From the sequence record NC_052658.1: DNA of 64,000 bases, one strand, 5' to 3'. The notes beneath the pieces were generated by a model. The model worked only from the letters and a program-made list of their open reading frames with translations. It had not been told where the DNA came from and searched no databases. The stretch's first letter is position 1; every line of letters starts with the position of its first letter. Source of the DNA: Escherichia phage nepoznato. The translations under genes were made by a program, and so were the position numbers. Of this stretch, positions 1-64,000 are shown piece by piece.

Positions 1-225
1 CTCATGCCAACATAGCGACAAGGTGGGCCACTTGATTATAAATCACACAAACACTTATTTATCAATGGTTTGGCAACTTCATCATATGACGGAACATTGT
101 CAACTGATCCCGCTCATGACAAGCAGACTATTATTTATATGAGAATGATTATTATTTAAACGTTTATTAACATAAAAACTAAAATAAATCAAGATTATTC
201 TGATTTTATTTACGTTTAAGAGAAG

Positions 226-425
226 GTGCTCAACATCCTACCGGATCGCCGTTGGCAATCCTGCGGATATTTACGCCCCCATGATTAAGGTTTATCTCTT
301 TTCTTAGTGCTCAACATATCGCGTAGCGATAGTATTCGCCCCCGTGATATTTGCTCTTCTCTTAGTGCTCAACATTCCCGCCTGTGGCGGTAACATTTCG
401 CCCCCAAAATTATTGACTTTTATTC
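226..425. repeat. Three tandem direct repeats of about 60-70 bp, each with boxes GTGCTCAACAT and TTCGCCCCC flanking a variable short palindrome
   Basis: Copies start near 232, 312 and 364. Confidence 0.7.
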
Positions 426-779
426 TATTATGTGCATAGTGTGCAATGTATCGGAATGATGATAATCATCCTCCCATTGCCCCCATAATTATTGCCATGC
501 TAATTGTTTCCTTATGTAATTATCACAATGACTATTGTTATTGCGCTAATGTTATGATCTTGGTAATTACATATAATGCTAATAATAAGCCAGCGCAATA
601 AGTGTAAGCGTCATTACGCTTGCAATTATTGCAAGCTACGCAGTAACAAGAAATAACCATCACCGATGGTTATGATTGTTGGGGTGTAGTTGGCTTATTA
701 TTAGCTCGCTACGTGTCCGGCGTAGCGTGCTAATGATGAGTCTGTAAATGATTCATTGTGTAATGATTTCATTCAGGCA

Positions 780-1000
780 CTATTTTGCTAATAGTTATTA
801 TTTTAATGGTTTCGTTTGTTATTGTTCGTTAGTTGGTTGTTTTGTCGTGTTATCGTTATCTTGCTTAGTATTCATCATGGTTTGATTGTTTGTCGTTATC
901 AATCATCTTGCTATTATTCCTTTGATTATGATTAGTTTGCTTATTGTTTTATGTTGTTTGTTGGTTAGTTGTTGCGAACTATTATCAACATTATAATTAT
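780..1000. repeat. GT-rich low-complexity tract with strong strand compositional asymmetry
   Basis: Iterated GTT/TTG short motifs. Confidence 0.5.
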
Positions 1001-1249
1001 GCGCTTATATTGCATAGATAATCATGGGTAGATGATAATGGTTATCATTGCACTAGAAAGGAGGTAAAAGGGTGTTTTTGATGGTTTGTTGTTGGTTGTT
1101 GATCGATTTTAACCGCTCTAAATGGCTCTCTAACAGCCTGTAACCCTGGGAGGTATGGTTATTCGTTTGCTGGTTGATTAGCTCGATACCGCGATTTATT
1201 CAGTTTTGTTCTGTGTCGGTTTTTCATAGGCGGAAGCTATCAATATTGT

Positions 1250-1283
1250 TCGGGCAAAAATAAAGGGCGCTTAGTGCGCCCCT
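1250..1283 (-). terminator. Rho-independent terminator after leftward gene 1293-1661
   Basis: GGGCGC-loop-GCGCCC hairpin followed by T-run on minus strand. Confidence 0.6.
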
Positions 1284-1292
1284 TGTATAATC

Positions 1293-1661
1293 TTACTTTG
1301 TGCTGTTGTAAACGTTATCGCGTTCAACCATCACCGCAAGGCGGATCAGTTGATCAGTTGTATCGCGTAAATTGTCGGGCCATGTTTTACTGTTCCAGCT
1401 ATCCAGGTTTGATTGTATATAGGTTTCAATGGCTTGATCCATATTATCAAACAAGTTTTCCTCCAGGCTCTCGGCTGTTTCACACTGGAAAGCATTAGCG
1501 ACACTATTAATCAATAAGCAAGCCAGTAAATCAGCGTTGCGCCAATTTTTACGGATAGTTTCATCTGTCAGATAACCAACGAGATTAACCTTTGCGCCAG
1601 TGGTGGACGTTGCGATCACTTCTTGCGCTTTTTCAACTGCTTTAATTGCTGATTTGCTCAT
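1293..1661 (-). CDS. Hypothetical early protein (about 122 aa); start moved to internal Met
   Basis: Conserved leader element lies inside the ORF-track N-terminus; RBS AGAGGAAAAG before ATG at 1661. Confidence 0.55.
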   Translation of the reverse strand: MSKSAIKAVEKAQEVIATSTTGAKVNLVGYLTDETIRKNWRNADLLACLLINSVANAFQCETAESLEENLFDNMDQAIETYIQSNLDSWNSKTWPDNLRDTTDQLIRLAVMVERDNVYNSTK

Positions 1662-1690
1662 CTTCTTTTCCTCTTTGTGGGCTTGCTGTA

Positions 1691-1737
1691 TTGCTCGCCC
1701 TACGTGATAAATAATAATATAAGGGTGATCCCGTGTC
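1691..1737 (-). promoter_or_regulatory. Early promoter (TTGACA / TATTAT) plus conserved leader box
   Basis: Reverse complement reads TTGACA-N17-TATTAT-TTATCACGTAGGGCG. Confidence 0.55.
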
Positions 1738-1913
1738 AATAGGTAGAATTGTAAAGATTTGATAGTTTATCTCTTTGATGCTTTGTTGTTTGATAGATGT
1801 TAGCTATCAATATATAGCGGGGTCGTCCGGTGATTATCTTCCCTGTTTCCAGTGCCGCCCGTTCAATAAGCATAACAAAAAACAGGACAAAAACAAGCCC
1901 TGTTTTGTAAAGA

Positions 1914-2147
1914 TTAGATGATCTGCATATCTTCCACGATAATTTCTAATTTCCAAACAAGATGATCTAAGCTCCCTGATAAAAATGATTCCGATACATA
2001 ACCGCCATCGGACACCGTAGCAAGGATCTCGCCATTTGCTTGCTCTTTGATTTGAACATCCAGGCGGTTAGCCTTTGCTTTGTTCAGGACGGCGATCAGG
2101 CGGTTAGCTGTAGTCATGATGTTTCTCTCTTCTGTTGTGAGCGGCAC
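1914..2147 (-). CDS. Hypothetical early protein (77 aa)
   Basis: ORF with RBS; own promoter upstream. Confidence 0.6.
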   Translation of the reverse strand: MPLTTEERNIMTTANRLIAVLNKAKANRLDVQIKEQANGEILATVSDGGYVSESFLSGSLDHLVWKLEIIVEDMQII

Positions 2148-2198
2148 TATTGCCGCCCTACGTGATAAACTTTACTACCTGTTGCGCCTGCTGTCAAA
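2143..2198 (-). promoter_or_regulatory. Early promoter TTGACA-N-TAAAGT plus conserved leader stem-loop
   Basis: -35 near 2193-2198, -10 near 2169-2174, hairpin GGCGGCA/TGCCGCT. Confidence 0.6.
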
Positions 2199-2313
2199 CT
2201 ATTTTTTCTTTGCTTCCATTCGTCTAAGGTTACGGCTTGACTTGTTACGCAAGGCGCTCAAATCATCATAACCTTTAAAAGGTTGCATATTGTTCGGATT
2301 CATGCTACGCCCC

Positions 2314-2592
2314 TTAACGGTTATAAACGTCGTGAATAGTGATAAAGGCGCTACGACCATAAGCCGCCAAATCGGGATTGATCCAAGTGTTATCTAACAG
2401 TGTTTCAAGGACGATAGAATCATCATGAATAGCATCATAGAAATCAGGATGTATGATCGTTTCAATATCGTCCGGTGTTAGTTCCCAATTAAGGTTGCAA
2501 ACCGCTAAAACGTCTACCAATAACTTCCAATCTTGCAAATTAGTGGTTAATACTGTTTTCATTTCTTCGGTAGTGAGTTTAACGATGGTCAT
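2314..2592 (-). CDS. Hypothetical early protein (92 aa)
   Basis: ORF; promoter TTGCAA-N-TATAAT upstream. Confidence 0.6.
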   Translation of the reverse strand: MTIVKLTTEEMKTVLTTNLQDWKLLVDVLAVCNLNWELTPDDIETIIHPDFYDAIHDDSIVLETLLDNTWINPDLAAYGRSAFITIHDVYNR

Positions 2593-2599
2593 GATATTT

Positions 2600-2680
2600 T
2601 CTCTTTTTGATGAGGCGGAAAGTGTTCCCGCTCTCGATGTGAAACATTATACAACACTAAAAACTGATTGCAAGTGTTTT
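2600..2680 (-). promoter_or_regulatory. Early promoter (TTGCAA-N-TATAAT) plus leader stem-loop
   Basis: Direct reading of reverse complement. Confidence 0.6.
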
Positions 2681-2683
2681 TAA

Positions 2684-3013
2684 TTATCGCTTGCTATTCT
2701 CTTTCTCTACTTCCCCGATAGCATCGCAAAATTGATTGATAACATCAGGGTGAACGTCAATAGCGTCAAACAATCCGCTATTAGTTGCATTTTGTAAAGC
2801 AATAGACAATTCAGCCAGGGCGTTCAATTGTTTTACACGGAATTGATCGCGGATTGAATCCATATATTCCATCACTGCACTTTCCAGTGTTTCCCATGTA
2901 GTCGCTGCACCTTCGCCTACAGTTACATCCCACAAATTAGACTCGATTTGAGTCAGTACTACAGTTGGGCGACCAGCAACAACACTGCGGGCTAATTCGA
3001 TTTCATTAAACAT
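2684..3013 (-). CDS. Hypothetical early protein (109 aa)
   Basis: ORF; leader hairpin at about 3031-3050. Confidence 0.55.
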   Translation of the reverse strand: MFNEIELARSVVAGRPTVVLTQIESNLWDVTVGEGAATTWETLESAVMEYMDSIRDQFRVKQLNALAELSIALQNATNSGLFDAIDVHPDVINQFCDAIGEVEKENSKR

Positions 3014-3089
3014 TTTATTTTCCTCTTTGTGGGGAGAACTATTCTCCCCTTCATGTAAAACAGTCTACAGGTTTATTTCTCAATGTCAA

Positions 3090-3269
3090 CTATTTATTAT
3101 CGGGATTGTAAGCCAGGACCGCGCCACTTGCTTTCACCGCCCCAGCCTCATAGCTGCGTAAATCTTCCTCGGTGATATTCATTGCGATCACTTCCTCGAC
3201 CTCTACGCCAGTAGCAAGGGCGATCTCTTTGATGATATTTGATGTTTTGATAATGTCGATAGTTTTCAT
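3090..3269 (-). CDS. Hypothetical small protein (about 59 aa); start moved to MKTID
   Basis: RBS AAGGGG before ATG at 3269. Confidence 0.5.
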   Translation of the reverse strand: MKTIDIIKTSNIIKEIALATGVEVEEVIAMNITEEDLRSYEAGAVKASGAVLAYNPDNK

Positions 3270-3279
3270 AGTAAGCCCC

Positions 3280-3399
3280 TTACAGAAGAATAGCCGCGAT
3301 GGTTGAAATGAAAGCAATAACAGCGACGATGATCATCATGTTTTTACCTTCGGTTACTGCTACGTTTTCGGTGCTGTATTCTACGGTATATTTGCTCAT
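3280..3399 (-). CDS. Small hydrophobic (transmembrane) peptide, about 39 aa
   Basis: RBS GAGGG; hydrophobic C-terminus MMIIVAVIAFISTIAAILL. Confidence 0.45.
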   Translation of the reverse strand: MSKYTVEYSTENVAVTEGKNMMIIVAVIAFISTIAAILL

Positions 3400-3488
3400 C
3401 TTTCTACCCTCGTTTGTGGTTGGCTGTTGTCGCCGCCCTATGTATTTAATATACACTACCACGGCAGCATTGCAAGTTTATTTTGCAA

Positions 3489-3779
3489 TTATTTTTCTTC
3501 TGTAAAAAGCCCATCATTAACAACGGCGGCGATGATTTCACGGGCCATTGATTCGGGAAACGGTAGGCTATAATCCTGGCTTGTTTCATCTTCGCAAGAT
3601 ACCCAATGATAAGCTAATGAATAATACCCCTTAGAAACGGTTTTCAGGCTAACAATGATCACGGTGTTTTGTTCGTTGGTAAACGTCGCCGTGATGGTCT
3701 GGTCGTTTTGCACCATATCCATCAAACGGGCGTTATCATTTACCAGGGAAAACATTAGCACGGTGTTAGCTTTACTCAT
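3489..3779 (-). CDS. Hypothetical early protein (about 96 aa)
   Basis: Start set at MSKAN after the leader hairpin. Confidence 0.55.
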   Translation of the reverse strand: MSKANTVLMFSLVNDNARLMDMVQNDQTITATFTNEQNTVIIVSLKTVSKGYYSLAYHWVSCEDETSQDYSLPFPESMAREIIAAVVNDGLFTEEK

Positions 3780-3850
3780 GATTGCATCCTCAAAGGGGCG
3801 CGGCACCATTGCCGCCCTACACGATAACTATAACACAATGTAAAACAGGA

Positions 3851-4057
3851 TCAACCTTTATTTTTCCACGGTGTCAGCTTGTTAATCATTGGTGATAAAT
3901 AGCGTTTACCAACGTAAAACAGTACGCCAACTGATGCAACGGCGGCGACCTCATGCATAGCCGACGGGAAACGGGTATCATAATAAGATCCAATAATAGC
4001 GATAGCGGCAACGGCTGCAACGTCGATAATGATTTTTTCTTGTTTTGCGGTGATCAT
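3851..4057 (-). CDS. Small membrane protein (68 aa)
   Basis: Two hydrophobic segments. Confidence 0.55.
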   Translation of the reverse strand: MITAKQEKIIIDVAAVAAIAIIGSYYDTRFPSAMHEVAAVASVGVLFYVGKRYLSPMINKLTPWKNKG

Positions 4058-4142
4058 AATATTTACCTTTTTGTATGGTGGGGAACTATTCCCCGCCTGA
4101 TGTAATACAGTTTAACAGGTCCGGTTATGGTGTCAACCGTTT

Positions 4143-4328
4143 TTAAAGATATTTTATGCTAATAACGTTTTCCGGTTTAACCTTGTTATAATGTGCATCA
4201 ACATAGATCAAACCATCGTCAGAAAAGCCCAGGATCACGCCCTGCGCAATAAAACCGTATTCGTCACGGTAACGCACGGCTATTTTTAATGTTGCGCTGT
4301 ACGCTGTTTTAAGCTCGTTTAAAGTCAT
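4143..4328 (-). CDS. Hypothetical small protein (61 aa)
   Basis: ORF with RBS GAGGATAAA. Confidence 0.55.
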   Translation of the reverse strand: MTLNELKTAYSATLKIAVRYRDEYGFIAQGVILGFSDDGLIYVDAHYNKVKPENVISIKYL

Positions 4329-4348
4329 TTTTGTTTATCCTCTACATG

Positions 4349-4377
4349 TAAAAAGAAAGGGCGCTTGGTGCGCCCTT
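4349..4377 (-). terminator. Hairpin GGGCGC-TTGGT-GCGCCC with T-run (terminator or processing element)
   Basis: Close copy of the hairpin at 1262-1283. Confidence 0.45.
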
Positions 4378-4383
4378 GTTATG

Positions 4384-4530
4384 TTAATCCTCTAAATCCA
4401 TCCAATTATATTTGTCACTCTTCCCGCGCTTTGTTTTATTACGCTTGTCGCCTTTGCGGATCACTTCCTCGTTCCAGGCCTTGCGGATCTTGGAAGATTG
4501 AATTTTTTCTGCGCGATTAGATGTATTCAT
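4384..4530 (-). CDS. Lys/Arg-rich small protein, about 48 aa, not in the ORF track
   Basis: ATG with RBS GAAGAGGAAA; fills the gap between a leader element and the terminator. Confidence 0.45.
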   Translation of the reverse strand: MNTSNRAEKIQSSKIRKAWNEEVIRKGDKRNKTKRGKSDKYNWMDLED

Positions 4531-4609
4531 TTTGTTTCCTCTTCATATGAGCGGCACCATTGCCGCTATATTGTTAATTTAAACTGTTTTGTAAAATTGT
4601 CAAGGTTTA

Positions 4610-4960
4610 TCATTCATAAGAGCAAGCAAGGATCACGCCTGCAATATAAAGCCAATAATTTTCCCTTTCTCGTTGGATTTTATCATCGCGGCTATTCTCT
4701 TTAATGTATCCCCAGGATGTTAACAGGCGATCAATTTCCCAATATTCGAAAGCGATATTGATATCTGATGGCAAACCTTGTAACCAACTTGCCAGGGCGC
4801 GGACTATTGATCCGTTATATCGTTTTTGATTATCAGGGTACCAGTACTCTGATTCAAAGCGGCGCATCAGTTCGGCTATCTTCTCTTTTTCGCCAGTGAT
4901 GCCATAGTCGATTGATGCTAGGATGTAACCTTTAATTTCGTTTTGTGCTTTCATGGTCAA
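4610..4960 (-). CDS. Hypothetical early protein (116 aa)
   Basis: ORF in promoter-led array. Confidence 0.6.
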   Translation of the reverse strand: MTMKAQNEIKGYILASIDYGITGEKEKIAELMRRFESEYWYPDNQKRYNGSIVRALASWLQGLPSDINIAFEYWEIDRLLTSWGYIKENSRDDKIQRERENYWLYIAGVILACSYE

Positions 4961-4966
4961 TCTCTC

Positions 4967-5188
4967 TTATTTACTTACAACCAGTTGATAACCGTTTTCT
5001 ACATTGCTAAACACTGTTAGCCCGTCGTCGCGCTCACTCATCAACAAGCAAGGCGATAACATGCGTTCGGCAGCTTTACACTCATTATAAGCGGCAGTGA
5101 TGTCTCCTGCTGCCTTGTCTTCTGTAGTAAATGTCTCGTTTACGTAAACCTGACCAGCAACAACGGCGACAATAGCAAAAGTAATCAT
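4967..5188 (-). CDS. Hypothetical early protein (73 aa)
   Basis: ORF; TTGACT-N-TATAAT promoter at about 5231-5262. Confidence 0.55.
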   Translation of the reverse strand: MITFAIVAVVAGQVYVNETFTTEDKAAGDITAAYNECKAAERMLSPCLLMSERDDGLTVFSNVENGYQLVVSK

Positions 5189-5262
5189 GATGTTTCCTTG
5201 TTAATAGTGGTTTCTCTTCTCTATAGCGCCCATTATAAAGCGCTATAACGAAAAGTCAACGA

Positions 5263-5430
5263 TTATTTTTTAAGGCTTAAAGTACCTAACTTGTCAGCAT
5301 GACGCAGACCAGGGAAGATCCATTTGCCTGATTCATCTTTTACCGGAGCTTTAAGCGTAGCGCCCAGGTTGGCGGCGTTAACTTTACGTGCAACGTTGCG
5401 AGCGGCTTCACGGGTAGCGCAAGTGATCAT
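5263..5430 (-). CDS. Hypothetical small protein, about 55 aa, not in the ORF track
   Basis: ATG downstream of leader hairpin 5457-5477. Confidence 0.45.
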   Translation of the reverse strand: MITCATREAARNVARKVNAANLGATLKAPVKDESGKWIFPGLRHADKLGTLSLKK

Positions 5431-5526
5431 GATGTTTTCCTCTTCTCTTTGTTAGGCGGTGGACCATTCCGCCGCCTTGATGTAATACAGTTTACTCTTT
5501 TTCTTTCCGGTGTCAACAATCTTTTT

Positions 5527-5754
5527 TCAGATTAATTCATCCAGGCATAACAGGCGATCAACGTTGAGATCGGTTAGGCTGATGGTTGGCACCTGGTAGG
5601 ATTCGATGTACTCAACGCTCGACCATTGCCCGAAGTTAGCGACCGCCCAGCTATTCAAGGAAGAGTGAAGATCATCCCCTTTCTTCTCGGTGATAACTGC
5701 TACTACCTGGGAAGTGCCAACGGTGCCGGATACGCGAACAATATTGATAGCCAT
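5527..5754 (-). CDS. Hypothetical early protein (75 aa)
   Basis: ORF with own promoter. Confidence 0.6.
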   Translation of the reverse strand: MAINIVRVSGTVGTSQVVAVITEKKGDDLHSSLNSWAVANFGQWSSVEYIESYQVPTISLTDLNVDRLLCLDELI

Positions 5755-5769
5755 GATTTTTCTCTCTTC

Positions 5770-5834
5770 TGTTAGGCGGGGCGCTTGTCGCCCCTATGTG
5801 ATACATCTTACACTAATTTTAAACGTTGTCAAAT
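5770..5834 (-). promoter_or_regulatory. Early promoter plus leader stem-loop (GGCGGGGCG/CGCCCC stem)
   Basis: TTGACA near 5829-5834; hairpin 5772-5790. Confidence 0.55.
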
Positions 5835-5927
5835 TATTTTCTATTTCTTCCGTAATAGCCCAATTTATGATCTAAGCTAAAACGTTTTGTTAGATAGGTA
5901 GAACGATGTTTCATTTTTATATCTCCT

Positions 5928-6167
5928 TTACATTCCAACCATCGCGGCGCGGATCGCTGTAGTGCTATACTTGAAACCGTCTGGAGTTTTATCTTGTCCA
6001 GTTTGTTCCAGGAATAACATCATATCACGGGCAGCATCATTACGATTAGTATTAGCGGCGATAAATTCTTTCGCCAACCGATATAACGATTCATCGTTAT
6101 TAATCCAAAGGCTTACATTCCAATGAGTTTTATTTTTGTGACCTAAGAACATTTTTGATTTAGCCAT
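5928..6167 (-). CDS. Hypothetical early protein (79 aa)
   Basis: ORF; leader element 6188-6225. Confidence 0.6.
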   Translation of the reverse strand: MAKSKMFLGHKNKTHWNVSLWINNDESLYRLAKEFIAANTNRNDAARDMMLFLEQTGQDKTPDGFKYSTTAIRAAMVGM

Positions 6168-6257
6168 GATGTTAATCTCTTTTTTCAGTGAGGCGGGAAG
6201 TGTTCCCGCTCTCTATGTAATACAGTTTACTCTTTTTATTCGTGCTGTCAATGCTTT

Positions 6258-6623
6258 TTATAAATCTTTTTTACGTTTAACATCGCTCGCATGACTGTAT
6301 ACAGTGATCCCATTATCACGGCAAAAACGGGAAAGATACGCGCCGCGTGAAAACTCTTTACCTTCCATATTAATAACCTTGCTAAATTCTTCCAGGGCGA
6401 CGGTATCAAAATGATCACCATAACCATATTGAAACGGAACGTTAACCACCTCGATCAGTTTACCGCCGATCTCAACGTCAACCATTAAAGAAAAATATGT
6501 ATTACCGTAGGACTGTTGAAACCAACGACGGGCGCTAATATGCACCGCCTCAATGCTGGATAGTTCAATTTTAGCCGTGTCAGCCAGGGTAGCATAAGAG
6601 GAAACATTAATATTAATAGCCAT
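6258..6623 (-). CDS. Hypothetical early protein (121 aa)
   Basis: ORF with own promoter. Confidence 0.6.
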   Translation of the reverse strand: MAININVSSYATLADTAKIELSSIEAVHISARRWFQQSYGNTYFSLMVDVEIGGKLIEVVNVPFQYGYGDHFDTVALEEFSKVINMEGKEFSRGAYLSRFCRDNGITVYSHASDVKRKKDL

Positions 6624-6641
6624 GATGATAACCTTTTTATT

Positions 6642-6701
6642 GTTGGCGGCACCATTGCCGCCCTACGTGATAAACTATAACAGAATTTTAAACAATGTCA
6701 A
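6642..6701 (-). promoter_or_regulatory. Early promoter (TTGACA-N17-TATAGT) plus conserved leader TTATCACGTAGGGCGGCAATGGTGCCGCC
   Basis: -35 at 6696-6701, -10 at 6674-6679. Confidence 0.65.
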
Positions 6702-6711
6702 ACGTTTTTTC

Positions 6712-6957
6712 TTAGTTTGCGAAATATGGCGCGGCGGCTGATGCCGTTAAGCTCCAAGTGATTTGACTATCGATCAAGTATTCTTCATTCTTGATCCGCA
6801 CGGTATCAATCGAGAAGTTACTAAAAGGTTTACTTTTAATTTTACGAACAACCGTTACACGACGGTTATTTTTCATCTCTTTTAACTGAATCCAGGCGAA
6901 ACCTTTTTCATTAACGAAAATTTCATTGTGGTTAGTGATAGATGATAAGTGTTTCAT
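6712..6957 (-). CDS. Hypothetical early protein (about 81 aa); start moved to MKHLSS
   Basis: ORF-track N-terminus (MYHVGR...) is a read-through of the leader element. Confidence 0.55.
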   Translation of the reverse strand: MKHLSSITNHNEIFVNEKGFAWIQLKEMKNNRRVTVVRKIKSKPFSNFSIDTVRIKNEEYLIDSQITWSLTASAAAPYFAN

Positions 6958-7049
6958 GATTTTTCTCTCTTCTGTTTTGAGCGGTGGACCATTCCGCCGC
7001 CCTACGTGATACATATTACTACTTTTTCAAACGTTGTCAACAATCTTTT

Positions 7050-7331
7050 TCAACTATATGATCCGCACCGTTCGCAATAGTGATCTTCTTCCTCTTCCAC
7101 TACTTGACCGACAAAATGATCAACCTTTGATTTCAGGCTTTTATAATTACTTTCTACTTCCTGTAGTCGTCGTTGGTAGTATTCCAGGGCTTGCACATAT
7201 GCCGCTTGTTCTGTTTTAGCTTGCATCGCTAAATTCATGCCGCGCGTGTCATCATACAACCAATAACCATCATTGCATTCACTGATTGACAGTGTGGGGC
7301 TTAGTTTTTCGTGACGGATAACCTTGCTCAT
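7050..7331 (-). CDS. Hypothetical early protein (about 93 aa), C-terminal CxxC
   Basis: Start set at MSKVIRHEK. Confidence 0.5.
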   Translation of the reverse strand: MSKVIRHEKLSPTLSISECNDGYWLYDDTRGMNLAMQAKTEQAAYVQALEYYQRRLQEVESNYKSLKSKVDHFVGQVVEEEEDHYCERCGSYS

Positions 7332-7341
7332 AGTGTGCGCC

Positions 7342-7446
7342 TTATAGAATGATTGAAACAACAATTGCTACAGTGATCCACACTGGAACGGCTAACAAAA
7401 TAGCGTTAATCGTTCCAACCGTCAAGCTATTTCCTTTATTAATCAT
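7342..7446 (-). CDS. 34-aa hydrophobic peptide MINKGNSLTVGTINAILLAVPVWITVAIVVSIIL, not in the ORF track
   Basis: ATG after RBS AGAGG, directly downstream of a promoter/leader. Confidence 0.4.
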   Translation of the reverse strand: MINKGNSLTVGTINAILLAVPVWITVAIVVSIIL

Positions 7447-7469
7447 TGTAAGCCTCTTGCATAATTTCA

Positions 7470-7532
7470 CTATGAGCGGCACCATTGCCGCCCTACGTGG
7501 TAAATATTATGCCAGTGGCGGCGATATGTCAA
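7470..7532 (-). promoter_or_regulatory. Early promoter (TTGACA-N17-TAATAT) plus leader stem-loop
   Basis: -35 at 7527-7532, -10 at 7504-7509. Confidence 0.65.
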
Positions 7533-8095
7533 AGACTATTTTCAAAGTTTTCTAGGGCGATCCTTTTTTCTTCCTCTGTCGGCTGATAATCAGGAAAAGC
7601 ATCAGCACACAACAACGGCGGGATCTCTTCGTACTCTTCCTCTTCCGTTGTCTCCTCGTCTTCCTCCTGGGCTATGGCTGCAATTTTGGCTAATTTTCTT
7701 TCAGCTTGAATCAATTTACCATCAAGTACGTTTTTTGCCATGTTGTAAGCGGTCCAGGTGATGCGCTTACTTTCCAGGGCCTGATCGAGCGCCGCTATCT
7801 TGCTGGGGTATTCATCCAGGACACGAAAAGCCGGATCAACTTTGTACAAAGGATTATCTTTCGCGCCGTCGCTCGCATCTTCCGCACTGGATAAATCAGC
7901 GTTACCATTTGCCAGCCAGCCAGGGCGCACATAACGCGCTTTTATGTTGCCGTTACTACGTGCTAACCTGTTACCTATTTGCTCACCGCTATATCCCGTG
8001 GATTCATCGATAAGATGATCGGGAATGATGCGCGGATCATCTGCTTCATGTTTTACCCAAGACTGGATCACATATTCGCGGCCCATATTAACCAC
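7529..8095 (-). CDS. Hypothetical protein (188 aa) with acidic C-terminal tract
   Basis: ORF. Confidence 0.55.
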   Translation of the reverse strand: MVNMGREYVIQSWVKHEADDPRIIPDHLIDESTGYSGEQIGNRLARSNGNIKARYVRPGWLANGNADLSSAEDASDGAKDNPLYKVDPAFRVLDEYPSKIAALDQALESKRITWTAYNMAKNVLDGKLIQAERKLAKIAAIAQEEDEETTEEEEYEEIPPLLCADAFPDYQPTEEEKRIALENFENSL

Positions 8096-8345
8096 CTTTT
8101 TTCAACAATCGGCATACTTTAAAAAGACTTGCTGAATCCTTGCAAGGGTAGAAAGATGTACGATAATCACGTACGCCAACCTTGCGGATCTCGATGTTTT
8201 CGCATGTTGTTTGATCAAAGATATTTATTTCATCACGCCCCCTTATATAAACATAGTGGGGATGTATTAACGCATATTTTGCTAATCTGTAAAAAGCGTT
8301 ATCTTTGAACGCGATCACGTGACCTTTTAATTTGATGTAAAACAT
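8088..8345 (-). CDS. Hypothetical protein (85 aa)
   Basis: ORF; leader element 8355-8385. Confidence 0.55.
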   Translation of the reverse strand: MFYIKLKGHVIAFKDNAFYRLAKYALIHPHYVYIRGRDEINIFDQTTCENIEIRKVGVRDYRTSFYPCKDSASLFKVCRLLKKGG

Positions 8346-8421
8346 TCTACCACCTTACAAATAGCGGGAACTATTCCCGCTTTATGTAACATATTAACAA
8401 ATTAGTCGTTAATGTCAAGCC

Positions 8422-8694
8422 TTAAAGCAAAAACGCTACATCTTGCGCTTTTAATGTAGTGTCAACCATTTTTGGGCTTTTATAATCAACAAAACGCGCG
8501 GTTTTTTCAATAGCAAAACCGAGATAATCTTGTTTATTGAATTTACATTCTTTCTTAAATGTTTCCCGCGCCACGGTGATCGCTGCGTCCAGGGATAAAC
8601 GCCCGTCAATGTTGATATTTGCGAAAGATCCGCCACCGCTCATAGGTTTACCAGTGGTGCCAGCTACGATCATTGTTGCGCTATATGATGCCAT
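8422..8694 (-). CDS. Hypothetical protein (about 91 aa); start moved to MASYS
   Basis: ORF-track N-terminus spans the leader element. Confidence 0.55.
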   Translation of the reverse strand: MASYSATMIVAGTTGKPMSGGGSFANINIDGRLSLDAAITVARETFKKECKFNKQDYLGFAIEKTARFVDYKSPKMVDTTLKAQDVAFLL

Positions 8695-8786
8695 GATTAT
8701 AATCTCTCTTCTGTTGTGAGCGGCTGAACCATTCCGCCGCCCTATGTGATACATCTTATCAGGTTGTTGGTTGTTGTCAATACTTT

Positions 8787-8984
8787 TTATTCTATTCCTG
8801 CAATCTGATTAACGCGTTTGCATTTTGTAGCGTGCTGGTCTTCTGTAATTACTCCCATTTCTAACAGTGAATCAATGAAAGATAAAACCGTTTCATGATC
8901 ATCCTGGGGATGACTGAACTCAGTAAAACCGTTTACTACCACGTTTATTTGTCCAGCTTTCGCCACAATGTGCAATGTTGCCAT
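8787..8984 (-). CDS. Hypothetical protein (about 66 aa); start moved to MATLH
   Basis: RBS GGAG before ATG at 8984. Confidence 0.5.
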   Translation of the reverse strand: MATLHIVAKAGQINVVVNGFTEFSHPQDDHETVLSFIDSLLEMGVITEDQHATKCKRVNQIAGIE

Positions 8985-8996
8985 GATTTTAACTCC

Positions 8997-9060
8997 AAAT
9001 AATGAGCGGCACCATTGCCGCCCTACGTGGTAAATATTATGCCGCCACCTGGCGAACGTC
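8997..9060 (-). promoter_or_regulatory. Early promoter (TTGACG-N-TAATAT) plus leader stem-loop
   Basis: Near-identical to element at 7470-7532. Confidence 0.6.
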
Positions 9061-9171
9061 AATCACTTTTTCAATCTTTTTTATTTTCTTTTTGCTTGCT
9101 ATATATAAAAGAAAGGGCTATCATCTTTCTACCGCGCCAACCTGGGCGCACATCAAAGAAAGGGCGATACC

Positions 9172-9438
9172 ATGACAAATACTACATTACACCTTATGCA
9201 CTCATTGGGCTGGCAAGGCGGCACGGTGCACCAGGTAGCAAGCGCAACGGGCTTAAAGGTTGAAACCGTTCTCAACCTATCAGATTATAAGGTCGAGGAT
9301 AGTTATCAATTACAAAGTTACACGGGCGGTTTTACCTGGGCGCGTGAAGGTGGGAAAGAAAGCAATATACCACATTGGGGAAAAGGTGATATTCATTTTT
9401 GGCTAGGTGTCCTGACCTGGCAAGAAAACAAAAAATAA
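9172..9438 (+). CDS. Small helix-turn-helix protein, putative transcriptional regulator (88 aa)
   Basis: Segment GGTVHQVASATGLKVETVLNLS resembles an HTH. Confidence 0.45.
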   Translation: MTNTTLHLMHSLGWQGGTVHQVASATGLKVETVLNLSDYKVEDSYQLQSYTGGFTWAREGGKESNIPHWGKGDIHFWLGVLTWQENKK

Positions 9439-9442
9439 TCTT

Positions 9443-9471
9443 GACAAGCCCAGGGATCGGGCTTATACTGT
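9443..9471 (+). promoter_or_regulatory. TTGACA-N17-TATACT promoter whose spacer contains hairpin AAGCCC/GGGCTT; promoter versus weak terminator is ambiguous
   Basis: Direct reading. Confidence 0.4.
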
Positions 9472-9690
9472 TTTACATACAGAAGAGGAAGCGCCACCCC
9501 CACGGCGTAAAGGCGGGGCTAACATACCAGGGGCACTGGTTGGAAGGTTGATCGCCGGTAGGCTGGGCGCTATATATTTGTAAAGAAATGTAAAGATAAA
9601 ATAATCGCTTGCTTTCCTGGCTGGATCTGTTATTCTTATTACATGGCGAGGGGACACGGGAGCGCGAGACAAACACCGCCCCTGCGCGTC
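9472..9690 (+). ncRNA. Candidate structured non-coding RNA: GC-rich island with nested complementary segments and no plausible ORF
   Basis: Compositional outlier downstream of the promoter-like element. Confidence 0.25.
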
Positions 9691-9694
9691 ATTC

Positions 9695-9800
9695 TCTAAA
9701 TGAGAATGATTATCATTTACTTTATTAAATAAGAATCAATCTCATTTATAAACCTAAATGCGAATCATTATCATTTGCATTTCCACATGAGAACTCTTCT
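9695..9800. repeat. Four iterated palindromic sites of about 19 bp (AATGATTATCATT; ATGAGAA-CTC-TTCTCAT), Fur-box-like
   Basis: Direct reading; related motifs at 141-160, 455-475, 1014-1045. Confidence 0.5.
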
Positions 9801-9825
9801 CATTCCCATCTGCATAAATTTTTGT

Positions 9826-10030
9826 AAACTTTAAATTTTGCTTTTGTACTTTCATTTTTGTAAAAGCAAAAAAACTTTAAATACTGTGGGCGCGCAAAAT
9901 TTTTAAAATTTTCCTTGACTTTTGAGTTTTGTTTTGTATCTGACATTTTAAGATAATTTTCCTAAACTTTAAATTTTGGTTTTCAACTTTCACTTTTGTA
10001 AATTCTTAAAAAGTTTAAATAATTTGAGGG
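9826..10030. repeat. Two copies of a direct repeat of about 56 bp (AAACTTTAAATTTTG...TTTTGTAAA...TTTAAATA)
   Basis: Copies at about 9826-9885 and 9961-10018. Confidence 0.6.
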
Positions 10031-10162
10031 ATTTTTGAGATAATGGATAGTGGGAATTTGATATAACCTTTAATCTTATTAGTAGACCTTCAGGAACCCA
10101 CCTAGATCGAATCCTGGTGATGCAAACTGAAAAAGACAAGGGTTTGTATAGGACAAAATAAT

Positions 10163-10198
10163 AGGCTCTCTACGGTGCTGTAGGAGCCTTATTTCTGT
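10163..10198. terminator. Bidirectional hairpin terminator (AGGCTC...GAGCCT) with T-rich flanks on both strands
   Basis: Direct reading. Confidence 0.5.
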
Positions 10199-10244
10199 GC
10201 TACAAAGTGACACCTTTGTTCTAAAAATGAAAAAAGTTAAAATA

Positions 10245-10787
10245 TCACAAATATCGTCTTTGCGGTATTTTGTCTGGGAAAAGTATTTCGATCAGTTTGT
10301 TATGATATTTACCTAAAAGATTTTGCCCTTTCCAGTTGACCGGATTTAGCACCCCTGGTTCATACATCCCCATTCCAATTCCGTAAACCTTATCGTAGGG
10401 GCTTGCTTCAACAAACGTTTTGTATTGGTAAAGGTGTAAGTCTGCATACAAATCTGGATTCTGTACATATTTCAAGCATAAACCTCGCATAACAATACGC
10501 TCACGGTTCTCTTCCCATACGTTGTTATCAAAATCCGACACTGCCCTACCCATACGTTTGTAATAAGCTTGGATCTTCTCATCTTTCCGTATCAAACTAT
10601 GAGTCAGAATAGCCTGTGCAGTGTTGTGGTCATTAAAAAGCAAAGCTTTACGCCACATCATATATTGTTCGACACAATTAAATGTTTGATTGTAACCTGG
10701 TTCGGTTTCTGTAAAGGGTGCAATATACCAATTACTAAACACATCTTTATGTGAAAAGAAGAATACATAATCATCAGTTATTCGCAT
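10245..10787 (-). CDS. NADAR (YbiA-like, DUF1768) family protein
   Basis: Recalled YbiA blocks FSNF/FSNW, EHYFQAQKF-like, MGR, and LVEASP-D-WG-G-like C-terminal half. Confidence 0.8.
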   Translation of the reverse strand: MRITDDYVFFFSHKDVFSNWYIAPFTETEPGYNQTFNCVEQYMMWRKALLFNDHNTAQAILTHSLIRKDEKIQAYYKRMGRAVSDFDNNVWEENRERIVMRGLCLKYVQNPDLYADLHLYQYKTFVEASPYDKVYGIGMGMYEPGVLNPVNWKGQNLLGKYHNKLIEILFPDKIPQRRYL

Positions 10788-10998
10788 TTTTCATACTCTC
10801 CAAAATTTCACGTTGCCCTTTCTGATAGGCTTTCATCAGGACCACTTTAAGGTTTGTCTCCAAAAGATCTTCATTGTAGTTATACCGCTCCACAACATAT
10901 GTCAATTCATCATAAAGATCAAGAACGGGGTAGAATACAGGGTTATCTGCTAAACGTGCCATAGTTTCTCCTTTGTTAGTCCATCCACCAGTAGCCAT
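10774..10998 (-). CDS. Hypothetical protein (74 aa)
   Basis: ORF in overlapping operon. Confidence 0.5.
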   Translation of the reverse strand: MATGGWTNKGETMARLADNPVFYPVLDLYDELTYVVERYNYNEDLLETNLKVVLMKAYQKGQREILESMKNANN

Positions 10999-11341
10999 AA
11001 ACTGCGTCTGCGTCGATGAGTTTGTGTTTGTTGTTCCGCATGTAGTCTAAGATAAGTAGACGTTTATTGTATCTGGAGAGATTATGACCCTCTTTTCCGC
11101 CATAGTCAAAATATTTTGCAAGATCTTTACACTCAAACAAAATCAGTTCGGGAGTTTCTTCACACTGGTCTGTCTGGTACACTTGACGAATGATCATGTA
11201 TACATCATCGTCTTCCGCTAAATGCTCTACTGGTCCACATCCAGCAGGAACAAATTCATAGTCCCATCGGATCAGATGTTTCTCTACTGCTTCAAAGAAA
11301 TCCATCCTTTCGTTGCGCATAATTTGAACGTCAACTAACAT
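10976..11341 (-). CDS. Hypothetical protein (121 aa)
   Basis: ORF. Confidence 0.5.
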   Translation of the reverse strand: MLVDVQIMRNERMDFFEAVEKHLIRWDYEFVPAGCGPVEHLAEDDDVYMIIRQVYQTDQCEETPELILFECKDLAKYFDYGGKEGHNLSRYNKRLLILDYMRNNKHKLIDADAVYGYWWMD

Positions 11342-12519
11342 GTTTCCTCCTGTAATGTTCCACCATAAAGTTTATAAATGTTTTGTATTGATGCCATGCA
11401 AGATAACTCCGCTGTCTCTGTGTAGCCATCTGGCATAGCATATTTGCTCACTGCTTCCGTGTGAAGGACACGCTTACAACGCTTTTCTGCATCTTTGCAT
11501 TGCTTCACAGTAGGGAAGTGCCACACTTGGCCCTGTTTCATAGTAAACACATTACGACTATTTTGTTCTTTGATACGGCGATTACTATTATTAGCAATAC
11601 CAAACTTCAGTGCACAGATAATATCTTGCTCATCGTAAATATAATTAATGTAGGCTTGTTGTTGATTTTTGTTAGCACACTGCGGACAACCTTGTCCTAT
11701 GTTTAAAAGGTTGTTTGCAGTTCCTTTTTGTTCCCCATGACTCTTACATACATATTTAAACTTACCTATAGAAGATGGTTTGGTAATCCATCCTATCCAA
11801 ACATACCCTTTCTTTTCTATTTTCTTTCTTACTTTATACGTAATCTGTTCCGCTGTATACCTATAAGATGCAGAGCAACGGCAGGGTAAGTGTCCATATT
11901 TAAGATTGCTACGCGTCATATAAAACTTACCATCACATAGTCCAGCTTTAACATATTCATCATGAGAACAAACAGGACACTGAACCATCCATACCGGATC
12001 ACACCCTTTACGTTCCCCCGTGTTGGTGAAAATAGTGCCTTCCTTAAACTTCCCTGTAGAAAAGAAATCTGCAATATGTTGATCGTCGGGTATTGTTTGT
12101 GACCTCCTTGTGTTCTCATACCTACATATAAGACAACCACTGCCATGTTTAAAACTATCAAAACTACATGTATTCCATTCATGACCATACCTACAACGTA
12201 GCATCATTTTCGTACGCGCACCTTTAAACGGTTCTACGATACCTATGATGGTAATCCCCTTAGCTTCCGCTATTGGTTTACATTCAGTAAGGTATGTTTT
12301 TAAATCTTTAATTTGACCTGCACACATAGGACAACCACTACCACGTTTAAAACTGTTAATACTTGTAGTATCCCATTTATAACCACAATGACACAACAAA
12401 TCAAGTTTTGTATTAACCCCTTTCCATTCTCCCGTCCATCCTAAGATTTGGATTTGCTTACTCTCTGCTATGGGTTGACACTCTTCTTTATATTGTTCCC
12501 ATGATTTTGGTGCTGCCAT
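11335..12519 (-). CDS. Multi-zinc-ribbon protein with C-terminal T5orf172/GIY-YIG-like domain (putative DNA-binding/nuclease)
   Basis: At least four repeats of a Cys-containing module ending GSGCPxC; C-terminal YIYDEQ...KFGIANN. Confidence 0.5.
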   Translation of the reverse strand: MAAPKSWEQYKEECQPIAESKQIQILGWTGEWKGVNTKLDLLCHCGYKWDTTSINSFKRGSGCPMCAGQIKDLKTYLTECKPIAEAKGITIIGIVEPFKGARTKMMLRCRYGHEWNTCSFDSFKHGSGCLICRYENTRRSQTIPDDQHIADFFSTGKFKEGTIFTNTGERKGCDPVWMVQCPVCSHDEYVKAGLCDGKFYMTRSNLKYGHLPCRCSASYRYTAEQITYKVRKKIEKKGYVWIGWITKPSSIGKFKYVCKSHGEQKGTANNLLNIGQGCPQCANKNQQQAYINYIYDEQDIICALKFGIANNSNRRIKEQNSRNVFTMKQGQVWHFPTVKQCKDAEKRCKRVLHTEAVSKYAMPDGYTETAELSCMASIQNIYKLYGGTLQEETC

Positions 12520-12549
12520 CTGTTGCTCCTCTTATTAATCTGATATCCA

Positions 12550-12580
12550 TACAAGAGAAAACCCGCCGAAGCGGGTTTAA
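12550..12580 (-). terminator. Hairpin AAACCCGC-CGAA-GCGGGTTT with T-rich tail on minus strand
   Basis: Direct reading. Confidence 0.55.
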
Positions 12581-12594
12581 TAAATCTCAACTTA

Positions 12595-13734
12595 TTAGAA
12601 CACGCTACCTAATGTGGTGGAACGTTGTGTTACAGGCTCCAGCACCACTCGCAGAGTGTTTCCTGGTGTAGTGCTCATCACCAGAATCTTACCACCTTCA
12701 ATCAGATCACAAGTTAGACCATCAGCAGTTGCACACAGATCAATATGTGGGTCGCCATCTTCATCCAGGATAACATAACTGTTGGTTTCCATTGCTTCCA
12801 CTTCATCATCTTTCAAACTTTGCAGATAGATGTTCAGGGAACAAGCACCCGACAAAAACTTAGTAGGGGTGAAGTCGTGCCAGTTATTGATCCAATTCAC
12901 CTTCAGGGTTTTGCCATTAGCTACGATAGAAGCCACATTCCATTTAGCATCGTTGCCTAAAGAAATACCCATCATTTCCAGACATTCTTTAAAAGTCATT
13001 TTTGGATAGAAATTCAATTCTTCTACAATACCTTGAATAACATCAAAAGACAACTCTGTGCTAACATCCCATAAACGTTGGAAGTTATCTACGTGTTTTT
13101 TATTTACCAAGTTCTTATCCAAGTAATCTAACATAGTTTCACTAGACAGTTTATCGTAATTGAAACTGTAATAGATACGACTAGGACGGTTTACAAAATA
13201 TTCCGAGATATAGCCACTATTTTTAGTGAGGATGTAAAGTTTATTTCCACTTCCTGTTCCATCCAACAAGGTCAACAGTGCTTCCTGATCTTCTTTCTTA
13301 GCGTACACTTTATCAAATTCGTCAAATAAAACAACAGCACGATCTGTAATTTTACTCATAAATTCTAAGAAGCCAGCATCTGTGTAAGGCTGTGTAACCA
13401 AAATGGTTGGAATACCTAAACCTTCTGTGGACATTAGAGACATGCTAATCAGTTTAGCTAACATCGTCTTACCACTGCCCTTTGTCCCTGTCAGTAACAC
13501 CCCAGTATTTTTACCTTCTTTACTACGACGAGCAAATGTTTTAATAACATGTGCGGCGCGGTCTTTAGTTTCCCCATAAAGAGTGTTCGGAAGAGAGAAA
13601 CTTTCGCCACGCACTAAAGAGTAGTTACCGTGCGGATCGCAGTTGACAACCCAAACTCCAGCAGGAAGTTTATTAGCTTCAACACCATATTCCTTATTTA
13701 CAACAGCCACATCTCCAAAAATAGTGTATTTCAT
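12595..13734 (-). CDS. P-loop NTPase (AAA-type ATPase-like)
   Basis: Walker A GTKGSGKT; Walker B VVLFDEFD. Confidence 0.65.
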   Translation of the reverse strand: MKYTIFGDVAVVNKEYGVEANKLPAGVWVVNCDPHGNYSLVRGESFSLPNTLYGETKDRAAHVIKTFARRSKEGKNTGVLLTGTKGSGKTMLAKLISMSLMSTEGLGIPTILVTQPYTDAGFLEFMSKITDRAVVLFDEFDKVYAKKEDQEALLTLLDGTGSGNKLYILTKNSGYISEYFVNRPSRIYYSFNYDKLSSETMLDYLDKNLVNKKHVDNFQRLWDVSTELSFDVIQGIVEELNFYPKMTFKECLEMMGISLGNDAKWNVASIVANGKTLKVNWINNWHDFTPTKFLSGACSLNIYLQSLKDDEVEAMETNSYVILDEDGDPHIDLCATADGLTCDLIEGGKILVMSTTPGNTLRVVLEPVTQRSTTLGSVF

Positions 13735-14090
13735 TAGAACGTTTCTCCTTTTAAAATAATTACTGTAAACTTTGCAGTTTTTTCACTCTTAATATTCTTG
13801 ATTAATAAGTACTCTCCTCCAGGTGCATCTTTGTATTGTTTAATAGCTACTATTTCATTTTTGCAAGTAGCTATAATCGAATAAAAAGGACGTTCCGTGT
13901 TATCTTCTTTTCCTGTATATGCCTCAACATCTTTGCACTCTTCTAGAACACCATTCCCAGGTGTATAGTAAAACTTGTTGCCTGTGATCACAACATCTTT
14001 ACCAATATCCGTTTTAACTGCTACAAATTTTTGAGCGTAAGTGGTGAAGCTTACGGTAGCCAGCAATGTGGCTAAGATTAATTTTTTCAT
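13734..14090 (-). CDS. Secreted protein with N-terminal signal peptide (about 118 aa)
   Basis: MKKLILATLLATVSFTTYA; RBS AGGAGGGAAG. Confidence 0.6.
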   Translation of the reverse strand: MKKLILATLLATVSFTTYAQKFVAVKTDIGKDVVITGNKFYYTPGNGVLEECKDVEAYTGKEDNTERPFYSIIATCKNEIVAIKQYKDAPGGEYLLIKNIKSEKTAKFTVIILKGETF

Positions 14091-14101
14091 AAACTTCCCT
14101 C

Positions 14102-14266
14102 CTATTCCCACAACATACAAATCGCAGCGACAAACATGTTAGCAACAGCCGCACCAAGAACTATAAACATCGCCAGTTCAGAAAAATATTCACCAACCAG
14201 AGGGGATACTATTGCACAGAGTAGTCCCAATGTCAAACACAAGTTGATGATGAAGTTTAAAATCAT
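14102..14266 (-). CDS. Small hydrophobic membrane peptide, about 54 aa, not in the ORF track
   Basis: ATG after RBS GGAGAGAAT; two hydrophobic segments. Confidence 0.4.
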   Translation of the reverse strand: MILNFIINLCLTLGLLCAIVSPLVGEYFSELAMFIVLGAAVANMFVAAICMLWE

Positions 14267-14275
14267 ATTCTCTCC

Positions 14276-14467
14276 TTACAACCAACCCTTTGCCTGGTAG
14301 CCTTTAGAAAATCCATCTTCCCATTCTTCGAATTCCTTTTTGTGTGTCTTTGGACAATATGGATTTACTTTATTAAACATACCAAACTTGAACCCTGCGG
14401 TATACCCCTTCTTAAAAGCTATTGATTCTAAAGAGATCATATTCTTTCTCCTCTTAGAACTCGACAA
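14276..14467 (-). CDS. Hypothetical protein (63 aa)
   Basis: ORF. Confidence 0.5.
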   Translation of the reverse strand: MSSSKRRKNMISLESIAFKKGYTAGFKFGMFNKVNPYCPKTHKKEFEEWEDGFSKGYQAKGWL

Positions 14468-14705
14468 TGATTTTGTCTAAGTGTTCTGCTTCAACTTGGG
14501 ATAATGTTAACACCTGCACCAAACCTCTGTCAATACCAATTTTAATGACTTGCAAATAATCACCAAAAAGATCTGATAAAGAAATAGCATGTTCCGTAAC
14601 TACAATAACTTCATTACCTTTAGTGTATTCTTTCCACACCCGACCACATTTATAAATGTAATCTTTTTGATCTTCAGTAATCATTTTAGGTTTGATACTT
14701 AGCAT
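14454..14705 (-). CDS. Hypothetical protein (83 aa)
   Basis: ORF with overlapping stop/start. Confidence 0.55.
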   Translation of the reverse strand: MLSIKPKMITEDQKDYIYKCGRVWKEYTKGNEVIVVTEHAISLSDLFGDYLQVIKIGIDRGLVQVLTLSQVEAEHLDKIIVEF

Positions 14706-15043
14706 TAAAGACTCCCGTATTCTGGTTCAATATTATGTTTACGACAAATAGTATCCCAACGTTCATTACCAAAACTTCTTCCATGTAGAGCGTTAAATGC
14801 GAAATGCTCTGCCAACCACAATACTACATCATCAGGATCTGTGTCAAGTGGAATCCTAAACTCTCGGTCATAACGCATACGCAGAATAAAATCCTTATCA
14901 TCTTCAAGGAGATACATGTGGCTTTTAGCCCGTGATGCCAAATCAAAGAAAGGAGGCTCATCTTTCCAAATGTGACGCTCAACTTCAACACCATGATCAA
15001 CTACCAGAGTAGCGATCACCTCTCTCATCTCTTTACTAAACAT
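14705..15043 (-). CDS. Hypothetical protein (112 aa)
   Basis: ORF. Confidence 0.55.
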   Translation of the reverse strand: MFSKEMREVIATLVVDHGVEVERHIWKDEPPFFDLASRAKSHMYLLEDDKDFILRMRYDREFRIPLDTDPDDVVLWLAEHFAFNALHGRSFGNERWDTICRKHNIEPEYGSL

Positions 15044-15044
15044 A

Positions 15045-15296
15045 TTAAAGCCCTCCTAATTTAATGGTCCACTCGACACCTGTTGGGTAACTTCCACGGC
15101 AAATCTTACCATCAGAATGCCAGTTGATACTGTCAGGAAAGGTGTGGTTGACTACTTTTTCATGTGGAAGCCAAGCCGTAGGCTTCTCTCCGCCGTTGAT
15201 CCACACAAAACCTGCATCTTCGAGAAGTTCAAGTGCAAATTCCATATCTTTTGCGTCGTATACCGTCATCTTTTGACCTTTTTGGAACTGAATCAT
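15045..15296 (-). CDS. Hypothetical protein (83 aa)
   Basis: ORF. Confidence 0.55.
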   Translation of the reverse strand: MIQFQKGQKMTVYDAKDMEFALELLEDAGFVWINGGEKPTAWLPHEKVVNHTFPDSINWHSDGKICRGSYPTGVEWTIKLGGL

Positions 15297-15308
15297 ATTA
15301 CCCCCCTA

Positions 15309-15497
15309 TTAACCAATTAGTTCAACTGCTTTGCAGATGTAGATCCAAACCGGAGTGAGCATAAGAGCTATACCAAATACACAATTCCACTTGATTCCCA
15401 TTTCCTCTATTAGAGACATGATTAAGCCAACAGCACTAATAATCAGATAGATCCCTAAGAAAGCCATTGTGAAGAATTCAGACATATTTAGCTCCAA
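15309..15497 (-). CDS. Small membrane protein (62 aa)
   Basis: Two hydrophobic helices. Confidence 0.5.
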   Translation of the reverse strand: MELNMSEFFTMAFLGIYLIISAVGLIMSLIEEMGIKWNCVFGIALMLTPVWIYICKAVELIG

Positions 15498-15847
15498 AGA
15501 TTATCAAAATAACTAGCGAATAAAAGACGGCCCTCTAACCGTGCCTTCCTTTGATCTTCAGCATACACGATTTCTGGATTACCACTATCAATAAAAGCAT
15601 TCTCCATCTTTTCTAAAATATTTAACCACTCTCTTCTACCTGTCTCCTCTTCTTCATCTGTATACGGCGCACTTCTATTTGGATACAAAACACGCATCAG
15701 TTTAGTGGGGATCATGACAAACGTGCTATTGTTTGCCTTCTCACGGAAGGCTTTAATTCCTGCATAGATTACCTTCCCCAAAACTGCATCCAAATCCATC
15801 AAGTCACTTTCTTCTATTTGAATTTCGTCGTGTACAATTTTCATCAT
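15488..15847 (-). CDS. Hypothetical protein (119 aa)
   Basis: ORF. Confidence 0.55.
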   Translation of the reverse strand: MMKIVHDEIQIEESDLMDLDAVLGKVIYAGIKAFREKANNSTFVMIPTKLMRVLYPNRSAPYTDEEEETGRREWLNILEKMENAFIDSGNPEIVYAEDQRKARLEGRLLFASYFDNLWS

Positions 15848-16128
15848 GCCTTCTCCCGATCTGCATCTAATTTCGACAAGAAAGCTGTATACTCTTCCGA
15901 ACCTTGGTGTAAAAACATGCGATAAGAGCTTACCAGTTTCTTGGTCGTTGTATAACGTTCCATTTCCCCAACAACACCTCCACCTAGTGTGTAGAGCACA
16001 ATACCTTCAACTCCAACATGGGTTACTACTTCAACCAAATCTGTGTTATCCCAATGGTAGTTAGGTGACACAATAAGATCGCCAACTGTCAGTTTAATGT
16101 TTGCTGCTTCGTCTTGTGAATAATACAT
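15844..16128 (-). CDS. Hypothetical protein (94 aa)
   Basis: ORF. Confidence 0.55.
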   Translation of the reverse strand: MYYSQDEAANIKLTVGDLIVSPNYHWDNTDLVEVVTHVGVEGIVLYTLGGGVVGEMERYTTTKKLVSSYRMFLHQGSEEYTAFLSKLDADREKA

Positions 16129-16140
16129 TTTGTTCTCCTC

Positions 16141-16434
16141 TCACATTAAGACACGTTTTGTATCGATGGGTGCATTATCAAACATGTTAAGAACATTGTC
16201 AAGCAGTTTTACTAATTCATTTGTAATTTGTTCTTTTGAACGGGAGGAAGTGAGCACTTTGCTTTCACCAACGATATGCATAACTTTTATAGGGGCATCT
16301 AAAATAATGTTGTGTTGACGATCCTCTTCAAAAGAAGCCAACCATTTCTCATTGTTACCGTGCAAGGCTACAATCACACCAAAACCGTTAATTGTTTCAG
16401 AAATATTCTTAGTTGCTAAAGTAATGTTCATCAT
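16141..16434 (-). CDS. Hypothetical protein (97 aa), first gene of leftward operon
   Basis: ORF. Confidence 0.55.
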   Translation of the reverse strand: MMNITLATKNISETINGFGVIVALHGNNEKWLASFEEDRQHNIILDAPIKVMHIVGESKVLTSSRSKEQITNELVKLLDNVLNMFDNAPIDTKRVLM

Positions 16435-16439
16435 CTACC

Positions 16440-16530
16440 TCTCTTGTTAATGTTCATACATGATACCTGAAAATAATTTCAGATCAAGTATTGACATACT
16501 TTTTAATCTTGTTAAGATCAACTCCTACCA
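16440..16530. promoter_or_regulatory. Divergent promoter region: TTGACA-N16-TAAGAT rightward, TTGATC-N16-TATCAT leftward
   Basis: Direct reading. Confidence 0.5.
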
Positions 16531-16548
16531 AACAAAAGGAGAAAACAA

Positions 16549-16992
16549 ATGCAAAACATCCAAAACATCAAACTAACTTGGCCCGAAGCTAAAGAAGCAA
16601 TGAAGGAAGGTAGACGTGTTGAGCACCGCCATTTTTGTGGTGGCGAATGGTTTGAGATGCGAGATGGTGTTATTCTCGACGAACAAGGTTATAACATGGA
16701 AACTTGGTTCAGAGGGGAAGCTTGGCAGGAAGAGGGTTGGTCTGTAATTGAAAAAGAAGACAGTAAGGAAGAAGGCGTGTTGTCTAATGTAGAACGCAAG
16801 ATGAGGGAAACAAAGATACCTGCTTTGGATTTTGTATACCTGGAAGAACTTGTGGCAGCATCTTTTGTAGCAGGAAATCTTTGGAATACACCTGTTAGCC
16901 GACTGGAGAACCAAAATAACCCATCTGCTCGTAATCACAAGCTTTATAAGGGTAAAGGTCACAACAAATTAAAGAAAGGAAAGAAGAAATGA
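16549..16992 (+). CDS. Hypothetical protein (147 aa) with Lys-rich C-terminus
   Basis: ORF with RBS AAAGGAGAA. Confidence 0.6.
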   Translation: MQNIQNIKLTWPEAKEAMKEGRRVEHRHFCGGEWFEMRDGVILDEQGYNMETWFRGEAWQEEGWSVIEKEDSKEEGVLSNVERKMRETKIPALDFVYLEELVAASFVAGNLWNTPVSRLENQNNPSARNHKLYKGKGHNKLKKGKKK

Positions 16993-17138
16993 TCTACAAA
17001 AACAAGTTCACTGGTTGTCTCCGTAAATTTATCAATAAGAAAGGGTATGTTTCTCTTGACAAGGGTGTTACGTGGGTGCAAAATGGCACTTCAGAACAAC
17101 TGATCAAGGCTTTACCTTACTATGAGGAGGTTTTATGA
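16989..17138 (+). CDS. Hypothetical small protein, about 49 aa, not in the ORF track
   Basis: ATGA overlaps at both ends. Confidence 0.45.
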   Translation: MIYKNKFTGCLRKFINKKGYVSLDKGVTWVQNGTSEQLIKALPYYEEVL

Positions 17139-17395
17139 CACTTTATCACGTAACTACAGAAGGCGACTGTGAAGGCCGCACTACAAAAGATTTGGGGTAT
17201 GTTGAAGCAGATTCACCTGAACATGCTATCAAATACCTGCATTCCATTGGGAAGTATGCGGGTTATGAGTATACTATCTACGAGGTTGAAATTATTAACC
17301 TTATACAAGTGGCAACTCCTATGGCAGAGTTGAAACATCTTAAGGCAAAAGTAAGACCTGGTATAGTGTCCGATTACAAAGGGGAAGTAAAGTGA
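17135..17395 (+). CDS. Hypothetical protein (86 aa)
   Basis: RBS GAGGAGG. Confidence 0.6.
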   Translation: MTLYHVTTEGDCEGRTTKDLGYVEADSPEHAIKYLHSIGKYAGYEYTIYEVEIINLIQVATPMAELKHLKAKVRPGIVSDYKGEVK

Positions 17396-17604
17396 GTGGA
17401 TGGATTAAAGTATCTGGTACCGAGGATGTTCCTATCGGAGAGTGGCTTGTAATCATGGCAAACGGCAAGAAGGGATTCTGTGAAGTTAACAAAACACGCA
17501 ATGGCACGATAGCTGTTATCAATGGTCATTTTTATTTTGACTTGGCACCTGTGATCGCATACCATGCACTACCAACATATGAAGAGGAGATTAACAATGG
17601 CTAA
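17392..17604 (+). CDS. Hypothetical protein (70 aa)
   Basis: ORF. Confidence 0.55.
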   Translation: MSGWIKVSGTEDVPIGEWLVIMANGKKGFCEVNKTRNGTIAVINGHFYFDLAPVIAYHALPTYEEEINNG

Positions 17605-17914
17605 CAAAGAACCACATGTATATACTGCACTGGTAAAGCACTTGAACAAAGAACGTAACAGGATCATTGCAGATTATCGTAAATTTAAACGTAGTAGTCT
17701 AAATCGTAAATACATGCCACATGCAGCTTTTGACGCTACACGTGCAGTATTTCGTGCAAAGATTGCGGAAATGGATAATCTGCTTAAGCTTGCACGATTA
17801 TCTATTCATGCATCCAAAGTAACAGGAGTCACTCACTTCTTTGACTTCGATACTAAAGCACTATATGCACCAGAAGCAGGTGAACAATTGATTTATCTAC
17901 TTACCAAAAAATAA
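17597..17914 (+). CDS. Hypothetical basic protein (about 105 aa); start moved to MANKE
   Basis: RBS GAGGAG before ATG. Confidence 0.55.
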   Translation: MANKEPHVYTALVKHLNKERNRIIADYRKFKRSSLNRKYMPHAAFDATRAVFRAKIAEMDNLLKLARLSIHASKVTGVTHFFDFDTKALYAPEAGEQLIYLLTKK

Positions 17915-18090
17915 GTGTTGACTTTTTTCAAAAAATATGCTACCCTAACCCCGAAGGGTCGAGCGATAGCGAGTATAGATTATGTAATAGATTAATCTCT
18001 ATCGTTAGATGTTCGAAGAACAGAGATTTAAGTACTTGTTCTTATCGGTAGATGATCGTAAGATCAAGAACAATAATAGGAGAGTGTGTT

Positions 18091-18288
18091 ATGTTAGTCA
18101 GTGAAATACTACCTGACTCTAATGGTAATCAGATCACTATTGATTGGTTTCCTGGTACTGGTACACTAGATCTAACTGCTGAATGGTCTGGTGATATTTA
18201 TGGAGAAGGTGTATTATCATTGTCTACAGAACAAATGATCATCCTTCGTGACTTCTTAATTAGTTTAGATCTAGGAGAAAACAAATGA
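18091..18288 (+). CDS. Hypothetical protein (about 65 aa); start moved to MLVSE
   Basis: RBS AGGAGAG. Confidence 0.5.
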   Translation: MLVSEILPDSNGNQITIDWFPGTGTLDLTAEWSGDIYGEGVLSLSTEQMIILRDFLISLDLGENK

Positions 18289-18554
18289 GTAAGACTTCTA
18301 TCGAGTTTATCGAGAAATCCCCTGTTCCAAAATTATATCGTTTAGATGAAATTGAACCTATGTCTGTTTTCTACTACTACGATTCAGAAGTAAGTGAACA
18401 AGAACGGGACTACTACTTAGCTACAGATACAGGTGCAGTGTGCTTAACAGGTTCTCGTGCAGGAGAATACATTGTGACTAGTCGTTTTAATGAAGCAGAC
18501 TACTGTTGGGCTAAGGTTGAAACTAAGATTGTCATCAACATCACCAATCATTAA
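18285..18554 (+). CDS. Hypothetical protein (89 aa)
   Basis: ORF. Confidence 0.55.
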   Translation: MSKTSIEFIEKSPVPKLYRLDEIEPMSVFYYYDSEVSEQERDYYLATDTGAVCLTGSRAGEYIVTSRFNEADYCWAKVETKIVINITNH

Positions 18555-18636
18555 GACTAATCTGATAAAGAGCTACTTGACATGTGCAAAGCTCTTTGTG
18601 TAGAATAAAGATTCACTTACTAAGGAGATTTTATAA

Positions 18637-18834
18637 ATGGCTACAAAGAAACAGAAAATGAAATGTCTTACTCTCACTGAACTGGGTCAAGCTTCCAACT
18701 GCGTTACTGTTGGTAAGATTTATTCTACAGTTCTTGATAAAGACAACAACAGTTTTACTTTCAAAGATGATAACGGAAACCCTCAAGTTGGAATCTACCC
18801 TTCCTGTGCTTTTGGTACTTGGGAAAAAGTGTAA
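18637..18834 (+). CDS. Hypothetical protein (65 aa)
   Basis: RBS AAGGAG. Confidence 0.55.
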   Translation: MATKKQKMKCLTLTELGQASNCVTVGKIYSTVLDKDNNSFTFKDDNGNPQVGIYPSCAFGTWEKV

Positions 18835-18877
18835 CTAATTAGAGGGTATACTTGTAAATAAGATTAAGGAGGCATTT

Positions 18878-19051
18878 ATGGGAGATAAACAAAGTAACAT
18901 CCGTTACGCTCTTTATGGAAGAATGGGTGCAGATTGTGAATGGATGCTTCTGTCGCAACGTATACCCTCTTACAAAGAGGCTCTTGCGAAAAGAGAACAC
19001 TACAAGCAAACTTGGCGTTTGGTCATCTGTAAGGCTTATGAGGAGGCATAA
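18878..19051 (+). CDS. Hypothetical small protein, about 57 aa, not in the ORF track
   Basis: RBS TAAGGAGG before ATG. Confidence 0.5.
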   Translation: MGDKQSNIRYALYGRMGADCEWMLLSQRIPSYKEALAKREHYKQTWRLVICKAYEEA

Positions 19052-19359
19052 TGAGCACATTAACGAAAGCAGTGGAAGTTCACCAGGCATACGAAGAAGC
19101 TGTTAAGGATCATCCAAACCCTTCTTCACTGGTATTTGAAGACTTAAGCCAATACAAGTGGTGTGAAACTCATGATGAAGTCTACTTTTGGAATCCTCCT
19201 AGTTGCGAAGGTAATGTTCATCTGTATAGCTACGAATTGGAATACCGACATGCTGTAGATGAAGATGATAACTACATCATGTTCTACATCAACGATGGGT
19301 GTGGTAGCCAGTGGCACGTTGTCTTCGACAAAAACAAAAAGTCTGACGAGGAGATGTAA
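19051..19359 (+). CDS. Hypothetical protein (102 aa)
   Basis: RBS GAGGAGG. Confidence 0.6.
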   Translation: MSTLTKAVEVHQAYEEAVKDHPNPSSLVFEDLSQYKWCETHDEVYFWNPPSCEGNVHLYSYELEYRHAVDEDDNYIMFYINDGCGSQWHVVFDKNKKSDEEM

Positions 19360-19718
19360 TGAAAAAGTTGCTATTTGTCCTAATGTTGGCGGTGTCTGTC
19401 AGTGCTTCTGCTCGTGACGGCTTCAAGGTTGGGGCAGATCGCACTAAATTCTTCACATGGTTCGGAGGTGAAGCACTTTACCAAGATGGTAAAGATAAAA
19501 TAAAATGTAAGTATGTAGAAACATTAAAAGGTGTGGATGATTGGGGTGATGCTTATCAAGCAACAGGCTTCTCTTGTAAGAAACACCTTTACATTGTAGT
19601 AAAAGAGTTTCAAGATATAAATAAACAACTTTTTATTTTAGTAGATCCTAGCAAATTTGATGAACGGACAGCTTATGAAGTTGACATGTTCTTAGAATAC
19701 AAGAAGGAGGAAAAATGA
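19359..19718 (+). CDS. Secreted protein with signal peptide (119 aa)
   Basis: MKKLLFVLMLAVSVSASA. Confidence 0.6.
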   Translation: MKKLLFVLMLAVSVSASARDGFKVGADRTKFFTWFGGEALYQDGKDKIKCKYVETLKGVDDWGDAYQATGFSCKKHLYIVVKEFQDINKQLFILVDPSKFDERTAYEVDMFLEYKKEEK

Positions 19719-20077
19719 GAGAAACGATTGTAGATGTTGTTATTAATGGTCAACGTTATGTGCCTGTTGTAGAGAAAGCTGAACCAGACGCTTTAGATGT
19801 TGTTTTTGAAGACGATGATCTTGGAACTGTTACTGTGCGTGAATATTTCAGACGACTGCTCTCTACACTTTGGGAAGAAGAAGACAGTTTCAGTGGAAAA
19901 CGCCCTTTCGGTAACTCTTGCTGGCAGTTCGATTTGATTATTGGTTTGATCGATGCTGGGTACCTGGAAGGTAAAGTTTATCGTGACGAAGATGGTGGTA
20001 TAGAAGATACCGACTATGATCGTGAAGAAGCAGATAAACTCATCCAGGGTCTGATCGCACGTATGTGTTTAGGTTAA
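19715..20077 (+). CDS. Hypothetical acidic protein (120 aa)
   Basis: ORF; high Asp/Glu content. Confidence 0.55.
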   Translation: MRETIVDVVINGQRYVPVVEKAEPDALDVVFEDDDLGTVTVREYFRRLLSTLWEEEDSFSGKRPFGNSCWQFDLIIGLIDAGYLEGKVYRDEDGGIEDTDYDREEADKLIQGLIARMCLG

Positions 20078-20190
20078 ATAGTGAAGGGTATAGTCATGCA
20101 GGGATTGGTAAGGTTCTAAACAGATCTCGCAACTCTGTATCCCACAGGTTAATGCGAAATAAGGTCAACACAAAATAAGAGGAGAATTTT

Positions 20191-20544
20191 TTGAAAAATA
20201 TTATTGATGTAGATGTGTTTGGTATCACAACACTACAAGACAAACAAGCAACATTGTATTACCATAAAAAAGAGGACCAAGCTTACATCTACATCGGGGC
20301 AGAAAAGTTTGGTGTCGGAGATATGGTTTTAAATGTCGAAGGAGATCTTCCTTTAGAACAAAAGTTGAAAGTTTTTCGTTTCACAGGAGATGTTAAACTA
20401 GACGGCGTTATCGCAATCCTACAAGAAGACCATTATTACATGGTAACTTTCGTTACTCCTGCTTTCTCTGGCCTTAATGGAGAAGAAGCTCTTAACGATG
20501 TTATTATCTTAAAGATTGGTAATGCTCTAAACGATGTAAACTAA
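20191..20544 (+). CDS. Hypothetical protein (117 aa), probable TTG start
   Basis: RBS AAGAGGAGAA. Confidence 0.5.
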   Translation: MKNIIDVDVFGITTLQDKQATLYYHKKEDQAYIYIGAEKFGVGDMVLNVEGDLPLEQKLKVFRFTGDVKLDGVIAILQEDHYYMVTFVTPAFSGLNGEEALNDVIILKIGNALNDVN

Positions 20545-20551
20545 AGGGGGA

Positions 20552-21067
20552 GTGAGTATGTTCTTTGATGCAAATTCTCTTTTTGTATCTACAGCAGGGC
20601 AGTCTGCTGTTAATGCAGAATTTGAGGAAAGAGAAGAATGGATTGATAATCACAACTACGATCCAAGTAATTTAAACTGGTGCAGTTTGGATGTTGGTAA
20701 TCTTAGTCGAGATAATGCACTTAGAGCATACTACTCTGTATATACTGTTGACAATCTTTATCAATACTACGTGTTTCGTAGTCTTATTGTTAATCTTAAT
20801 TTAGCTGGACGTTTAAAGAACAATAAGGCATTCACATTGGGACATTATATTCCCTTCCGTAAAGGTGGTGTGCATTTTCCATGTAATTGGATTATTCAAA
20901 CACGAAAAGAAAACAGTTTAGCAGGAGACACCATGCCAAGATTTAAAGATAAGTGGACATGGGAAAAACAAATGGGATACATTAATGCACATTTGCCACC
21001 TAATCTAAAAGAACCTTACGCCAGCAGAGCTAAGGAAATGATGAGGATTGTCAAGAGTTTTTATTAA
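20552..21067 (+). CDS. Hypothetical protein (171 aa)
   Basis: ORF. Confidence 0.55.
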   Translation: MSMFFDANSLFVSTAGQSAVNAEFEEREEWIDNHNYDPSNLNWCSLDVGNLSRDNALRAYYSVYTVDNLYQYYVFRSLIVNLNLAGRLKNNKAFTLGHYIPFRKGGVHFPCNWIIQTRKENSLAGDTMPRFKDKWTWEKQMGYINAHLPPNLKEPYASRAKEMMRIVKSFY

Positions 21068-21081
21068 GAGAGGAGAAATAC

Positions 21082-22674
21082 GTGTCTACACAATTGAGTT
21101 TTACACCTACCGACGAACAATACGCTATTGAAAGTGGGTATCAAGAAAATCGTTTCGTTACAATTCAAGCTAAATCTGGATCAGGTAAAACGTCAACGCT
21201 GTATATGTTGGCTAATGGCACAAATGATAGTATTCTATACTTAGCATTTAACAAAAGTATGGCAGAGGAAGCTCGACGTAAAATGCCGCCCAATGTTATG
21301 TGCCGAACGCTACATTCTATCTGTTACCAGCGTCTTCCACAAAACCTTCGACACAAATTATCTCGTCCAGAAGGTCAATATGTTAACGTAGCTGGCACTG
21401 GTAGTGAGATTGCCAAGAAATTCAAGATTCAGAACTTGATCGATAAGAATGGTAAAGTGCTACTGACTCGTGCAATGATCGGGTTAATGGTAAAACAAAC
21501 TTTAGCTAAATATGAGTTTTCTGACGATGAACATATCGGACATAAACATTTTCCTAAAGTGCACATGTCAGACTTAAAACGTAAAAACATCAACGAACAA
21601 AAACTTATTAACGAAGTTGTTAAATATGCGAAGCAACTTTGGCGTGAGCGTATTGATCCTAAATCAGAAACCATTATGACTCATGACACCTACGTGAAAC
21701 TCTTTGAATTGAGCAAAGAAGACTTAGGATACGATATTATTTTTGGAGATGAATTCCAGGATGTTAACCCTGCATTCCTGTCTATCCTTCGCAATGCTAA
21801 ATCGGCTAAACGTATTGTTGTTGTGGGTGATGAATTTCAGAGTATTTATCAGTTCCGTGGAAGCCAGAACATGATGAAGCAAACGGCTACATATGGGGTT
21901 GAGTTGCCTCTGACAGCTTGTTTTCGCTTTGGTCCTAAAGTTGCGGACATTGCTAATGCGATCCTTTCTGATCGCTCACCTCTGAAGCATCCGCTGGTAG
22001 GCAAAGGTTATGATACTGTCACTGGAAGTTTTCATTCCGATGTGGTAGATTATAGTAAACCTTACACCATTATTTTCCGTAAGAATTTGACCCTGTTGCT
22101 CGAAGCTATGGACCGAATCGCTAACGGAGAAGAGATTATTATTAACGTAGATACCAAAGATTTCATTTCTATGGTCGATAGTGTTAATGCTTTACGTAGA
22201 GGTGATTTGGACAAAGTTAAGCATGAGACAGTTCTACCTTACACTTCTTGGGAAGAATTTGTAGAGTGTGCAGAATCAGATCCTGATGCAAAACGACTTT
22301 TAAACATTGTTGTTTCTGGTAAAGCTAATAATATTGCATACACTTTACGTATGCACCGTAACTCTCCAACGGCTAAAGTTACTTTAACTACAGCCCACAA
22401 ATCAAAAGGTTTGGAATGGGATCAGGTTATTGTTGCAAATGACTTCCCTTCTAATTATGATAAGAAGGGTGAGTGGGTAGGTCTTGAAGAATCAGAACGA
22501 AATCTTCTGTATGTTGCACATACACGTTGTATTAAATGTCTGCAATGGAACCGGACTGTTCAAGAGATTTTAGACATGCATCGTTTAGGTAAGAGCACGG
22601 CTCCTGTATCTGAAGAAGATAAGCTTATAGCTGCCCTTGCTCGTAAGATTAATCAAATCAGAGAGGATCGTTAA
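21082..22674 (+). CDS. Superfamily 1 DNA helicase (UvrD/Rep-like)
   Basis: Walker A AKSGSGKT; Walker B GDEFQD. Confidence 0.7.
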   Translation: MSTQLSFTPTDEQYAIESGYQENRFVTIQAKSGSGKTSTLYMLANGTNDSILYLAFNKSMAEEARRKMPPNVMCRTLHSICYQRLPQNLRHKLSRPEGQYVNVAGTGSEIAKKFKIQNLIDKNGKVLLTRAMIGLMVKQTLAKYEFSDDEHIGHKHFPKVHMSDLKRKNINEQKLINEVVKYAKQLWRERIDPKSETIMTHDTYVKLFELSKEDLGYDIIFGDEFQDVNPAFLSILRNAKSAKRIVVVGDEFQSIYQFRGSQNMMKQTATYGVELPLTACFRFGPKVADIANAILSDRSPLKHPLVGKGYDTVTGSFHSDVVDYSKPYTIIFRKNLTLLLEAMDRIANGEEIIINVDTKDFISMVDSVNALRRGDLDKVKHETVLPYTSWEEFVECAESDPDAKRLLNIVVSGKANNIAYTLRMHRNSPTAKVTLTTAHKSKGLEWDQVIVANDFPSNYDKKGEWVGLEESERNLLYVAHTRCIKCLQWNRTVQEILDMHRLGKSTAPVSEEDKLIAALARKINQIREDR

Positions 22675-22926
22675 ATGGCAGGGTATCACATAACAAATAT
22701 TAAGAAGCAACCTTATGGCAGCATAGAAAAGATTAAAGAGGAAGTAGAAGAACTTTTTGATGCTGTTGAACAGGATTGCAAAATAATGCAACTTGTTGAA
22801 TTATCAGATATTATAGGTGCTGTCGAGGGAGTTTTAGAACAACAGTTCCCAGATATGACTTTACAAGATTTGATCATTATGTCAAACATTACTAAACGCG
22901 CTTTCCGCACAGGAGGAAGATCATGA
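22675..22926 (+). CDS. Hypothetical protein (83 aa)
   Basis: ORF. Confidence 0.55.
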   Translation: MAGYHITNIKKQPYGSIEKIKEEVEELFDAVEQDCKIMQLVELSDIIGAVEGVLEQQFPDMTLQDLIIMSNITKRAFRTGGRS

Positions 22927-23480
22927 ACGTAGCTGTTATTGCTCAAGCTATTGATTACTATGGACGGTTTGCGGAGATGTTGGAAGTCCCTTATCTTGTA
23001 GATGCAGATATCCTTGCATATACATTACCAGAAGGTAAAGAGGATCGCCCCTTGGGGCATCCTAATGGGAAGTTTTATGTTGCCAGTGCCGAGCAATCAT
23101 TCTTGCAAATGGAAAAGGATGGCTACGAGTTTATCGCTGGTCATCCCTACATGGCCCTGACACCATGTTACCGCACAGAGGAAGTGTTGGATGATTCTCA
23201 CTTCAACATCTTCTTGAAGCTGGAGTTGATTGAGTTCTATCCCAGCTTTGGTGAAGTGAAAGAGTATGCCGAAGAAATGCGATACTTCTTCTGGACCTAC
23301 TACAAAGTCCAAACAAGAATTGTAGAAACAGAAATAGGGCTTGACGTGGAAGACATGAATGGTTTAGAATTAGGGTCATTCGGAACAAGATTGTCCCCAC
23401 AAGATCATCCATATATTTATGCAACAGCCATAGCCGAACCTCGTGCATCTATGGCAATTAACAGGAGGAATCATGATTAA
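22923..23480 (+). CDS. Hypothetical protein (185 aa)
   Basis: ORF. Confidence 0.55.
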   Translation: MNVAVIAQAIDYYGRFAEMLEVPYLVDADILAYTLPEGKEDRPLGHPNGKFYVASAEQSFLQMEKDGYEFIAGHPYMALTPCYRTEEVLDDSHFNIFLKLELIEFYPSFGEVKEYAEEMRYFFWTYYKVQTRIVETEIGLDVEDMNGLELGSFGTRLSPQDHPYIYATAIAEPRASMAINRRNHD

Positions 23481-24858
23481 TAAATTTGCCCGTAAACAGG
23501 AAGTTGCTGAAGCAGCACGTCGCGCTGGTGTGTATGACAAATTGTGTGAAGGTATTGTGAAGGTGTATGGCTGGGAGGGAGAAGATGATCCAACCTGTTC
23601 AGGTGATTTTGCAATGAACGATATGACCTTCCCATATATTTCCTACAATGTCTCCACTGGTGAAATAAACGGTGTAACCAGCACCAGTGTTGATCGTTAT
23701 CCAGACGCAGAACAAACCACAGGAGGTTACATGTTAGATTTGATTCTTAAGAAATCAGGGTTATTGGGAATCGAAGACGTTTTCGTAGATGCAGATAGTT
23801 TATCATTAGGAGATGTTGTTAAACTACTGGTAGACTTTAGGTTTGCAACAGGTAAAAGCTTCTGGAAGCCAGAAGATGCTGAACGTTTGAAGACAATCGA
23901 TCCAAGTATGTATGAACTGCCACAATATAAAGATAAACAATTCCGCAAGGTTATCTTCTTTGATCGTCAAGCAGGCTTAGATGCAATGCATATTGAAGTT
24001 GGGGATTTACCACGCCCACACTCTGCTGCTACTGGTGATCGCGGCCTTGTAGAAGTCACGGCTCAAGAATTTAAAAATATGTTTGCTGCGAAATACGATG
24101 AAGCTGCGCCTGTGCCAAGTATTGAGGAGCAAGAGGAAGAACAGTTTGTAGCGGAAGATACTGCATTTGAATATCTGCCGAACACAGGTGTTATGCCTTC
24201 GGAAGATTTCGTGCAGGTTCGCTTCAACAATGGTCAAACAGATGTTGCTAAGGGAACAGTGTTCACTTGGAATATCGACAATCTGGAAGAGTGGGCGATT
24301 AAAGAATACTTCATTCTCCCGCGCACGGCAAAATACAACTATAATAATGGTGGACACCGCCCTTGTGGTGGTCACGTAGAAGTTCTCTTTCGTGACGGAA
24401 CTACGGATAGTGGATCGGCTACGCATTTCACTTGGGGTCATGTTGGATATGATCGGGATATTGTTGGTTGGCTTCCAACTAACAACCCTAAACCACGTTA
24501 CCGTAAGCCTCGTAAGAAGCCTCCGGTAGGTAAGAAGAGTGTCGTTCGTGTCCTCTACACTACGCAACAGACCTACACATTTAAAAATGTGGTAGACGTG
24601 CAAGTAACCGAGGAGCGAGTTTATATCCAATATGATCGTGAAGTTACAGAGGGTATCAAAGAATCGGTTACTACCGAAATTGAAAATAAGCTTGTTATGG
24701 CAATCATTGTGGAAGAAAGTAAAGTAGAGAACGGTAAAGCCTATACTGTTCGTGATAGCTTCTTGCGTAATATCGATGGAACCTGGGATTACAATGGACA
24801 CGATGGGACCGCTGTGAAGAACGGTAAGATCATGGGAAGACAATTCCTCTCCAAATGA
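23473..24858 (+). CDS. Hypothetical protein (about 461 aa); start moved to MINKF
   Basis: RBS AGGAGG before ATG at 23473. Confidence 0.55.
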   Translation: MINKFARKQEVAEAARRAGVYDKLCEGIVKVYGWEGEDDPTCSGDFAMNDMTFPYISYNVSTGEINGVTSTSVDRYPDAEQTTGGYMLDLILKKSGLLGIEDVFVDADSLSLGDVVKLLVDFRFATGKSFWKPEDAERLKTIDPSMYELPQYKDKQFRKVIFFDRQAGLDAMHIEVGDLPRPHSAATGDRGLVEVTAQEFKNMFAAKYDEAAPVPSIEEQEEEQFVAEDTAFEYLPNTGVMPSEDFVQVRFNNGQTDVAKGTVFTWNIDNLEEWAIKEYFILPRTAKYNYNNGGHRPCGGHVEVLFRDGTTDSGSATHFTWGHVGYDRDIVGWLPTNNPKPRYRKPRKKPPVGKKSVVRVLYTTQQTYTFKNVVDVQVTEERVYIQYDREVTEGIKESVTTEIENKLVMAIIVEESKVENGKAYTVRDSFLRNIDGTWDYNGHDGTAVKNGKIMGRQFLSK

Positions 24859-24866
24859 TAAAACTT

Positions 24867-24893
24867 AAAGGCGCACTTTGCGCCTTTTTTGAT
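24867..24893 (+). terminator. Rho-independent terminator AAAGGCGCA-CTTT-GCGCCTTTTTT
   Basis: Direct reading. Confidence 0.7.
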
Positions 24894-24961
24894 TTCCCTC
24901 AAAGCTTTTTTCGGTTGAAAGAGGTAGAATAATAGTTCTACTCACAAAATAAGGATTAATA

Positions 24962-25843
24962 ATGAAAGATTTGTACCAAGATGTTTTTTCTTTTTTAGAT
25001 CGCACTTCAGAAACATACACTAGAGAGAATGCAAACAAACCTTCCCACCTTGTTAACACGCACAGGGATCTCTTGGCGGGGATTTTAAGCAAACATATGG
25101 CAATGACACAGATACTGCCAAAAAACTTGTCAGAATGGCATACAGAAGGTTTTGGACATATTCACGACTTGGATTATCTGCTCTCTCCTCTTACAAACTG
25201 TTGTCTTGTTAATTATCAAGATATGTTAGAGAATGGTTTTAAGATCGGTGCTGCACAGATAGAAAAACCAAAATCTATTGGAGTAGCTACTACAGTGCTA
25301 ACTCAAATCATCCAAGCTGTTGCCTCCAGTCAGTATGGAGGTCAGACGTGTGCGCACATTGATAAAGGTCTTAGTCCTTATGTTGAAGCCAGTTTCCTTA
25401 AAAACATGGAGATAACCAAACGTCGCTACGGTTGTTATGCAAGGAAAGAAGCCCTAGAAATGACCGAACAAGATGTATATGACGCTATGCAAACTCTTTT
25501 GTATCAGGTTAACACTTTAATGAGTGTTAATGGACAATCTCCTTTTATTACAATCAGTATGGGTCTGGATACCTCTGTTTTTGGCAGAATGATCACAGCT
25601 AACTATCTTAAAGTGCATAGTAACGGTCTAGGTAAAGATCATGTAACGCCTGTATTCCCTAAAGTTATTTTCTTTTTACAAGAAGGTGTTAACATGAAAC
25701 CTAGTGATCCTAACTACGACCTTAAGCAACAAGCTTTGGCATGTTGTGCTGATCGTATTTATCCAGATTTTATTTCTGTTCCTTTGAACAAAGAAGTTAC
25801 GGGATCAGCAGATGGTACCGTTACGAGTATGGGTAAACTATAA
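24962..25843 (+). CDS. nrdD: Anaerobic ribonucleoside-triphosphate reductase, N-terminal portion
   Basis: Continuity with 26575-27546, which carries the glycyl-radical C-terminus; combined length about 616 aa. Confidence 0.65.
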   Translation: MKDLYQDVFSFLDRTSETYTRENANKPSHLVNTHRDLLAGILSKHMAMTQILPKNLSEWHTEGFGHIHDLDYLLSPLTNCCLVNYQDMLENGFKIGAAQIEKPKSIGVATTVLTQIIQAVASSQYGGQTCAHIDKGLSPYVEASFLKNMEITKRRYGCYARKEALEMTEQDVYDAMQTLLYQVNTLMSVNGQSPFITISMGLDTSVFGRMITANYLKVHSNGLGKDHVTPVFPKVIFFLQEGVNMKPSDPNYDLKQQALACCADRIYPDFISVPLNKEVTGSADGTVTSMGKL

Positions 25844-26574
25844 CTGCTCATGTAAAATCTGCCTAAACGGGGGAACTCTCAACAGAGACAATCCCGTGCT
25901 AAACGTAACAGAACTCCCAACACAGAAGAAGGGGGTACTGATATGAGAAAACAAATTCGTGATTTTGAAGGGTATGAAATTGACGAGCTTGGAAATGTTT
26001 ATTGTACCAGGTATAAGGATGAAAGAATCCTTCGCTCGTGGGAAGAAATAAACACAGGATACCAACTTGTCAGAATACGTAAAAACAAGAAAACTGTTTG
26101 CTTTCGGGTGCACAGACTTGTAGCTGAAGCGTTTTTACCCAATCCAGACAATTTACCTTATGTGAAGCATAAAGGTGACAATAGGAAAGACAACAGTGTA
26201 TACAATCTTGAGTGGGGATCTTGTCCAGACAACACGCAAGAGGGTTACGATAATAACTGTTATGCTTTCTACACAAGGTGTCACAGTGTAAAAGCTACTC
26301 ATAAGGCTACTGGTGAAGTTTTTTACTTTAAAAGTCTGAGATGTTGTGCTGACGCTTTAGGGTTGGACAGAAAAAGAATATCTGCAATCTTAAAACAAGG
26401 AGCACCAAATAATTATGATTATGAGTTCTGTTACGAAATGCCTAACGACTAGCTGTGATGAATGTAGCAGCGTAGGGTGTAAGCCTATGACACCCCAAAT
26501 GGTAGACATGCTTTAAGCATGAAGATATAGTCTGATCTGCATGGTGACATGCAGCAGCACGTAATGGTGCGGGA
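25844..26574 (+). mobile_element. Intervening element splitting nrdD, carrying a homing endonuclease gene; probable group I intron (splice sites not determined)
   Basis: Endonuclease ORF sits between the two nrdD halves. Confidence 0.5.
25943..26452 (+). CDS. HNH homing endonuclease
   Basis: YEIDELGNVY, VHRLVAEAF, KHKGDNRKDNSVYNLEW, C-terminal DNA-binding module. Confidence 0.8.
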   Translation: MRKQIRDFEGYEIDELGNVYCTRYKDERILRSWEEINTGYQLVRIRKNKKTVCFRVHRLVAEAFLPNPDNLPYVKHKGDNRKDNSVYNLEWGSCPDNTQEGYDNNCYAFYTRCHSVKATHKATGEVFYFKSLRCCADALGLDRKRISAILKQGAPNNYDYEFCYEMPND

Positions 26575-27546
26575 GTGGCCTTGCGAGCCACTTTGAACAT
26601 AATGTGTAGAAGTTTCTTGTCATACTATGCAACAGAGCAAGGAGAAAAATATGATGGACGATTCAACCTTGGAGTAGTTTCTATCAACTTGCCTCTGATT
26701 GCTGCGGAAGCGAGAAGTAAAGGAGAATCTTTCACCGATCTTCTTAATAAACATATGGAGATAGCCTACGATGCTCACATGCTACGTGTAAACCGTATCA
26801 GACATACCAAAGCATCTGAAAACCCTATTCTTTTCATGGAAGGGGCTTTAGCGCGTTTAAATGCCAATGATGAAATTGGTGTTTTGTTTGAAGGTGGTTA
26901 TGCTTCTATTAGTATTGGTTATGTAGGTCTTGCCGAAGCTTTGGAAATCCTTTATCCAGAAGAAAAAGATAAAAAGGAACTTGGTAAAAACATTCTGCAA
27001 CATATGAAAGATGTGTGTGCTGTGTTTAAAGAGCGATCTAAGCTGGCATTTAGTCTCTATGGAACTCCAGCAGAATCTTTGTGCTATAAGTTTGCAACAG
27101 CTTTAAATGAAAAATACCCAGGTTTGGTAGAAAGAGACTATCTTACTAACTCTTTTCATCAACCTGTATGGTTGGTAACAAATCCTTTTGAAAAATGGGA
27201 TTATGAAGCAGGTTTTGCACAGATTAGTAATGGTGGTAACATAAGTTATGTCGAAACACCAAACTTAAAGAATAACTTAGAAGCTTTGGAGACTTTAGTA
27301 GACTACGCTTATGAACATATTCACTATTTTGGTATTAATCAGCCCGTGGATCAATGCTTTAAGTGTGGTTTTCATGGAGAATTTAAGGCAACGGCTAAAG
27401 GGTTTGAGTGTCCTGATTGTGGCAACCATGAAGAAGAAACTATTTCTGTAGTTAGACGTGTATCAGGGTATCTTTCTGCTCCTAATTCACGGCCTTATAA
27501 CAAAGGTAAAATGCAGGAAGTTTTGCAAAGGGAGAAACATCTTTGA
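26575..27546 (+). CDS. nrdD: Anaerobic ribonucleoside-triphosphate reductase, C-terminal portion (true exon start uncertain)
   Basis: CxxC...CxxC zinc site and glycyl-radical motif RVSGYL. Confidence 0.75.
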   Translation: MALRATLNIMCRSFLSYYATEQGEKYDGRFNLGVVSINLPLIAAEARSKGESFTDLLNKHMEIAYDAHMLRVNRIRHTKASENPILFMEGALARLNANDEIGVLFEGGYASISIGYVGLAEALEILYPEEKDKKELGKNILQHMKDVCAVFKERSKLAFSLYGTPAESLCYKFATALNEKYPGLVERDYLTNSFHQPVWLVTNPFEKWDYEAGFAQISNGGNISYVETPNLKNNLEALETLVDYAYEHIHYFGINQPVDQCFKCGFHGEFKATAKGFECPDCGNHEEETISVVRRVSGYLSAPNSRPYNKGKMQEVLQREKHL

Positions 27547-28013
27547 ATTTTGCAGGATATGAACCTGTAGATCTTATTAATGGTGAGGGAGTTAGGTGCT
27601 CCCTCTGGGTTAGTGGTTGTAGCCACGGTTGTCGTGGCTGTTTTAACCAGAAAGCCTGGTCTTATTCTTACGGGGAACCGTTTACTCACGAAAATGTAGA
27701 GCAAGTTTTAAAAGATTTGTCAAGACCGTTTGTAAAAGGTTTAACAATTTTAGGAGGAGAACCATTAGATCCGCAGAATATTTACAATGTTAAAAGCCTT
27801 ATAGAAAAGGTTAGAGACGTTTATGGGTCAAGCAAAGATATAATGGTGTATACAGGATATACTTTTGAGGAAGTGCCTTTATATATTAAAAATCTTGTTG
27901 ACATTATTGTAGACGGAAAGTATGAAATAAACAATCCAACTACAAAACCTTTCAGAGGGTCAGATAATCAAAGATTATGGACCAAAACGGCAAGTGGTTG
28001 GCAATCAGATTAA
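27543..28013 (+). CDS. nrdG: Anaerobic ribonucleotide reductase activating protein (radical SAM)
   Basis: CSHGCRGC motif; directly follows nrdD. Confidence 0.75.
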   Translation: MNFAGYEPVDLINGEGVRCSLWVSGCSHGCRGCFNQKAWSYSYGEPFTHENVEQVLKDLSRPFVKGLTILGGEPLDPQNIYNVKSLIEKVRDVYGSSKDIMVYTGYTFEEVPLYIKNLVDIIVDGKYEINNPTTKPFRGSDNQRLWTKTASGWQSD

Positions 28014-28026
28014 CTTAGGAGGTTTC

Positions 28027-28218
28027 ATGGTTACATATTTTGCTGTAGGAGATAGAGTAGGGACGGCAGGAGAACTGTTGAAGAACAGTGATCGGGACGT
28101 TAAGGAGATTCTTGCAACCCTTGTGGATATTTTACAAAGAAAAGAGTTGCTTTCTGATCGAGATGTTGCTAAATTACTTGATATCGGAGGAGATGAACTT
28201 CAAAGACTTCCATTTTAA
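28027..28218 (+). CDS. Hypothetical protein (about 63 aa)
   Basis: RBS TAGGAGG. Confidence 0.5.
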   Translation: MVTYFAVGDRVGTAGELLKNSDRDVKEILATLVDILQRKELLSDRDVAKLLDIGGDELQRLPF

Positions 28219-28233
28219 GTGAGGAGATAAGTA

Positions 28234-28839
28234 ATGCAACATAGTGTAGTAGTCAACATGCCGAATAGTGGGGATAAATCTTTTGGTGTCCCTGCTAAAA
28301 AAGTGTGGAAAGCCCATTTTCATCTTACTTTATCTAACGTTAGTTCTGAAGAGTTGATGAAAGCAGCTAAGATTATTGGTGCCAAATGCACAACAATTGA
28401 TTTACATCGGGATACAAAGTCTCAACGTGATCGTATGTTAACAAAGTATCAAAGCGATCTCGACACTACTTTAATGTTGCAGTGTGTAGAAAAACTTGAG
28501 AATGCAGGTTTCAATGTTGTTCGTTACAAACTGGAACGAATGTTTAAACATGTTGCCTGTGTTCTTTTCATGGATCTAAGTAAAGAAAATTATGGAGAAG
28601 TTCACATTAAGACTTCAGCAAGTGATCCCGAAGTAGAAACAAACTTCTTCCGTATTTCTTCTAATGCTGAAGAAATTGATTACCGATTTTATAATGCTCG
28701 CTTATATTCCGCAGAAGATAAGTTGCGTTTCAATGAAGCGTATGATATGCTCTTGAACAGTGGGATACAGATAAAAGGCTACCACATAGAACAAGTGGTA
28801 GTGGACAGTAATCTTAACTTAGACGCATGGTGGGCTTAA
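28234..28839 (+). CDS. Hypothetical protein (201 aa); single H-x-T-x motif (HLTL), possible 2H-phosphoesterase-like
   Basis: Weak motif only; gene context. Confidence 0.3.
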   Translation: MQHSVVVNMPNSGDKSFGVPAKKVWKAHFHLTLSNVSSEELMKAAKIIGAKCTTIDLHRDTKSQRDRMLTKYQSDLDTTLMLQCVEKLENAGFNVVRYKLERMFKHVACVLFMDLSKENYGEVHIKTSASDPEVETNFFRISSNAEEIDYRFYNARLYSAEDKLRFNEAYDMLLNSGIQIKGYHIEQVVVDSNLNLDAWWA

Positions 28840-28840
28840 T

Positions 28841-29497
28841 ATGACTATTAAACATATCTCTTTTGATGTATGGAACACACTGATCACAGCAAACTCCAAT
28901 TACGCAGACATGCGAGCCTGGACTATCGCAAAATATGGAGATATTACGGAAGTGGAAGCAAGAGCAGCTTATAAGAAGATCAAAAAGGAACTGGATAATG
29001 CAGCACTTCAAGGCAAAGCCGAGTGTGCAGCATACGCCTGGGAAAGACTTGGTTCTGAACTTGGGATAACACCTTGGAAGTCTGCAAAGCTTCGTTTCGA
29101 GTGTGAACAGTGGTTCCTTAAGTTTCCACCACACGTAGCCGTGGATCTGCCGATGTACTTGCTGTATCTTTCGGGACGTTATGATTTGAGTATTAAGAGC
29201 AATACCAACTTTATATCAGGGGATATCCTGCGTCGTGCTTGTAAGTTTGATAGTTGGAATTGTTTTGAGTTCACCCATTTCTCGGATGAAGCTTTACTTT
29301 GTAAACCAGATCCGCGATTCTTTGCTCGCACGCTCACATATTCTCCGATCCCTCTGTTAGGGCACGAAGTATTGCACGTAGGCGATAGTGAAGAATATGA
29401 TGGAAAATGTGTTGACTTAGGATTTAACTTCTGTCATATTAAGAACCCTAACGACTTACTAGAGAAACTTAAAAGAGGAGAAATTGTAAATGCGTAA
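28841..29497 (+). CDS. HAD-superfamily hydrolase-like protein
   Basis: N-terminal FDVWNTL resembles HAD motif I variant. Confidence 0.4.
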   Translation: MTIKHISFDVWNTLITANSNYADMRAWTIAKYGDITEVEARAAYKKIKKELDNAALQGKAECAAYAWERLGSELGITPWKSAKLRFECEQWFLKFPPHVAVDLPMYLLYLSGRYDLSIKSNTNFISGDILRRACKFDSWNCFEFTHFSDEALLCKPDPRFFARTLTYSPIPLLGHEVLHVGDSEEYDGKCVDLGFNFCHIKNPNDLLEKLKRGEIVNA

Positions 29498-30317
29498 TCA
29501 AACTCAAATTTTTGCAAATAAATTTGATGACCTGGAAACTGCTACTTTTGATATCCAAGATTATTCAAAATTGAAATTTGGTAGTAACCAAGCCGCGCGT
29601 CGTATGGGTAAAGAATTGGCACTTCAGTTTTTTGCTCAAGTGGCAATGAAACATATTGGGGAACAATTTGTTATCATTCCTTCTCCTTACAACCATGTGC
29701 ATAATGCTGCAACAATGATGACAGATCATTTTATTAATTACTTTAACATGTTGCAATCACAATATAATCAAGGTCGTTCAGCAGAACTGGACATTATTCA
29801 TCGTAAAGTTAGCTATATCAACGATTATGGTTTCTTGGATAAAGCTAGTCGTAAGAAACTTATTGATGGGGATACATTCTACTGCAACAAAGAATTCTGG
29901 GGTGATAAGAAGCTTGTATTCATTGATGATGTAAATATCACTGGAACGCATGAAGACAAACTGATTGAGATTCTTGATGAAAATCAAGTTAAAAATGATG
30001 TTTACTTCCTGTATTTTGCAAAATATGAAGGTAATCAAGCAGATACCGAAGCTAAACTGAATTTTAACTACATTAATACACCAGAAGCGTTTGTTAAAAT
30101 GATTAATGAAGAACGTGATGCACAGTGTCTTGTTCGTCCTATTAAATATCTTATGGGCCAAAATCATGAAGACTTCAAAATCATTCTTAGCCAATTGCCA
30201 CACTACTATGTAGAGCAACTTTTCTTCGGCTGTTTAGCTGAAGGCTACAATCGAATTGCAAAGTATACTGAAAACTTTGAATTCTTGGATCGTTACACAA
30301 AACAACACATTCTGTAA
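29490..30317 (+). CDS. Type I phosphoribosyltransferase (PRTase) fold protein
   Basis: PRPP-binding motif LVFIDDVNITGT. Confidence 0.6.
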   Translation: MRNQTQIFANKFDDLETATFDIQDYSKLKFGSNQAARRMGKELALQFFAQVAMKHIGEQFVIIPSPYNHVHNAATMMTDHFINYFNMLQSQYNQGRSAELDIIHRKVSYINDYGFLDKASRKKLIDGDTFYCNKEFWGDKKLVFIDDVNITGTHEDKLIEILDENQVKNDVYFLYFAKYEGNQADTEAKLNFNYINTPEAFVKMINEERDAQCLVRPIKYLMGQNHEDFKIILSQLPHYYVEQLFFGCLAEGYNRIAKYTENFEFLDRYTKQHIL

Positions 30318-30331
30318 TAAGGAGCTAAAAA

Positions 30332-30805
30332 ATGCTTAAAATGAAAACAGGTAATCTTATTGATGCCGCTAAAGCAGGTGAAGTAACTGTTATTGCTCAT
30401 TGTTGCAATTGTATGTGTAATATGGGGGCAGGAATTGCTCCGCAAATTAAACGAGCATTCCCTTATGCATATGCGGCGGATTTAGACACAATGGCTGGTG
30501 ATCAGAGTAAGTTAGGTTCTTTTAGTTTAGGGGTGCCAGACGAACAATCAGACCCTTTGGTATATAATCTATACGGGCAATACCGTTACGGATATAATGC
30601 TAAAGGTCGTCAGTTGGACTATGATGCCCTATACGATGCACTAATAGCTATGGCTAATGATTTGCTTCTCCGTGACCAAAAATGTAAGATCGGTTTACCT
30701 ATGATTGGAGCGGGACATGCCGGAGGTAATTGGGCTATCATCCAAGTGATGATTGAAGAAACTTTAGTAAAAACAGGTCACGATGTGACTATTTATAAAC
30801 TTTAA
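30332..30805 (+). CDS. Macro domain protein (ADP-ribose binding/hydrolase family)
   Basis: Gly-rich blocks IAHCCNCMCNMGAGIA and LPMIGAGHAGG. Confidence 0.55.
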   Translation: MLKMKTGNLIDAAKAGEVTVIAHCCNCMCNMGAGIAPQIKRAFPYAYAADLDTMAGDQSKLGSFSLGVPDEQSDPLVYNLYGQYRYGYNAKGRQLDYDALYDALIAMANDLLLRDQKCKIGLPMIGAGHAGGNWAIIQVMIEETLVKTGHDVTIYKL

Positions 30806-30817
30806 GAGGAGATTAGT

Positions 30818-31039
30818 ATGGGTGTTTTTGCAGGTATTGTTGCAGTGGTAAGCTTTTTTGTTATTGCTTTTATGCTTAGTTTGATTCCAGCTTGGTTACT
30901 GTTGCTGGCTTACAACTATGTTGCTGAAGTTATGGGTCATGCAGATATCACTGTCCCAGTAACCTTCTGGACCGTGGTTTGTGTTTCGTTTATTCTGGCT
31001 GTATTACGAGGAATCTTTTCCTCTCATTCAACAAAATAA
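30818..31039 (+). CDS. Small membrane protein (73 aa)
   Basis: Two hydrophobic helices. Confidence 0.55.
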   Translation: MGVFAGIVAVVSFFVIAFMLSLIPAWLLLLAYNYVAEVMGHADITVPVTFWTVVCVSFILAVLRGIFSSHSTK

Positions 31040-31100
31040 GTGTTGACATAGTTCTTAAAAAGAGTAAGATATATCACATGAAGCGGGGAATAGTTCCCCG
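31038..31100 (+). promoter_or_regulatory. Early-type promoter (TTGACA) plus conserved leader TATCACATGAAG and hairpin CGGGGAA-TAG-TTCCCCG, plus-strand copy
   Basis: Same architecture as the leftward early promoters. Confidence 0.55.
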
Positions 31101-31118
31101 CAAAGAGAGGAGAAAAGA

Positions 31119-32093
31119 ATGCAACTCGGTTTCCCAATTATTGATGTAGTTGTTTTAGTTGGTATTTTGGCATTGTCTATTGGTATCGATTTCTTTGGTC
31201 ATAAAGAGAATAAAGAAATTGGAATTAAATCTGCTTTGCTTTGGTCTATTTTTTGGATTGCTTTAGCTTTAGGATATTACGCATTCATTTGGGTAGAACA
31301 TGGTAAAGAGTTTGCCGCGCTTTTCCTAAGTGGCTATGTGTTGGAAAAGAGTCTTTCTGTAGATAACCTGATGGTGTTCATGGCAATTTTTGCAAGCTTT
31401 GGAATTAAGAGCACACATCTCCAACATAAGATTTTACTTTGGGGGATTGCAGGAGCCATTGTCTTCCGAGGTATTTTTGTTGCAGCAGGCACCGCTTTGT
31501 TTAACCTTCATTGGTCGGTACAAGTGTTGTTCGGTTTGATTGTAGCTTGGTCTGCCGTAGCTATCATCAAAGGTGGTGACGAAGAAGAGGATATTGATTA
31601 CTCTAAGCATTGGGCTGTTCGTTTAGTAGGTAAAGTTCTGCCTGTGCACAATGCACTGGATGGTGAAAAGTTCATTACCATTAAGAATGGTATTAAATAT
31701 GCAACTCCTGCTCTTCTTTGTGTGTTTGTTATTGAGCTTACAGATATTGTCTTCTCTTTTGATTCAGTTCCGGCTGTGATCGGTGTGACACAAGAACCTC
31801 TGCTGGTTTATTCTGCAATGCTGATGGCTGTTCTTGGTTTACGTGCGCTTTTCTTTGTGTTAAGTGTAGCTGTGAAATATCTGGTTCACTTAGAGAAAGC
31901 TGTTGCTGTGGTTCTGGTGTTTGTTGGTGTTAAACTTATGTATCACCCGTTCGGTGAAACACTTCATGCCAAGTGGTCATTCCTCCCGCATGATATTTCC
32001 CCTAACGTAAGTCTGATGATTGTTCTAGGCACATTAGCTCTTGGTGTTATTGCAAGCTTTATCTTCCCTGAAAAAGAAGAAGCTGCTGTTTAA
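31119..32093 (+). CDS. terC: TerC-family integral membrane protein
   Basis: EKSLSVDNLMVF and ELTDIVFSFDSVPA; multiple TM helices. Confidence 0.75.
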   Translation: MQLGFPIIDVVVLVGILALSIGIDFFGHKENKEIGIKSALLWSIFWIALALGYYAFIWVEHGKEFAALFLSGYVLEKSLSVDNLMVFMAIFASFGIKSTHLQHKILLWGIAGAIVFRGIFVAAGTALFNLHWSVQVLFGLIVAWSAVAIIKGGDEEEDIDYSKHWAVRLVGKVLPVHNALDGEKFITIKNGIKYATPALLCVFVIELTDIVFSFDSVPAVIGVTQEPLLVYSAMLMAVLGLRALFFVLSVAVKYLVHLEKAVAVVLVFVGVKLMYHPFGETLHAKWSFLPHDISPNVSLMIVLGTLALGVIASFIFPEKEEAAV

Positions 32094-32100
32094 TAGATGA

Positions 32101-32125
32101 GCCTCCTTCGGGAGGCTATTTTATA
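32101..32125 (+). terminator. Rho-independent terminator AGCCTCC-TTCG-GGAGGCT + T-run
   Basis: Direct reading. Confidence 0.7.
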
Positions 32126-32135
32126 GGAGAGACTT

Positions 32136-32486
32136 ATGAATAATTTTGATGAAATTCAAGAACTTGTTTGGGATTTATCTGGTGATGTGGATTACATTTC
32201 AGATTATCTTTCAAAAGTTTACCCTGGGGTAAGCGTTATGATTGTGACCAAAGATCCGATTAATTTGCCTCCTAATGTGGTAGCTTGTTGTGGAAGTGGT
32301 TCAGGAGAAGTAGAGCCTGTATCTCGTTGGGAATTAACTAAAGCTGTTTCAAAACGAAACGGTGAAGTTTTGAATATTGATATTGAACAAATATGGACTT
32401 CTCCAGCAGCCAAATGGAATGATCCGAATGGTTGGGATTTGTTCTTCTGGGATAATGAAACTGATGATGAGGTATTTTTAAAATGA
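32136..32486 (+). CDS. Hypothetical protein (116 aa)
   Basis: ORF. Confidence 0.55.
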   Translation: MNNFDEIQELVWDLSGDVDYISDYLSKVYPGVSVMIVTKDPINLPPNVVACCGSGSGEVEPVSRWELTKAVSKRNGEVLNIDIEQIWTSPAAKWNDPNGWDLFFWDNETDDEVFLK

Positions 32487-32728
32487 AATACTTGTTGGTT
32501 GTGTTTGAAAATATCTGTTTTGCAATAGGGTTGTTTGTTGTAATTTTTGTATTGACAAGCGTAATCAACGGCAGTAAAGTGAGTTTATACCGAGATGGAG
32601 AGCAAATTTATTGCTTCTCTGGAGATTTCAAACACAGATGTATTAATAGTCAAAATGAGGAAAGCAAATATGAAAAAACTAGCCCTGATTTTAATTGGTT
32701 GTATCTTTTTAACAGCTTGCGAGGATGA
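32483..32728 (+). CDS. Small membrane protein (81 aa); overlaps next gene by about 58 nt
   Basis: Hydrophobic N-terminus. Confidence 0.4.
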   Translation: MKYLLVVFENICFAIGLFVVIFVLTSVINGSKVSLYRDGEQIYCFSGDFKHRCINSQNEESKYEKTSPDFNWLYLFNSLRG

Positions 32729-33107
32729 AACAAATCCTGCACAATACCAACAACCTCCTCAACAATACGCCCAACAAGGATCTGATGGAGATACAACTAT
32801 TATCAACAATGGTGGCGGTTCTAGTAGTAGCGGTGTTGGTGAGTTTGCTACAGGTATGTTGTTAGGGCATATGATGAGCGGTGGTAGTAATCGTAGTGGC
32901 GGGGATTATAACGATAACAGAACAATTATTAATAAACATTATAACACACCTAAACCGAAGACTAATTTTTATGGTAAGCCTAAACAAGAGACAAAAACTT
33001 ATGAAAAGCCGAGACAAACTTTTAAAACAAATAGTAGCTATACAACTCGTAAATCTTACAATAGCCCTTTAAGTAAAAAGAGTTCATCTCGTAGCAAGCG
33101 ACGTTAA
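32670..33107 (+). CDS. Lipoprotein with Gly/Ser-rich and Lys-rich tracts (about 145 aa)
   Basis: Signal peptide plus lipobox LTAC. Confidence 0.6.
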   Translation: MKKLALILIGCIFLTACEDETNPAQYQQPPQQYAQQGSDGDTTIINNGGGSSSSGVGEFATGMLLGHMMSGGSNRSGGDYNDNRTIINKHYNTPKPKTNFYGKPKQETKTYEKPRQTFKTNSSYTTRKSYNSPLSKKSSSRSKRR

Positions 33108-33122
33108 TAAGGAGAAAAAACA

Positions 33123-33566
33123 ATGACAATTTCTATCCGTACTTCCATTACAGGTGTTAAAAGTTTGCCTAATGCTTTGCAAATTACACGCGCTTTGAGG
33201 GATACGTTCTCCGCTGTGGATGAGCATAAGATGCTTGATAATCTCTCAAATTGGCCTTATTTTCATTATTTTAAAAATGAAGACGACGAGTTTATAGATG
33301 CTGTTTCTTATGGTTATGATTTCGGTAAGGAGGTTTCTCCTGAAGAATTTGTAGCTATGGTGTTCCCAAACGGTTTGCCTACTCGCAGTAAACGTAAAAA
33401 AGGACCAAAAAACAAGAAACGTGCTACTAACAAAGCTACCATTTTCTTTACTGATGGCACACAATATACGATTAAAGATTTTGAAGAGGTATCTTATACA
33501 GCAGGTGGGAATCTTTCTTTCTACACCATCAAAAAAACAAAACCCTACGTTCAGCCATGTTTCTAA
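33123..33566 (+). CDS. Hypothetical protein (147 aa)
   Basis: RBS AAGGAGAAAA. Confidence 0.55.
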   Translation: MTISIRTSITGVKSLPNALQITRALRDTFSAVDEHKMLDNLSNWPYFHYFKNEDDEFIDAVSYGYDFGKEVSPEEFVAMVFPNGLPTRSKRKKGPKNKKRATNKATIFFTDGTQYTIKDFEEVSYTAGGNLSFYTIKKTKPYVQPCF

Positions 33567-33720
33567 CATGATTGAAATGTTAGTAGAAGATATTGAAAGC
33601 GTGGCTGTGTTAGGTATGCATAAAAGCTTTTTAATTACAAATATTTCAGATTTCAGTGCACGTTTATCTGGCCCTGATTTTGAAGCCACGACCACGCATT
33701 TCACTTTTAAGGTGTAAGTT

Positions 33721-34311
33721 ATGCATACCGAGAGAGACTTGCAACTCTTGTGGTGGGAAGTGATGCAGGAAATAAAAGAAGATTTTCCTGTTTACTACAA
33801 CATGTTACGTGAAGCAGGATATAAAGCTTGCGTTAGAAACAAAGTGAATAACTCTTTTGGTTGGTGCAATTACCGAGATAAGATTGTTGTTGTAAATTGG
33901 CACTTGCATAAGAACTCCACAAGAGATATGATCGTGGATACAATGAAGCACGAAATTGCTCACGCTATTGATGGTTGTATGGGTAAGTTTAGTAGGCATG
34001 GTGCTCATTGGCAAAAACTGGCAGCAGAATTAGGGGCTAATCCTAAAGCCACTTCCAAAGAGCCGTTGAACCACGAATATAAATATGTTCTTGTTCTGGT
34101 AGATAGGTTTGCGACAAGATGTGTTAGAGGTTATAATCGTAAACCTAATCGCATGTACCCAGGTAAGCAACCTAACATGTGGTTGAAATCAGATAAAGAA
34201 GGAACTGAAGGAAAATTATGGTTGTATAAATGGGATGATTGGGTTAAAGTAGCTAAAGAGTACGGTGTTTCACCATATATAAGAGATGCAGAAGAGGAGA
34301 ATGAAGAATGA
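33721..34311 (+). CDS. SprT-like zinc metallopeptidase domain protein
   Basis: HEIAH (HExxH) in SprT-like context. Confidence 0.55.
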   Translation: MHTERDLQLLWWEVMQEIKEDFPVYYNMLREAGYKACVRNKVNNSFGWCNYRDKIVVVNWHLHKNSTRDMIVDTMKHEIAHAIDGCMGKFSRHGAHWQKLAAELGANPKATSKEPLNHEYKYVLVLVDRFATRCVRGYNRKPNRMYPGKQPNMWLKSDKEGTEGKLWLYKWDDWVKVAKEYGVSPYIRDAEEENEE

Positions 34312-35420
34312 CAAGTCCATTTTTAAAAGCAGCTACTGGTGGTCAGAAGAAGTCTGAAATGAGTGTATTCGCTGCAACAACAGATGCAAGTAAATCTGTA
34401 TTCGCTCCAAGTGTGTTAGATGCCAGTCCTGTTTATGCACCAGCAGCACCGCAAGAAGTTCCAGTTTTGCCTGCTATGACCCGACAAGAGATCGAAGAGA
34501 TTGGGGCAGAGGCAGGAACAACCTTGCGTTCCTTGAATGCCGAGGTATTAAAACATCAACGTAGTAATCAAGGCGATCAGATGAGTGAACGACTCACAGC
34601 TTTGATTAAACAGGCAAAACAACTTGATCCAAATTCTATTAAACAAAGCAAGGGTATTACTAAACTCATTAAAAAAGTTATGGGTATGAAAGAAGACCTG
34701 TTCGGGGAGTTTGATAATGTTAATAACCGTATTGAAGAGTTGGTAAAGAACCTTCAAATGGATATTCGCAAAGAAGAAGATTCCTTGGTATATCTTGAAA
34801 AGCTACATCAAGCTATTGGACAATATGCTGCAAGTTTGAACCGAGATATGCAGCTTCTAACAGCAACCTATGAAAAAGAAGAACAAGCTTTGGCTGCTCT
34901 TCCAGAAGATGCAGTAGAACAGCGACAAGTGATCCGAGATACTTTGGATCTTCTGGAGATTCGTATTGCAGATTTAAAAGCATTGCGCCTACTGTGTGTC
35001 CAAATGGGACCGCGTGTACAAGGTATGCAAAAAGTTTCTGCAAGCTTAATGCGATCTGCGCGTAACATAGTAAATAATGTTATTCCTGCTTACTCTGCTA
35101 ACTTCTCAATGTATATCGAGAGTTTACGTCAAATGAAAGCAGCAGAGACGCAGAATAACGTTCTTGATGAATTTAACCTGGCAATTAAACTGGGTAGCGA
35201 TCTTGCCACACAGAATCAGATCGAAGCAGCAGCACTGGCTAACCGTCAAGTGTTGGATATTGAAACTCTGCGTCACGATCAGGAAAACTTGGTTAAGATG
35301 TTGGAAGAAACTAACCGCATCAATACGGAAGCCCGTGCTGCTCGTGTTGATTATATTAATGAAGTTCAATCTCTGGAAGACGGGATGGTAGCTGCTGTGA
35401 AACGAGGGCTTGGTAAATGA
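34308..35420 (+). CDS. telA: TelA-like (toxic anion resistance family) protein
   Basis: N-terminal GDQMSERLTALIKQAKQLDPN resembles the TelA/YaaN region; coiled-coil rich; Ter context. Confidence 0.55.
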   Translation: MTSPFLKAATGGQKKSEMSVFAATTDASKSVFAPSVLDASPVYAPAAPQEVPVLPAMTRQEIEEIGAEAGTTLRSLNAEVLKHQRSNQGDQMSERLTALIKQAKQLDPNSIKQSKGITKLIKKVMGMKEDLFGEFDNVNNRIEELVKNLQMDIRKEEDSLVYLEKLHQAIGQYAASLNRDMQLLTATYEKEEQALAALPEDAVEQRQVIRDTLDLLEIRIADLKALRLLCVQMGPRVQGMQKVSASLMRSARNIVNNVIPAYSANFSMYIESLRQMKAAETQNNVLDEFNLAIKLGSDLATQNQIEAAALANRQVLDIETLRHDQENLVKMLEETNRINTEARAARVDYINEVQSLEDGMVAAVKRGLGK

Positions 35421-35614
35421 GAATCCGTATCTATATAATTGATGAAGACATTGGTGTCCGTTATGATGACGAAAAACGATTCGCACCGATGGGAGGCATA
35501 TATCCCCCAAGTGTTCTAGCAGTTTGTCGTGATTGTTATATTTATGAAGGTTGTCGTAACTTCCGTAAATTCCAACTACTTGCAGATATTGACTTCAACG
35601 AGGAGGAGGAGTAA
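35417..35614 (+). CDS. Hypothetical protein (65 aa)
   Basis: ORF. Confidence 0.5.
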   Translation: MRIRIYIIDEDIGVRYDDEKRFAPMGGIYPPSVLAVCRDCYIYEGCRNFRKFQLLADIDFNEEEE

Positions 35615-35787
35615 TGAAAATATTACGAGTGAATATTGAAACTGCTTGGTGTGGATGCAATGAGGTTGTGGATATCGAAATTGAAGATGATATGTCTCAA
35701 GAGGATATAGAAGATCTTGCACACGAAACCTTTCAGGACTATTGTAATTACGGGTTTCATATTTTAGAGGAGGAAGAAGATGTTTAA
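35614..35787 (+). CDS. Hypothetical acidic small protein, about 57 aa, not in the ORF track
   Basis: TAATG overlap; RBS GAGGAGG. Confidence 0.45.
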   Translation: MKILRVNIETAWCGCNEVVDIEIEDDMSQEDIEDLAHETFQDYCNYGFHILEEEEDV

Positions 35788-35983
35788 CTACGATAACGAT
35801 CCTAATATTATCCAGTTAACCCGACAAGAACTGATCACAATCATTGAAGATGCTTTTATTGATGGTTGGAATACACAAGATAATGATTGGGGTGGACCCG
35901 AAGCTTTTCTGGAACATCATAAAACGTATGGAGACTTTTGTGAAACCACTGTAGCTCTTGATAATCTGAAGGAGGGTTTGTAA
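35780..35983 (+). CDS. Hypothetical protein (67 aa)
   Basis: RBS GAGGAGGAAG. Confidence 0.55.
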   Translation: MFNYDNDPNIIQLTRQELITIIEDAFIDGWNTQDNDWGGPEAFLEHHKTYGDFCETTVALDNLKEGL

Positions 35984-36543
35984 TGGGTTGTTTTAGTTTT
36001 TTGTGTAAGGAATCTGGAAAAGCTGCCCTTTCTACTTCTTTCGACGGATCACCTTGTTATCTCTTTCTTTTGAAGGACGGTGTTGTTATTGAAGAGATGT
36101 ATGGCAACTATGATAGTTATGGTTGTGTTTTCTCTGGAAAGGAGGATGAAAATGGCGTTCGTGAACGGTTCGAATGGGCTATGGATTGGGGTAAGGTTTG
36201 TGATTTAATGCATTCCTCAAATCCAAGGGACGGTATTGCTATGGTGCTGGAAGAGTACTTTACAGGTGAAATCCCTACAGAACAATCTGACGGAGATCCT
36301 AATCAAGGTTGGGGTGATGGTGAAGAAGATCCAGATTGTTTTTTCAGCACAGAAAAGAATAAGTTTAAACGTGTTGACAACCCTTATCACAAAGTGCATA
36401 ATACTCTCATTGAAACAGAAGATGACAAGATGGAAATTGAAGAAGATCCTCTTGTAACACTTCCTATAAGTGAGTTACAAAAGATCACTAAGGAAGCTTA
36501 CGATTTGGGCTTCAAAATTGGTAGAGGAGGTATGCGTGTTTAG
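35983..36543 (+). CDS. Hypothetical protein (186 aa), acidic
   Basis: ORF. Confidence 0.55.
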   Translation: MGCFSFLCKESGKAALSTSFDGSPCYLFLLKDGVVIEEMYGNYDSYGCVFSGKEDENGVRERFEWAMDWGKVCDLMHSSNPRDGIAMVLEEYFTGEIPTEQSDGDPNQGWGDGEEDPDCFFSTEKNKFKRVDNPYHKVHNTLIETEDDKMEIEEDPLVTLPISELQKITKEAYDLGFKIGRGGMRV

Positions 36544-36814
36544 ATTCAATATTCAAGAAGAAAAGTGTCAGGATTTACCTATTGCTTTCGAAGATCTTGG
36601 CATAGGGGCCACATTCATGTATTATGATGCCTATGAAGACGCAGGGTTGGATACATACCGTAACTTGGTGTTCATTAAAAATTCCACAAACAGTGCGATC
36701 TGTATTAATGGATCACTAGCACAACGAGGCTATACTCATTGCATCCCGCCAGATACAAATATGGTGGAAGTAGATTTAGAAGTTACCAACATTACACTTA
36801 AGAAGGAGAAATAA
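36536..36814 (+). CDS. Small protein, paralog of 37836-38105; probable GTG start
   Basis: RBS AGGAGG 5 nt before GTG; shared F-I-E...DL-G-TF-Y...E-GLD...VT-ITLK pattern. Confidence 0.45.
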   Translation: MFRFNIQEEKCQDLPIAFEDLGIGATFMYYDAYEDAGLDTYRNLVFIKNSTNSAICINGSLAQRGYTHCIPPDTNMVEVDLEVTNITLKKEK

Positions 36815-36815
36815 T

Positions 36816-37610
36816 ATGTCCGAGAAAATCAGCCTGAAAAAACGTCAAGAAAACCTTGCTTTCTCTCTGAAAAAGAATAAGAACCTGAATGAAGGTAAGA
36901 TTGTTCTTCGTGTAGCATGTGCTCTAGATATTTCTGGTAGTATGCATGGTCTATATTCTAGTGGGGTAGTGAGTGATTTTGTAGGTAAACTGCTTCCTTT
37001 TGGTATGCTGTTCGACGATAATCAACAAATTGATATGTGGGCCTTCAATACGAGTTCCCAAGAGCTTACTCCAGCAACAGCAGATGTTTACGATGACTAT
37101 GTTGGTAAATGTATGCGTAATGTTCGTATCGGAGGTGGAACAAATTACGCCCCTGTAATGGCGGATATCTACGATGAGTATTTTGGCACTGTTACTAAAT
37201 ATATTACCACTAAACAAGTGGTACAAGAGGAGGCTCCAAAGAAAGGCTTCTTTAATCGTCTGCTTGGTAAAACTGAAACAGTGTCTGTAGAGCGTGAAAA
37301 AGTTGTAGCTGTATCTGAACCAGGTGCTGACGTTACCCCTGGTGTTGTATTCTTCCAGACGGATGGTGAGAATGGTGATCCTAGTGCTGTTCGTCGTCTT
37401 ATCGAAGAGAATAAGAATAAACCTATTTATTGGTTCATGGTTGGCGTTGGTAATGAGAAGTTCGGCTTCCTGAAAGAACTGGCAAATGCTTATGATAATG
37501 TTGGTTTTATTGGCATTAAAGATTTAGACTTGACAGATTCAGAGCTTTATGACAAACTCTTATCTGAAGAGTTCGGAGAGTGGGTTGTTAAAGTAGGTGC
37601 TAAAAAATGA
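36816..37610 (+). CDS. von Willebrand factor A domain protein (TerY-like)
   Basis: MIDAS motifs DISGSM, GGTNYA, TDGENGD; N-terminal ISLKK as in TerD. Confidence 0.65.
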   Translation: MSEKISLKKRQENLAFSLKKNKNLNEGKIVLRVACALDISGSMHGLYSSGVVSDFVGKLLPFGMLFDDNQQIDMWAFNTSSQELTPATADVYDDYVGKCMRNVRIGGGTNYAPVMADIYDEYFGTVTKYITTKQVVQEEAPKKGFFNRLLGKTETVSVEREKVVAVSEPGADVTPGVVFFQTDGENGDPSAVRRLIEENKNKPIYWFMVGVGNEKFGFLKELANAYDNVGFIGIKDLDLTDSELYDKLLSEEFGEWVVKVGAKK

Positions 37611-37855
37611 TCGACGAGCTTGCCTCTCAAGTCATAGAAAATTATTGGCGCGAGAGAGAAGCTTTCATTATGCGCAGTCTCAAAGAGTATTTCATTGGGA
37701 CTGTGCGAATGGAAGATATTGTAAGTAGAGTAGAGATTCATGTATGGCCCGATTATGAAGAATGGGTTGACAAAGAAAATGAAAATGCTATAATTCTTCG
37801 TATATACAAACCGGAGATAACATTAGGAGGAAGAAGTGTTAAACTTCGAAATTGA
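37607..37855 (+). CDS. Hypothetical protein (82 aa)
   Basis: ORF. Confidence 0.5.
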   Translation: MIDELASQVIENYWREREAFIMRSLKEYFIGTVRMEDIVSRVEIHVWPDYEEWVDKENENAIILRIYKPEITLGGRSVKLRN

Positions 37856-38105
37856 TGAGCAAAAAGTAAATAAACGATGCCTTACCATTAAAGATTTGGA
37901 TGTAGGAGATACTTTCGTCTATGAAAATGCATTTGACGAAAATGGTTTAGACCTTAGTGAAATCATTGTTTATTTAAAAGTAGATGATGGGGAAAATGAT
38001 TGTTCTGCTGTAGAACTAAACCATCATGCACAATTAGTATCAATCCAAAACACATCTAAGCTTTTGGAAGTAGAATTGACTGTAACTGGTATTACACTTA
38101 AATAA
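37836..38105 (+). CDS. Small protein, paralog of 36536-36814; GTG start
   Basis: RBS AGGAGGAAG; paralogy. Confidence 0.5.
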   Translation: MLNFEIDEQKVNKRCLTIKDLDVGDTFVYENAFDENGLDLSEIIVYLKVDDGENDCSAVELNHHAQLVSIQNTSKLLEVELTVTGITLK

Positions 38106-38120
38106 TAGAGGAGACAAAAG

Positions 38121-38723
38121 ATGACTGATAAAATTTCCCTGAAAAAAGGCTCTAGCGAAAAAATTTCCCTGAAGAAAGTTGCTCCGGCTCTGAAAGAACT
38201 GCGCCTGGAATTCTCTTGGAAATCTGATTCTAAACTGGATCTGGATGTAAGTGCACTGGTTTGTCGTCACAATGCCGCTGGCAATCCTGAAATGCTGTCT
38301 GCACGTCACCTGGTTTGCTATGCTAACAAGTTTGATCCTGAACGTTCTACCTTCGCTGGTGACGATGTTCGTGATGGAACTGGCAGCATGGAGCAGATTG
38401 ATATTACTCTGGCTAAAATCTCTCCTGATGCACAAGAGATTGCCTTTGTTCTGACCATTGATGATGATACAGGTCTGAAACGTTTTGGTCATGCTTCTGA
38501 AGGTATGCTTAAAATCTTTGACTCCGAGCGCAATGTGGAAATTCTGGATTTTGACTTCCTGGCTCCTGAAGTAGCTGGCAACACAATCTGCCACGTGGCT
38601 TCCTTGGTTCGTGAAGATGGGGAATGGAAGCTGAAAGCATATGGTGTAGGTAAAGCTGGTCTGGATATTTGTGATGTGGTCATGGCCTTCGGTGGTAAAA
38701 AAGAATGGTATGAATGTCCATAA
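38121..38723 (+). CDS. terD: TerD-family protein
   Basis: Repeated KISLKK N-terminus; GEWKLKAYGVGKAGLD as in E. coli TerD GEWKFRAVGQGYAGGL. Confidence 0.85.
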   Translation: MTDKISLKKGSSEKISLKKVAPALKELRLEFSWKSDSKLDLDVSALVCRHNAAGNPEMLSARHLVCYANKFDPERSTFAGDDVRDGTGSMEQIDITLAKISPDAQEIAFVLTIDDDTGLKRFGHASEGMLKIFDSERNVEILDFDFLAPEVAGNTICHVASLVREDGEWKLKAYGVGKAGLDICDVVMAFGGKKEWYECP

Positions 38724-38741
38724 TAATTAACAAATGATTTT

Positions 38742-38761
38742 GAGGGGGAGAAATCCCCCTC
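38742..38761 (+). terminator. Hairpin GAGGGGGA-GAAA-TCCCCCTC after terD
   Basis: Direct reading; T-run weak. Confidence 0.45.
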
Positions 38762-38790
38762 TTGCAATAAAGCCTCTATCGTGTTATACT
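38762..38790 (+). promoter_or_regulatory. Promoter TTGCAA-N17-TATACT with TG extension
   Basis: Direct reading. Confidence 0.5.
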
Positions 38791-38822
38791 AGAAATTCGT
38801 TAACTTAAAAAGGAGGCAAAAT

Positions 38823-39344
38823 TTGCTGATAAAAAACTTTGTAACAGTTGCGTTACTATCCTTAACTGCTTTTACATTTACACCTGTTGTGGCGAAAGCC
38901 GAAGCTGCAAACGTAAAAACCGCTAAAGTAGTTCACAAATGTACAAAGCAATATAATGATAAAATTCTATTAGCTTGTGCAATTTACGCAGAAGGTCGCG
39001 GTCTGGGTAAAAAAGGAATGAATGCCGTTGGGAATGTGGTAATCAACAGAAGAAATGATACCTACTTCCCTAACACAGTCAGAGGAGTCTTGTTCCAGAA
39101 AGGACAATTCTCATATGCGAAAACTTTTAACGTAACAGAGAAAGATAAGTGGCAGGAAGCAAAAGCAATAGCGGAGCGTTTACTTTATCTAGAGAAACAT
39201 TTTCCTGAATTGCGGTCTGTTTTAGATGTTACTAAAGGTGCTCTATACTTCAAGAAACGGAATATAAAGACACACTGGGAACGTGATATGCGTCTTGTTT
39301 ATCGAGATAAAGTGCATGGTTTCTATCTACCAAAGGGGAGTTAA
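38823..39344 (+). CDS. Secreted SleB-like (Hydrolase_2) cell wall hydrolase; TTG start
   Basis: Signal peptide; block CAIYAEGRG...VGNVVINRR...FPNTV...VLFQKGQF. Confidence 0.65.
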   Translation: MLIKNFVTVALLSLTAFTFTPVVAKAEAANVKTAKVVHKCTKQYNDKILLACAIYAEGRGLGKKGMNAVGNVVINRRNDTYFPNTVRGVLFQKGQFSYAKTFNVTEKDKWQEAKAIAERLLYLEKHFPELRSVLDVTKGALYFKKRNIKTHWERDMRLVYRDKVHGFYLPKGS

Positions 39345-39345
39345 A

Positions 39346-39630
39346 ATGCAAGAAGATAATACTGTTGTTGTAGCAAGTTACCTGGTTGTCGGTCTTACCG
39401 AAGAGGATGTATACTACACCCGTAAGCATTTAGAAGCATACGCTACTTTGTTTATGGAAGATGAAAAGGATGTAGATAAATATAGCATTGATATGATCAA
39501 CGACAGTATTTATCCTTGTATGGTTCTTAAAGTAGATGCTGTGTTGTGGGAGCGTTTTGCAAGGACTCATGATGCTGTAGAATGCTCCGCAGTAATGTCT
39601 CAAAACAACATTTTAGGGGAGATTCATTGA
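39346..39630 (+). CDS. Hypothetical protein (about 94 aa)
   Basis: RBS AAGGGGAG. Confidence 0.5.
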   Translation: MQEDNTVVVASYLVVGLTEEDVYYTRKHLEAYATLFMEDEKDVDKYSIDMINDSIYPCMVLKVDAVLWERFARTHDAVECSAVMSQNNILGEIH

Positions 39631-39860
39631 TGGGAGAAGTCATTGAAGTCAATTTTCGCACTAAACAGAAAGTGCAAAAATATGTCGTTATTAAAAACAT
39701 TTGCGTTGTCTGCTTCAATACAGTAATATACGACTCACGACGCGGAGAAAACGAAAATGAACCTTACATTGAAATTTCTAAGAACAAAGGTCAATGTATT
39801 TGTAAGAACTGTGCAGTAGCTATTAAGGAGGTTGTAAATGAAAACGCTTGGGACCAATGA
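39630..39860 (+). CDS. Small zinc-ribbon protein (about 76 aa)
   Basis: CxxC...CxxC; TGATG overlap. Confidence 0.5.
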   Translation: MGEVIEVNFRTKQKVQKYVVIKNICVVCFNTVIYDSRRGENENEPYIEISKNKGQCICKNCAVAIKEVVNENAWDQ

Positions 39861-40029
39861 AACTGGCGAAATCTCTCTTCAAGAAGTGACAAACGACAAA
39901 CTGATTAAGCTACGAGACGTAGCTCGTGACCATCTTCAAGAATCTTTTAAAGAATACATGGAAGCACGAGATCGTGTCATCCAAATCCAACAGGAAATGA
40001 TTAAACGTGGGATTGTAGCCGACAGTTAA
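39838..40029 (+). CDS. Hypothetical protein (63 aa)
   Basis: ORF. Confidence 0.5.
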   Translation: MKTLGTNETGEISLQEVTNDKLIKLRDVARDHLQESFKEYMEARDRVIQIQQEMIKRGIVADS

Positions 40030-40045
40030 TATAACGGAGGGGAGA

Positions 40046-40609
40046 ATGATTTATTATATTACTCCCTATCTGACAGGAAATATCGGCAAGGCTATCAATG
40101 AAGCCATTGCCGTTCTTCCAGATGATAGTTGGGTGTGTTTAAGAGATACCGATACAATGTTCCTCCTACCTGATCAACCATCTATGCTTGAAGAGCTTGT
40201 TATGTCAAACCCGCCTTTTGATGTAATAGGTGCAACTTGTAACAGGTTAGGCAGTGGTTATCAACTTTTCTCTAACCAAATTAACGATGATCCAGATATT
40301 CTAAACCATATAGAATATGCTAAGATTGCAAGAGAATATCATAAAGTGAGTGTTGAAGAAGTTCCTTTCGGAACACCTCTAGCAGGTTTCTTTTTGCTTT
40401 TTAGAAAATCCTTGTGGAATGAAATTCCTTTCGAAGAAAAATCTATCCAATTCGACTTAATTTTCTCTCGCACTTTACATGAAAAAGGAAAGAGGTTAGG
40501 ATTGATGCGGGGAATGTATCTATTTCACATTTACAGATTAGGTCAAACAAATCCTCAACGGTCTATACATCATTTATTACACTGTCACGATCACAGTAAA
40601 ACTATTTAG
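40046..40609 (+). CDS. Putative nucleotide-sugar transferase (GT-A-like)
   Basis: DxD-like LRDTDTMF; weak. Confidence 0.35.
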   Translation: MIYYITPYLTGNIGKAINEAIAVLPDDSWVCLRDTDTMFLLPDQPSMLEELVMSNPPFDVIGATCNRLGSGYQLFSNQINDDPDILNHIEYAKIAREYHKVSVEEVPFGTPLAGFFLLFRKSLWNEIPFEEKSIQFDLIFSRTLHEKGKRLGLMRGMYLFHIYRLGQTNPQRSIHHLLHCHDHSKTI

Positions 40610-40617
40610 GAGAGAAA

Positions 40618-41301
40618 ATGGAAAATATTAAAATCGGAGTGGGTGTTATCACTGTAGGTGTCCGTCCACTTAAAGACTACCTTGTAACAGATCCACGTGC
40701 AGATTTTCGAGTATTCAACGATCCAGACCGTAAAGGTGTAGCTTATGCCAGGAATGAACTTATGCACCAGTTTTATGAAGAAGGTTATGATTATTGGTTT
40801 ATTTTTGACGACGATTGTTACCCAGTCATGGAAGGATGGGAAACATACTTTGTAGATCAAGCTGTTTCTGGAGGATGGGATTTCTTTGGTATGCCGGAGT
40901 ACTTCAAAGATAAAGTTGTTGGAAGCAAAGGAGAAGTTATTCTCTGGGAACTTGCAATGTGTCAATTTGCAATGTATTCTCGTGCCGTTGTTGAAAAGAT
41001 GGGTTATTTCCGCCCTTACACTCACGGTTATGGTTTTGAAGATGCCGAATGGGGACACCGTTTGAAAGCTGCTGGTTTGAATCATGGTATTCAGGCAACA
41101 CCTTGTCCACTTCGTATCATGGCTTATATCCACCCAGACGATGTTTTTGGAAACAATCCTATGCCTTTTGCTAATCTGACAAAAGAAGAGAAAGAAGCTG
41201 CTATCGAGATTAACTGGGAAGAATATAAAGCATCTTTAGAGGATATTAAAAATGGGAAAATCCGAATTTCCTATGAGGAGGCACTAGCACATGTCAAATA
41301 A
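40618..41301 (+). CDS. Family 2-like glycosyltransferase
   Basis: N-terminal Rossmann-like segment and DDD motif. Confidence 0.5.
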   Translation: MENIKIGVGVITVGVRPLKDYLVTDPRADFRVFNDPDRKGVAYARNELMHQFYEEGYDYWFIFDDDCYPVMEGWETYFVDQAVSGGWDFFGMPEYFKDKVVGSKGEVILWELAMCQFAMYSRAVVEKMGYFRPYTHGYGFEDAEWGHRLKAAGLNHGIQATPCPLRIMAYIHPDDVFGNNPMPFANLTKEEKEAAIEINWEEYKASLEDIKNGKIRISYEEALAHVK

Positions 41302-42238
41302 AAAATGGTCTAAACTAAAAATTGATGCAAAACCTCACAGCGGTTGTGACTATCATCGTATTGTTATGCCATTTAACAACAATAATATTCAACCTAAGAA
41401 AGATGTTGTTGTGTTTAACCGTATCCATTCTAAAGGTGCAGAATACGTTTTATCTTTGAAACGTCAAGGTGTTAAGATTGTTGTAGATTTAGATGATTTC
41501 TACCAACTTAATCCAGAACATTATTTAGCAAGTCTATACGAGTCAAACACTCATGCTATTGTAGCTATGGTTAAGCTTGCTGATGTGGTTATTGTGACTA
41601 CGGAATATTTGGCATATAAGATCCGTCACTTAAATAGGAATGTTGTTGTGATCCGAAATGCGCTTCCTTTTGATAGCGGACAATTTACTTTGTCAAATGA
41701 CCGTTCATCCGGTACCCCTATTGTATGGGCTGGAGGTGCTAGTCACGAACCCGATTTACGACTAGTCTCTAACACTTTTGATGATGAACTTCTTACTATT
41801 GCGGGGTATGAAGCTTCGCAGAGTATCACAGGGCAAGAGTGGATTAAAATCCGTAGAAATTTACCAAATGCCAAATATAAAGCTGCTGTAAAAGATTTAG
41901 ATAATTACATGAGTGTTTACGAAAGTCATGCTATTGCTATAGCTCCTTTGGTAGATAATGATTTTAATAATTGTAAAAGTAATCTCAAAATCCTTGAAGC
42001 TGGGGCAAAAGGTATTCCGATTGTTTGTTCTAAGGTATTACCTTATTTTAACCCTGTAGATGCTCGCGCTGTTGCTTACGCAGAGAATAAAGCTGAATGG
42101 CATTACGAAATTGTTAAGCTTCTTCGCAATCCGAACTATCGGGAAGATCGCGGCTTGTTCTTAGCGGAACATGTTCGAACACATTATAATCTGGCAGATG
42201 CAAACGAATTGCGACGCCAGGTTATTGAAAGCTTGTAG
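41291..42238 (+). CDS. GT-B-like glycosyltransferase, paralog A
   Basis: Paralogy with next gene; low-specificity fold guess. Confidence 0.4.
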   Translation: MSNKKWSKLKIDAKPHSGCDYHRIVMPFNNNNIQPKKDVVVFNRIHSKGAEYVLSLKRQGVKIVVDLDDFYQLNPEHYLASLYESNTHAIVAMVKLADVVIVTTEYLAYKIRHLNRNVVVIRNALPFDSGQFTLSNDRSSGTPIVWAGGASHEPDLRLVSNTFDDELLTIAGYEASQSITGQEWIKIRRNLPNAKYKAAVKDLDNYMSVYESHAIAIAPLVDNDFNNCKSNLKILEAGAKGIPIVCSKVLPYFNPVDARAVAYAENKAEWHYEIVKLLRNPNYREDRGLFLAEHVRTHYNLADANELRRQVIESL

Positions 42239-42245
42239 GTGAAGT

Positions 42246-43190
42246 ATGGGACAAATAATTCTTGACAATCGTAACGGAATCAATTATAGTGTCTGCGATT
42301 TCCATAGGGTAGTGCTGCCTTACTCAAGGCAGTTCTCTTCACAACCTAAACACAACGTTTTCGTTTTTAACGGAGTGCCAACAAAAGGTAAAGAGGGCTT
42401 TTTAGCCCTTAAAAACCTAGGCTTTAAAATGGTTATGGATTTGGATGACTCTTTAGTTATTCCAAAAGGACACATGTTAGAAGGTATTTTTGAATCAGGT
42501 ATTCGTGAACATTTAAAATGGTTTTTAGAGCACAGTGATCTTGTTACAACTACGACACCTGTCTTGCAAGTTGAACTTTCACAATATAATGATAATGTGC
42601 ACATAATCCCTAATGGACTTCCTTACGATGAAGGTCAATTTGTGTTGACCCGTGATCGCTACTCCAAAACTCCATTAGTCTGGGCTGGAAGTGAAACACA
42701 TAAACAAGATTTGGCTATCTTACCCGATTTTGGTAAAGATCTTACAATATGTGGTTTTCGTAGGGATTCTGAAGTTTTAAGTAGTCGTGAATGGTCTTTA
42801 ATCAGAGAAAATGTAGCACCAACTTGTGTTTATGAAGGTGTAAGACCATATGCCAACTACATGGAATCTTACGATGGTCATCAAATCAGTCTTGCACCAT
42901 TGATCGATAACGTGTTTAATAATGCAAAAAGCAATCTTAAAATTCTTGAGGCAGGTGCTAAGGGTTTACCTTTAATCTGCTCTCCTCGTGAGAATTATCA
43001 TACACAAGAGTTTAAAGATTTGTTATTCTTTGCTGAAACACCTTCCGAGTGGAAAGATATTACGGAATACTTATTAAGTGCTCCCGATGTTTGCATGGAG
43101 AAAGGATTAGCATTAGCTAAGTATGTCAGGACTCATTATCACATTGATGTGTTGAATGAGCGTCGTAGACTTTTATTTGAGGAGCTATAA
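42246..43190 (+). CDS. GT-B-like glycosyltransferase, paralog B
   Basis: Shared blocks VWAG...H..DL and NN-KSNLKILEAGAKG-P. Confidence 0.4.
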   Translation: MGQIILDNRNGINYSVCDFHRVVLPYSRQFSSQPKHNVFVFNGVPTKGKEGFLALKNLGFKMVMDLDDSLVIPKGHMLEGIFESGIREHLKWFLEHSDLVTTTTPVLQVELSQYNDNVHIIPNGLPYDEGQFVLTRDRYSKTPLVWAGSETHKQDLAILPDFGKDLTICGFRRDSEVLSSREWSLIRENVAPTCVYEGVRPYANYMESYDGHQISLAPLIDNVFNNAKSNLKILEAGAKGLPLICSPRENYHTQEFKDLLFFAETPSEWKDITEYLLSAPDVCMEKGLALAKYVRTHYHIDVLNERRRLLFEEL

Positions 43191-43468
43191 TGATTAACAC
43201 TTTTGATTTTGAATACACCACTCGTAACGGGAAAGCCTTGGTCGTGGAGGTGGATTACTATTATGAAGAACCTAATCCACTTTCTCGTGAAAGCGATTGG
43301 GATTACCACGGAGGGCTTTTAATTGACGGTATTCGTTTTTATGAAGGATCTACAGAAGTTTTTGAAAAAGATTTAAATGTAACTGTAGCAGAAATTGCTT
43401 TCCAATTTAGAAAGCACATGGAAGAACTAGAAGCAGAATATATGATGGAGACTAACGAACCATTTTAA
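43190..43468 (+). CDS. Hypothetical protein (92 aa)
   Basis: ORF. Confidence 0.55.
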   Translation: MINTFDFEYTTRNGKALVVEVDYYYEEPNPLSRESDWDYHGGLLIDGIRFYEGSTEVFEKDLNVTVAEIAFQFRKHMEELEAEYMMETNEPF

Positions 43469-43480
43469 CAGGAGAACAAA

Positions 43481-45259
43481 GTGTCGCACATTATAACTAA
43501 ATATGGATTTGATGTTGATCTTAGCAAGGAAGGACATACAGGTTGTCCGCGCTGCATGAAAAATGGCAAGGATCGCTCTCGTAATAACCTGATGGTTTAC
43601 GGATTAGATTCTAATGGAGAGCATAAAGGTGCTAAGTGCTTTGCGTGTGAATACACTATTCCTAGCGTAGAATGGTTACGAGAAAATGGTGAAGTTTTAG
43701 AAGAAGAGGAGGAGATTGTGGGTTCGGAATTTAATAAACAGATTCATCGTAAAATTGTTCAAGAAACATCAACCAACCCACGTGGTTATCGAGGCATTAA
43801 AGAAAAAGTTTCATCTTTCTATGGTGTTCGTTATGAATACCGTCAGGAAGGGGATCAGATGGTAGTAGAAAGTTGTTTATATCCAACTACCATCGGTAAA
43901 GAATTGGTTGGTTTTAAGCGTCGTATTCATCCTAAAGATTTCAGTAAACCTATTGGTCAAGTAGGTAAAGATGTAGATCTTTTTGGACAAATTCGTTTTG
44001 CAGACCGTTCTCATACTGTTGTAATTACAGGTGGTGAACACGATGCTCTGGCAGCTTATCAAATGCTATCTGAAAACTTGGACAGTAAATATGAGCTTCC
44101 AGCCGTAGTAAGTGGCACAACTGGTGAAACCAGTATGTATAAACAAGTTCAGGCACAATATCCTTTCTTTGAAAAATTTAAGAAGATTATTGTTTGCATG
44201 GATAACGACAAAGCAGGTAACGAGGCATTTGAAAATATTGTTAAGGTGCTGCCTCGTAACAAAGTCTACCGTATGCAGATGGATCTTAAGGATGCCAATC
44301 AGTATCTGGAAGAAGGTCGTGCAAAAGATTTCGTAAAAGCTTTTTGGAGTGCTCGTCTATACACCCCAGCAGGTGTTTATGCTTCTAATGTCTTGTATGA
44401 AGCTGCATTGGAATGCTTGGAATCCAAGATGATTACCTTGCCTCCTTTTATGCGTGTTGCTGCAAATATGTTGGGTGGTGGTTTAGTAGAGGAAGAGATT
44501 ACAGTCATCCTGGCAAAGACCAGTATCGGTAAAACTTTGATGGTGAACGAGATCACCAAACATATTATTGTTGCACACCCAGAACATACCCTAGGTATTC
44601 TGTCCTTGGAAGCAACTTATAAAAAGTATTCTCGTAACCTGTTATCCTCTTTCCTACACATTCCTCTACACAGGAAAACACCAGAAGAGAAATTTCAAAT
44701 CTTGGAAGAGAATAAAGAAAAAATCCTAGATTTTTACGAAAGAGAAGATGGATCACCACGTTTTTATGTGTGTGATGATCGTGGAGCAGATGTGGAGTCT
44801 ATCAAAGAAAAAGTTTTGGAGATGATCATCTATTTTGGAGTAACAATTCTTGTTATCGACCCTTATTCTGATTTGCTTTCTGGTATGGATGTTCAAGCCC
44901 AGGAAGAGTTAGCAACATGGTTGAAGCGAATCATGAAAGAGTATGCTATAACTATTATCGTCATCTCACACGTTAAGAAGTCAGCTAACGGTGGCAATGA
45001 GCACTTAACAGAGGACGATGCAATGGGTAGTAGTTTCTTGGCTAAAGGTGCTGGTATTACCTTGGCTTTGGAACGAGATAAGGCTGCTGAAGATCCTGTA
45101 GAACGTAATACAACTCATTGCTTTATCCTAAAAAACCGTGAGTTCTCGGAGACTGGTCCAGCAGGGCAGTTTTACTATGACATTAGAACTGCAACTCTTC
45201 ACGACAAAGAGCAGTATTTTAACAACCCTGCTAACTTACCTACGGATAGCAACTACTAA
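43481..45259 (+). CDS. Bifunctional DNA primase-helicase (T7 gp4-like)
   Basis: N-terminal Cys4 zinc site, TOPRIM motifs GGEHD and DNDKAG, Walker A AKTSIGKT. Confidence 0.8.
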   Translation: MSHIITKYGFDVDLSKEGHTGCPRCMKNGKDRSRNNLMVYGLDSNGEHKGAKCFACEYTIPSVEWLRENGEVLEEEEEIVGSEFNKQIHRKIVQETSTNPRGYRGIKEKVSSFYGVRYEYRQEGDQMVVESCLYPTTIGKELVGFKRRIHPKDFSKPIGQVGKDVDLFGQIRFADRSHTVVITGGEHDALAAYQMLSENLDSKYELPAVVSGTTGETSMYKQVQAQYPFFEKFKKIIVCMDNDKAGNEAFENIVKVLPRNKVYRMQMDLKDANQYLEEGRAKDFVKAFWSARLYTPAGVYASNVLYEAALECLESKMITLPPFMRVAANMLGGGLVEEEITVILAKTSIGKTLMVNEITKHIIVAHPEHTLGILSLEATYKKYSRNLLSSFLHIPLHRKTPEEKFQILEENKEKILDFYEREDGSPRFYVCDDRGADVESIKEKVLEMIIYFGVTILVIDPYSDLLSGMDVQAQEELATWLKRIMKEYAITIIVISHVKKSANGGNEHLTEDDAMGSSFLAKGAGITLALERDKAAEDPVERNTTHCFILKNREFSETGPAGQFYYDIRTATLHDKEQYFNNPANLPTDSNY

Positions 45260-45280
45260 GGGCTTCGGCCCTTTTATTAA
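45258..45280 (+). terminator. Rho-independent terminator AAGGGC-TTCG-GCCCTT + T-run
   Basis: Direct reading. Confidence 0.7.
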
Positions 45281-45289
45281 AAATACCTG

Positions 45290-45318
45290 TTGACAACTTT
45301 GCGGAAGGGACTTATACT
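45290..45318 (+). promoter_or_regulatory. Promoter TTGACA-N17-TATACT
   Basis: Direct reading. Confidence 0.6.
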
Positions 45319-45351
45319 TGTCTCATCAACCAAACAAGAGGAGAAGTAAAA

Positions 45352-45783
45352 ATGCGTATGACAATCGATCTGAATGCAAAAGTTAAAGCTGCTGGTGCTC
45401 TAGGTGCTGGTGTTATTAAACACAAACAAGCGTTGGCATTTGCCATCCCACACATGATTGTTGAGGATCATCCTGAAGAGTTTGCTGTAAAAGTTGTTGA
45501 GAACAATGTCTCTGTTATTGAGTATATCCCAACTGGACGTTCTTACCGTGTTGTTTCTTCTAAAGGTTTCCGTTTCGATGTAAGCCCTTCTTTCACAAAA
45601 GGTGCTGGTCGTAGTAAAGTGGGTATTCTTTCTTACAAATATTATATCGATAAAGTTGCAGATGGTGTTGCATTCTGTCGTGTAAGTGAAGGTAAAGTAG
45701 ATATCATCTTTAAAAATACCAAAAACATGGTTATTTCTGATGATGGTAAAGTTGACCTCACTATTGAGTTCGCTAACAACTAA
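45352..45783 (+). CDS. Hypothetical protein (143 aa)
   Basis: RBS GAGGAGAAG. Confidence 0.55.
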   Translation: MRMTIDLNAKVKAAGALGAGVIKHKQALAFAIPHMIVEDHPEEFAVKVVENNVSVIEYIPTGRSYRVVSSKGFRFDVSPSFTKGAGRSKVGILSYKYYIDKVADGVAFCRVSEGKVDIIFKNTKNMVISDDGKVDLTIEFANN

Positions 45784-45792
45784 GGAGGACTA

Positions 45793-46587
45793 TTGAGCAA
45801 GTTGAACACACTTGATCAATATTACACTAACCCCGCTTATGCGGGGTTCTTATGTGATAAGATCAAAGAAATTTTTGGAGAGGAAGCTAACTACGTAGAA
45901 CCATCTGCGGGAGAAGGGGCTTTCTCTTCTTGTTTTAAAAACATAACTTCTTTTGATATTGACCCTAAGTTTGAAGATTGTATTGAGGCAGATTTTTTAG
46001 CTCAATCTGTTGAGTCTGTTGGCAGTGTAACTGCTTTTGTCGGTAATCCTCCGTTTGGAAAAAATGCTAGTCTTGCCATTAAGTTCTTTAACCATTGTGC
46101 TGAAATGTTGGATAACGAAGGTGGTATTTGTTTTATCTTGCCTCGCACATTTCAAAAAATCTTTTTTGCACACAAACTAAATCCCCACATGCATCTTCTT
46201 TACGAAGAAGAATGTCCAAAAGGATCTTTTATTCTTCATGGAGAACCTTGGGATGTTCCTTGTGTATTCCAGATATGGATTAAACGCAACGAGAAGCGTT
46301 CTCCCGTTGTTTTAGGAGAAAATCGACTATTCGTATTAGGCAACAGTAAAGACTACGACATAGCCGTTAGGAGAGCGGGAGCAAGTGCAGGTAAAGTGTT
46401 ATCAGAAGAGGATTCTTTATCTGAAGCATCTACCTATTTTTTAAAAGCCTTGACTTCTGATCTTAAAACGCGTATCATTGAGGCTTACCCGTTACTTAAA
46501 GCTGAAGCTAGTAAAACTGCGGGAGTAAGAAGTTTAAGTTTAAAAGAACTTCAGTGGGTTCTGGAGAACATTAGAAAGGAGGAATAG
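45793..46587 (+). CDS. DNA N6-adenine (amino) methyltransferase
   Basis: AdoMet motif EPSAGEGAF; catalytic GNPPFG. Confidence 0.7.
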   Translation: MSKLNTLDQYYTNPAYAGFLCDKIKEIFGEEANYVEPSAGEGAFSSCFKNITSFDIDPKFEDCIEADFLAQSVESVGSVTAFVGNPPFGKNASLAIKFFNHCAEMLDNEGGICFILPRTFQKIFFAHKLNPHMHLLYEEECPKGSFILHGEPWDVPCVFQIWIKRNEKRSPVVLGENRLFVLGNSKDYDIAVRRAGASAGKVLSEEDSLSEASTYFLKALTSDLKTRIIEAYPLLKAEASKTAGVRSLSLKELQWVLENIRKEE

Positions 46588-49500
46588 TGAGTAAGTTTAC
46601 ATGGGATATTGAAGCAAACGGATTGTTGAATAATGATACTATTGATTATTTAGCTAGTCCTTATCGTCTCAAAGACACATTTCAAATGCACTGTATTGTC
46701 TTAGAGAACCATGAAACAGGAGAAATAGTAGCTTTCCACGATGGCCCTAAATACATTTTTGATGGTCGTCCTTATGAAGAGTCAGATGATAAATATACAT
46801 ATGTTCTTAAAGAATATGTGGCGCAAGATTACACACATTTTCAACTAAAAGATTTCCCAGATTTTATTAATCATGAAGGTTATTTTAAAGACAAGCCTGA
46901 ATATTTGGTTGAAATGGCTGTGGCACACAACGGTATCAACTATGACTGGTTGGCTACAAAACTGTTTTATGGATTAGATTACAGTGTTAAATATAACACG
47001 TGGGGTAAAAGCAAGGTAAAACTTATTGACTCCTTAATTTTGAGTAAAGTGTTAAACCCAGATCGAAAGATTGAGGGCAAATCAGGACATAGTTTGGCAG
47101 CACTTTCTCGAAAGGCAGGCGGGGATGTAAAAATAGATTTCCGTAAAGAGATTCCAGAAGAAGATCGATTTAAGACTTTTGCTGCGGATATGCTTTATTA
47201 CTGTATCTATGATAACAAAGCCAACACAAGTGTATATAATTACCTCATGGAAGAATGGGGTGATTATGATAAATGGGAAGGTCCATTTGAACTTGAACAA
47301 CGTGTAGCAGACATTATCACGCGCCAGGAACACCGTGGGTTTGCTTTTAACATGAAGCAAGCAGAAGAGAACCTTGCTTTTTTGGATGCAGAAATGGAAC
47401 GTCTTCGTTTACTCGTTGAGCCTATTTTGCCACCTAAACCAGCAACAAAAGGTTATCTTAAAGCTTTTATTCCGCCTAAATTGCAAATTAAAAAGAACCT
47501 CGAACCAACTAACCATATGATCAATTTTGCTAAAAAACATGATGGTCATTTGGAAGAGAGGGATGGCGATTGGTGGTTAGTTATGTTGGGGAAAGAGTGG
47601 AAACTGCCAGTTGCAGCAGATGAGCCTTTGTGTGATCCTAATATCCCTGCAACATTGAACGATACAACCCATATTAAAAACTGGCTTGTAGGATTAGGTT
47701 GGGTACCGTCTGAATATAAAGATAAAGACTTGACTCTTAAATCTGGCACCAAGATTAAAAAGAGTGAGGAAGAACTTCAGAAAGGTATTCGAGCTTACAT
47801 TGAGCAAACTCTATCTTCTAATTTTTGTCAGGATCGTTGTGATCATCTGGAGTGCACACCGGAAACCTTGGAAAGGAAGATTCAAGAGCGTATAGCAAAA
47901 GGTAAAGGTCGCGGTCTTAAAGTATTGACTAACCCATGTTTTACCAAAGGTCAGGAAAAAGAAATTTGTCCTAACCTGCAAGCTTTGGGTGAGAAATTTC
48001 CTTATGCTACACAGATTGTAGAATACTTAACGTATAAACACCGTAGGAACTCTATTTTAGGTGGTGGTGCCGATTGGGAAGAAGACGAAGAAGATCAAGA
48101 ATACAACAAAGGTTTCTTGGCAGCAGTTCGTGCAGATGGACGTATACCTACGCCAGCGGCTACATGCGATGCAGCAACCTCTCGTATGAAGCATAGGTCT
48201 GTAGCCAATATTCCTCGTGTTACCTCTTTGTTTGGATGGCAGATGCGTAACCTGTTTGGTGTAGAGGTTCCTAAATACTTCCAGATTGGTTATGACTTTG
48301 ATTCATTAGAGGCGAAGATTGAGTCGCATTATACGTGGAGATATGATAATCCTGATCATGCTTACTGTAATGCACTTCTGTTAGAAAAACCAAACGATGT
48401 GCATACTATGATGGCAAAACATATTACTGATATTATTGGACGTAAGTTTGAACGTGGTCCTGCTAAGAGCGTTAAATACGGTTGTGTACCTGTAGATAAT
48501 ACGGAAGTGTTAACAAGAACGGGTTGGAAGAAACGTAAAGATCTTTTTGTAGGGGATGAAGTTTTATCTTATAATACTCACACCGCTCTTTACGAATATA
48601 CCCCTATTCTTAAGCTGTGGGACTATAACGATGCAGAAGTTGTCTCTCTCGGTAACAAGTGGTTCAAAGTAGAAGTTACTAACGATCATATGTGGATTAA
48701 CGCACAGAGAAAAACTATGCGATCAGATGGTAACAATGTTAAGTATATGCAAGTGGAGCGTAGATCTACAGAGGATTTAAACTCGGAGTCAAACATAATT
48801 GCAGCAGGGCGATCTGGTGTGGTGTCTACTCTAACAGTGGAAGAAGGTCGTTTCTTAGGCTGGCTTCTTTCGGATGGCTACTATAAGTGGTCTGGCAAAG
48901 CCAGAAATAAAGTAATGGGTATTACAGTCACGGTAGATCAAGATGAGAAAAAATTCTTAGAAGAAGCACGTGAGGCTGTGGGAGATATCTTCACATTTGA
49001 CGAGTATGTATCTGGAACGATGCATTCATTACGTCCTAATAAGAGTCAGTTTAGGGAATTTTTGACTAAATGTGGCGTTGAAGTGGGTCAAAATAAGCAC
49101 GAAGTGGACTGGTCTACATTAATTGCTAATCAAGGTCAAGCTGTGTTGGAAGCATTCTTAGAGGCATTCTGGATGGCAGATGGTCATAAGCGTCCAAACG
49201 GCAGTCTTGTTATCCGTCAAAAGAAAGGTAAGATTAGCGACGCTGTTTCTTTGGCTATCAATATGACAGGTAATATTGCGTATGGTTCTGTTCAAAAAGA
49301 TGGCATGTTAACGTTGGCAATCAATAACGGACAAACTATTTCAGGACAGAGGTTGACAAAAGCTTTTTCACGAGTAACAGATGTATTCTGTATCTCAACC
49401 AAGAATGAATCTTTTGTTATGCGTCAGAATGGTTTTATCACGTTGACAGGTAACTGCACGTACGGCGCTCAAGCAGACAAGGTTGCTAAAACAATTGGTA

Positions 49501-50156
49501 GCGATAAATACACAGGGCAACTGGTGTTCGATGCTTTCTGGGAAGCTGCATTCCCACTGGCGCGTCTTAAAGAACGTTTAAACGATTTCTGGGTTAAGAC
49601 TGGTAAACAGTATGTTTTGGGTATTGACGGTCGTAAGGTTCCTACTCGTTCTGCTCACGCGATTCTTAACTCTCTGTTCCAAAGTGGTGGGGTTATCTGT
49701 GCTAAACGTGCAATGGTTATTTATGACGACATGATCGAAGAAGAAGGGCTAAGTGTTGACTTCTTTAAAGATGACTGGAAGAATAAAGACTTCGTGCAAC
49801 AAATGATTGCATATCACGATGAAGCCCAGCTTGAAGTTTCTCGTAGCCTTGTAGAATTTAAATGGTTTTCACCTGAATCATTAGGTTGGAAGAAAGTAGA
49901 CGATCCTGAAGAACAAAAGAAAATTGATAAAGAATGCCTTGCTAAAGTTGAAGAATGGAAGCATAATAAGGAAAAAGAGACAGGGCAAATTTGGGCTAAC
50001 ATTCATGAATCTCCCAAAGGTGGATGGTTTACAGCCTATAGTCGGGCAGGTGAACTTGCTGCTTTAGCTGTTACTAAGGCTGGAGAATTTTACAATCTTA
50101 ATGTTCAGCTTACTGCCGGATATGATGTGGGTAACTCCTGGGCGAGCTGCCATTAG
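46587..50156 (+). CDS. Family A DNA polymerase with 3-prime to 5-prime exonuclease domain, interrupted by an intein
   Basis: Exo I DIEANG; motif A DFDSLEAKI; motif B PAKSVKYG/CTYG split by intein; motif C YHDE. Confidence 0.85.
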   Translation: MSKFTWDIEANGLLNNDTIDYLASPYRLKDTFQMHCIVLENHETGEIVAFHDGPKYIFDGRPYEESDDKYTYVLKEYVAQDYTHFQLKDFPDFINHEGYFKDKPEYLVEMAVAHNGINYDWLATKLFYGLDYSVKYNTWGKSKVKLIDSLILSKVLNPDRKIEGKSGHSLAALSRKAGGDVKIDFRKEIPEEDRFKTFAADMLYYCIYDNKANTSVYNYLMEEWGDYDKWEGPFELEQRVADIITRQEHRGFAFNMKQAEENLAFLDAEMERLRLLVEPILPPKPATKGYLKAFIPPKLQIKKNLEPTNHMINFAKKHDGHLEERDGDWWLVMLGKEWKLPVAADEPLCDPNIPATLNDTTHIKNWLVGLGWVPSEYKDKDLTLKSGTKIKKSEEELQKGIRAYIEQTLSSNFCQDRCDHLECTPETLERKIQERIAKGKGRGLKVLTNPCFTKGQEKEICPNLQALGEKFPYATQIVEYLTYKHRRNSILGGGADWEEDEEDQEYNKGFLAAVRADGRIPTPAATCDAATSRMKHRSVANIPRVTSLFGWQMRNLFGVEVPKYFQIGYDFDSLEAKIESHYTWRYDNPDHAYCNALLLEKPNDVHTMMAKHITDIIGRKFERGPAKSVKYGCVPVDNTEVLTRTGWKKRKDLFVGDEVLSYNTHTALYEYTPILKLWDYNDAEVVSLGNKWFKVEVTNDHMWINAQRKTMRSDGNNVKYMQVERRSTEDLNSESNIIAAGRSGVVSTLTVEEGRFLGWLLSDGYYKWSGKARNKVMGITVTVDQDEKKFLEEAREAVGDIFTFDEYVSGTMHSLRPNKSQFREFLTKCGVEVGQNKHEVDWSTLIANQGQAVLEAFLEAFWMADGHKRPNGSLVIRQKKGKISDAVSLAINMTGNIAYGSVQKDGMLTLAINNGQTISGQRLTKAFSRVTDVFCISTKNESFVMRQNGFITLTGNCTYGAQADKVAKTIGSDKYTGQLVFDAFWEAAFPLARLKERLNDFWVKTGKQYVLGIDGRKVPTRSAHAILNSLFQSGGVICAKRAMVIYDDMIEEEGLSVDFFKDDWKNKDFVQQMIAYHDEAQLEVSRSLVEFKWFSPESLGWKKVDDPEEQKKIDKECLAKVEEWKHNKEKETGQIWANIHESPKGGWFTAYSRAGELAALAVTKAGEFYNLNVQLTAGYDVGNSWASCH
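48483..49454 (+). mobile_element. Intein (about 324 aa) with LAGLIDADG homing endonuclease domain, in polymerase motif B
   Basis: Starts CVPVDNTEVLT; LGWLLSDGY and LEAFWMADGH blocks; ends TLTGN before Cys; coordinates approximate. Confidence 0.7.
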
Positions 50157-50173
50157 TTAACTCATTGTTTTAT

Positions 50174-50195
50174 AAGGGGCTTCTGCCCCTTTATA
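50174..50195 (+). terminator. Rho-independent terminator AAGGGGC-TTCT-GCCCCTT
   Basis: Direct reading. Confidence 0.65.
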
Positions 50196-50204
50196 GGAGG
50201 AGAT

Positions 50205-50396
50205 ATGCATTACGATTTAGACTGTCTTGGTATGCCTTACCTACCAGATGAATTTGAAGGTGAAGAAGAACGTGAATGGGACGATGGGGATATCCGTTGT
50301 TGGTCTTGTGGTAAAGATATGTCTTATGAACAGCATATGCACAACGATGGCTACTGCATACATTGCTATAATGAAATTGATCTGGAGGAAGATTAA
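50205..50396 (+). CDS. Small acidic zinc-ribbon protein (63 aa)
   Basis: CWSCG...CIHCY; RBS AGGAGGAG. Confidence 0.55.
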   Translation: MHYDLDCLGMPYLPDEFEGEEEREWDDGDIRCWSCGKDMSYEQHMHNDGYCIHCYNEIDLEED

Positions 50397-50563
50397 TGGG
50401 AAATGGTATCATGATTTGCTATAAAATTGTGCGTATTGTCGGAGACGAAATTACCACTCGGTATTTTATGATAGAGTCTCAAGCCGATGATGTTTACAAT
50501 GACTGGCTTGAAAAAGGTGGATACGATTTTGTATCTAAAGAAACTTTCCGTTTAGAAGTATAA
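50396..50563 (+). CDS. Hypothetical small protein, about 55 aa, not in the ORF track
   Basis: TAATG overlap; ends before RBS of next gene. Confidence 0.4.
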   Translation: MGNGIMICYKIVRIVGDEITTRYFMIESQADDVYNDWLEKGGYDFVSKETFRLEV

Positions 50564-50573
50564 GGAGAAAACA

Positions 50574-50792
50574 ATGCGTAAATTAGTGAGCTTTAATGTT
50601 TCAATTCTTGTTGATGAACAAAATGAAGATGTTATTAAAGGTCTTGCAAATAAGATTGAAGGTGGAATGACGGAAGCAGAAGTATGGGAAGAATGTGCTC
50701 GACTTTATGAGGAAGGTGTTATTGAGGTCTTGGGGGATGAGATTAATATGGACGATGTTGTAAAAGTAACTGTGGAGCGTATCCATGACTAA
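50574..50792 (+). CDS. Hypothetical acidic protein (72 aa)
   Basis: RBS AAGGAGAAAA. Confidence 0.55.
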   Translation: MRKLVSFNVSILVDEQNEDVIKGLANKIEGGMTEAEVWEECARLYEEGVIEVLGDEINMDDVVKVTVERIHD

Positions 50793-51378
50793 ATCAAAAC
50801 AAATCAATATTGCCAAAGAAATTCTTACCGTATTAAAGATTGCTGATCCTAATTCTGTCTTGGCTGGCGGCGCTGTTCGTGATTGGCGTATTCTTGATAT
50901 TGCTGGACGTGATCTGGATTTTTACACGTCTCTTCCTGCACATCGATCAGAAGAGCAAATACAAGAATTGATTGCATCTGCTTTGATGGGAACTAATGTT
51001 CGTAAATTAGGAAACAAAGAGGCTTCTGACAATTATGAGGGTGTTACTGGTCTTAAACACGTTTTTGAGTTTGAACATGATGGTCAGCTTTGCAACCTTA
51101 TGATTATGGAACCAAGCGTAATGACAACCTTTCTAAATGAGTTTGATCTGTCCATCTGCCAGGCTGCATTTGATGGGAAGGATTGCTATTATTCTAAAGA
51201 TTTTGAAACAACCTTGGAAACAGGGATCTGCTTCTTGCACAAAGATGTTAGAGAAGATGCCAAACACGTTATTAAAATTGCTACACGTTTCCCATATCTT
51301 CGTTTTGTGAAAGAGGTTAAGGTTCCACGTCCACCTCAAGTAGATACCAGATTGGAAGAAGATGATATTCCTTGGTAA
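50785..51378 (+). CDS. Nucleotidyltransferase (CCA-adding/poly(A) polymerase head-domain-like)
   Basis: GGAVRDWRILDIAGRDLDF. Confidence 0.5.
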   Translation: MTKSKQINIAKEILTVLKIADPNSVLAGGAVRDWRILDIAGRDLDFYTSLPAHRSEEQIQELIASALMGTNVRKLGNKEASDNYEGVTGLKHVFEFEHDGQLCNLMIMEPSVMTTFLNEFDLSICQAAFDGKDCYYSKDFETTLETGICFLHKDVREDAKHVIKIATRFPYLRFVKEVKVPRPPQVDTRLEEDDIPW

Positions 51379-51423
51379 TTAAAGCTTGACAATATTAAAC
51401 ATTTTATGATAGGATAGCATTCA

Positions 51424-51816
51424 ATGACTGAACGTTCTAAGATAGCTGTTGAAACTGTTTATGGAAACTACACCAGTTTGACACTAGTTGAGAAAAATGT
51501 TGTAGGTCTTGACAACTCTTTTTATTTTCAAATTTTGGTTATTCAAGGTGGAAACAAGAAGCTAACTGCTCGTGTCGAAACATCTGAAATAATTGAAACC
51601 ACTGTTACAAACAAAGAATTCATTTCACTGCAAGATACAATCCGAAACGTTATAGACGAAGAAGGCAAAGCTGCCACAATTAAACTCGGAGGTTTCCCAG
51701 TGCAAATAGTTCATTTTCCTAATGGTGAAATTGGAGTTGGAATAGGTAAAGGTAAATACCTGTTAGAGCAAGATGATATGGAAAGACTCCGCTCTTTCTG
51801 TGCAAAATTAATGTAA
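51424..51816 (+). CDS. Hypothetical protein (130 aa)
   Basis: ORF. Confidence 0.55.
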   Translation: MTERSKIAVETVYGNYTSLTLVEKNVVGLDNSFYFQILVIQGGNKKLTARVETSEIIETTVTNKEFISLQDTIRNVIDEEGKAATIKLGGFPVQIVHFPNGEIGVGIGKGKYLLEQDDMERLRSFCAKLM

Positions 51817-51832
51817 TATAGAGGAGATAATA

Positions 51833-52720
51833 ATGTCCATAATTAATACTGAAACTGATCGTAAAGGCAAAACCGTAACTTATGCAACTGGTATCGTAGA
51901 CTACGTTAAACTGGATAAATTCGCTGAACCTAAAACTTTTCATTGGGAAGGAAAAACGATTGTTTCAACTCACCGAGCTTCTCTTGTTCTGAAAGAGAAA
52001 GGTGCTAAACCAGAGGAGAAAGGTGTTTGGATTTCTCTTGGTGATATTGAACTGAAAGAAGGTTATGAAAACCTGCAAGTTAAAGAAGGTGATAACTGGA
52101 TCACTATTGAAAAAGGTGTAGAAGTAAGTATTGATATTGATCGCGTTGACAATAAAGGCGGTAAAACTTACTACAATACTAAAAAATCTCGTATTACAGT
52201 ATTGTCTACCGATGGTGTTCAGAAGTCTAACAAATCTTCTGGCAATAAGGGTTCCAACGATGCTGCTCCTAAACAGTCCTATAAAAAACGTGATACTGTA
52301 GGTCTGGAAACTGGTCACGCAGTAAATGGTGCGCTGGAACTGATTCGTAATGGTGTTAAAGGCGATGCTTTTGATATCGCTGGGGTTGTTCAATCTGCGA
52401 CTGTCACGTTGAAATCGGAAATTGCTGAATCTCGTGGCGTTGATATTAATGATTATGATCTTGGGGCAGCTGTTGGTCACGCTATTCTCAATGCTTGTAA
52501 AGACCATACCATTAAGACTGTCTCTGTAGAAGATCTGATTGATTCTGCTCGTAAAGTTCTGGCTCTGTCTGATAAAGTTGCTGCTGCCATTCGTGGTTCC
52601 GCAGAACAACCTAAGAAAGAAGAGAAGAAAGAAGTTAAAAAGCCTGAACCACAACCAGAACCAACTCCAAGCAATCAAGAAGAACCTCCAATGGACTTCG
52701 ATGATAATATTCCTTTTTGA
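51833..52720 (+). CDS. Single-stranded DNA-binding protein-like
   Basis: C-terminal acidic tail ending DFDDNIPF (E. coli SSB ends DDDIPF). Confidence 0.5.
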   Translation: MSIINTETDRKGKTVTYATGIVDYVKLDKFAEPKTFHWEGKTIVSTHRASLVLKEKGAKPEEKGVWISLGDIELKEGYENLQVKEGDNWITIEKGVEVSIDIDRVDNKGGKTYYNTKKSRITVLSTDGVQKSNKSSGNKGSNDAAPKQSYKKRDTVGLETGHAVNGALELIRNGVKGDAFDIAGVVQSATVTLKSEIAESRGVDINDYDLGAAVGHAILNACKDHTIKTVSVEDLIDSARKVLALSDKVAAAIRGSAEQPKKEEKKEVKKPEPQPEPTPSNQEEPPMDFDDNIPF

Positions 52721-53148
52721 TCAGTAAGTTATGCTCGTGTTGTGGGGCTGAAAAGCCCCTCAACATGTTCCAAGTAAGGAAGGCTTCTAAAGATGGCTAT
52801 ACGGCATCCTGTAAAGCTTGCTTAAAAGAACGTGACCGTATACGAGATCAAGACCCTAATCGTAAAGCAGCAAAAGAAAAGTATGTAAAGGGAAAAGGAA
52901 AGGATAAAGCAGACGCGGCTAAAAAACGTTGGCAAGAAAAGAATCCCAAGAAGCGTAGTGTTCACGTTTTAGTTGGCAACGCACTCCGAGATGGAAAGTT
53001 AGTAAAACAACCTTGCCAAGTGTGTGGGTCTGTTGATGTTCATGCTCATCATTGTGATTATGATAAACCGTTAGATGTTCTATGGCTGTGTCCTCTGCAC
53101 CATGAAGCTTGGCATCAAGAACATGGGGAAGGGTTGAACGCTGAATAA
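52717..53148 (+). CDS. HNH endonuclease with N-terminal zinc ribbon; probable TTG start
   Basis: CQVCGS...HAHHCDY...LWLCPLHHEAWH. Confidence 0.65.
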   Translation: MISKLCSCCGAEKPLNMFQVRKASKDGYTASCKACLKERDRIRDQDPNRKAAKEKYVKGKGKDKADAAKKRWQEKNPKKRSVHVLVGNALRDGKLVKQPCQVCGSVDVHAHHCDYDKPLDVLWLCPLHHEAWHQEHGEGLNAE

Positions 53149-53182
53149 AAGAAAGGAGCCAAATGGCTCCTTTTCTTATTTA
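53147..53182. terminator. Bidirectional terminator GGAGCC-AAAT-GGCTCC between convergent genes
   Basis: T-rich flanks on both strands. Confidence 0.7.
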
Positions 53183-55848
53183 TAATTGGAAGGAATGTTG
53201 TTATAATCAGAAAGTTTTGTGCAATACCTGAATAGGTAACTATTAGCTACTCCGCCTAATGTATTTGTTAATGTTGTTCCTGTTCCTGTAAGATTTGTGC
53301 ATCCACTAAAGAAAGAAGATAATGCTCCACGTTTACCACAAACAGTTAACCCTGGGTTGTCATTAAAGATCTTATTAAAATCTGTAAGTCCTAAACAACC
53401 TTGGAATGTAGCTGTTAAAGAGGTCACTTTCGTTGGAATATTATCAAACATTCCTGCTGGAACTTCTGCAAGAGAGGTGCAATCTTTAAAGGTGTAAGAA
53501 TATCTTGTAACTTTTGACAGATTCTTAAATAAATCTGAAGGAATAGATGTTAAAGATGTACAACCTTCAAACGTGCTTGACATTGTTGTCATTGAAGGAA
53601 ATAAAGCATCACTGAATAATCCTTCAGGGATAGCTGTCAAACTTGTGCAGCCAGAGAAGATACCGCTTATAGATGTTCCGGTGTAAGATGTGTTACTAAA
53701 ACAATCAGAAGTTATTCGTCTTAAGTTAGCACAACCTTTTAAGAATTGTGAGGCTGGGCTTGTAGAATAACTAATTCTATTACCGCCCCAAAGTTCTAAA
53801 AGACTTTGGTTTGCTTCCATAGACACTTCCACACTATTAACTACGGAAGCACTTGCAAATTCAATAGCCAGTCTGTATTCTCCTGCTGGATAACTATCCA
53901 CTGTAGAGAAAGCTTTGTTTCTAAATATTACCTTACTTGAAGGAACTACAACGTCATCCACCTTAACTACAAAGTTAGCTGGTGCGACAGTACCCGATAA
54001 AGTTGGGAACGTAATCGCCCCATCTGCCGAGTGGTTGAAATATCCGTTTAGAACCGTTAAACTACTACTCGGAGATGGAGCTAACTCCTTTCCCGCAACA
54101 GCGTTCACCGTTAAATAAGAACTATCAGAAGCGGTAACAACACCTTGATACGTAGCTGTGCAACCAATCCTACAACCACCATCACCAACACCAGTTATTA
54201 CACCAGTTGTAGGATCTACTGTAGCAACATTAGGATCTGTAGTTGTATACTCAACAACCATACCAGGTAAGCTTGCTGCTCCTGTTGGCGTTATTTCTGC
54301 TACTATTGTTTGTGTTGTTCCTACATCCATCGCAGATAAGCTAGGGGTGTAAACGCTCAATGTTGAAGCATATCCTCTAGAGGTATCTGATAAAGTTGTT
54401 CCTTCAGCGTTTAAGGCTGTCATACCTGCATCAAAACCACCTTCTGCTTGGAAAGTCATTAAGCCAGTAGATGATATTGTCATGTTTGCAGGGGCAGAAG
54501 AAGTGTATTTAATATTGAAAAGTTTACCTCCTTCTGGGCTAACAGAATGTGTCAACTGTTTAGTTCCACCTACAATACAAATTCCTAAAGAATCTGTAGT
54601 TAAGCTAGTTGCCAGCACATCACCCGTAATCACGGAGCTTGCTATTGGTGTGAATTTATTATAGTTTAGACCACTATTGAACAGATATGACGCTTTCCCA
54701 TCTTTCCAAATACCGGAATAATACATATCTCCATTATAAACGAAAAAGGTTCCTTGATAACCTAATTGGTTAGTAACATCCATATTCAGCGTATGAACGC
54801 TTGTGAGCTTGTTTATATCCCAGGCACCCACTCCTTCAGGTTTAACTGGTTTTCCCACTTGGAGTGGATCTCCGCTCGCAGAATCATACCCCAAACCTAA
54901 GTTTGCCGTATAGTTCTTACCAATAGCCCACAAGGAATTATTAATCCCAACGAAAAAAGAGTGGCGGCTTGGTGGAAACTTCCATGTTGAGAAACCTGCT
55001 GCAAAGGTATCCAGTTTAGTGTAGGTTGTTTCTGTATTAGACCTAACATATAAGTAGTTTACTGTACCCGTGCCGCCGGAGGTATCTCCTACAACTATTG
55101 TCTGGGAAACTGTATTGATGTAATCTTTGACATACACTGTTTCAGTAGCGGATATTTTGGCATTGACAAAAGCTGTTGTTGTGTTATTATTACCTGCTAA
55201 ACCTTTACTAGCTCCACAAACACGCAAGGTTCCCACATTGTTGACATAAGAGCATTGGTTGTAGCCTGCATCAAAAGCAACTGCTGCACTTGTTATCTGA
55301 CGAGGAGTAGAAACTTCGTTAGTAGTACTTGCACCTAAACTGCCTACTGTGTTTTGACCTGATCCATAAAGAACACCACTATTCATTAACCAGAGAGTGT
55401 TGTTATATCCTCCCTTAACCTCTTTAAGATTGGCTAAAGAGATAGTCCCTGTTATTACAGATGGAAAGCTGGTCCAAGTAGTTACACATGCATCCATACC
55501 ACCTGCTGCTATAGATCCTACCAACCCTGCTGTCAATCCTGAATATTGCCATCCCCCACTGTTAGTTTTAATAACAAAACAACGATCTGCGGTAAACACA
55601 TCCGCTACTACAGTAGAAGCTAAGTGGAAATTATTGAATCGTGCACTACGAGTTCCATCTGCAATCTCACCAAAAAGGTTTGCGCCTTGAGTAAACAATC
55701 TACCATCATTAAGCAAAATTGCTAAACTGCTATTAGAATTACCAGCATTATCTGGGTAATCTAAAGTGATTACTTTTTTAACAATACCTGCTGGCAGAGG
55801 AACGACACCAGTGCTGGTCATAATAGTAAATATTGGAATTGGAAACAT
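53176..55848 (-). CDS. Tail fiber/adhesin with RCC1-like repeats, Ig-like region and C-terminal BspA-type leucine-rich repeats
   Basis: Repeats GCTSLTSIPSDLF / GCTSLTAIPEGLF / DCTSLAEVPAGMF. Confidence 0.5.
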   Translation of the reverse strand: MFPIPIFTIMTSTGVVPLPAGIVKKVITLDYPDNAGNSNSSLAILLNDGRLFTQGANLFGEIADGTRSARFNNFHLASTVVADVFTADRCFVIKTNSGGWQYSGLTAGLVGSIAAGGMDACVTTWTSFPSVITGTISLANLKEVKGGYNNTLWLMNSGVLYGSGQNTVGSLGASTTNEVSTPRQITSAAVAFDAGYNQCSYVNNVGTLRVCGASKGLAGNNNTTTAFVNAKISATETVYVKDYINTVSQTIVVGDTSGGTGTVNYLYVRSNTETTYTKLDTFAAGFSTWKFPPSRHSFFVGINNSLWAIGKNYTANLGLGYDSASGDPLQVGKPVKPEGVGAWDINKLTSVHTLNMDVTNQLGYQGTFFVYNGDMYYSGIWKDGKASYLFNSGLNYNKFTPIASSVITGDVLATSLTTDSLGICIVGGTKQLTHSVSPEGGKLFNIKYTSSAPANMTISSTGLMTFQAEGGFDAGMTALNAEGTTLSDTSRGYASTLSVYTPSLSAMDVGTTQTIVAEITPTGAASLPGMVVEYTTTDPNVATVDPTTGVITGVGDGGCRIGCTATYQGVVTASDSSYLTVNAVAGKELAPSPSSSLTVLNGYFNHSADGAITFPTLSGTVAPANFVVKVDDVVVPSSKVIFRNKAFSTVDSYPAGEYRLAIEFASASVVNSVEVSMEANQSLLELWGGNRISYSTSPASQFLKGCANLRRITSDCFSNTSYTGTSISGIFSGCTSLTAIPEGLFSDALFPSMTTMSSTFEGCTSLTSIPSDLFKNLSKVTRYSYTFKDCTSLAEVPAGMFDNIPTKVTSLTATFQGCLGLTDFNKIFNDNPGLTVCGKRGALSSFFSGCTNLTGTGTTLTNTLGGVANSYLFRYCTKLSDYNNIPSNYK

Positions 55849-55865
55849 TTAAACCCTCCATAAAA

Positions 55866-55888
55866 AGAAAGCCCCTTTCGGGGCTTCT
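55866..55888 (-). terminator. Hairpin AAGCCCC-TTTC-GGGGCTT with T-rich tail on minus strand
   Basis: Direct reading. Confidence 0.55.
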
Positions 55889-55889
55889 G

Positions 55890-57914
55890 TTATCGTGTTA
55901 CAACAACCATGTCCACGATATTACCCACACCAGGATACGTTAATTGCAAAATTGTTACTGCGTTGGCAGTAGTTGCTATTTCTGTATCATTCAGTGCTCC
56001 ATAAGACGCATCTAGTGTAACCGTGTGTCCCGTTGTATCTTGAATCAAATAAATCATTGCTGAAAACGCTTTAGGCTTTGTAGAGCCAGTGACACCAGGC
56101 CATGCTCCAACTGTTAAAGCATCGGTTACTGTAACAACATACATATTGGAAGTTCCAGAAGGAGTCCAAGATGCTCCAGAGTTGGCAGTAGTTGTTTCAA
56201 GTTCCATGAAACCTGCTGTAACTCTAGTTGGTGTTATAGCTTCCGTAGGATCTGATCCTGATATTTCAATCCAGTTTCCATCAGAACGACCATAAGTCAA
56301 GCCGTCTTGAGGGGCTTCTGGTATACTAGGAAGAGTTCCTATAAGTGTCCACGTAGAAGAATCTGTTTTCTTAAATACTGCTCCAGTGGTAGTATTGAAG
56401 GCGTAATCATTGATAACACCGTCTCCTGCGACTGGATTAGTTGTTGCTACAAACCACTGTGCGCCGTCCTTACCGTTGGCCCCATCAGTACCGTTGGTTC
56501 CGTTTGTTCCAGGATCACCCTTATCTCCTTTATCCCCTTTTTCACCTTTGTCGCCCTTAATACTTCCCATGTCAACAAAAGATGCGGAATTGGTGTCTTG
56601 ATCGTAGGTATAGATGTAAAGATTACTGGTATCCTCAGTTAAGTAGGCATCACCATAGTTATTATAAACAGGGAGAGCTTCTCCGTTTGCAACATGACCT
56701 TTAGCTGTAATAGATCTGCCTCCCAAACTGCCTACATTGAGCCAAGTTTGGTTGTCATCAATCCACACATAAAGTTCATTTTTTATGATGTAGGCATCAC
56801 CGACCTCCGCTACAGAGGGTAACTCTGAAACATCTGCCAATTCTCCGTTTACAGAAAGACCTGCACCAACTGGACCTTGGATACCTTGAACACCCTGTTC
56901 ACCTTGTGGACCAGGATCTCCCTTCTCGCCCTTGTCTCCCTTTTCACCTTTTAAAGCAGCAACAAAATCTACTTCTGTCCCTTCATTACCAGCGTCCAGC
57001 CAACTTTGATATGCAGATTTCCCTTCGTCTCCATCTGTTCCATCTAGACCGTCTTTACCTGCCTCACCTTGTGGACCTTGAGGACCAACAATATTACCCA
57101 TGTTGACCCAAGCTGTCCCATTAGAGACATAAAGATTACCATTAATAGAATAAGCTTGGCTTACGTTTTCAGAGTTAGGTTGTGGTAAGTTACTTGTAGA
57201 AGGCAAATCTCCACGGTAATCAAAACCATTAGCGTTGACACCAGGTGCACCCTGTGGACCTGTAGGACCAACGTCTCCTTTATCACCTTTTATAGAGGCA
57301 AGAAAGTCATAAACAGATCCTGTATTACCATCTGCCAACCATACCTCGTAAGCTGATTTCCCTTCTGGTCCAAGAGAAGAAATAAGTTTCCAAACAGAAC
57401 CGTCCCAAGCGTAAATCACATCACCTACGATATAACCATCCCCTGCAACGTTACCTGTAGATGGTAGTTCACTAGTGCTTGCTAATGATCCTTTAATATT
57501 AAGTTGAGCACCAGTATCCCCTTTCAAAGAAGCAAGCCATTGTGCTTCTGTTCCAACAAAACCATTATCAAGTGCGATCTGATAAGCCGATTTACCAGCT
57601 TCAGGTATTGCTTCTGACAAATCATCGATCTGTTGTTGCACTGCCGTAAACTTGGCATTGATAATTGCTATATCATCAGCAGTCCCAACACTTTGCCATG
57701 CAAGGGAAGAAATACCACCTGTGGTGGCTGGCGTAGAGTTTGCTGGAACTACTTTAGGAAAAGTTCCTTTCCATTGGTAATAATTCCCTTCTGCCGCTAA
57801 CAGCAAAACTTCACGGGAATTACGTAATGTAAAACCTGCCTCAAAACTGCGACGTTTTCGATAAGTAGCTTCTACCAGATCGGCTATCGCACTATTAGGT
57901 CTTGTTAAATTCAT
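55890..57914 (-). CDS. Tail fiber protein with collagen-like G-X-Y segments
   Basis: Runs such as GDKGEKGDKGDKGDPGTNGTNGTDGANGKDG. Confidence 0.6.
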   Translation of the reverse strand: MNLTRPNSAIADLVEATYRKRRSFEAGFTLRNSREVLLLAAEGNYYQWKGTFPKVVPANSTPATTGGISSLAWQSVGTADDIAIINAKFTAVQQQIDDLSEAIPEAGKSAYQIALDNGFVGTEAQWLASLKGDTGAQLNIKGSLASTSELPSTGNVAGDGYIVGDVIYAWDGSVWKLISSLGPEGKSAYEVWLADGNTGSVYDFLASIKGDKGDVGPTGPQGAPGVNANGFDYRGDLPSTSNLPQPNSENVSQAYSINGNLYVSNGTAWVNMGNIVGPQGPQGEAGKDGLDGTDGDEGKSAYQSWLDAGNEGTEVDFVAALKGEKGDKGEKGDPGPQGEQGVQGIQGPVGAGLSVNGELADVSELPSVAEVGDAYIIKNELYVWIDDNQTWLNVGSLGGRSITAKGHVANGEALPVYNNYGDAYLTEDTSNLYIYTYDQDTNSASFVDMGSIKGDKGEKGDKGDKGDPGTNGTNGTDGANGKDGAQWFVATTNPVAGDGVINDYAFNTTTGAVFKKTDSSTWTLIGTLPSIPEAPQDGLTYGRSDGNWIEISGSDPTEAITPTRVTAGFMELETTTANSGASWTPSGTSNMYVVTVTDALTVGAWPGVTGSTKPKAFSAMIYLIQDTTGHTVTLDASYGALNDTEIATTANAVTILQLTYPGVGNIVDMVVVTR

Positions 57915-57978
57915 TTATCTCTCCTATTATTAGACCATTCTATTGGAAGAAGAGGGGGAATCCCCCTCTCTATTTCCA

Positions 57979-60900
57979 TTAGGTTGTTGGCACATCTACC
58001 ACTGGTGTTGGGCGAATAACCGCAGTATTACCTACAGAAACATTACTAGAATCGTTAGGTATGGTTTTGATTCTAACTCCAGCACTCGTAGGCGTTACAA
58101 TTGGATCTGCAATGTCTATTTTAACTGGGTTAGTCCACGTATCATTATCTTGATAAGGTGCACGAGTGATAACTGTGTCCAAATCTGCTCCACCTACACC
58201 AGCACCAGGAATACGGATACGTGTTCCTGCTGACAGAGGATAGTGATACAACCAAGAAGCGTTTGTTGCTGTCCCATTAGGAGTCAAGTTCTGGGTCAGG
58301 AAGGTATCTCCTGCTTGTGTAGCTCGAATACCGAAAGCTGGGATATCTGGAATGTATGCCCCACTTGTTGTTACAAGGAAGAACGTATTATCCGCTTTGA
58401 CTATCATATCCCCTTTGTCAAACTCCTTCCCTGTTGGGAAATGCATCCCATCAATGTTTCGGCTAGGGTTAGGCTCTAAGTAATAAACTTTGCCAGTTGT
58501 CCCTACAATAGCTCCAATACCACCTGCGATATTGGTATACATATTAGCTTCAACATTACAGTTGACACGATGAATATCCGAGTAACGGCAACGGCTCCAC
58601 TGTGGACGACCAGTAACCATCGTCTTGCCATCTGGGTAACAGTTTACGTTAACCATCTCAAGAACAGATTTTTCTCTACGGAAGAATCCATCATAAAATG
58701 TCCCTGGACCAGATTCAGGTTGACCAACACAATCGAAGATATTACAGGTGATGTTAGACATTGAAAGCCAAGAAGCTATACCGAACAACTGCAATGCGGC
58801 GCAACGAATATTTTCAAAGCTAACTCTGTTTTCATAACCTGGCCCAGCGGAAACTCCCGCAAAAACACGCCCAGTTTTGGTGTGAATGTTACGAACAGAA
58901 TAGTTAAAGCATGGATTTGAAGGTCTACCCTGTGCCGGAACTACCGGATTACCCTCTTCGTCCAGAACTGCGTTAGTTCCCCACTCCAAATAAATCATAC
59001 GGATATTACTTGCAAGTGTGCTACCGTCTGTTTTAGGCTCTCCATAAACACCATCAATCGTAAAGTCTTTACTTCCATACATTACAACTGCGCCAGTTGC
59101 CAAACCTGTCCCAACAGATACAGTTTGGTCTGGATCGCCATGAATGTTTTCGATAGAGATATTACGACCAACTTCTACGTGGACAATCTGACGACAACGT
59201 TTTGCAAAAACGTTACGAATTGTAATATTCTTGCAATATTGATCATCAGGAATTCCGTAACCATATGGTCCTTTACCAGCTACACCAATACCGATACCCC
59301 AGTTGGACAGAGGAATAGGAGCGTTAGTCCCATCGATATTAGACAGGTAAATATTCTCAATCACACAACCATCATCATAATGTTTATTGATGACGTTCAG
59401 TTCTATTGCATCACCTTGCATGTCCATGAAGGTAAGGTTACGGAAGACACCGCGTGTTACTGGTTCCCCTGTTCCTTGTTGAAGGATGCCATATAACCCG
59501 TTTTTAAAAGTACAATTATCAATTTCAAAAGTACCTGATATTGGGTTGCCTTGGAATACCAAGCTACCAACTTGACCTGCGCGAGGAGCACCGTCCCACA
59601 AACAATCGAACATGCGCACAGCACCACCCCAATACATAACACGAGAGTTACGGAAAGTTGTGCCTTCTACTGTAGCATTTTGCACACGATAGTCACGTTG
59701 ACCACGGAACACACCCCCACGCAAAGTGATACCTTGAATATCAAAAGAGCTTGTCGTGAAAGTCATATCGCAACCGTAAGCATCGAGAATCTTGCTTTTC
59801 GAAGCTTTTGCTGCTAACAGTGCCGCCTGGAAAGCTGCTTCTGGTGTGGTATAGGTAGTTGTATTGTTAGCAAATTCGGACAAGTAGACAACATCGAATA
59901 AATCGTTGTATGTTCCACCACGAGGGGTTAACAGTCCTTCTGTATTGGTCAGAACCCATGCATTTGGACCTAATCCACCGCTTGTCTCCAATGTATCAGA
60001 GGCCAAAATACTTTTTGGTAAACTTCCAGCCCAACGATAACGACCAGCACCACGTCCAATCGTCTGATTTTTAGCTGTCAGAGTTACGTTATTACCAAAG
60101 CTTGTAGGCAAATGAACAAACTGTCCACGTTCAACAGCCAGTGCAGAAAGATCTACGGACCCCCCAGAATAAGTCATTACTCCAGAAACAGATAAGGATG
60201 TTAAAGTTCCTGTGATGTTAGGAGGTAATGTGTAGGAAGACTGTGCTACTGGATCATACAGAGCTTTAATCCCTGTTAACGATTGACCTGCTGTTGCGTA
60301 AGCCACCTCATCATCTAACAAACCATATTTACGAGCAATAGTTTGCAGAGGGACTTTATCCATGCTTTCTGTTAGTTCTTCCGTTTTTGTTTCTAAACTA
60401 ACAAGACGGTTCTCTAGATTAGGATCTGTATCTGCTGAAGCTACGATTTTACCAATATAAGCAAAAAGCTTGTTTGGTAGTCCTGTTGCAGGATCGTGTC
60501 CCAAAGGTTCAGATAAAATGATTTTACTATCTTCTATGCGGAAAGCTTCTCCCAGAACCTGAATAACACCATTGATTGTAACAATAGCACTATCAAAGAT
60601 GTAGGGAGGACTGATTACTGTTTCATAACCAGTTGCACCAGAATATACCCAAGGGGTGACTTCTGTTGCTAGTTGTTCTGTCTTCAGTCCCCACAATACC
60701 CAGTTGTTATCTCCTACTGGAGTCCCTTGCATAGGAATTGGGTTTACCAGCGTAGCATTAGGCGCATAGTAATAACCACTCAACACTCCGTTCTGGAAAT
60801 AACGAAGTTGGTTAAAAACTGTTTCGTTTGTGCCTTGCGCCCAATCTAATGGACTTTTAAAGAAAAAGTTGTCAACAAGGGCTTTTCTCAGGGTTGGTAT

Positions 60901-61032
60901 CAACCCTGATTCTGTTTCAATACTCTCTGTAGCACTTCCATTAATAACATCATGGAGTTGGTTAGACGAGAAAATAACCAGATCTACGCCCTGTTCGAGA
61001 GACGTTGCTGGATATGTTGGGAATGTTGCCAT
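57979..61032 (-). CDS. Tailspike with right-handed beta-helix (pectate-lyase-like), putative polysaccharide depolymerase
   Basis: Asn/Gly-rich rungs NCTFKNG, NLTFMDMQGDAIEL, ITIRNVFAKRCRQIV, NISIENIHGD. Confidence 0.6.
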   Translation of the reverse strand: MATFPTYPATSLEQGVDLVIFSSNQLHDVINGSATESIETESGLIPTLRKALVDNFFFKSPLDWAQGTNETVFNQLRYFQNGVLSGYYYAPNATLVNPIPMQGTPVGDNNWVLWGLKTEQLATEVTPWVYSGATGYETVISPPYIFDSAIVTINGVIQVLGEAFRIEDSKIILSEPLGHDPATGLPNKLFAYIGKIVASADTDPNLENRLVSLETKTEELTESMDKVPLQTIARKYGLLDDEVAYATAGQSLTGIKALYDPVAQSSYTLPPNITGTLTSLSVSGVMTYSGGSVDLSALAVERGQFVHLPTSFGNNVTLTAKNQTIGRGAGRYRWAGSLPKSILASDTLETSGGLGPNAWVLTNTEGLLTPRGGTYNDLFDVVYLSEFANNTTTYTTPEAAFQAALLAAKASKSKILDAYGCDMTFTTSSFDIQGITLRGGVFRGQRDYRVQNATVEGTTFRNSRVMYWGGAVRMFDCLWDGAPRAGQVGSLVFQGNPISGTFEIDNCTFKNGLYGILQQGTGEPVTRGVFRNLTFMDMQGDAIELNVINKHYDDGCVIENIYLSNIDGTNAPIPLSNWGIGIGVAGKGPYGYGIPDDQYCKNITIRNVFAKRCRQIVHVEVGRNISIENIHGDPDQTVSVGTGLATGAVVMYGSKDFTIDGVYGEPKTDGSTLASNIRMIYLEWGTNAVLDEEGNPVVPAQGRPSNPCFNYSVRNIHTKTGRVFAGVSAGPGYENRVSFENIRCAALQLFGIASWLSMSNITCNIFDCVGQPESGPGTFYDGFFRREKSVLEMVNVNCYPDGKTMVTGRPQWSRCRYSDIHRVNCNVEANMYTNIAGGIGAIVGTTGKVYYLEPNPSRNIDGMHFPTGKEFDKGDMIVKADNTFFLVTTSGAYIPDIPAFGIRATQAGDTFLTQNLTPNGTATNASWLYHYPLSAGTRIRIPGAGVGGADLDTVITRAPYQDNDTWTNPVKIDIADPIVTPTSAGVRIKTIPNDSSNVSVGNTAVIRPTPVVDVPTT

Positions 61033-61035
61033 TAA

Positions 61036-61371
61036 TTACCCCTTATTCTGTGTACGTTTAACTATGTCATCTAGCATCATTTGGATAGTCGCATTCTTGA
61101 GGTCCATAATCTTTTCAATCTTTTGCTCAAGAGTGTTATTATTTGCCATTAATGTAGAGTTAATTTGATTTAGCATCTGGGTAAGTTCGGCTTTAGTTGC
61201 ATAAGTTGATTCAACAAAGACCAACTTCTTCTCTAGCTCTCGACTTTTCTCCTCCATTTCCTCAAGATCAGAGCCGAATTTATCCATTTTTTGTTTGAAA
61301 AAGAACCAGATGACTCCGATTAAAGGGATAATTGCATCCTTAGCAAGTCCCCATGCTTCTTGAAATTCCAT
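61036..61371 (-). CDS. Small protein with one N-terminal TM helix and coiled coil (111 aa)
   Basis: IIPLIGVIWFFF then heptad-like region. Confidence 0.5.
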   Translation of the reverse strand: MEFQEAWGLAKDAIIPLIGVIWFFFKQKMDKFGSDLEEMEEKSRELEKKLVFVESTYATKAELTQMLNQINSTLMANNNTLEQKIEKIMDLKNATIQMMLDDIVKRTQNKG

Positions 61372-61381
61372 ACTGTATCCC

Positions 61382-61921
61382 TTACTGAGTAGGTCTATCA
61401 GGCCACTGAATGTTGTTCAAGTCTTTCAGATCTAATAGAACTAAAGATGCTCGATATAATTTAACAGCTTTTAACCATTTTTCTTGTGTCTCTGACAAAC
61501 CTTGTAACTCTTGCAAATCTGTCAAAGCACCTATTTGGTTTCCAGCCCACGTTAATTCTGTCTCTAAGGTAGTATCCACATCTTCTTGTGTCCAAGTGTT
61601 GTGTTTTTCAAAAGTTATTCCATTATATCTCCATTGTCTTGGATATTCAGTCATACCTTTTGGAACATTATCTGTAACAACAACACGCATATTGTGGGGG
61701 AATAATCCTGCTGCGTCCTCCCCTACACCTAAAACTAAATTATCAGTGTTTAAGCTAACAAAATATGCATCAGGATACTTAGCATCCAACTCTTTCGACA
61801 AATCATACCAATCCCTGCCAGACGAATCCTTTAGAAATCCTACTCCTAAACTAATTAAAAAGAGCGTATCCTCATTAGGTTCTGGAGTATATAGTTCAAA
61901 ACCATCGTAAACAATATTCAT
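61382..61921 (-). CDS. tfa: Tail fiber assembly protein (lambda Tfa-type chaperone)
   Basis: C-terminus WLKAVKLYRASLVLLDLKDLNNIQWPDRP matches recalled Tfa end W-KYRV-LNRVD...IEWP. Confidence 0.7.
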   Translation of the reverse strand: MNIVYDGFELYTPEPNEDTLFLISLGVGFLKDSSGRDWYDLSKELDAKYPDAYFVSLNTDNLVLGVGEDAAGLFPHNMRVVVTDNVPKGMTEYPRQWRYNGITFEKHNTWTQEDVDTTLETELTWAGNQIGALTDLQELQGLSETQEKWLKAVKLYRASLVLLDLKDLNNIQWPDRPTQ

Positions 61922-61936
61922 TATTTATTCTCCTAC

Positions 61937-62968
61937 TTAATAGCTTACTGTTACCCATCCACCATTCACATAATACTGCAATGGCCCAGACCAATAAGAA
62001 GCACCACGAAGTTCTTTCTTATTACCGAAAGCCCAACCAGTCATAACGTGACCAGCATAATAAGGTGACTCTGATACACCTAATTGGATACGTCCGTTAA
62101 TACGAACTGCTGTTACACGGGCATTAACTTGATTTTGAAGTGAGTTTATTTGATTTTGTAAGCTGTTCTGCAAATTATCAATACGAGAATTTAAATTGCT
62201 GTTAACGTTATTCAAATTATTTTGAACACTGTTAATATTTGTTTGTAATGTGTTTTGAAGAGAGCTTAAACGAGAGTTCAAATAATCCAAGCGAACCAAG
62301 GCATTTCCGTTAGAAGTGTCTTGTCCATTGTTTGATCTTGGATTATCTATTAGAACATAACCTGCATCATATAAACGAACACCTGCGGCTACACCACCTG
62401 TGCTAGGATTTCTACGATAAATATAAAGTTGACCTCCACTTTGATATTCCGCAGAAATCTCTCCGTTAGTTTGTCCTGCAAAGTTCTTGAAAAACAGGGT
62501 TGCAGGATCTGTTGTGGAAGTACCGTTAACATAAACATCACCACCATAAATAGCACCACCTGCATCACGTTTTACCAACACGTTTGGTGTTACTATTGAA
62601 CTAGTAGCATCTGTAATGTTTGCCGATAAGTGATTATGACTGTTATCTTGAACTTGGATAGATAAAGTAACTTCTTTATTACCATTCCAAGTAGCCTCAC
62701 CAGTAGCATCACCTGCCATTGTAATCTTAGTTCCAACTAAAGGCAAGTAAGTATTAGGTAAAGTTGGAATAAAGTCATCCACCAAATAACGAATCCATAA
62801 ACCGATATTATTAAGAATCCAGTTCATTTCTTCGCAAGTCATGATTTGACCATAATCCATACCAACTGTGCGGATGGTTTCTTTAGGTCTAATTTTGTTT
62901 GTGTTTAAAGTTCCTGGGAGCGTTACAGTTTGTGTAGCCCAGTCAGGATAATATATTGGCTTCGCCAT
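61937..62968 (-). CDS. Tail fiber protein with Asn/Gln-rich coiled-coil repeats
   Basis: NSRLSSLQNTLQTNINSVQNNLNNVNSNLNSRIDNLQNSLQNQINSLQNQVN; followed by tfa. Confidence 0.65.
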   Translation of the reverse strand: MAKPIYYPDWATQTVTLPGTLNTNKIRPKETIRTVGMDYGQIMTCEEMNWILNNIGLWIRYLVDDFIPTLPNTYLPLVGTKITMAGDATGEATWNGNKEVTLSIQVQDNSHNHLSANITDATSSIVTPNVLVKRDAGGAIYGGDVYVNGTSTTDPATLFFKNFAGQTNGEISAEYQSGGQLYIYRRNPSTGGVAAGVRLYDAGYVLIDNPRSNNGQDTSNGNALVRLDYLNSRLSSLQNTLQTNINSVQNNLNNVNSNLNSRIDNLQNSLQNQINSLQNQVNARVTAVRINGRIQLGVSESPYYAGHVMTGWAFGNKKELRGASYWSGPLQYYVNGGWVTVSY

Positions 62969-62977
62969 TTAAACTCC

Positions 62978-63607
62978 TTAATCTATTTGCTTGAGAAGCG
63001 TACACATGCGTCCTGTTTCATCCCCAGTAGATTCCATGTACAGGGAACCTAAACCACCAATACCATGAGGCGGTTTGGTAGCATAATAAGAACTAAAACC
63101 AAAAGCTGATCCTGCTTTTGCTCCAAGACGGTAGCTGCTAATAATAGGAAAAACACTTAGCAACTGCTCTAAAGCTTGATCAGATTGAAGACACAGGTTG
63201 TAGAAAAACACGTCAAAGGTTTTATTCAAACCTACATAAGTATTAAGCGTTTCACGCTCGGTTCCTGTGAAACGGGCGAAGATATCAATTATGTCACCAC
63301 GAGTCCCCGATGAGGCTACGCGGTAAGCCCTGATTTTTAATATTGTTCTATACTCTTCATCATCAGAGCCATTACGTTCGATCCCCATTTCTTCTCCTAA
63401 GATATCTAGGTATTTGCCTGTGGCTGTGGAGATCAAGCGGTGTTTAGCAAGATAGATCATTGCCTGATCTATCTTTTGCTTTTCACTGGATACGATGTAG
63501 AGGAGCTTGACAATGTTAGGAGAAGATTTAAAATCTTCAATCAGAAGGTTTTTAACGTCTTCATTGATACTGGCCCAAGTTGTTACATGGTCAACACTCA
63601 CTGCCAT
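62978..63607 (-). CDS. Hypothetical structural protein (209 aa)
   Basis: ORF within tail gene block. Confidence 0.45.
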   Translation of the reverse strand: MAVSVDHVTTWASINEDVKNLLIEDFKSSPNIVKLLYIVSSEKQKIDQAMIYLAKHRLISTATGKYLDILGEEMGIERNGSDDEEYRTILKIRAYRVASSGTRGDIIDIFARFTGTERETLNTYVGLNKTFDVFFYNLCLQSDQALEQLLSVFPIISSYRLGAKAGSAFGFSSYYATKPPHGIGGLGSLYMESTGDETGRMCTLLKQID

Positions 63608-63609
63608 TT

Positions 63610-64000
63610 TTACACTCCATACTCGTAAGAAATGTTATCAAGGTCAAAAGAAGGGACAACATTATAAGCAGGAATTATATTATTCTCTGTATATTTACTG
63701 TCATCCTCAGTATTAAGTTTAACATAAACACGAAGAGAAGTCAAGCGTCCAAAAGCAAGTGCTGCATAAATAACACCTTTGATTTGATCGTTCGTTACTG
63801 AAGAACCTAACTCAAAGTAAGCTTGCAGGTTTTGTAAAGCTTCTACGATGTTTTGTTTTTCTGTTCCACTTAAAGTTGTTCCGTTGACAGTTTGATAAAC
63901 AAGTTTTACGGAATACATAGCAGAAGCACCAGGAGAGAAGCGAATAATTTCTTGTCCTCCATCTTCTGTTGTAACTGTTATGTTAGTTGTTCCGTGTGTC
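63610..64000 (-). CDS. Hypothetical structural protein, 5-prime partial (reading frame stays open to the window edge)
   Basis: No in-frame stop upstream of the ORF-track Met; start lies beyond 64000. Confidence 0.5.
   Translation of the reverse strand, partial: THGTTNITVTTEDGGQEIIRFSPGASAMYSVKLVYQTVNGTTLSGTEKQNIVEALQNLQAYFELGSSVTNDQIKGVIYAALAFGRLTSLRVYVKLNTEDDSKYTENNIIPAYNVVPSFDLDNISYEYGV

Follow-up and report, generated by a model that had tools for sequence, protein, structure and literature searches.

Organisation of a predicted multivalent tail-fibre and tailspike gene cluster in a phAPEC8-like Escherichia coli myophage

Results

The 64,000-nucleotide stretch of DNA analysed here (the window; Escherichia phage nepoznato, NC_052658.1) belongs to Phapecoctavirus and shares about 97% identity with phages ECML-183-2 and ukendt. 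Positions 53176-63607, whose ends coincide exactly with open reading frame boundaries, had been singled out in a preliminary description as a block of four receptor-binding proteins and a chaperone. Annotated Phapecoctavirus genomes share 96-97% identity with this block, which homology identifies as the cluster of tail-fibre and tailspike genes in a phAPEC8-like E. coli myophage (Table 1). It contains minus-strand reading frames of 890, 674, 1017, 111, 179, 343 and 209 aa, and the GC skew is below zero over 54-62 kb, as expected from minus-strand coding. Terminators are annotated in rV5 and phAPEC8 at the position equivalent to the hairpin at the end of the cluster, and the second, internal hairpin matches the site of an ARNold-predicted terminator in phAPEC8; this internal hairpin is a possible attenuator, predicted to reduce the dosage of the 890-aa protein. 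The five domain assignments made earlier all passed tests by sequence, homology or structure prediction, and the structure predictions, which had been proposed as a check, supported the domain calls.

Table 1. Predicted genes, protein domains and hairpins in and around the cluster (window coordinates)
Feature	Residues	Position	Strand	Context or basis
Intrinsic-terminator-like hairpin, bidirectional		53151..53174	.	Meeting point of leftward fibre operon and rightward replication genes
890-aa modular protein 'TfpM1'		53176..55848	-	Final gene of late fibre operon
Beta-sandwich and seven-repeat TpLRR/BspA-like LRR head	585-890	53179-54096	-	
Big_2 Ig domains, two	411-584	54097-54618	-	
RCC1-like propeller, seven blades	~20-400	54649-55791	-	
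Conserved N-terminal peptide	1-17		-	
GC hairpin and T-run, terminator-like		55868..55887	-	Between 674-aa and 890-aa genes, 5' of 890-aa RBS
Collagen-like fibre, 674 aa (phi92 gp151 homologue)		55890..57914	-	Pfam, identity
phiTE-LTF-type C-terminal tip	562-671	55902-56231	-	
G-X-Y runs (n=4) alternating with repeated globular modules	210-486	56457-57287	-	
N-terminal TD-type Tail_spike_N domain, one copy	12-77	57684-57881	-	
Colanidase-type tailspike, 1017 aa		57979..61032	-	6e0v, phAPEC8 identity
Right-handed beta-helix enzyme body	426-1000	58033-59757	-	6e0v
Tandem TD/Tail_spike_N domains	226-372	59917-60357	-	CBA120 and G7C spike N-domains
Small adaptor-type beta domain	~120-180	60493-60675	-	7y22_e
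phiTE-LTF-type baseplate anchor	11-114	60691-61002	-	9cuy_g residues 14-120, E 1.4e-19
Conserved 111-aa protein (phi92 gp149 homologue)		61036..61371	-	PHROG 15210
Tail fibre assembly chaperone, 179 aa		61382..61921	-	Caudo_TAP family (lambda Tfa, P2 gpG, Mu gpU)
Short tail fibre, 343 aa		61937..62968	-	phi92 gp147 homology, phiTE match, PHROG
C-terminal tip	~60 aa	61940-62116	-	
Coiled coil	227-288	62105-62290	-	Preceded by beta-rich middle
N-terminal baseplate joint	4-71	62756-62959	-	
Wedge 1 baseplate protein, 209 aa (phi92 gp146 homologue)		62978..63607	-	PDB, Pfam, identity
Wedge 2 baseplate gene, 3' part (phi92 gp145 homologue)		63610..64000	-	Continues past window end

The 102-aa reading frame at the window end is only the C-terminal piece of Wedge 2, a 495-aa protein in relatives (L007 and L008 both have genes of this length here); its site is covered in ukendt by gp238, a 'baseplate wedge subunit', and phi92 gp145 is likewise positioned. 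The adjoining 209-aa protein, 87% identical to phi92 gp146, matches the structures of Phi92_gp146 (PDB 21vq_D, E 5.9e-121) and phiTE Wedge 1 (9mjn_dh, E 1.1e-20) and the Pfam family DUF2612 (Phage_Wedge1 in newer Pfam). These matches identify it as Wedge 1, the predicted docking platform of the short fibre and not a receptor-binding protein; in phiTE the short fibre binds Wedge 1 (PMC11972413).

The short fibre shares 72% identity with phi92 gp147, which was fitted in the phi92 cryo-EM study as fibre III (PMC13450770); it also matches PHROG 4465 (E 9e-113) and, at its N-terminus, the short fibre of phiTE (9cuy_c, E 6e-8). It had been described as a coiled-coil fibre: a coiled coil is present, with hydrophobic residues spaced by 3-4 (heptad/hendecad) between residues 227 and 288, but it makes up only about 60 of the 343 residues. 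The 179-aa protein scores 28.2 bits against Pfam Caudo_TAP (cut-off 22.1) and matches PHROG 136 (E 1.9e-32), in agreement with the lambda-type Tfa chaperone proposed earlier; it is 47% identical to phi92 gp148 and only 26% identical to the phAPEC8 Tfa. The 111-aa protein is 76% identical to phi92 gp149, with a 112-aa counterpart (27% identity) after the Tfa gene of a phiTE-like contig, and consists of a single N-terminal hydrophobic helix and an otherwise coiled-coil-like sequence. Its database label, 'lipoprotein', was rejected since the sequence has no cysteine. Neither this protein nor Wedge 1, both in the block, figured in the preliminary description.

Residues 426-1000 of the 1017-aa protein match the crystal structure of phi92 gp150 (6e0v, E 1.4e-79), which bears out the depolymerase-like beta-helix tailspike seen earlier, and the protein is 100% identical to the 'colanic acid-degrading protein' of phAPEC8. 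The L007 homologue (55% identity) and, at the equivalent site in L008, a 1017-aa counterpart both have precomputed Pfam matches to phiTE_241_N, Tail_spike_N and WcaM. The tandem TD domains match the spike N-domains of CBA120 and G7C (E 1e-24 to 1e-30). The adaptor-type domain, whose motif at aa 143 occurs in phi92 gp150 too and not in rV5 gp28, matches adaptor proteins weakly (E 2e-4, for the 'tail adaptor protein' 7y22_e, to 0.02); it may be equivalent to the XD domains of T4 gp10 type, of which no clear XD1-3 array was detected in this tailspike. On these matches the protein is a trimeric beta-helix tailspike of the gp150 colanidase family, and we infer colanidase activity from the 33% identity of its catalytic body to gp150, whose enzymology is summarised in PMC13450770.

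The collagen-like character of the 674-aa fibre, which is 59% identical to phi92 gp151, was confirmed by four G-X-Y runs of 6-11 triplets each and by a Collagen match (47.9 bits, E 1.2e-12) that, like the Tail_spike_N match (70.5 bits, E 1.2e-19), lies above the Pfam cut-off. Its tip matches residues 682-790 of 9cuy_g (E 2.3e-8) and is 50% identical to the C-terminus of rV5 gp28. A single polypeptide holds both long-fibre anchor and tip in rV5 gp28, the phiTE long fibre and a 734-aa fibre of phiTE-like type. The window, phi92 and L007 have the anchor on the spike and the tip on the collagen fibre, and in L008 the spike carries the anchor and a 396-aa fusion replaces the collagen fibre.

The 890-aa gene has its own strong RBS and starts 41 bp past the preceding gene, on the same strand as the fibre genes; the name TfpM1 and its reported absence from Justusliebigvirus come from PMC12695924. 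An LRR/RCC1-type adhesin with BspA-type LRRs had been proposed, and the fold and named distant homologues agree with this, but Pfam LRR_5 has no match in the protein and DUF285 reaches 14.6 bits, below the cut-off of 25; the BspA/TpLRR character predicted for the head rests on that fold and those homologues. Compared with phAPEC8, identity breaks sharply at two cassettes. One comprises the short-fibre tip, unrelated to that of phAPEC8, exchanged jointly with Tfa; the other is formed by the last 305 aa of the 890-aa protein, swapped exactly after Ig2. The head of the 891-aa phAPEC8 protein shows neither an LRR motif nor a Pfam match, and among the other heads of the family is a strong DUF285 allele (E 1e-42). 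The LRR head stays in frame within natural deletion variants, namely the 396-aa Tail_spike_N-LRR fusion and 610-aa internal-deletion forms.

Discussion

The best overall explanation, which we consider likely, is that the block contributes to a phi92-type multivalent adsorption apparatus of a phAPEC8-like phage, with putative branching, an accessory adhesin and exchangeable cassettes; it would be the promoter-distal half of a late baseplate/fibre operon. By close homology, the short fibre is the downward-pointing 'fibre III', joined to the wedge by its N-terminus and matured by the neighbouring Tfa-type chaperone. The tailspike, whose first ~115 residues correspond to the phiTE long-fibre anchor, would take the long-tail-fibre position on the wedge; the phiTE anchor has Wedge 2A and the sheath initiator as its binding partners, and the N-termini of both phiTE fibres were modelled in situ (PMC11972413). 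The 674-aa fibre has no such anchor, begins with a TD-type docking domain and probably rides on the adaptor region of the tailspike N-terminus, and the splitting of the long fibre between the two proteins suggests a branched spike-plus-fibre. By cleaving colanic acid, the tailspike may give the phage passage through shielding exopolysaccharide. The 890-aa protein would be a low-dosage accessory adhesin, anchored via its conserved N-terminal peptide, with an exchangeable head (here the LRR) that would bind a variable surface ligand. Host range could be tuned by exchanging this head and the short-fibre tip with its chaperone.

It is less probable that the four proteins attach independently, without branching, and that the 674-aa fibre sits on the head, on the neck or as a whisker. 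The N-terminal domain of gp151 is labelled 'potential capsid binding domain' in the phi92 record, and the docking-domain matches of the tailspike are weak (E 2e-4 to 0.02). Counting against our main reading, the phi92 cryo-EM study could fit neither gp150 nor gp151 into any fibre density and reported that gp151 resembles a head spike in fold (PMC13450770). Against independent attachment, the C-terminal tip of the 674-aa fibre is homologous to the baseplate long-fibre tips of phiTE and rV5, its N-terminal end matches tandem TD domains, which CBA120 tailspikes and G7C gp63.1 have at, or close to, their own N-termini, and its gene is flanked by two baseplate-fibre genes in all relatives examined.

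The propeller-Ig-LRR protein with its swappable tip is the sole poorly studied part of the cluster. RCC1 propellers and LRRs are usually monomeric and canonical receptor-binding proteins trimeric, and such monomer-type folds would suit a virion decoration, or an adhesin for non-host substrates (mucus, environmental glycans or proteins), resembling Hoc-like Ig proteins and not a host-receptor binder feeding into triggering. We think this unlikely. PHROG matches of the Ig pair are to major tail and head proteins bearing Ig tags, and the pair is all that phi92 retains, the BspA-family LRR proteins whose name the homologues carry are bacterial surface adhesins, and the upstream hairpin suggests a low, non-stoichiometric dosage; however, the heads are swapped at a sharp junction between otherwise near-identical phages, as in host-range determinants, from phiTE-like phages to rV5 the gene always closes the baseplate-fibre cluster, and in one case a direct fusion joins the head to a tailspike docking domain. 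A role outside the virion, for example as a secreted or intracellular accessory encoded at the operon end, seems highly improbable. Proteomic evidence for the protein was not found, its gene lies behind the terminator-like hairpin, and PHROGs place RCC1-containing relatives in 'DNA, RNA and nucleotide metabolism', but that category is annotation transfer from eukaryotic RCC1 and no evidence. The strand, RBS and spacing of the gene speak for a fibre gene, the N-terminal peptide is conserved and common to phi92 gp152 and rV5 gp27, the Ig and LRR domains are of surface type with no evident signal peptide at the N-terminus, and gp27 was weakly detected in rV5 virions (three low-quality peptides by mass spectrometry, for a protein that shares only its N-terminal ~190 aa).

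The possibly branched, multivalent apparatus with an exopolysaccharide-related broad host range envisaged in the preliminary description fits the literature on the same subfamily. Such an apparatus and host range are published for phi92 and the BASEL collection (PMC8594841), the phi92 cryo-EM study agrees (PMC13450770), and Phapecoctavirus AV125 and AV126 had the broadest host range among 28 phages (PMC10844046); the finding as framed was therefore already known. The "Swiss-army-knife" arrangement described for phi92 and relatives is not new, and dozens of GenBank records carry it in their annotation. Two of the four proposed receptor-binding proteins are backed by close homologues, the short fibre (gp147, fibre III) and the colanidase (gp150), but not the other two. 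Capsule dependence holds in so far as host range is exopolysaccharide-related, but the polymer predicted to be cut is the shielding exopolysaccharide colanic acid, and not a K capsule; a Phapecoctavirus was isolated on a resistant mutant overproducing colanic acid (PMC12753057). What we add is the split long fibre, the two cassettes relative to phAPEC8 and the LRR head kept in frame.

The closest parallels are phAPEC8, type of the same genus, in which gp174-gp180 have the same architecture, and phi92 (Justusliebigvirus), in which gp146-gp152 are collinear with the block gene for gene at 47-87% identity and the operon likewise ends at convergent terminators; homologues of phi92 gp141-143, three further fibre/spike genes, lie past the window end in relatives. 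The tailspike anchor is 75% identical to that of phi92, compared with 33% for the catalytic body, and the window protein has an additional ~230-aa insert with the tandem TD domains. phi92 gp152 (202 aa) consists of the N-terminal peptide and Ig pair only, whereas in the 890-aa protein a seven-bladed propeller is inserted and the beta-sandwich and LRR head are appended. rV5 gp27 (Vequintavirus), a 1878-aa Ig-like protein encoded by the last 'lateral tail fibre' gene, occupies the same terminal position and shows moderate allelic variation in BASEL (PMC8594841); at twice the length, it is comparable only over its N-terminal ~190 aa (40% identity, including the peptide and first propeller blades), and no similarity to the LRR head was detected. 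TpLRR/BspA-family proteins (LRR_5, DUF285) have a bacterial surface anchor, whereas the LRR of the window sits on a phage propeller-Ig scaffold.

The baseplate fibres of phiTE (PDB 9CUY/9MJN) have homologues of the short-fibre N-joint, Wedge 1, and the long-fibre N-anchor and C-tip, the last two lying on one long fibre in phiTE and rV5 (gp28) and distributed over tailspike and collagen-like fibre in the window. TD-type N-terminal domains of the 1017-aa and 674-aa proteins are shared with Kuttervirus CBA120 (TSP1-4) and G7C (gp63.1/gp66), in which an anchored spike carries a second binding protein; this is the logic we propose for the window, where the passenger would be a collagen-like fibre in place of the second beta-helix spike of CBA120 and G7C.

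Results

A phi92-type baseplate-fibre locus

The minus strand between 53176 and 64000 holds a compact array of co-directional genes, which starts with the 3' part of another, larger gene upstream of the Wedge 1 gene (this larger gene extends past the window end) and is closed by a hairpin, 53151-53174, that is terminator-like in both directions and is faced by the rightward replication genes. The preliminary description had delimited a block of four receptor-binding proteins and a lambda-type Tfa chaperone at 53176-63607, and these limits are exact ORF boundaries. The sign of the GC skew is reversed across the block. The order Wedge 2, Wedge 1, short fibre, Tfa, membrane protein, spike, collagen fibre and convergent terminator is that of the Stephanstirmvirinae (phi92/phAPEC8-type) locus, and phi92 gp146-gp152 have the same gene order as the block. 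Phapecoctavirus genomes (ECML-183-2, ukendt, tuntematon) match the block over its full length at 96-97% DNA identity; 126 phage records match the region, and the labels in RefSeq relatives read baseplate protein, tail fibre, tail fibre assembly protein, 'lipoprotein', colanic acid degradation, tail fibre and tail protein. Homologues of phi92 gp141-143 are seen in relatives just outside the window end, and the block is only half of the adsorption apparatus, so that the initial proposal of several receptor-binding proteins and a broad host range, which agrees with the literature, was incomplete.

Genes of the baseplate-fibre block and a fusion gene found in a related contig
Feature	Coordinates	Strand	Basis
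Wedge 1, 209 aa	62978-63607	-	PDB 21vq_D Phi92_gp146, E 6e-121; phiTE Wedge 1, E 1e-20
Short tail fibre, 343 aa	61937-62968	-	72% identity to phi92 gp147
Tfa-type chaperone, 179 aa	61382-61921	-	Caudo_TAP above cut-off
Small membrane protein, 111 aa	61036-61371	-	Conserved in phi92 and in a phiTE-like contig, where its gene likewise follows Tfa
Colanidase-type tailspike (putative), 1017 aa	57979-61032	-	phi92 gp150 structure match
Collagen-like fibre (predicted), 674 aa	55890-57914	-	Tail_spike_N and Collagen profiles
Propeller-Ig-LRR protein (predicted), 890 aa	53176-55848	-	Pfam RCC1/RLD and Big_2; structure models
396-aa fusion	L008:8705-9895 (SRR10359460)		Window 57671-57914 joined to 53176-54147

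Neither Rfam families nor DNA tandem repeats were found across 52.5-64 kb, and sigma-70-like promoter matches were no more numerous than expected by chance (27 seen, 27.8 expected). Within the operon, a GC hairpin followed by a T-run (GAAGCCCC-GAAA-GGGGCTTT, then CTTTTT; 55868-55887, minus strand) lies between the 674-aa and 890-aa genes, directly upstream of the ribosome-binding site of the latter. A terminator is also predicted at this intergenic position in phAPEC8, and the hairpin may be an attenuator that reduces the dosage of the last gene. Plus-strand ORFs within the block, none longer than 166 aa and all overlapping the long genes of the minus strand, were taken as non-coding. The idea that phi92 gp153 ('tail protein') corresponds to a 295-aa plus-strand ORF beside the block was dropped because the two have no similarity.

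Among the records matched by 53176-63918 or by the protein searches, several are labelled 'Campylobacter phage' (e.g. B15, MG065650, host C. jejuni) and share 96.5% identity with the locus, and others match rV5-like phages; these host labels look doubtful, and the records may represent coliphage contaminants of Campylobacter phage stocks. The DNA polymerase ORF of the window (46587-50156, plus strand) encodes 1189 aa, as in ukendt; the phAPEC8 annotation gives 865 aa, and the gene call in L008, a related contig, 1110 aa.

Short fibre, chaperone and small membrane protein

The short tail fibre has a heptad/hendecad segment of roughly 60 residues (aa 227-288), and the Tfa gene directly adjoins its gene on the downstream side. 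The Tfa-like chaperone of the preliminary description was borne out by Pfam (Caudo_TAP PF02413, 28.2 bits against a cut-off of 22.1) and by PHROG 136 (E 1.9e-32), profile matches that place the 179-aa protein among the predicted Caudo_TAP tail fibre assembly proteins (lambda Tfa / P2 gpG / Mu gpU); a PDB search with it returned nothing meaningful. The 111-aa protein has a single hydrophobic helix at the N-terminus, the rest being coiled-coil-like, and since it has no cysteine we rejected the 'lipoprotein' label that it bears in RefSeq and PHROGs.

Long-fibre ends on the tailspike and the collagen-like fibre

A protein of 100% identity to the 1017-aa protein is annotated in phAPEC8 as 'putative colanic acid-degrading protein', and residues 426-1000 of the 1017-aa protein match the crystal structure of phi92 gp150 (6e0v_A, E 1.4e-79, 33% identity), which upheld the earlier call of a beta-helix depolymerase-like tailspike. 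Precomputed Pfam matches to WcaM exist for a 55%-identical homologue in the related contig L007 and for the 1017-aa counterpart in L008, and residues 226-372 resemble the N-terminal tandem (TD-type) domains of CBA120 TSP1/3/4 and G7C gp63.1 (E 1e-26 to 1e-30). The protein is thus predicted to be a phi92 gp150-type colanidase tailspike with putative activity, colanic-acid hydrolysis having been reported for phi92 gp150 only (summarised in PMC13450770).

In a PDB search, the first ~115 residues of the spike aligned with the phiTE long tail fibre (its residues 14-120, E 1.4e-19), a match visible only with the N-terminal 121 aa as query and missed with the full-length protein. In the phiTE baseplate, this region of the long fibre was modelled as bound to the sheath initiator and to Wedge 2A (PMC11972413). 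Between this segment and the TD-type domains lies a small adaptor-type domain of ~60 aa (aa ~120-180) that has no Pfam match and whose matches to the N-regions of tail adaptors and fibres are weak (E 2e-4 to 0.02), among them a 'tail adaptor protein' (7y22_e, E 2e-4) and the N-region of a K1 depolymerase (E 0.0016). The adaptor motif recurs in phi92 gp150 and is missing from rV5 gp28. This domain may be equivalent to the T4 gp10-like XD docking domains.

The collagen-like fibre of the preliminary description was confirmed as a prediction for the 674-aa protein, which scores 47.9 bits with Collagen PF01391 (cut-off 27.2) and has four G-X-Y runs (6, 8, 10 and 11 triplets) alternating with repeated globular modules. 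Tail_spike_N matches its residues 12-77 above cut-off (E 1.2e-19), and its final ~110 residues are similar to the C-terminal end of the phiTE long tail fibre (E 2.3e-8). By this homology, the two ends of the phiTE long fibre are divided between spike and fibre: the 674-aa protein has the tip, is devoid of the baseplate anchor and starts with a TD-type domain. The same division is found in the precomputed Pfam matches of a related contig, with phiTE_241_N, Tail_spike_N and WcaM on the spike and Tail_spike_N, Collagen and phiTE_241_C on the fibre.

A predicted propeller, Ig pair and LRR head in the 890-aa protein

Pfam reported an RCC1 repeat in the 890-aa protein at 24.3 bits (cut-off 21.7), yet with no single stretch above the cut-off, WD40_RLD at 41.9 bits (cut-off 150), and Big_2. 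An AlphaFold2 (AF2) model built from an alignment of 37 homologues had a mean pLDDT of 86, with block averages of 81-96 across aa 21-310. In Foldseek, the N-terminal 400 residues of this model resembled RCC1-type propellers, with UVR8 as the best match (E 1.6e-13, TM 0.68-0.71), followed by HERC2, RPGR and RCC1; nearly all of the best 30 matches were RCC1-like (UVR8, HERC, RPGR, RCC1/RCC2), with target TM values of about 0.6-0.7. The N-terminal region is accordingly modelled as an RCC1-like seven-bladed beta-propeller by fold. The last 311 residues, modelled separately (pLDDT 88), form a beta-sandwich followed by a solenoid, and the protein contains seven F-x-G-C-x-x-L repeats spaced by 26-32 aa. 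Structure prediction therefore sustained the earlier domain calls. The 'LRR/RCC1' label held for the propeller fold, the solenoid and the repeats, but for the LRR not at the level of Pfam profiles: the isolated C-terminus gave no match to LRR_5, and DUF285 stayed below cut-off (14.6 bits against 25, E 0.027), for which reason the LRR call is made from structure. The head, i.e. the part after the Ig pair, is predicted on this basis to contain an LRR solenoid with a TpLRR-like repeat.

Proteins related to the head at 30-40% identity bear LRR_5 or DUF285, and one is named as a BspA-family protein; the surroundings of two distant LRR homologues look phage-like, although they are not clearly tail modules. 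To find such an LRR head on a scaffold of phage origin is unusual, as the preliminary description had supposed, and full-text literature searches gave almost nothing relevant on it, but it is not unique, since other phage-like contigs also encode related LRR proteins. Residues 1-17 are near-invariant across the family and common to phi92 gp152; they are of low confidence in the monomer model, which makes them compatible with an anchoring peptide. In 2025 the 890-aa protein was listed as 'TfpM1', without domain analysis, and reported to be missing from Justusliebigvirus (PMC12695924). In virion mass-spectrometry data, rV5 gp27 is covered by only 3 peptides, mostly non-tryptic (3.1% coverage), and we do not count this detection as virion proof for that reason; mass spectrometry is not part of the E. 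coli O177 'genomics and proteomics' paper. The evidence that the 890-aa protein may be a receptor-binding protein of the virion is indirect and consists of its place in the operon, the exchange of its cassette and this weak detection of rV5 gp27.

Exchangeable cassettes and natural in-frame deletions

Compared with phAPEC8, identity is ~96% outside two segments, 61385-62180 and 53145-54097. In the first, the short-fibre tip past residue ~270 is unrelated and the Tfa proteins share 26% identity, tip and chaperone being replaced jointly. This tip (61937-62180, minus strand; the C-terminal ~80 aa) resembles that of the Justusliebigvirus phi92 and not that of phAPEC8, which points, at the level of sequence, to exchange of tip and chaperone across genera of the subfamily. 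In the second, the 890-aa protein is ~98% identical to that of phAPEC8 through the end of the second Ig and unrelated beyond it. Head types in the family comprise the LRR of the window, a strong DUF285 (E 1e-42) and the phAPEC8 type, which has no Pfam match; there are also headless forms of about 570 aa, and phi92 gp152 is reduced to the N-terminal peptide and the Ig pair.

The head also stays in frame through natural deletions. Two 610-aa homologues, from non-identical near-complete genomes (P0163 and P0168, on contigs of 143 and 147 kb), are devoid of aa ~197-475 (window ~54424-55260), which removes the first Ig and blades 4-7 of the propeller; this deletion is in frame, has its junction at a repeated FDAG motif and preserves the LRR head as well as the N-terminal peptide. 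In a single observation, a 396-aa protein of L008, a Phapecoctavirus contig from Logan, replaces both the 674-aa and 890-aa genes, joining aa 1-74 of the collagen fibre (Tail_spike_N) to aa 567-890 of the 890-aa protein (the last 324 aa, 97% identical), with loss of ~3.5 kb at an imperfect microhomology of ~10 nt (CAA-GTGTTG). This fusion could be a genuine deletion mutant or an assembly chimera.

Discussion

The general reading of the preliminary description is right but already known, given the collinearity of the block with phi92 and the published work on the subfamily; the block itself is not new. For Vequintavirinae, Phapecoctavirus and phi92-like phages, the BASEL study described three co-expressed lateral fibres and spoke of a 'nanosized Swiss army knife' (PMC8594841), and Vitt et al. 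invoked two spikes and four fibre sets for the Phapecoctavirus phages AV125 and AV126, which had the broadest host range among 28 phages (PMC10844046). Which gene makes which fibre has been called unclear in published work (PMC8594841, PMC10844046, PMC13450770). In the 2026 cryo-EM study of phi92, gp147 was fitted as fibre III and gp143 inferred to be fibre I; gp150 and gp151 could not be placed, and the authors described the fold of gp151 as head-spike-like (PMC13450770).

What we add is a map of the modules, in which the spike bears the anchor and the collagen fibre the tip, two exchangeable cassettes, and an LRR head that is kept in frame through natural deletions, which together provide concrete assignments for host-range engineering and for the phi92 fibre densities. 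Phapecoctavirus and phi92-like phages are often picked for therapy and biocontrol cocktails owing to their very broad host range. Phapecoctavirus phages have been isolated on an escape mutant overproducing colanic acid, and the putative colanidase spike is relevant to cocktails against such mucoid, colanic-acid-shielded mutants (PMC12753057).

The mechanism with the best support is that of a multivalent apparatus of the phi92 type, in which a short fibre with its own chaperone would be anchored on the wedge, a colanidase spike would occupy the long-fibre position and probably bear the collagen fibre, and a propeller-Ig adhesin with a plug-in head would act as an accessory. A more specific scenario, which we put forward tentatively and consider less likely than not, is that the ancestral long fibre was split in phi92/phAPEC8-type phages. 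The colanidase tailspike would then have retained the anchor on wedge and sheath initiator, and the collagen-like fibre, bearing the old fibre tip, would dock on the spike and correspond to the branched fibre of the phi92 cryo-EM. The 890-aa protein would be a third, non-trimeric adhesin composed of an N-terminal anchoring peptide, an RCC1 propeller, an Ig spacer and a plug-in head (e.g. a BspA-like LRR), and would determine host range via a monomeric LRR-ligand contact rather than a trimeric fibre tip.

In rV5 gp28 and in a phiTE-like 734-aa fibre, anchor and tip are both on one polypeptide. That the collagen fibre rides on the spike is suggested by analogy with the branched tailspike complexes of CBA120 and G7C (PMC11414711). 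This suggestion is qualified by the weak matches of the docking domain and by the head-spike-like fold noted for phi92 gp151. TD-type N-terminal domains like those of the CBA120 and G7C complexes are common to the 1017-aa and 674-aa proteins; for the T4 gp10-like XD docking domains of the anchoring spike in such complexes, the 1017-aa spike has one ~60-aa domain, with weak matches, as a candidate counterpart.
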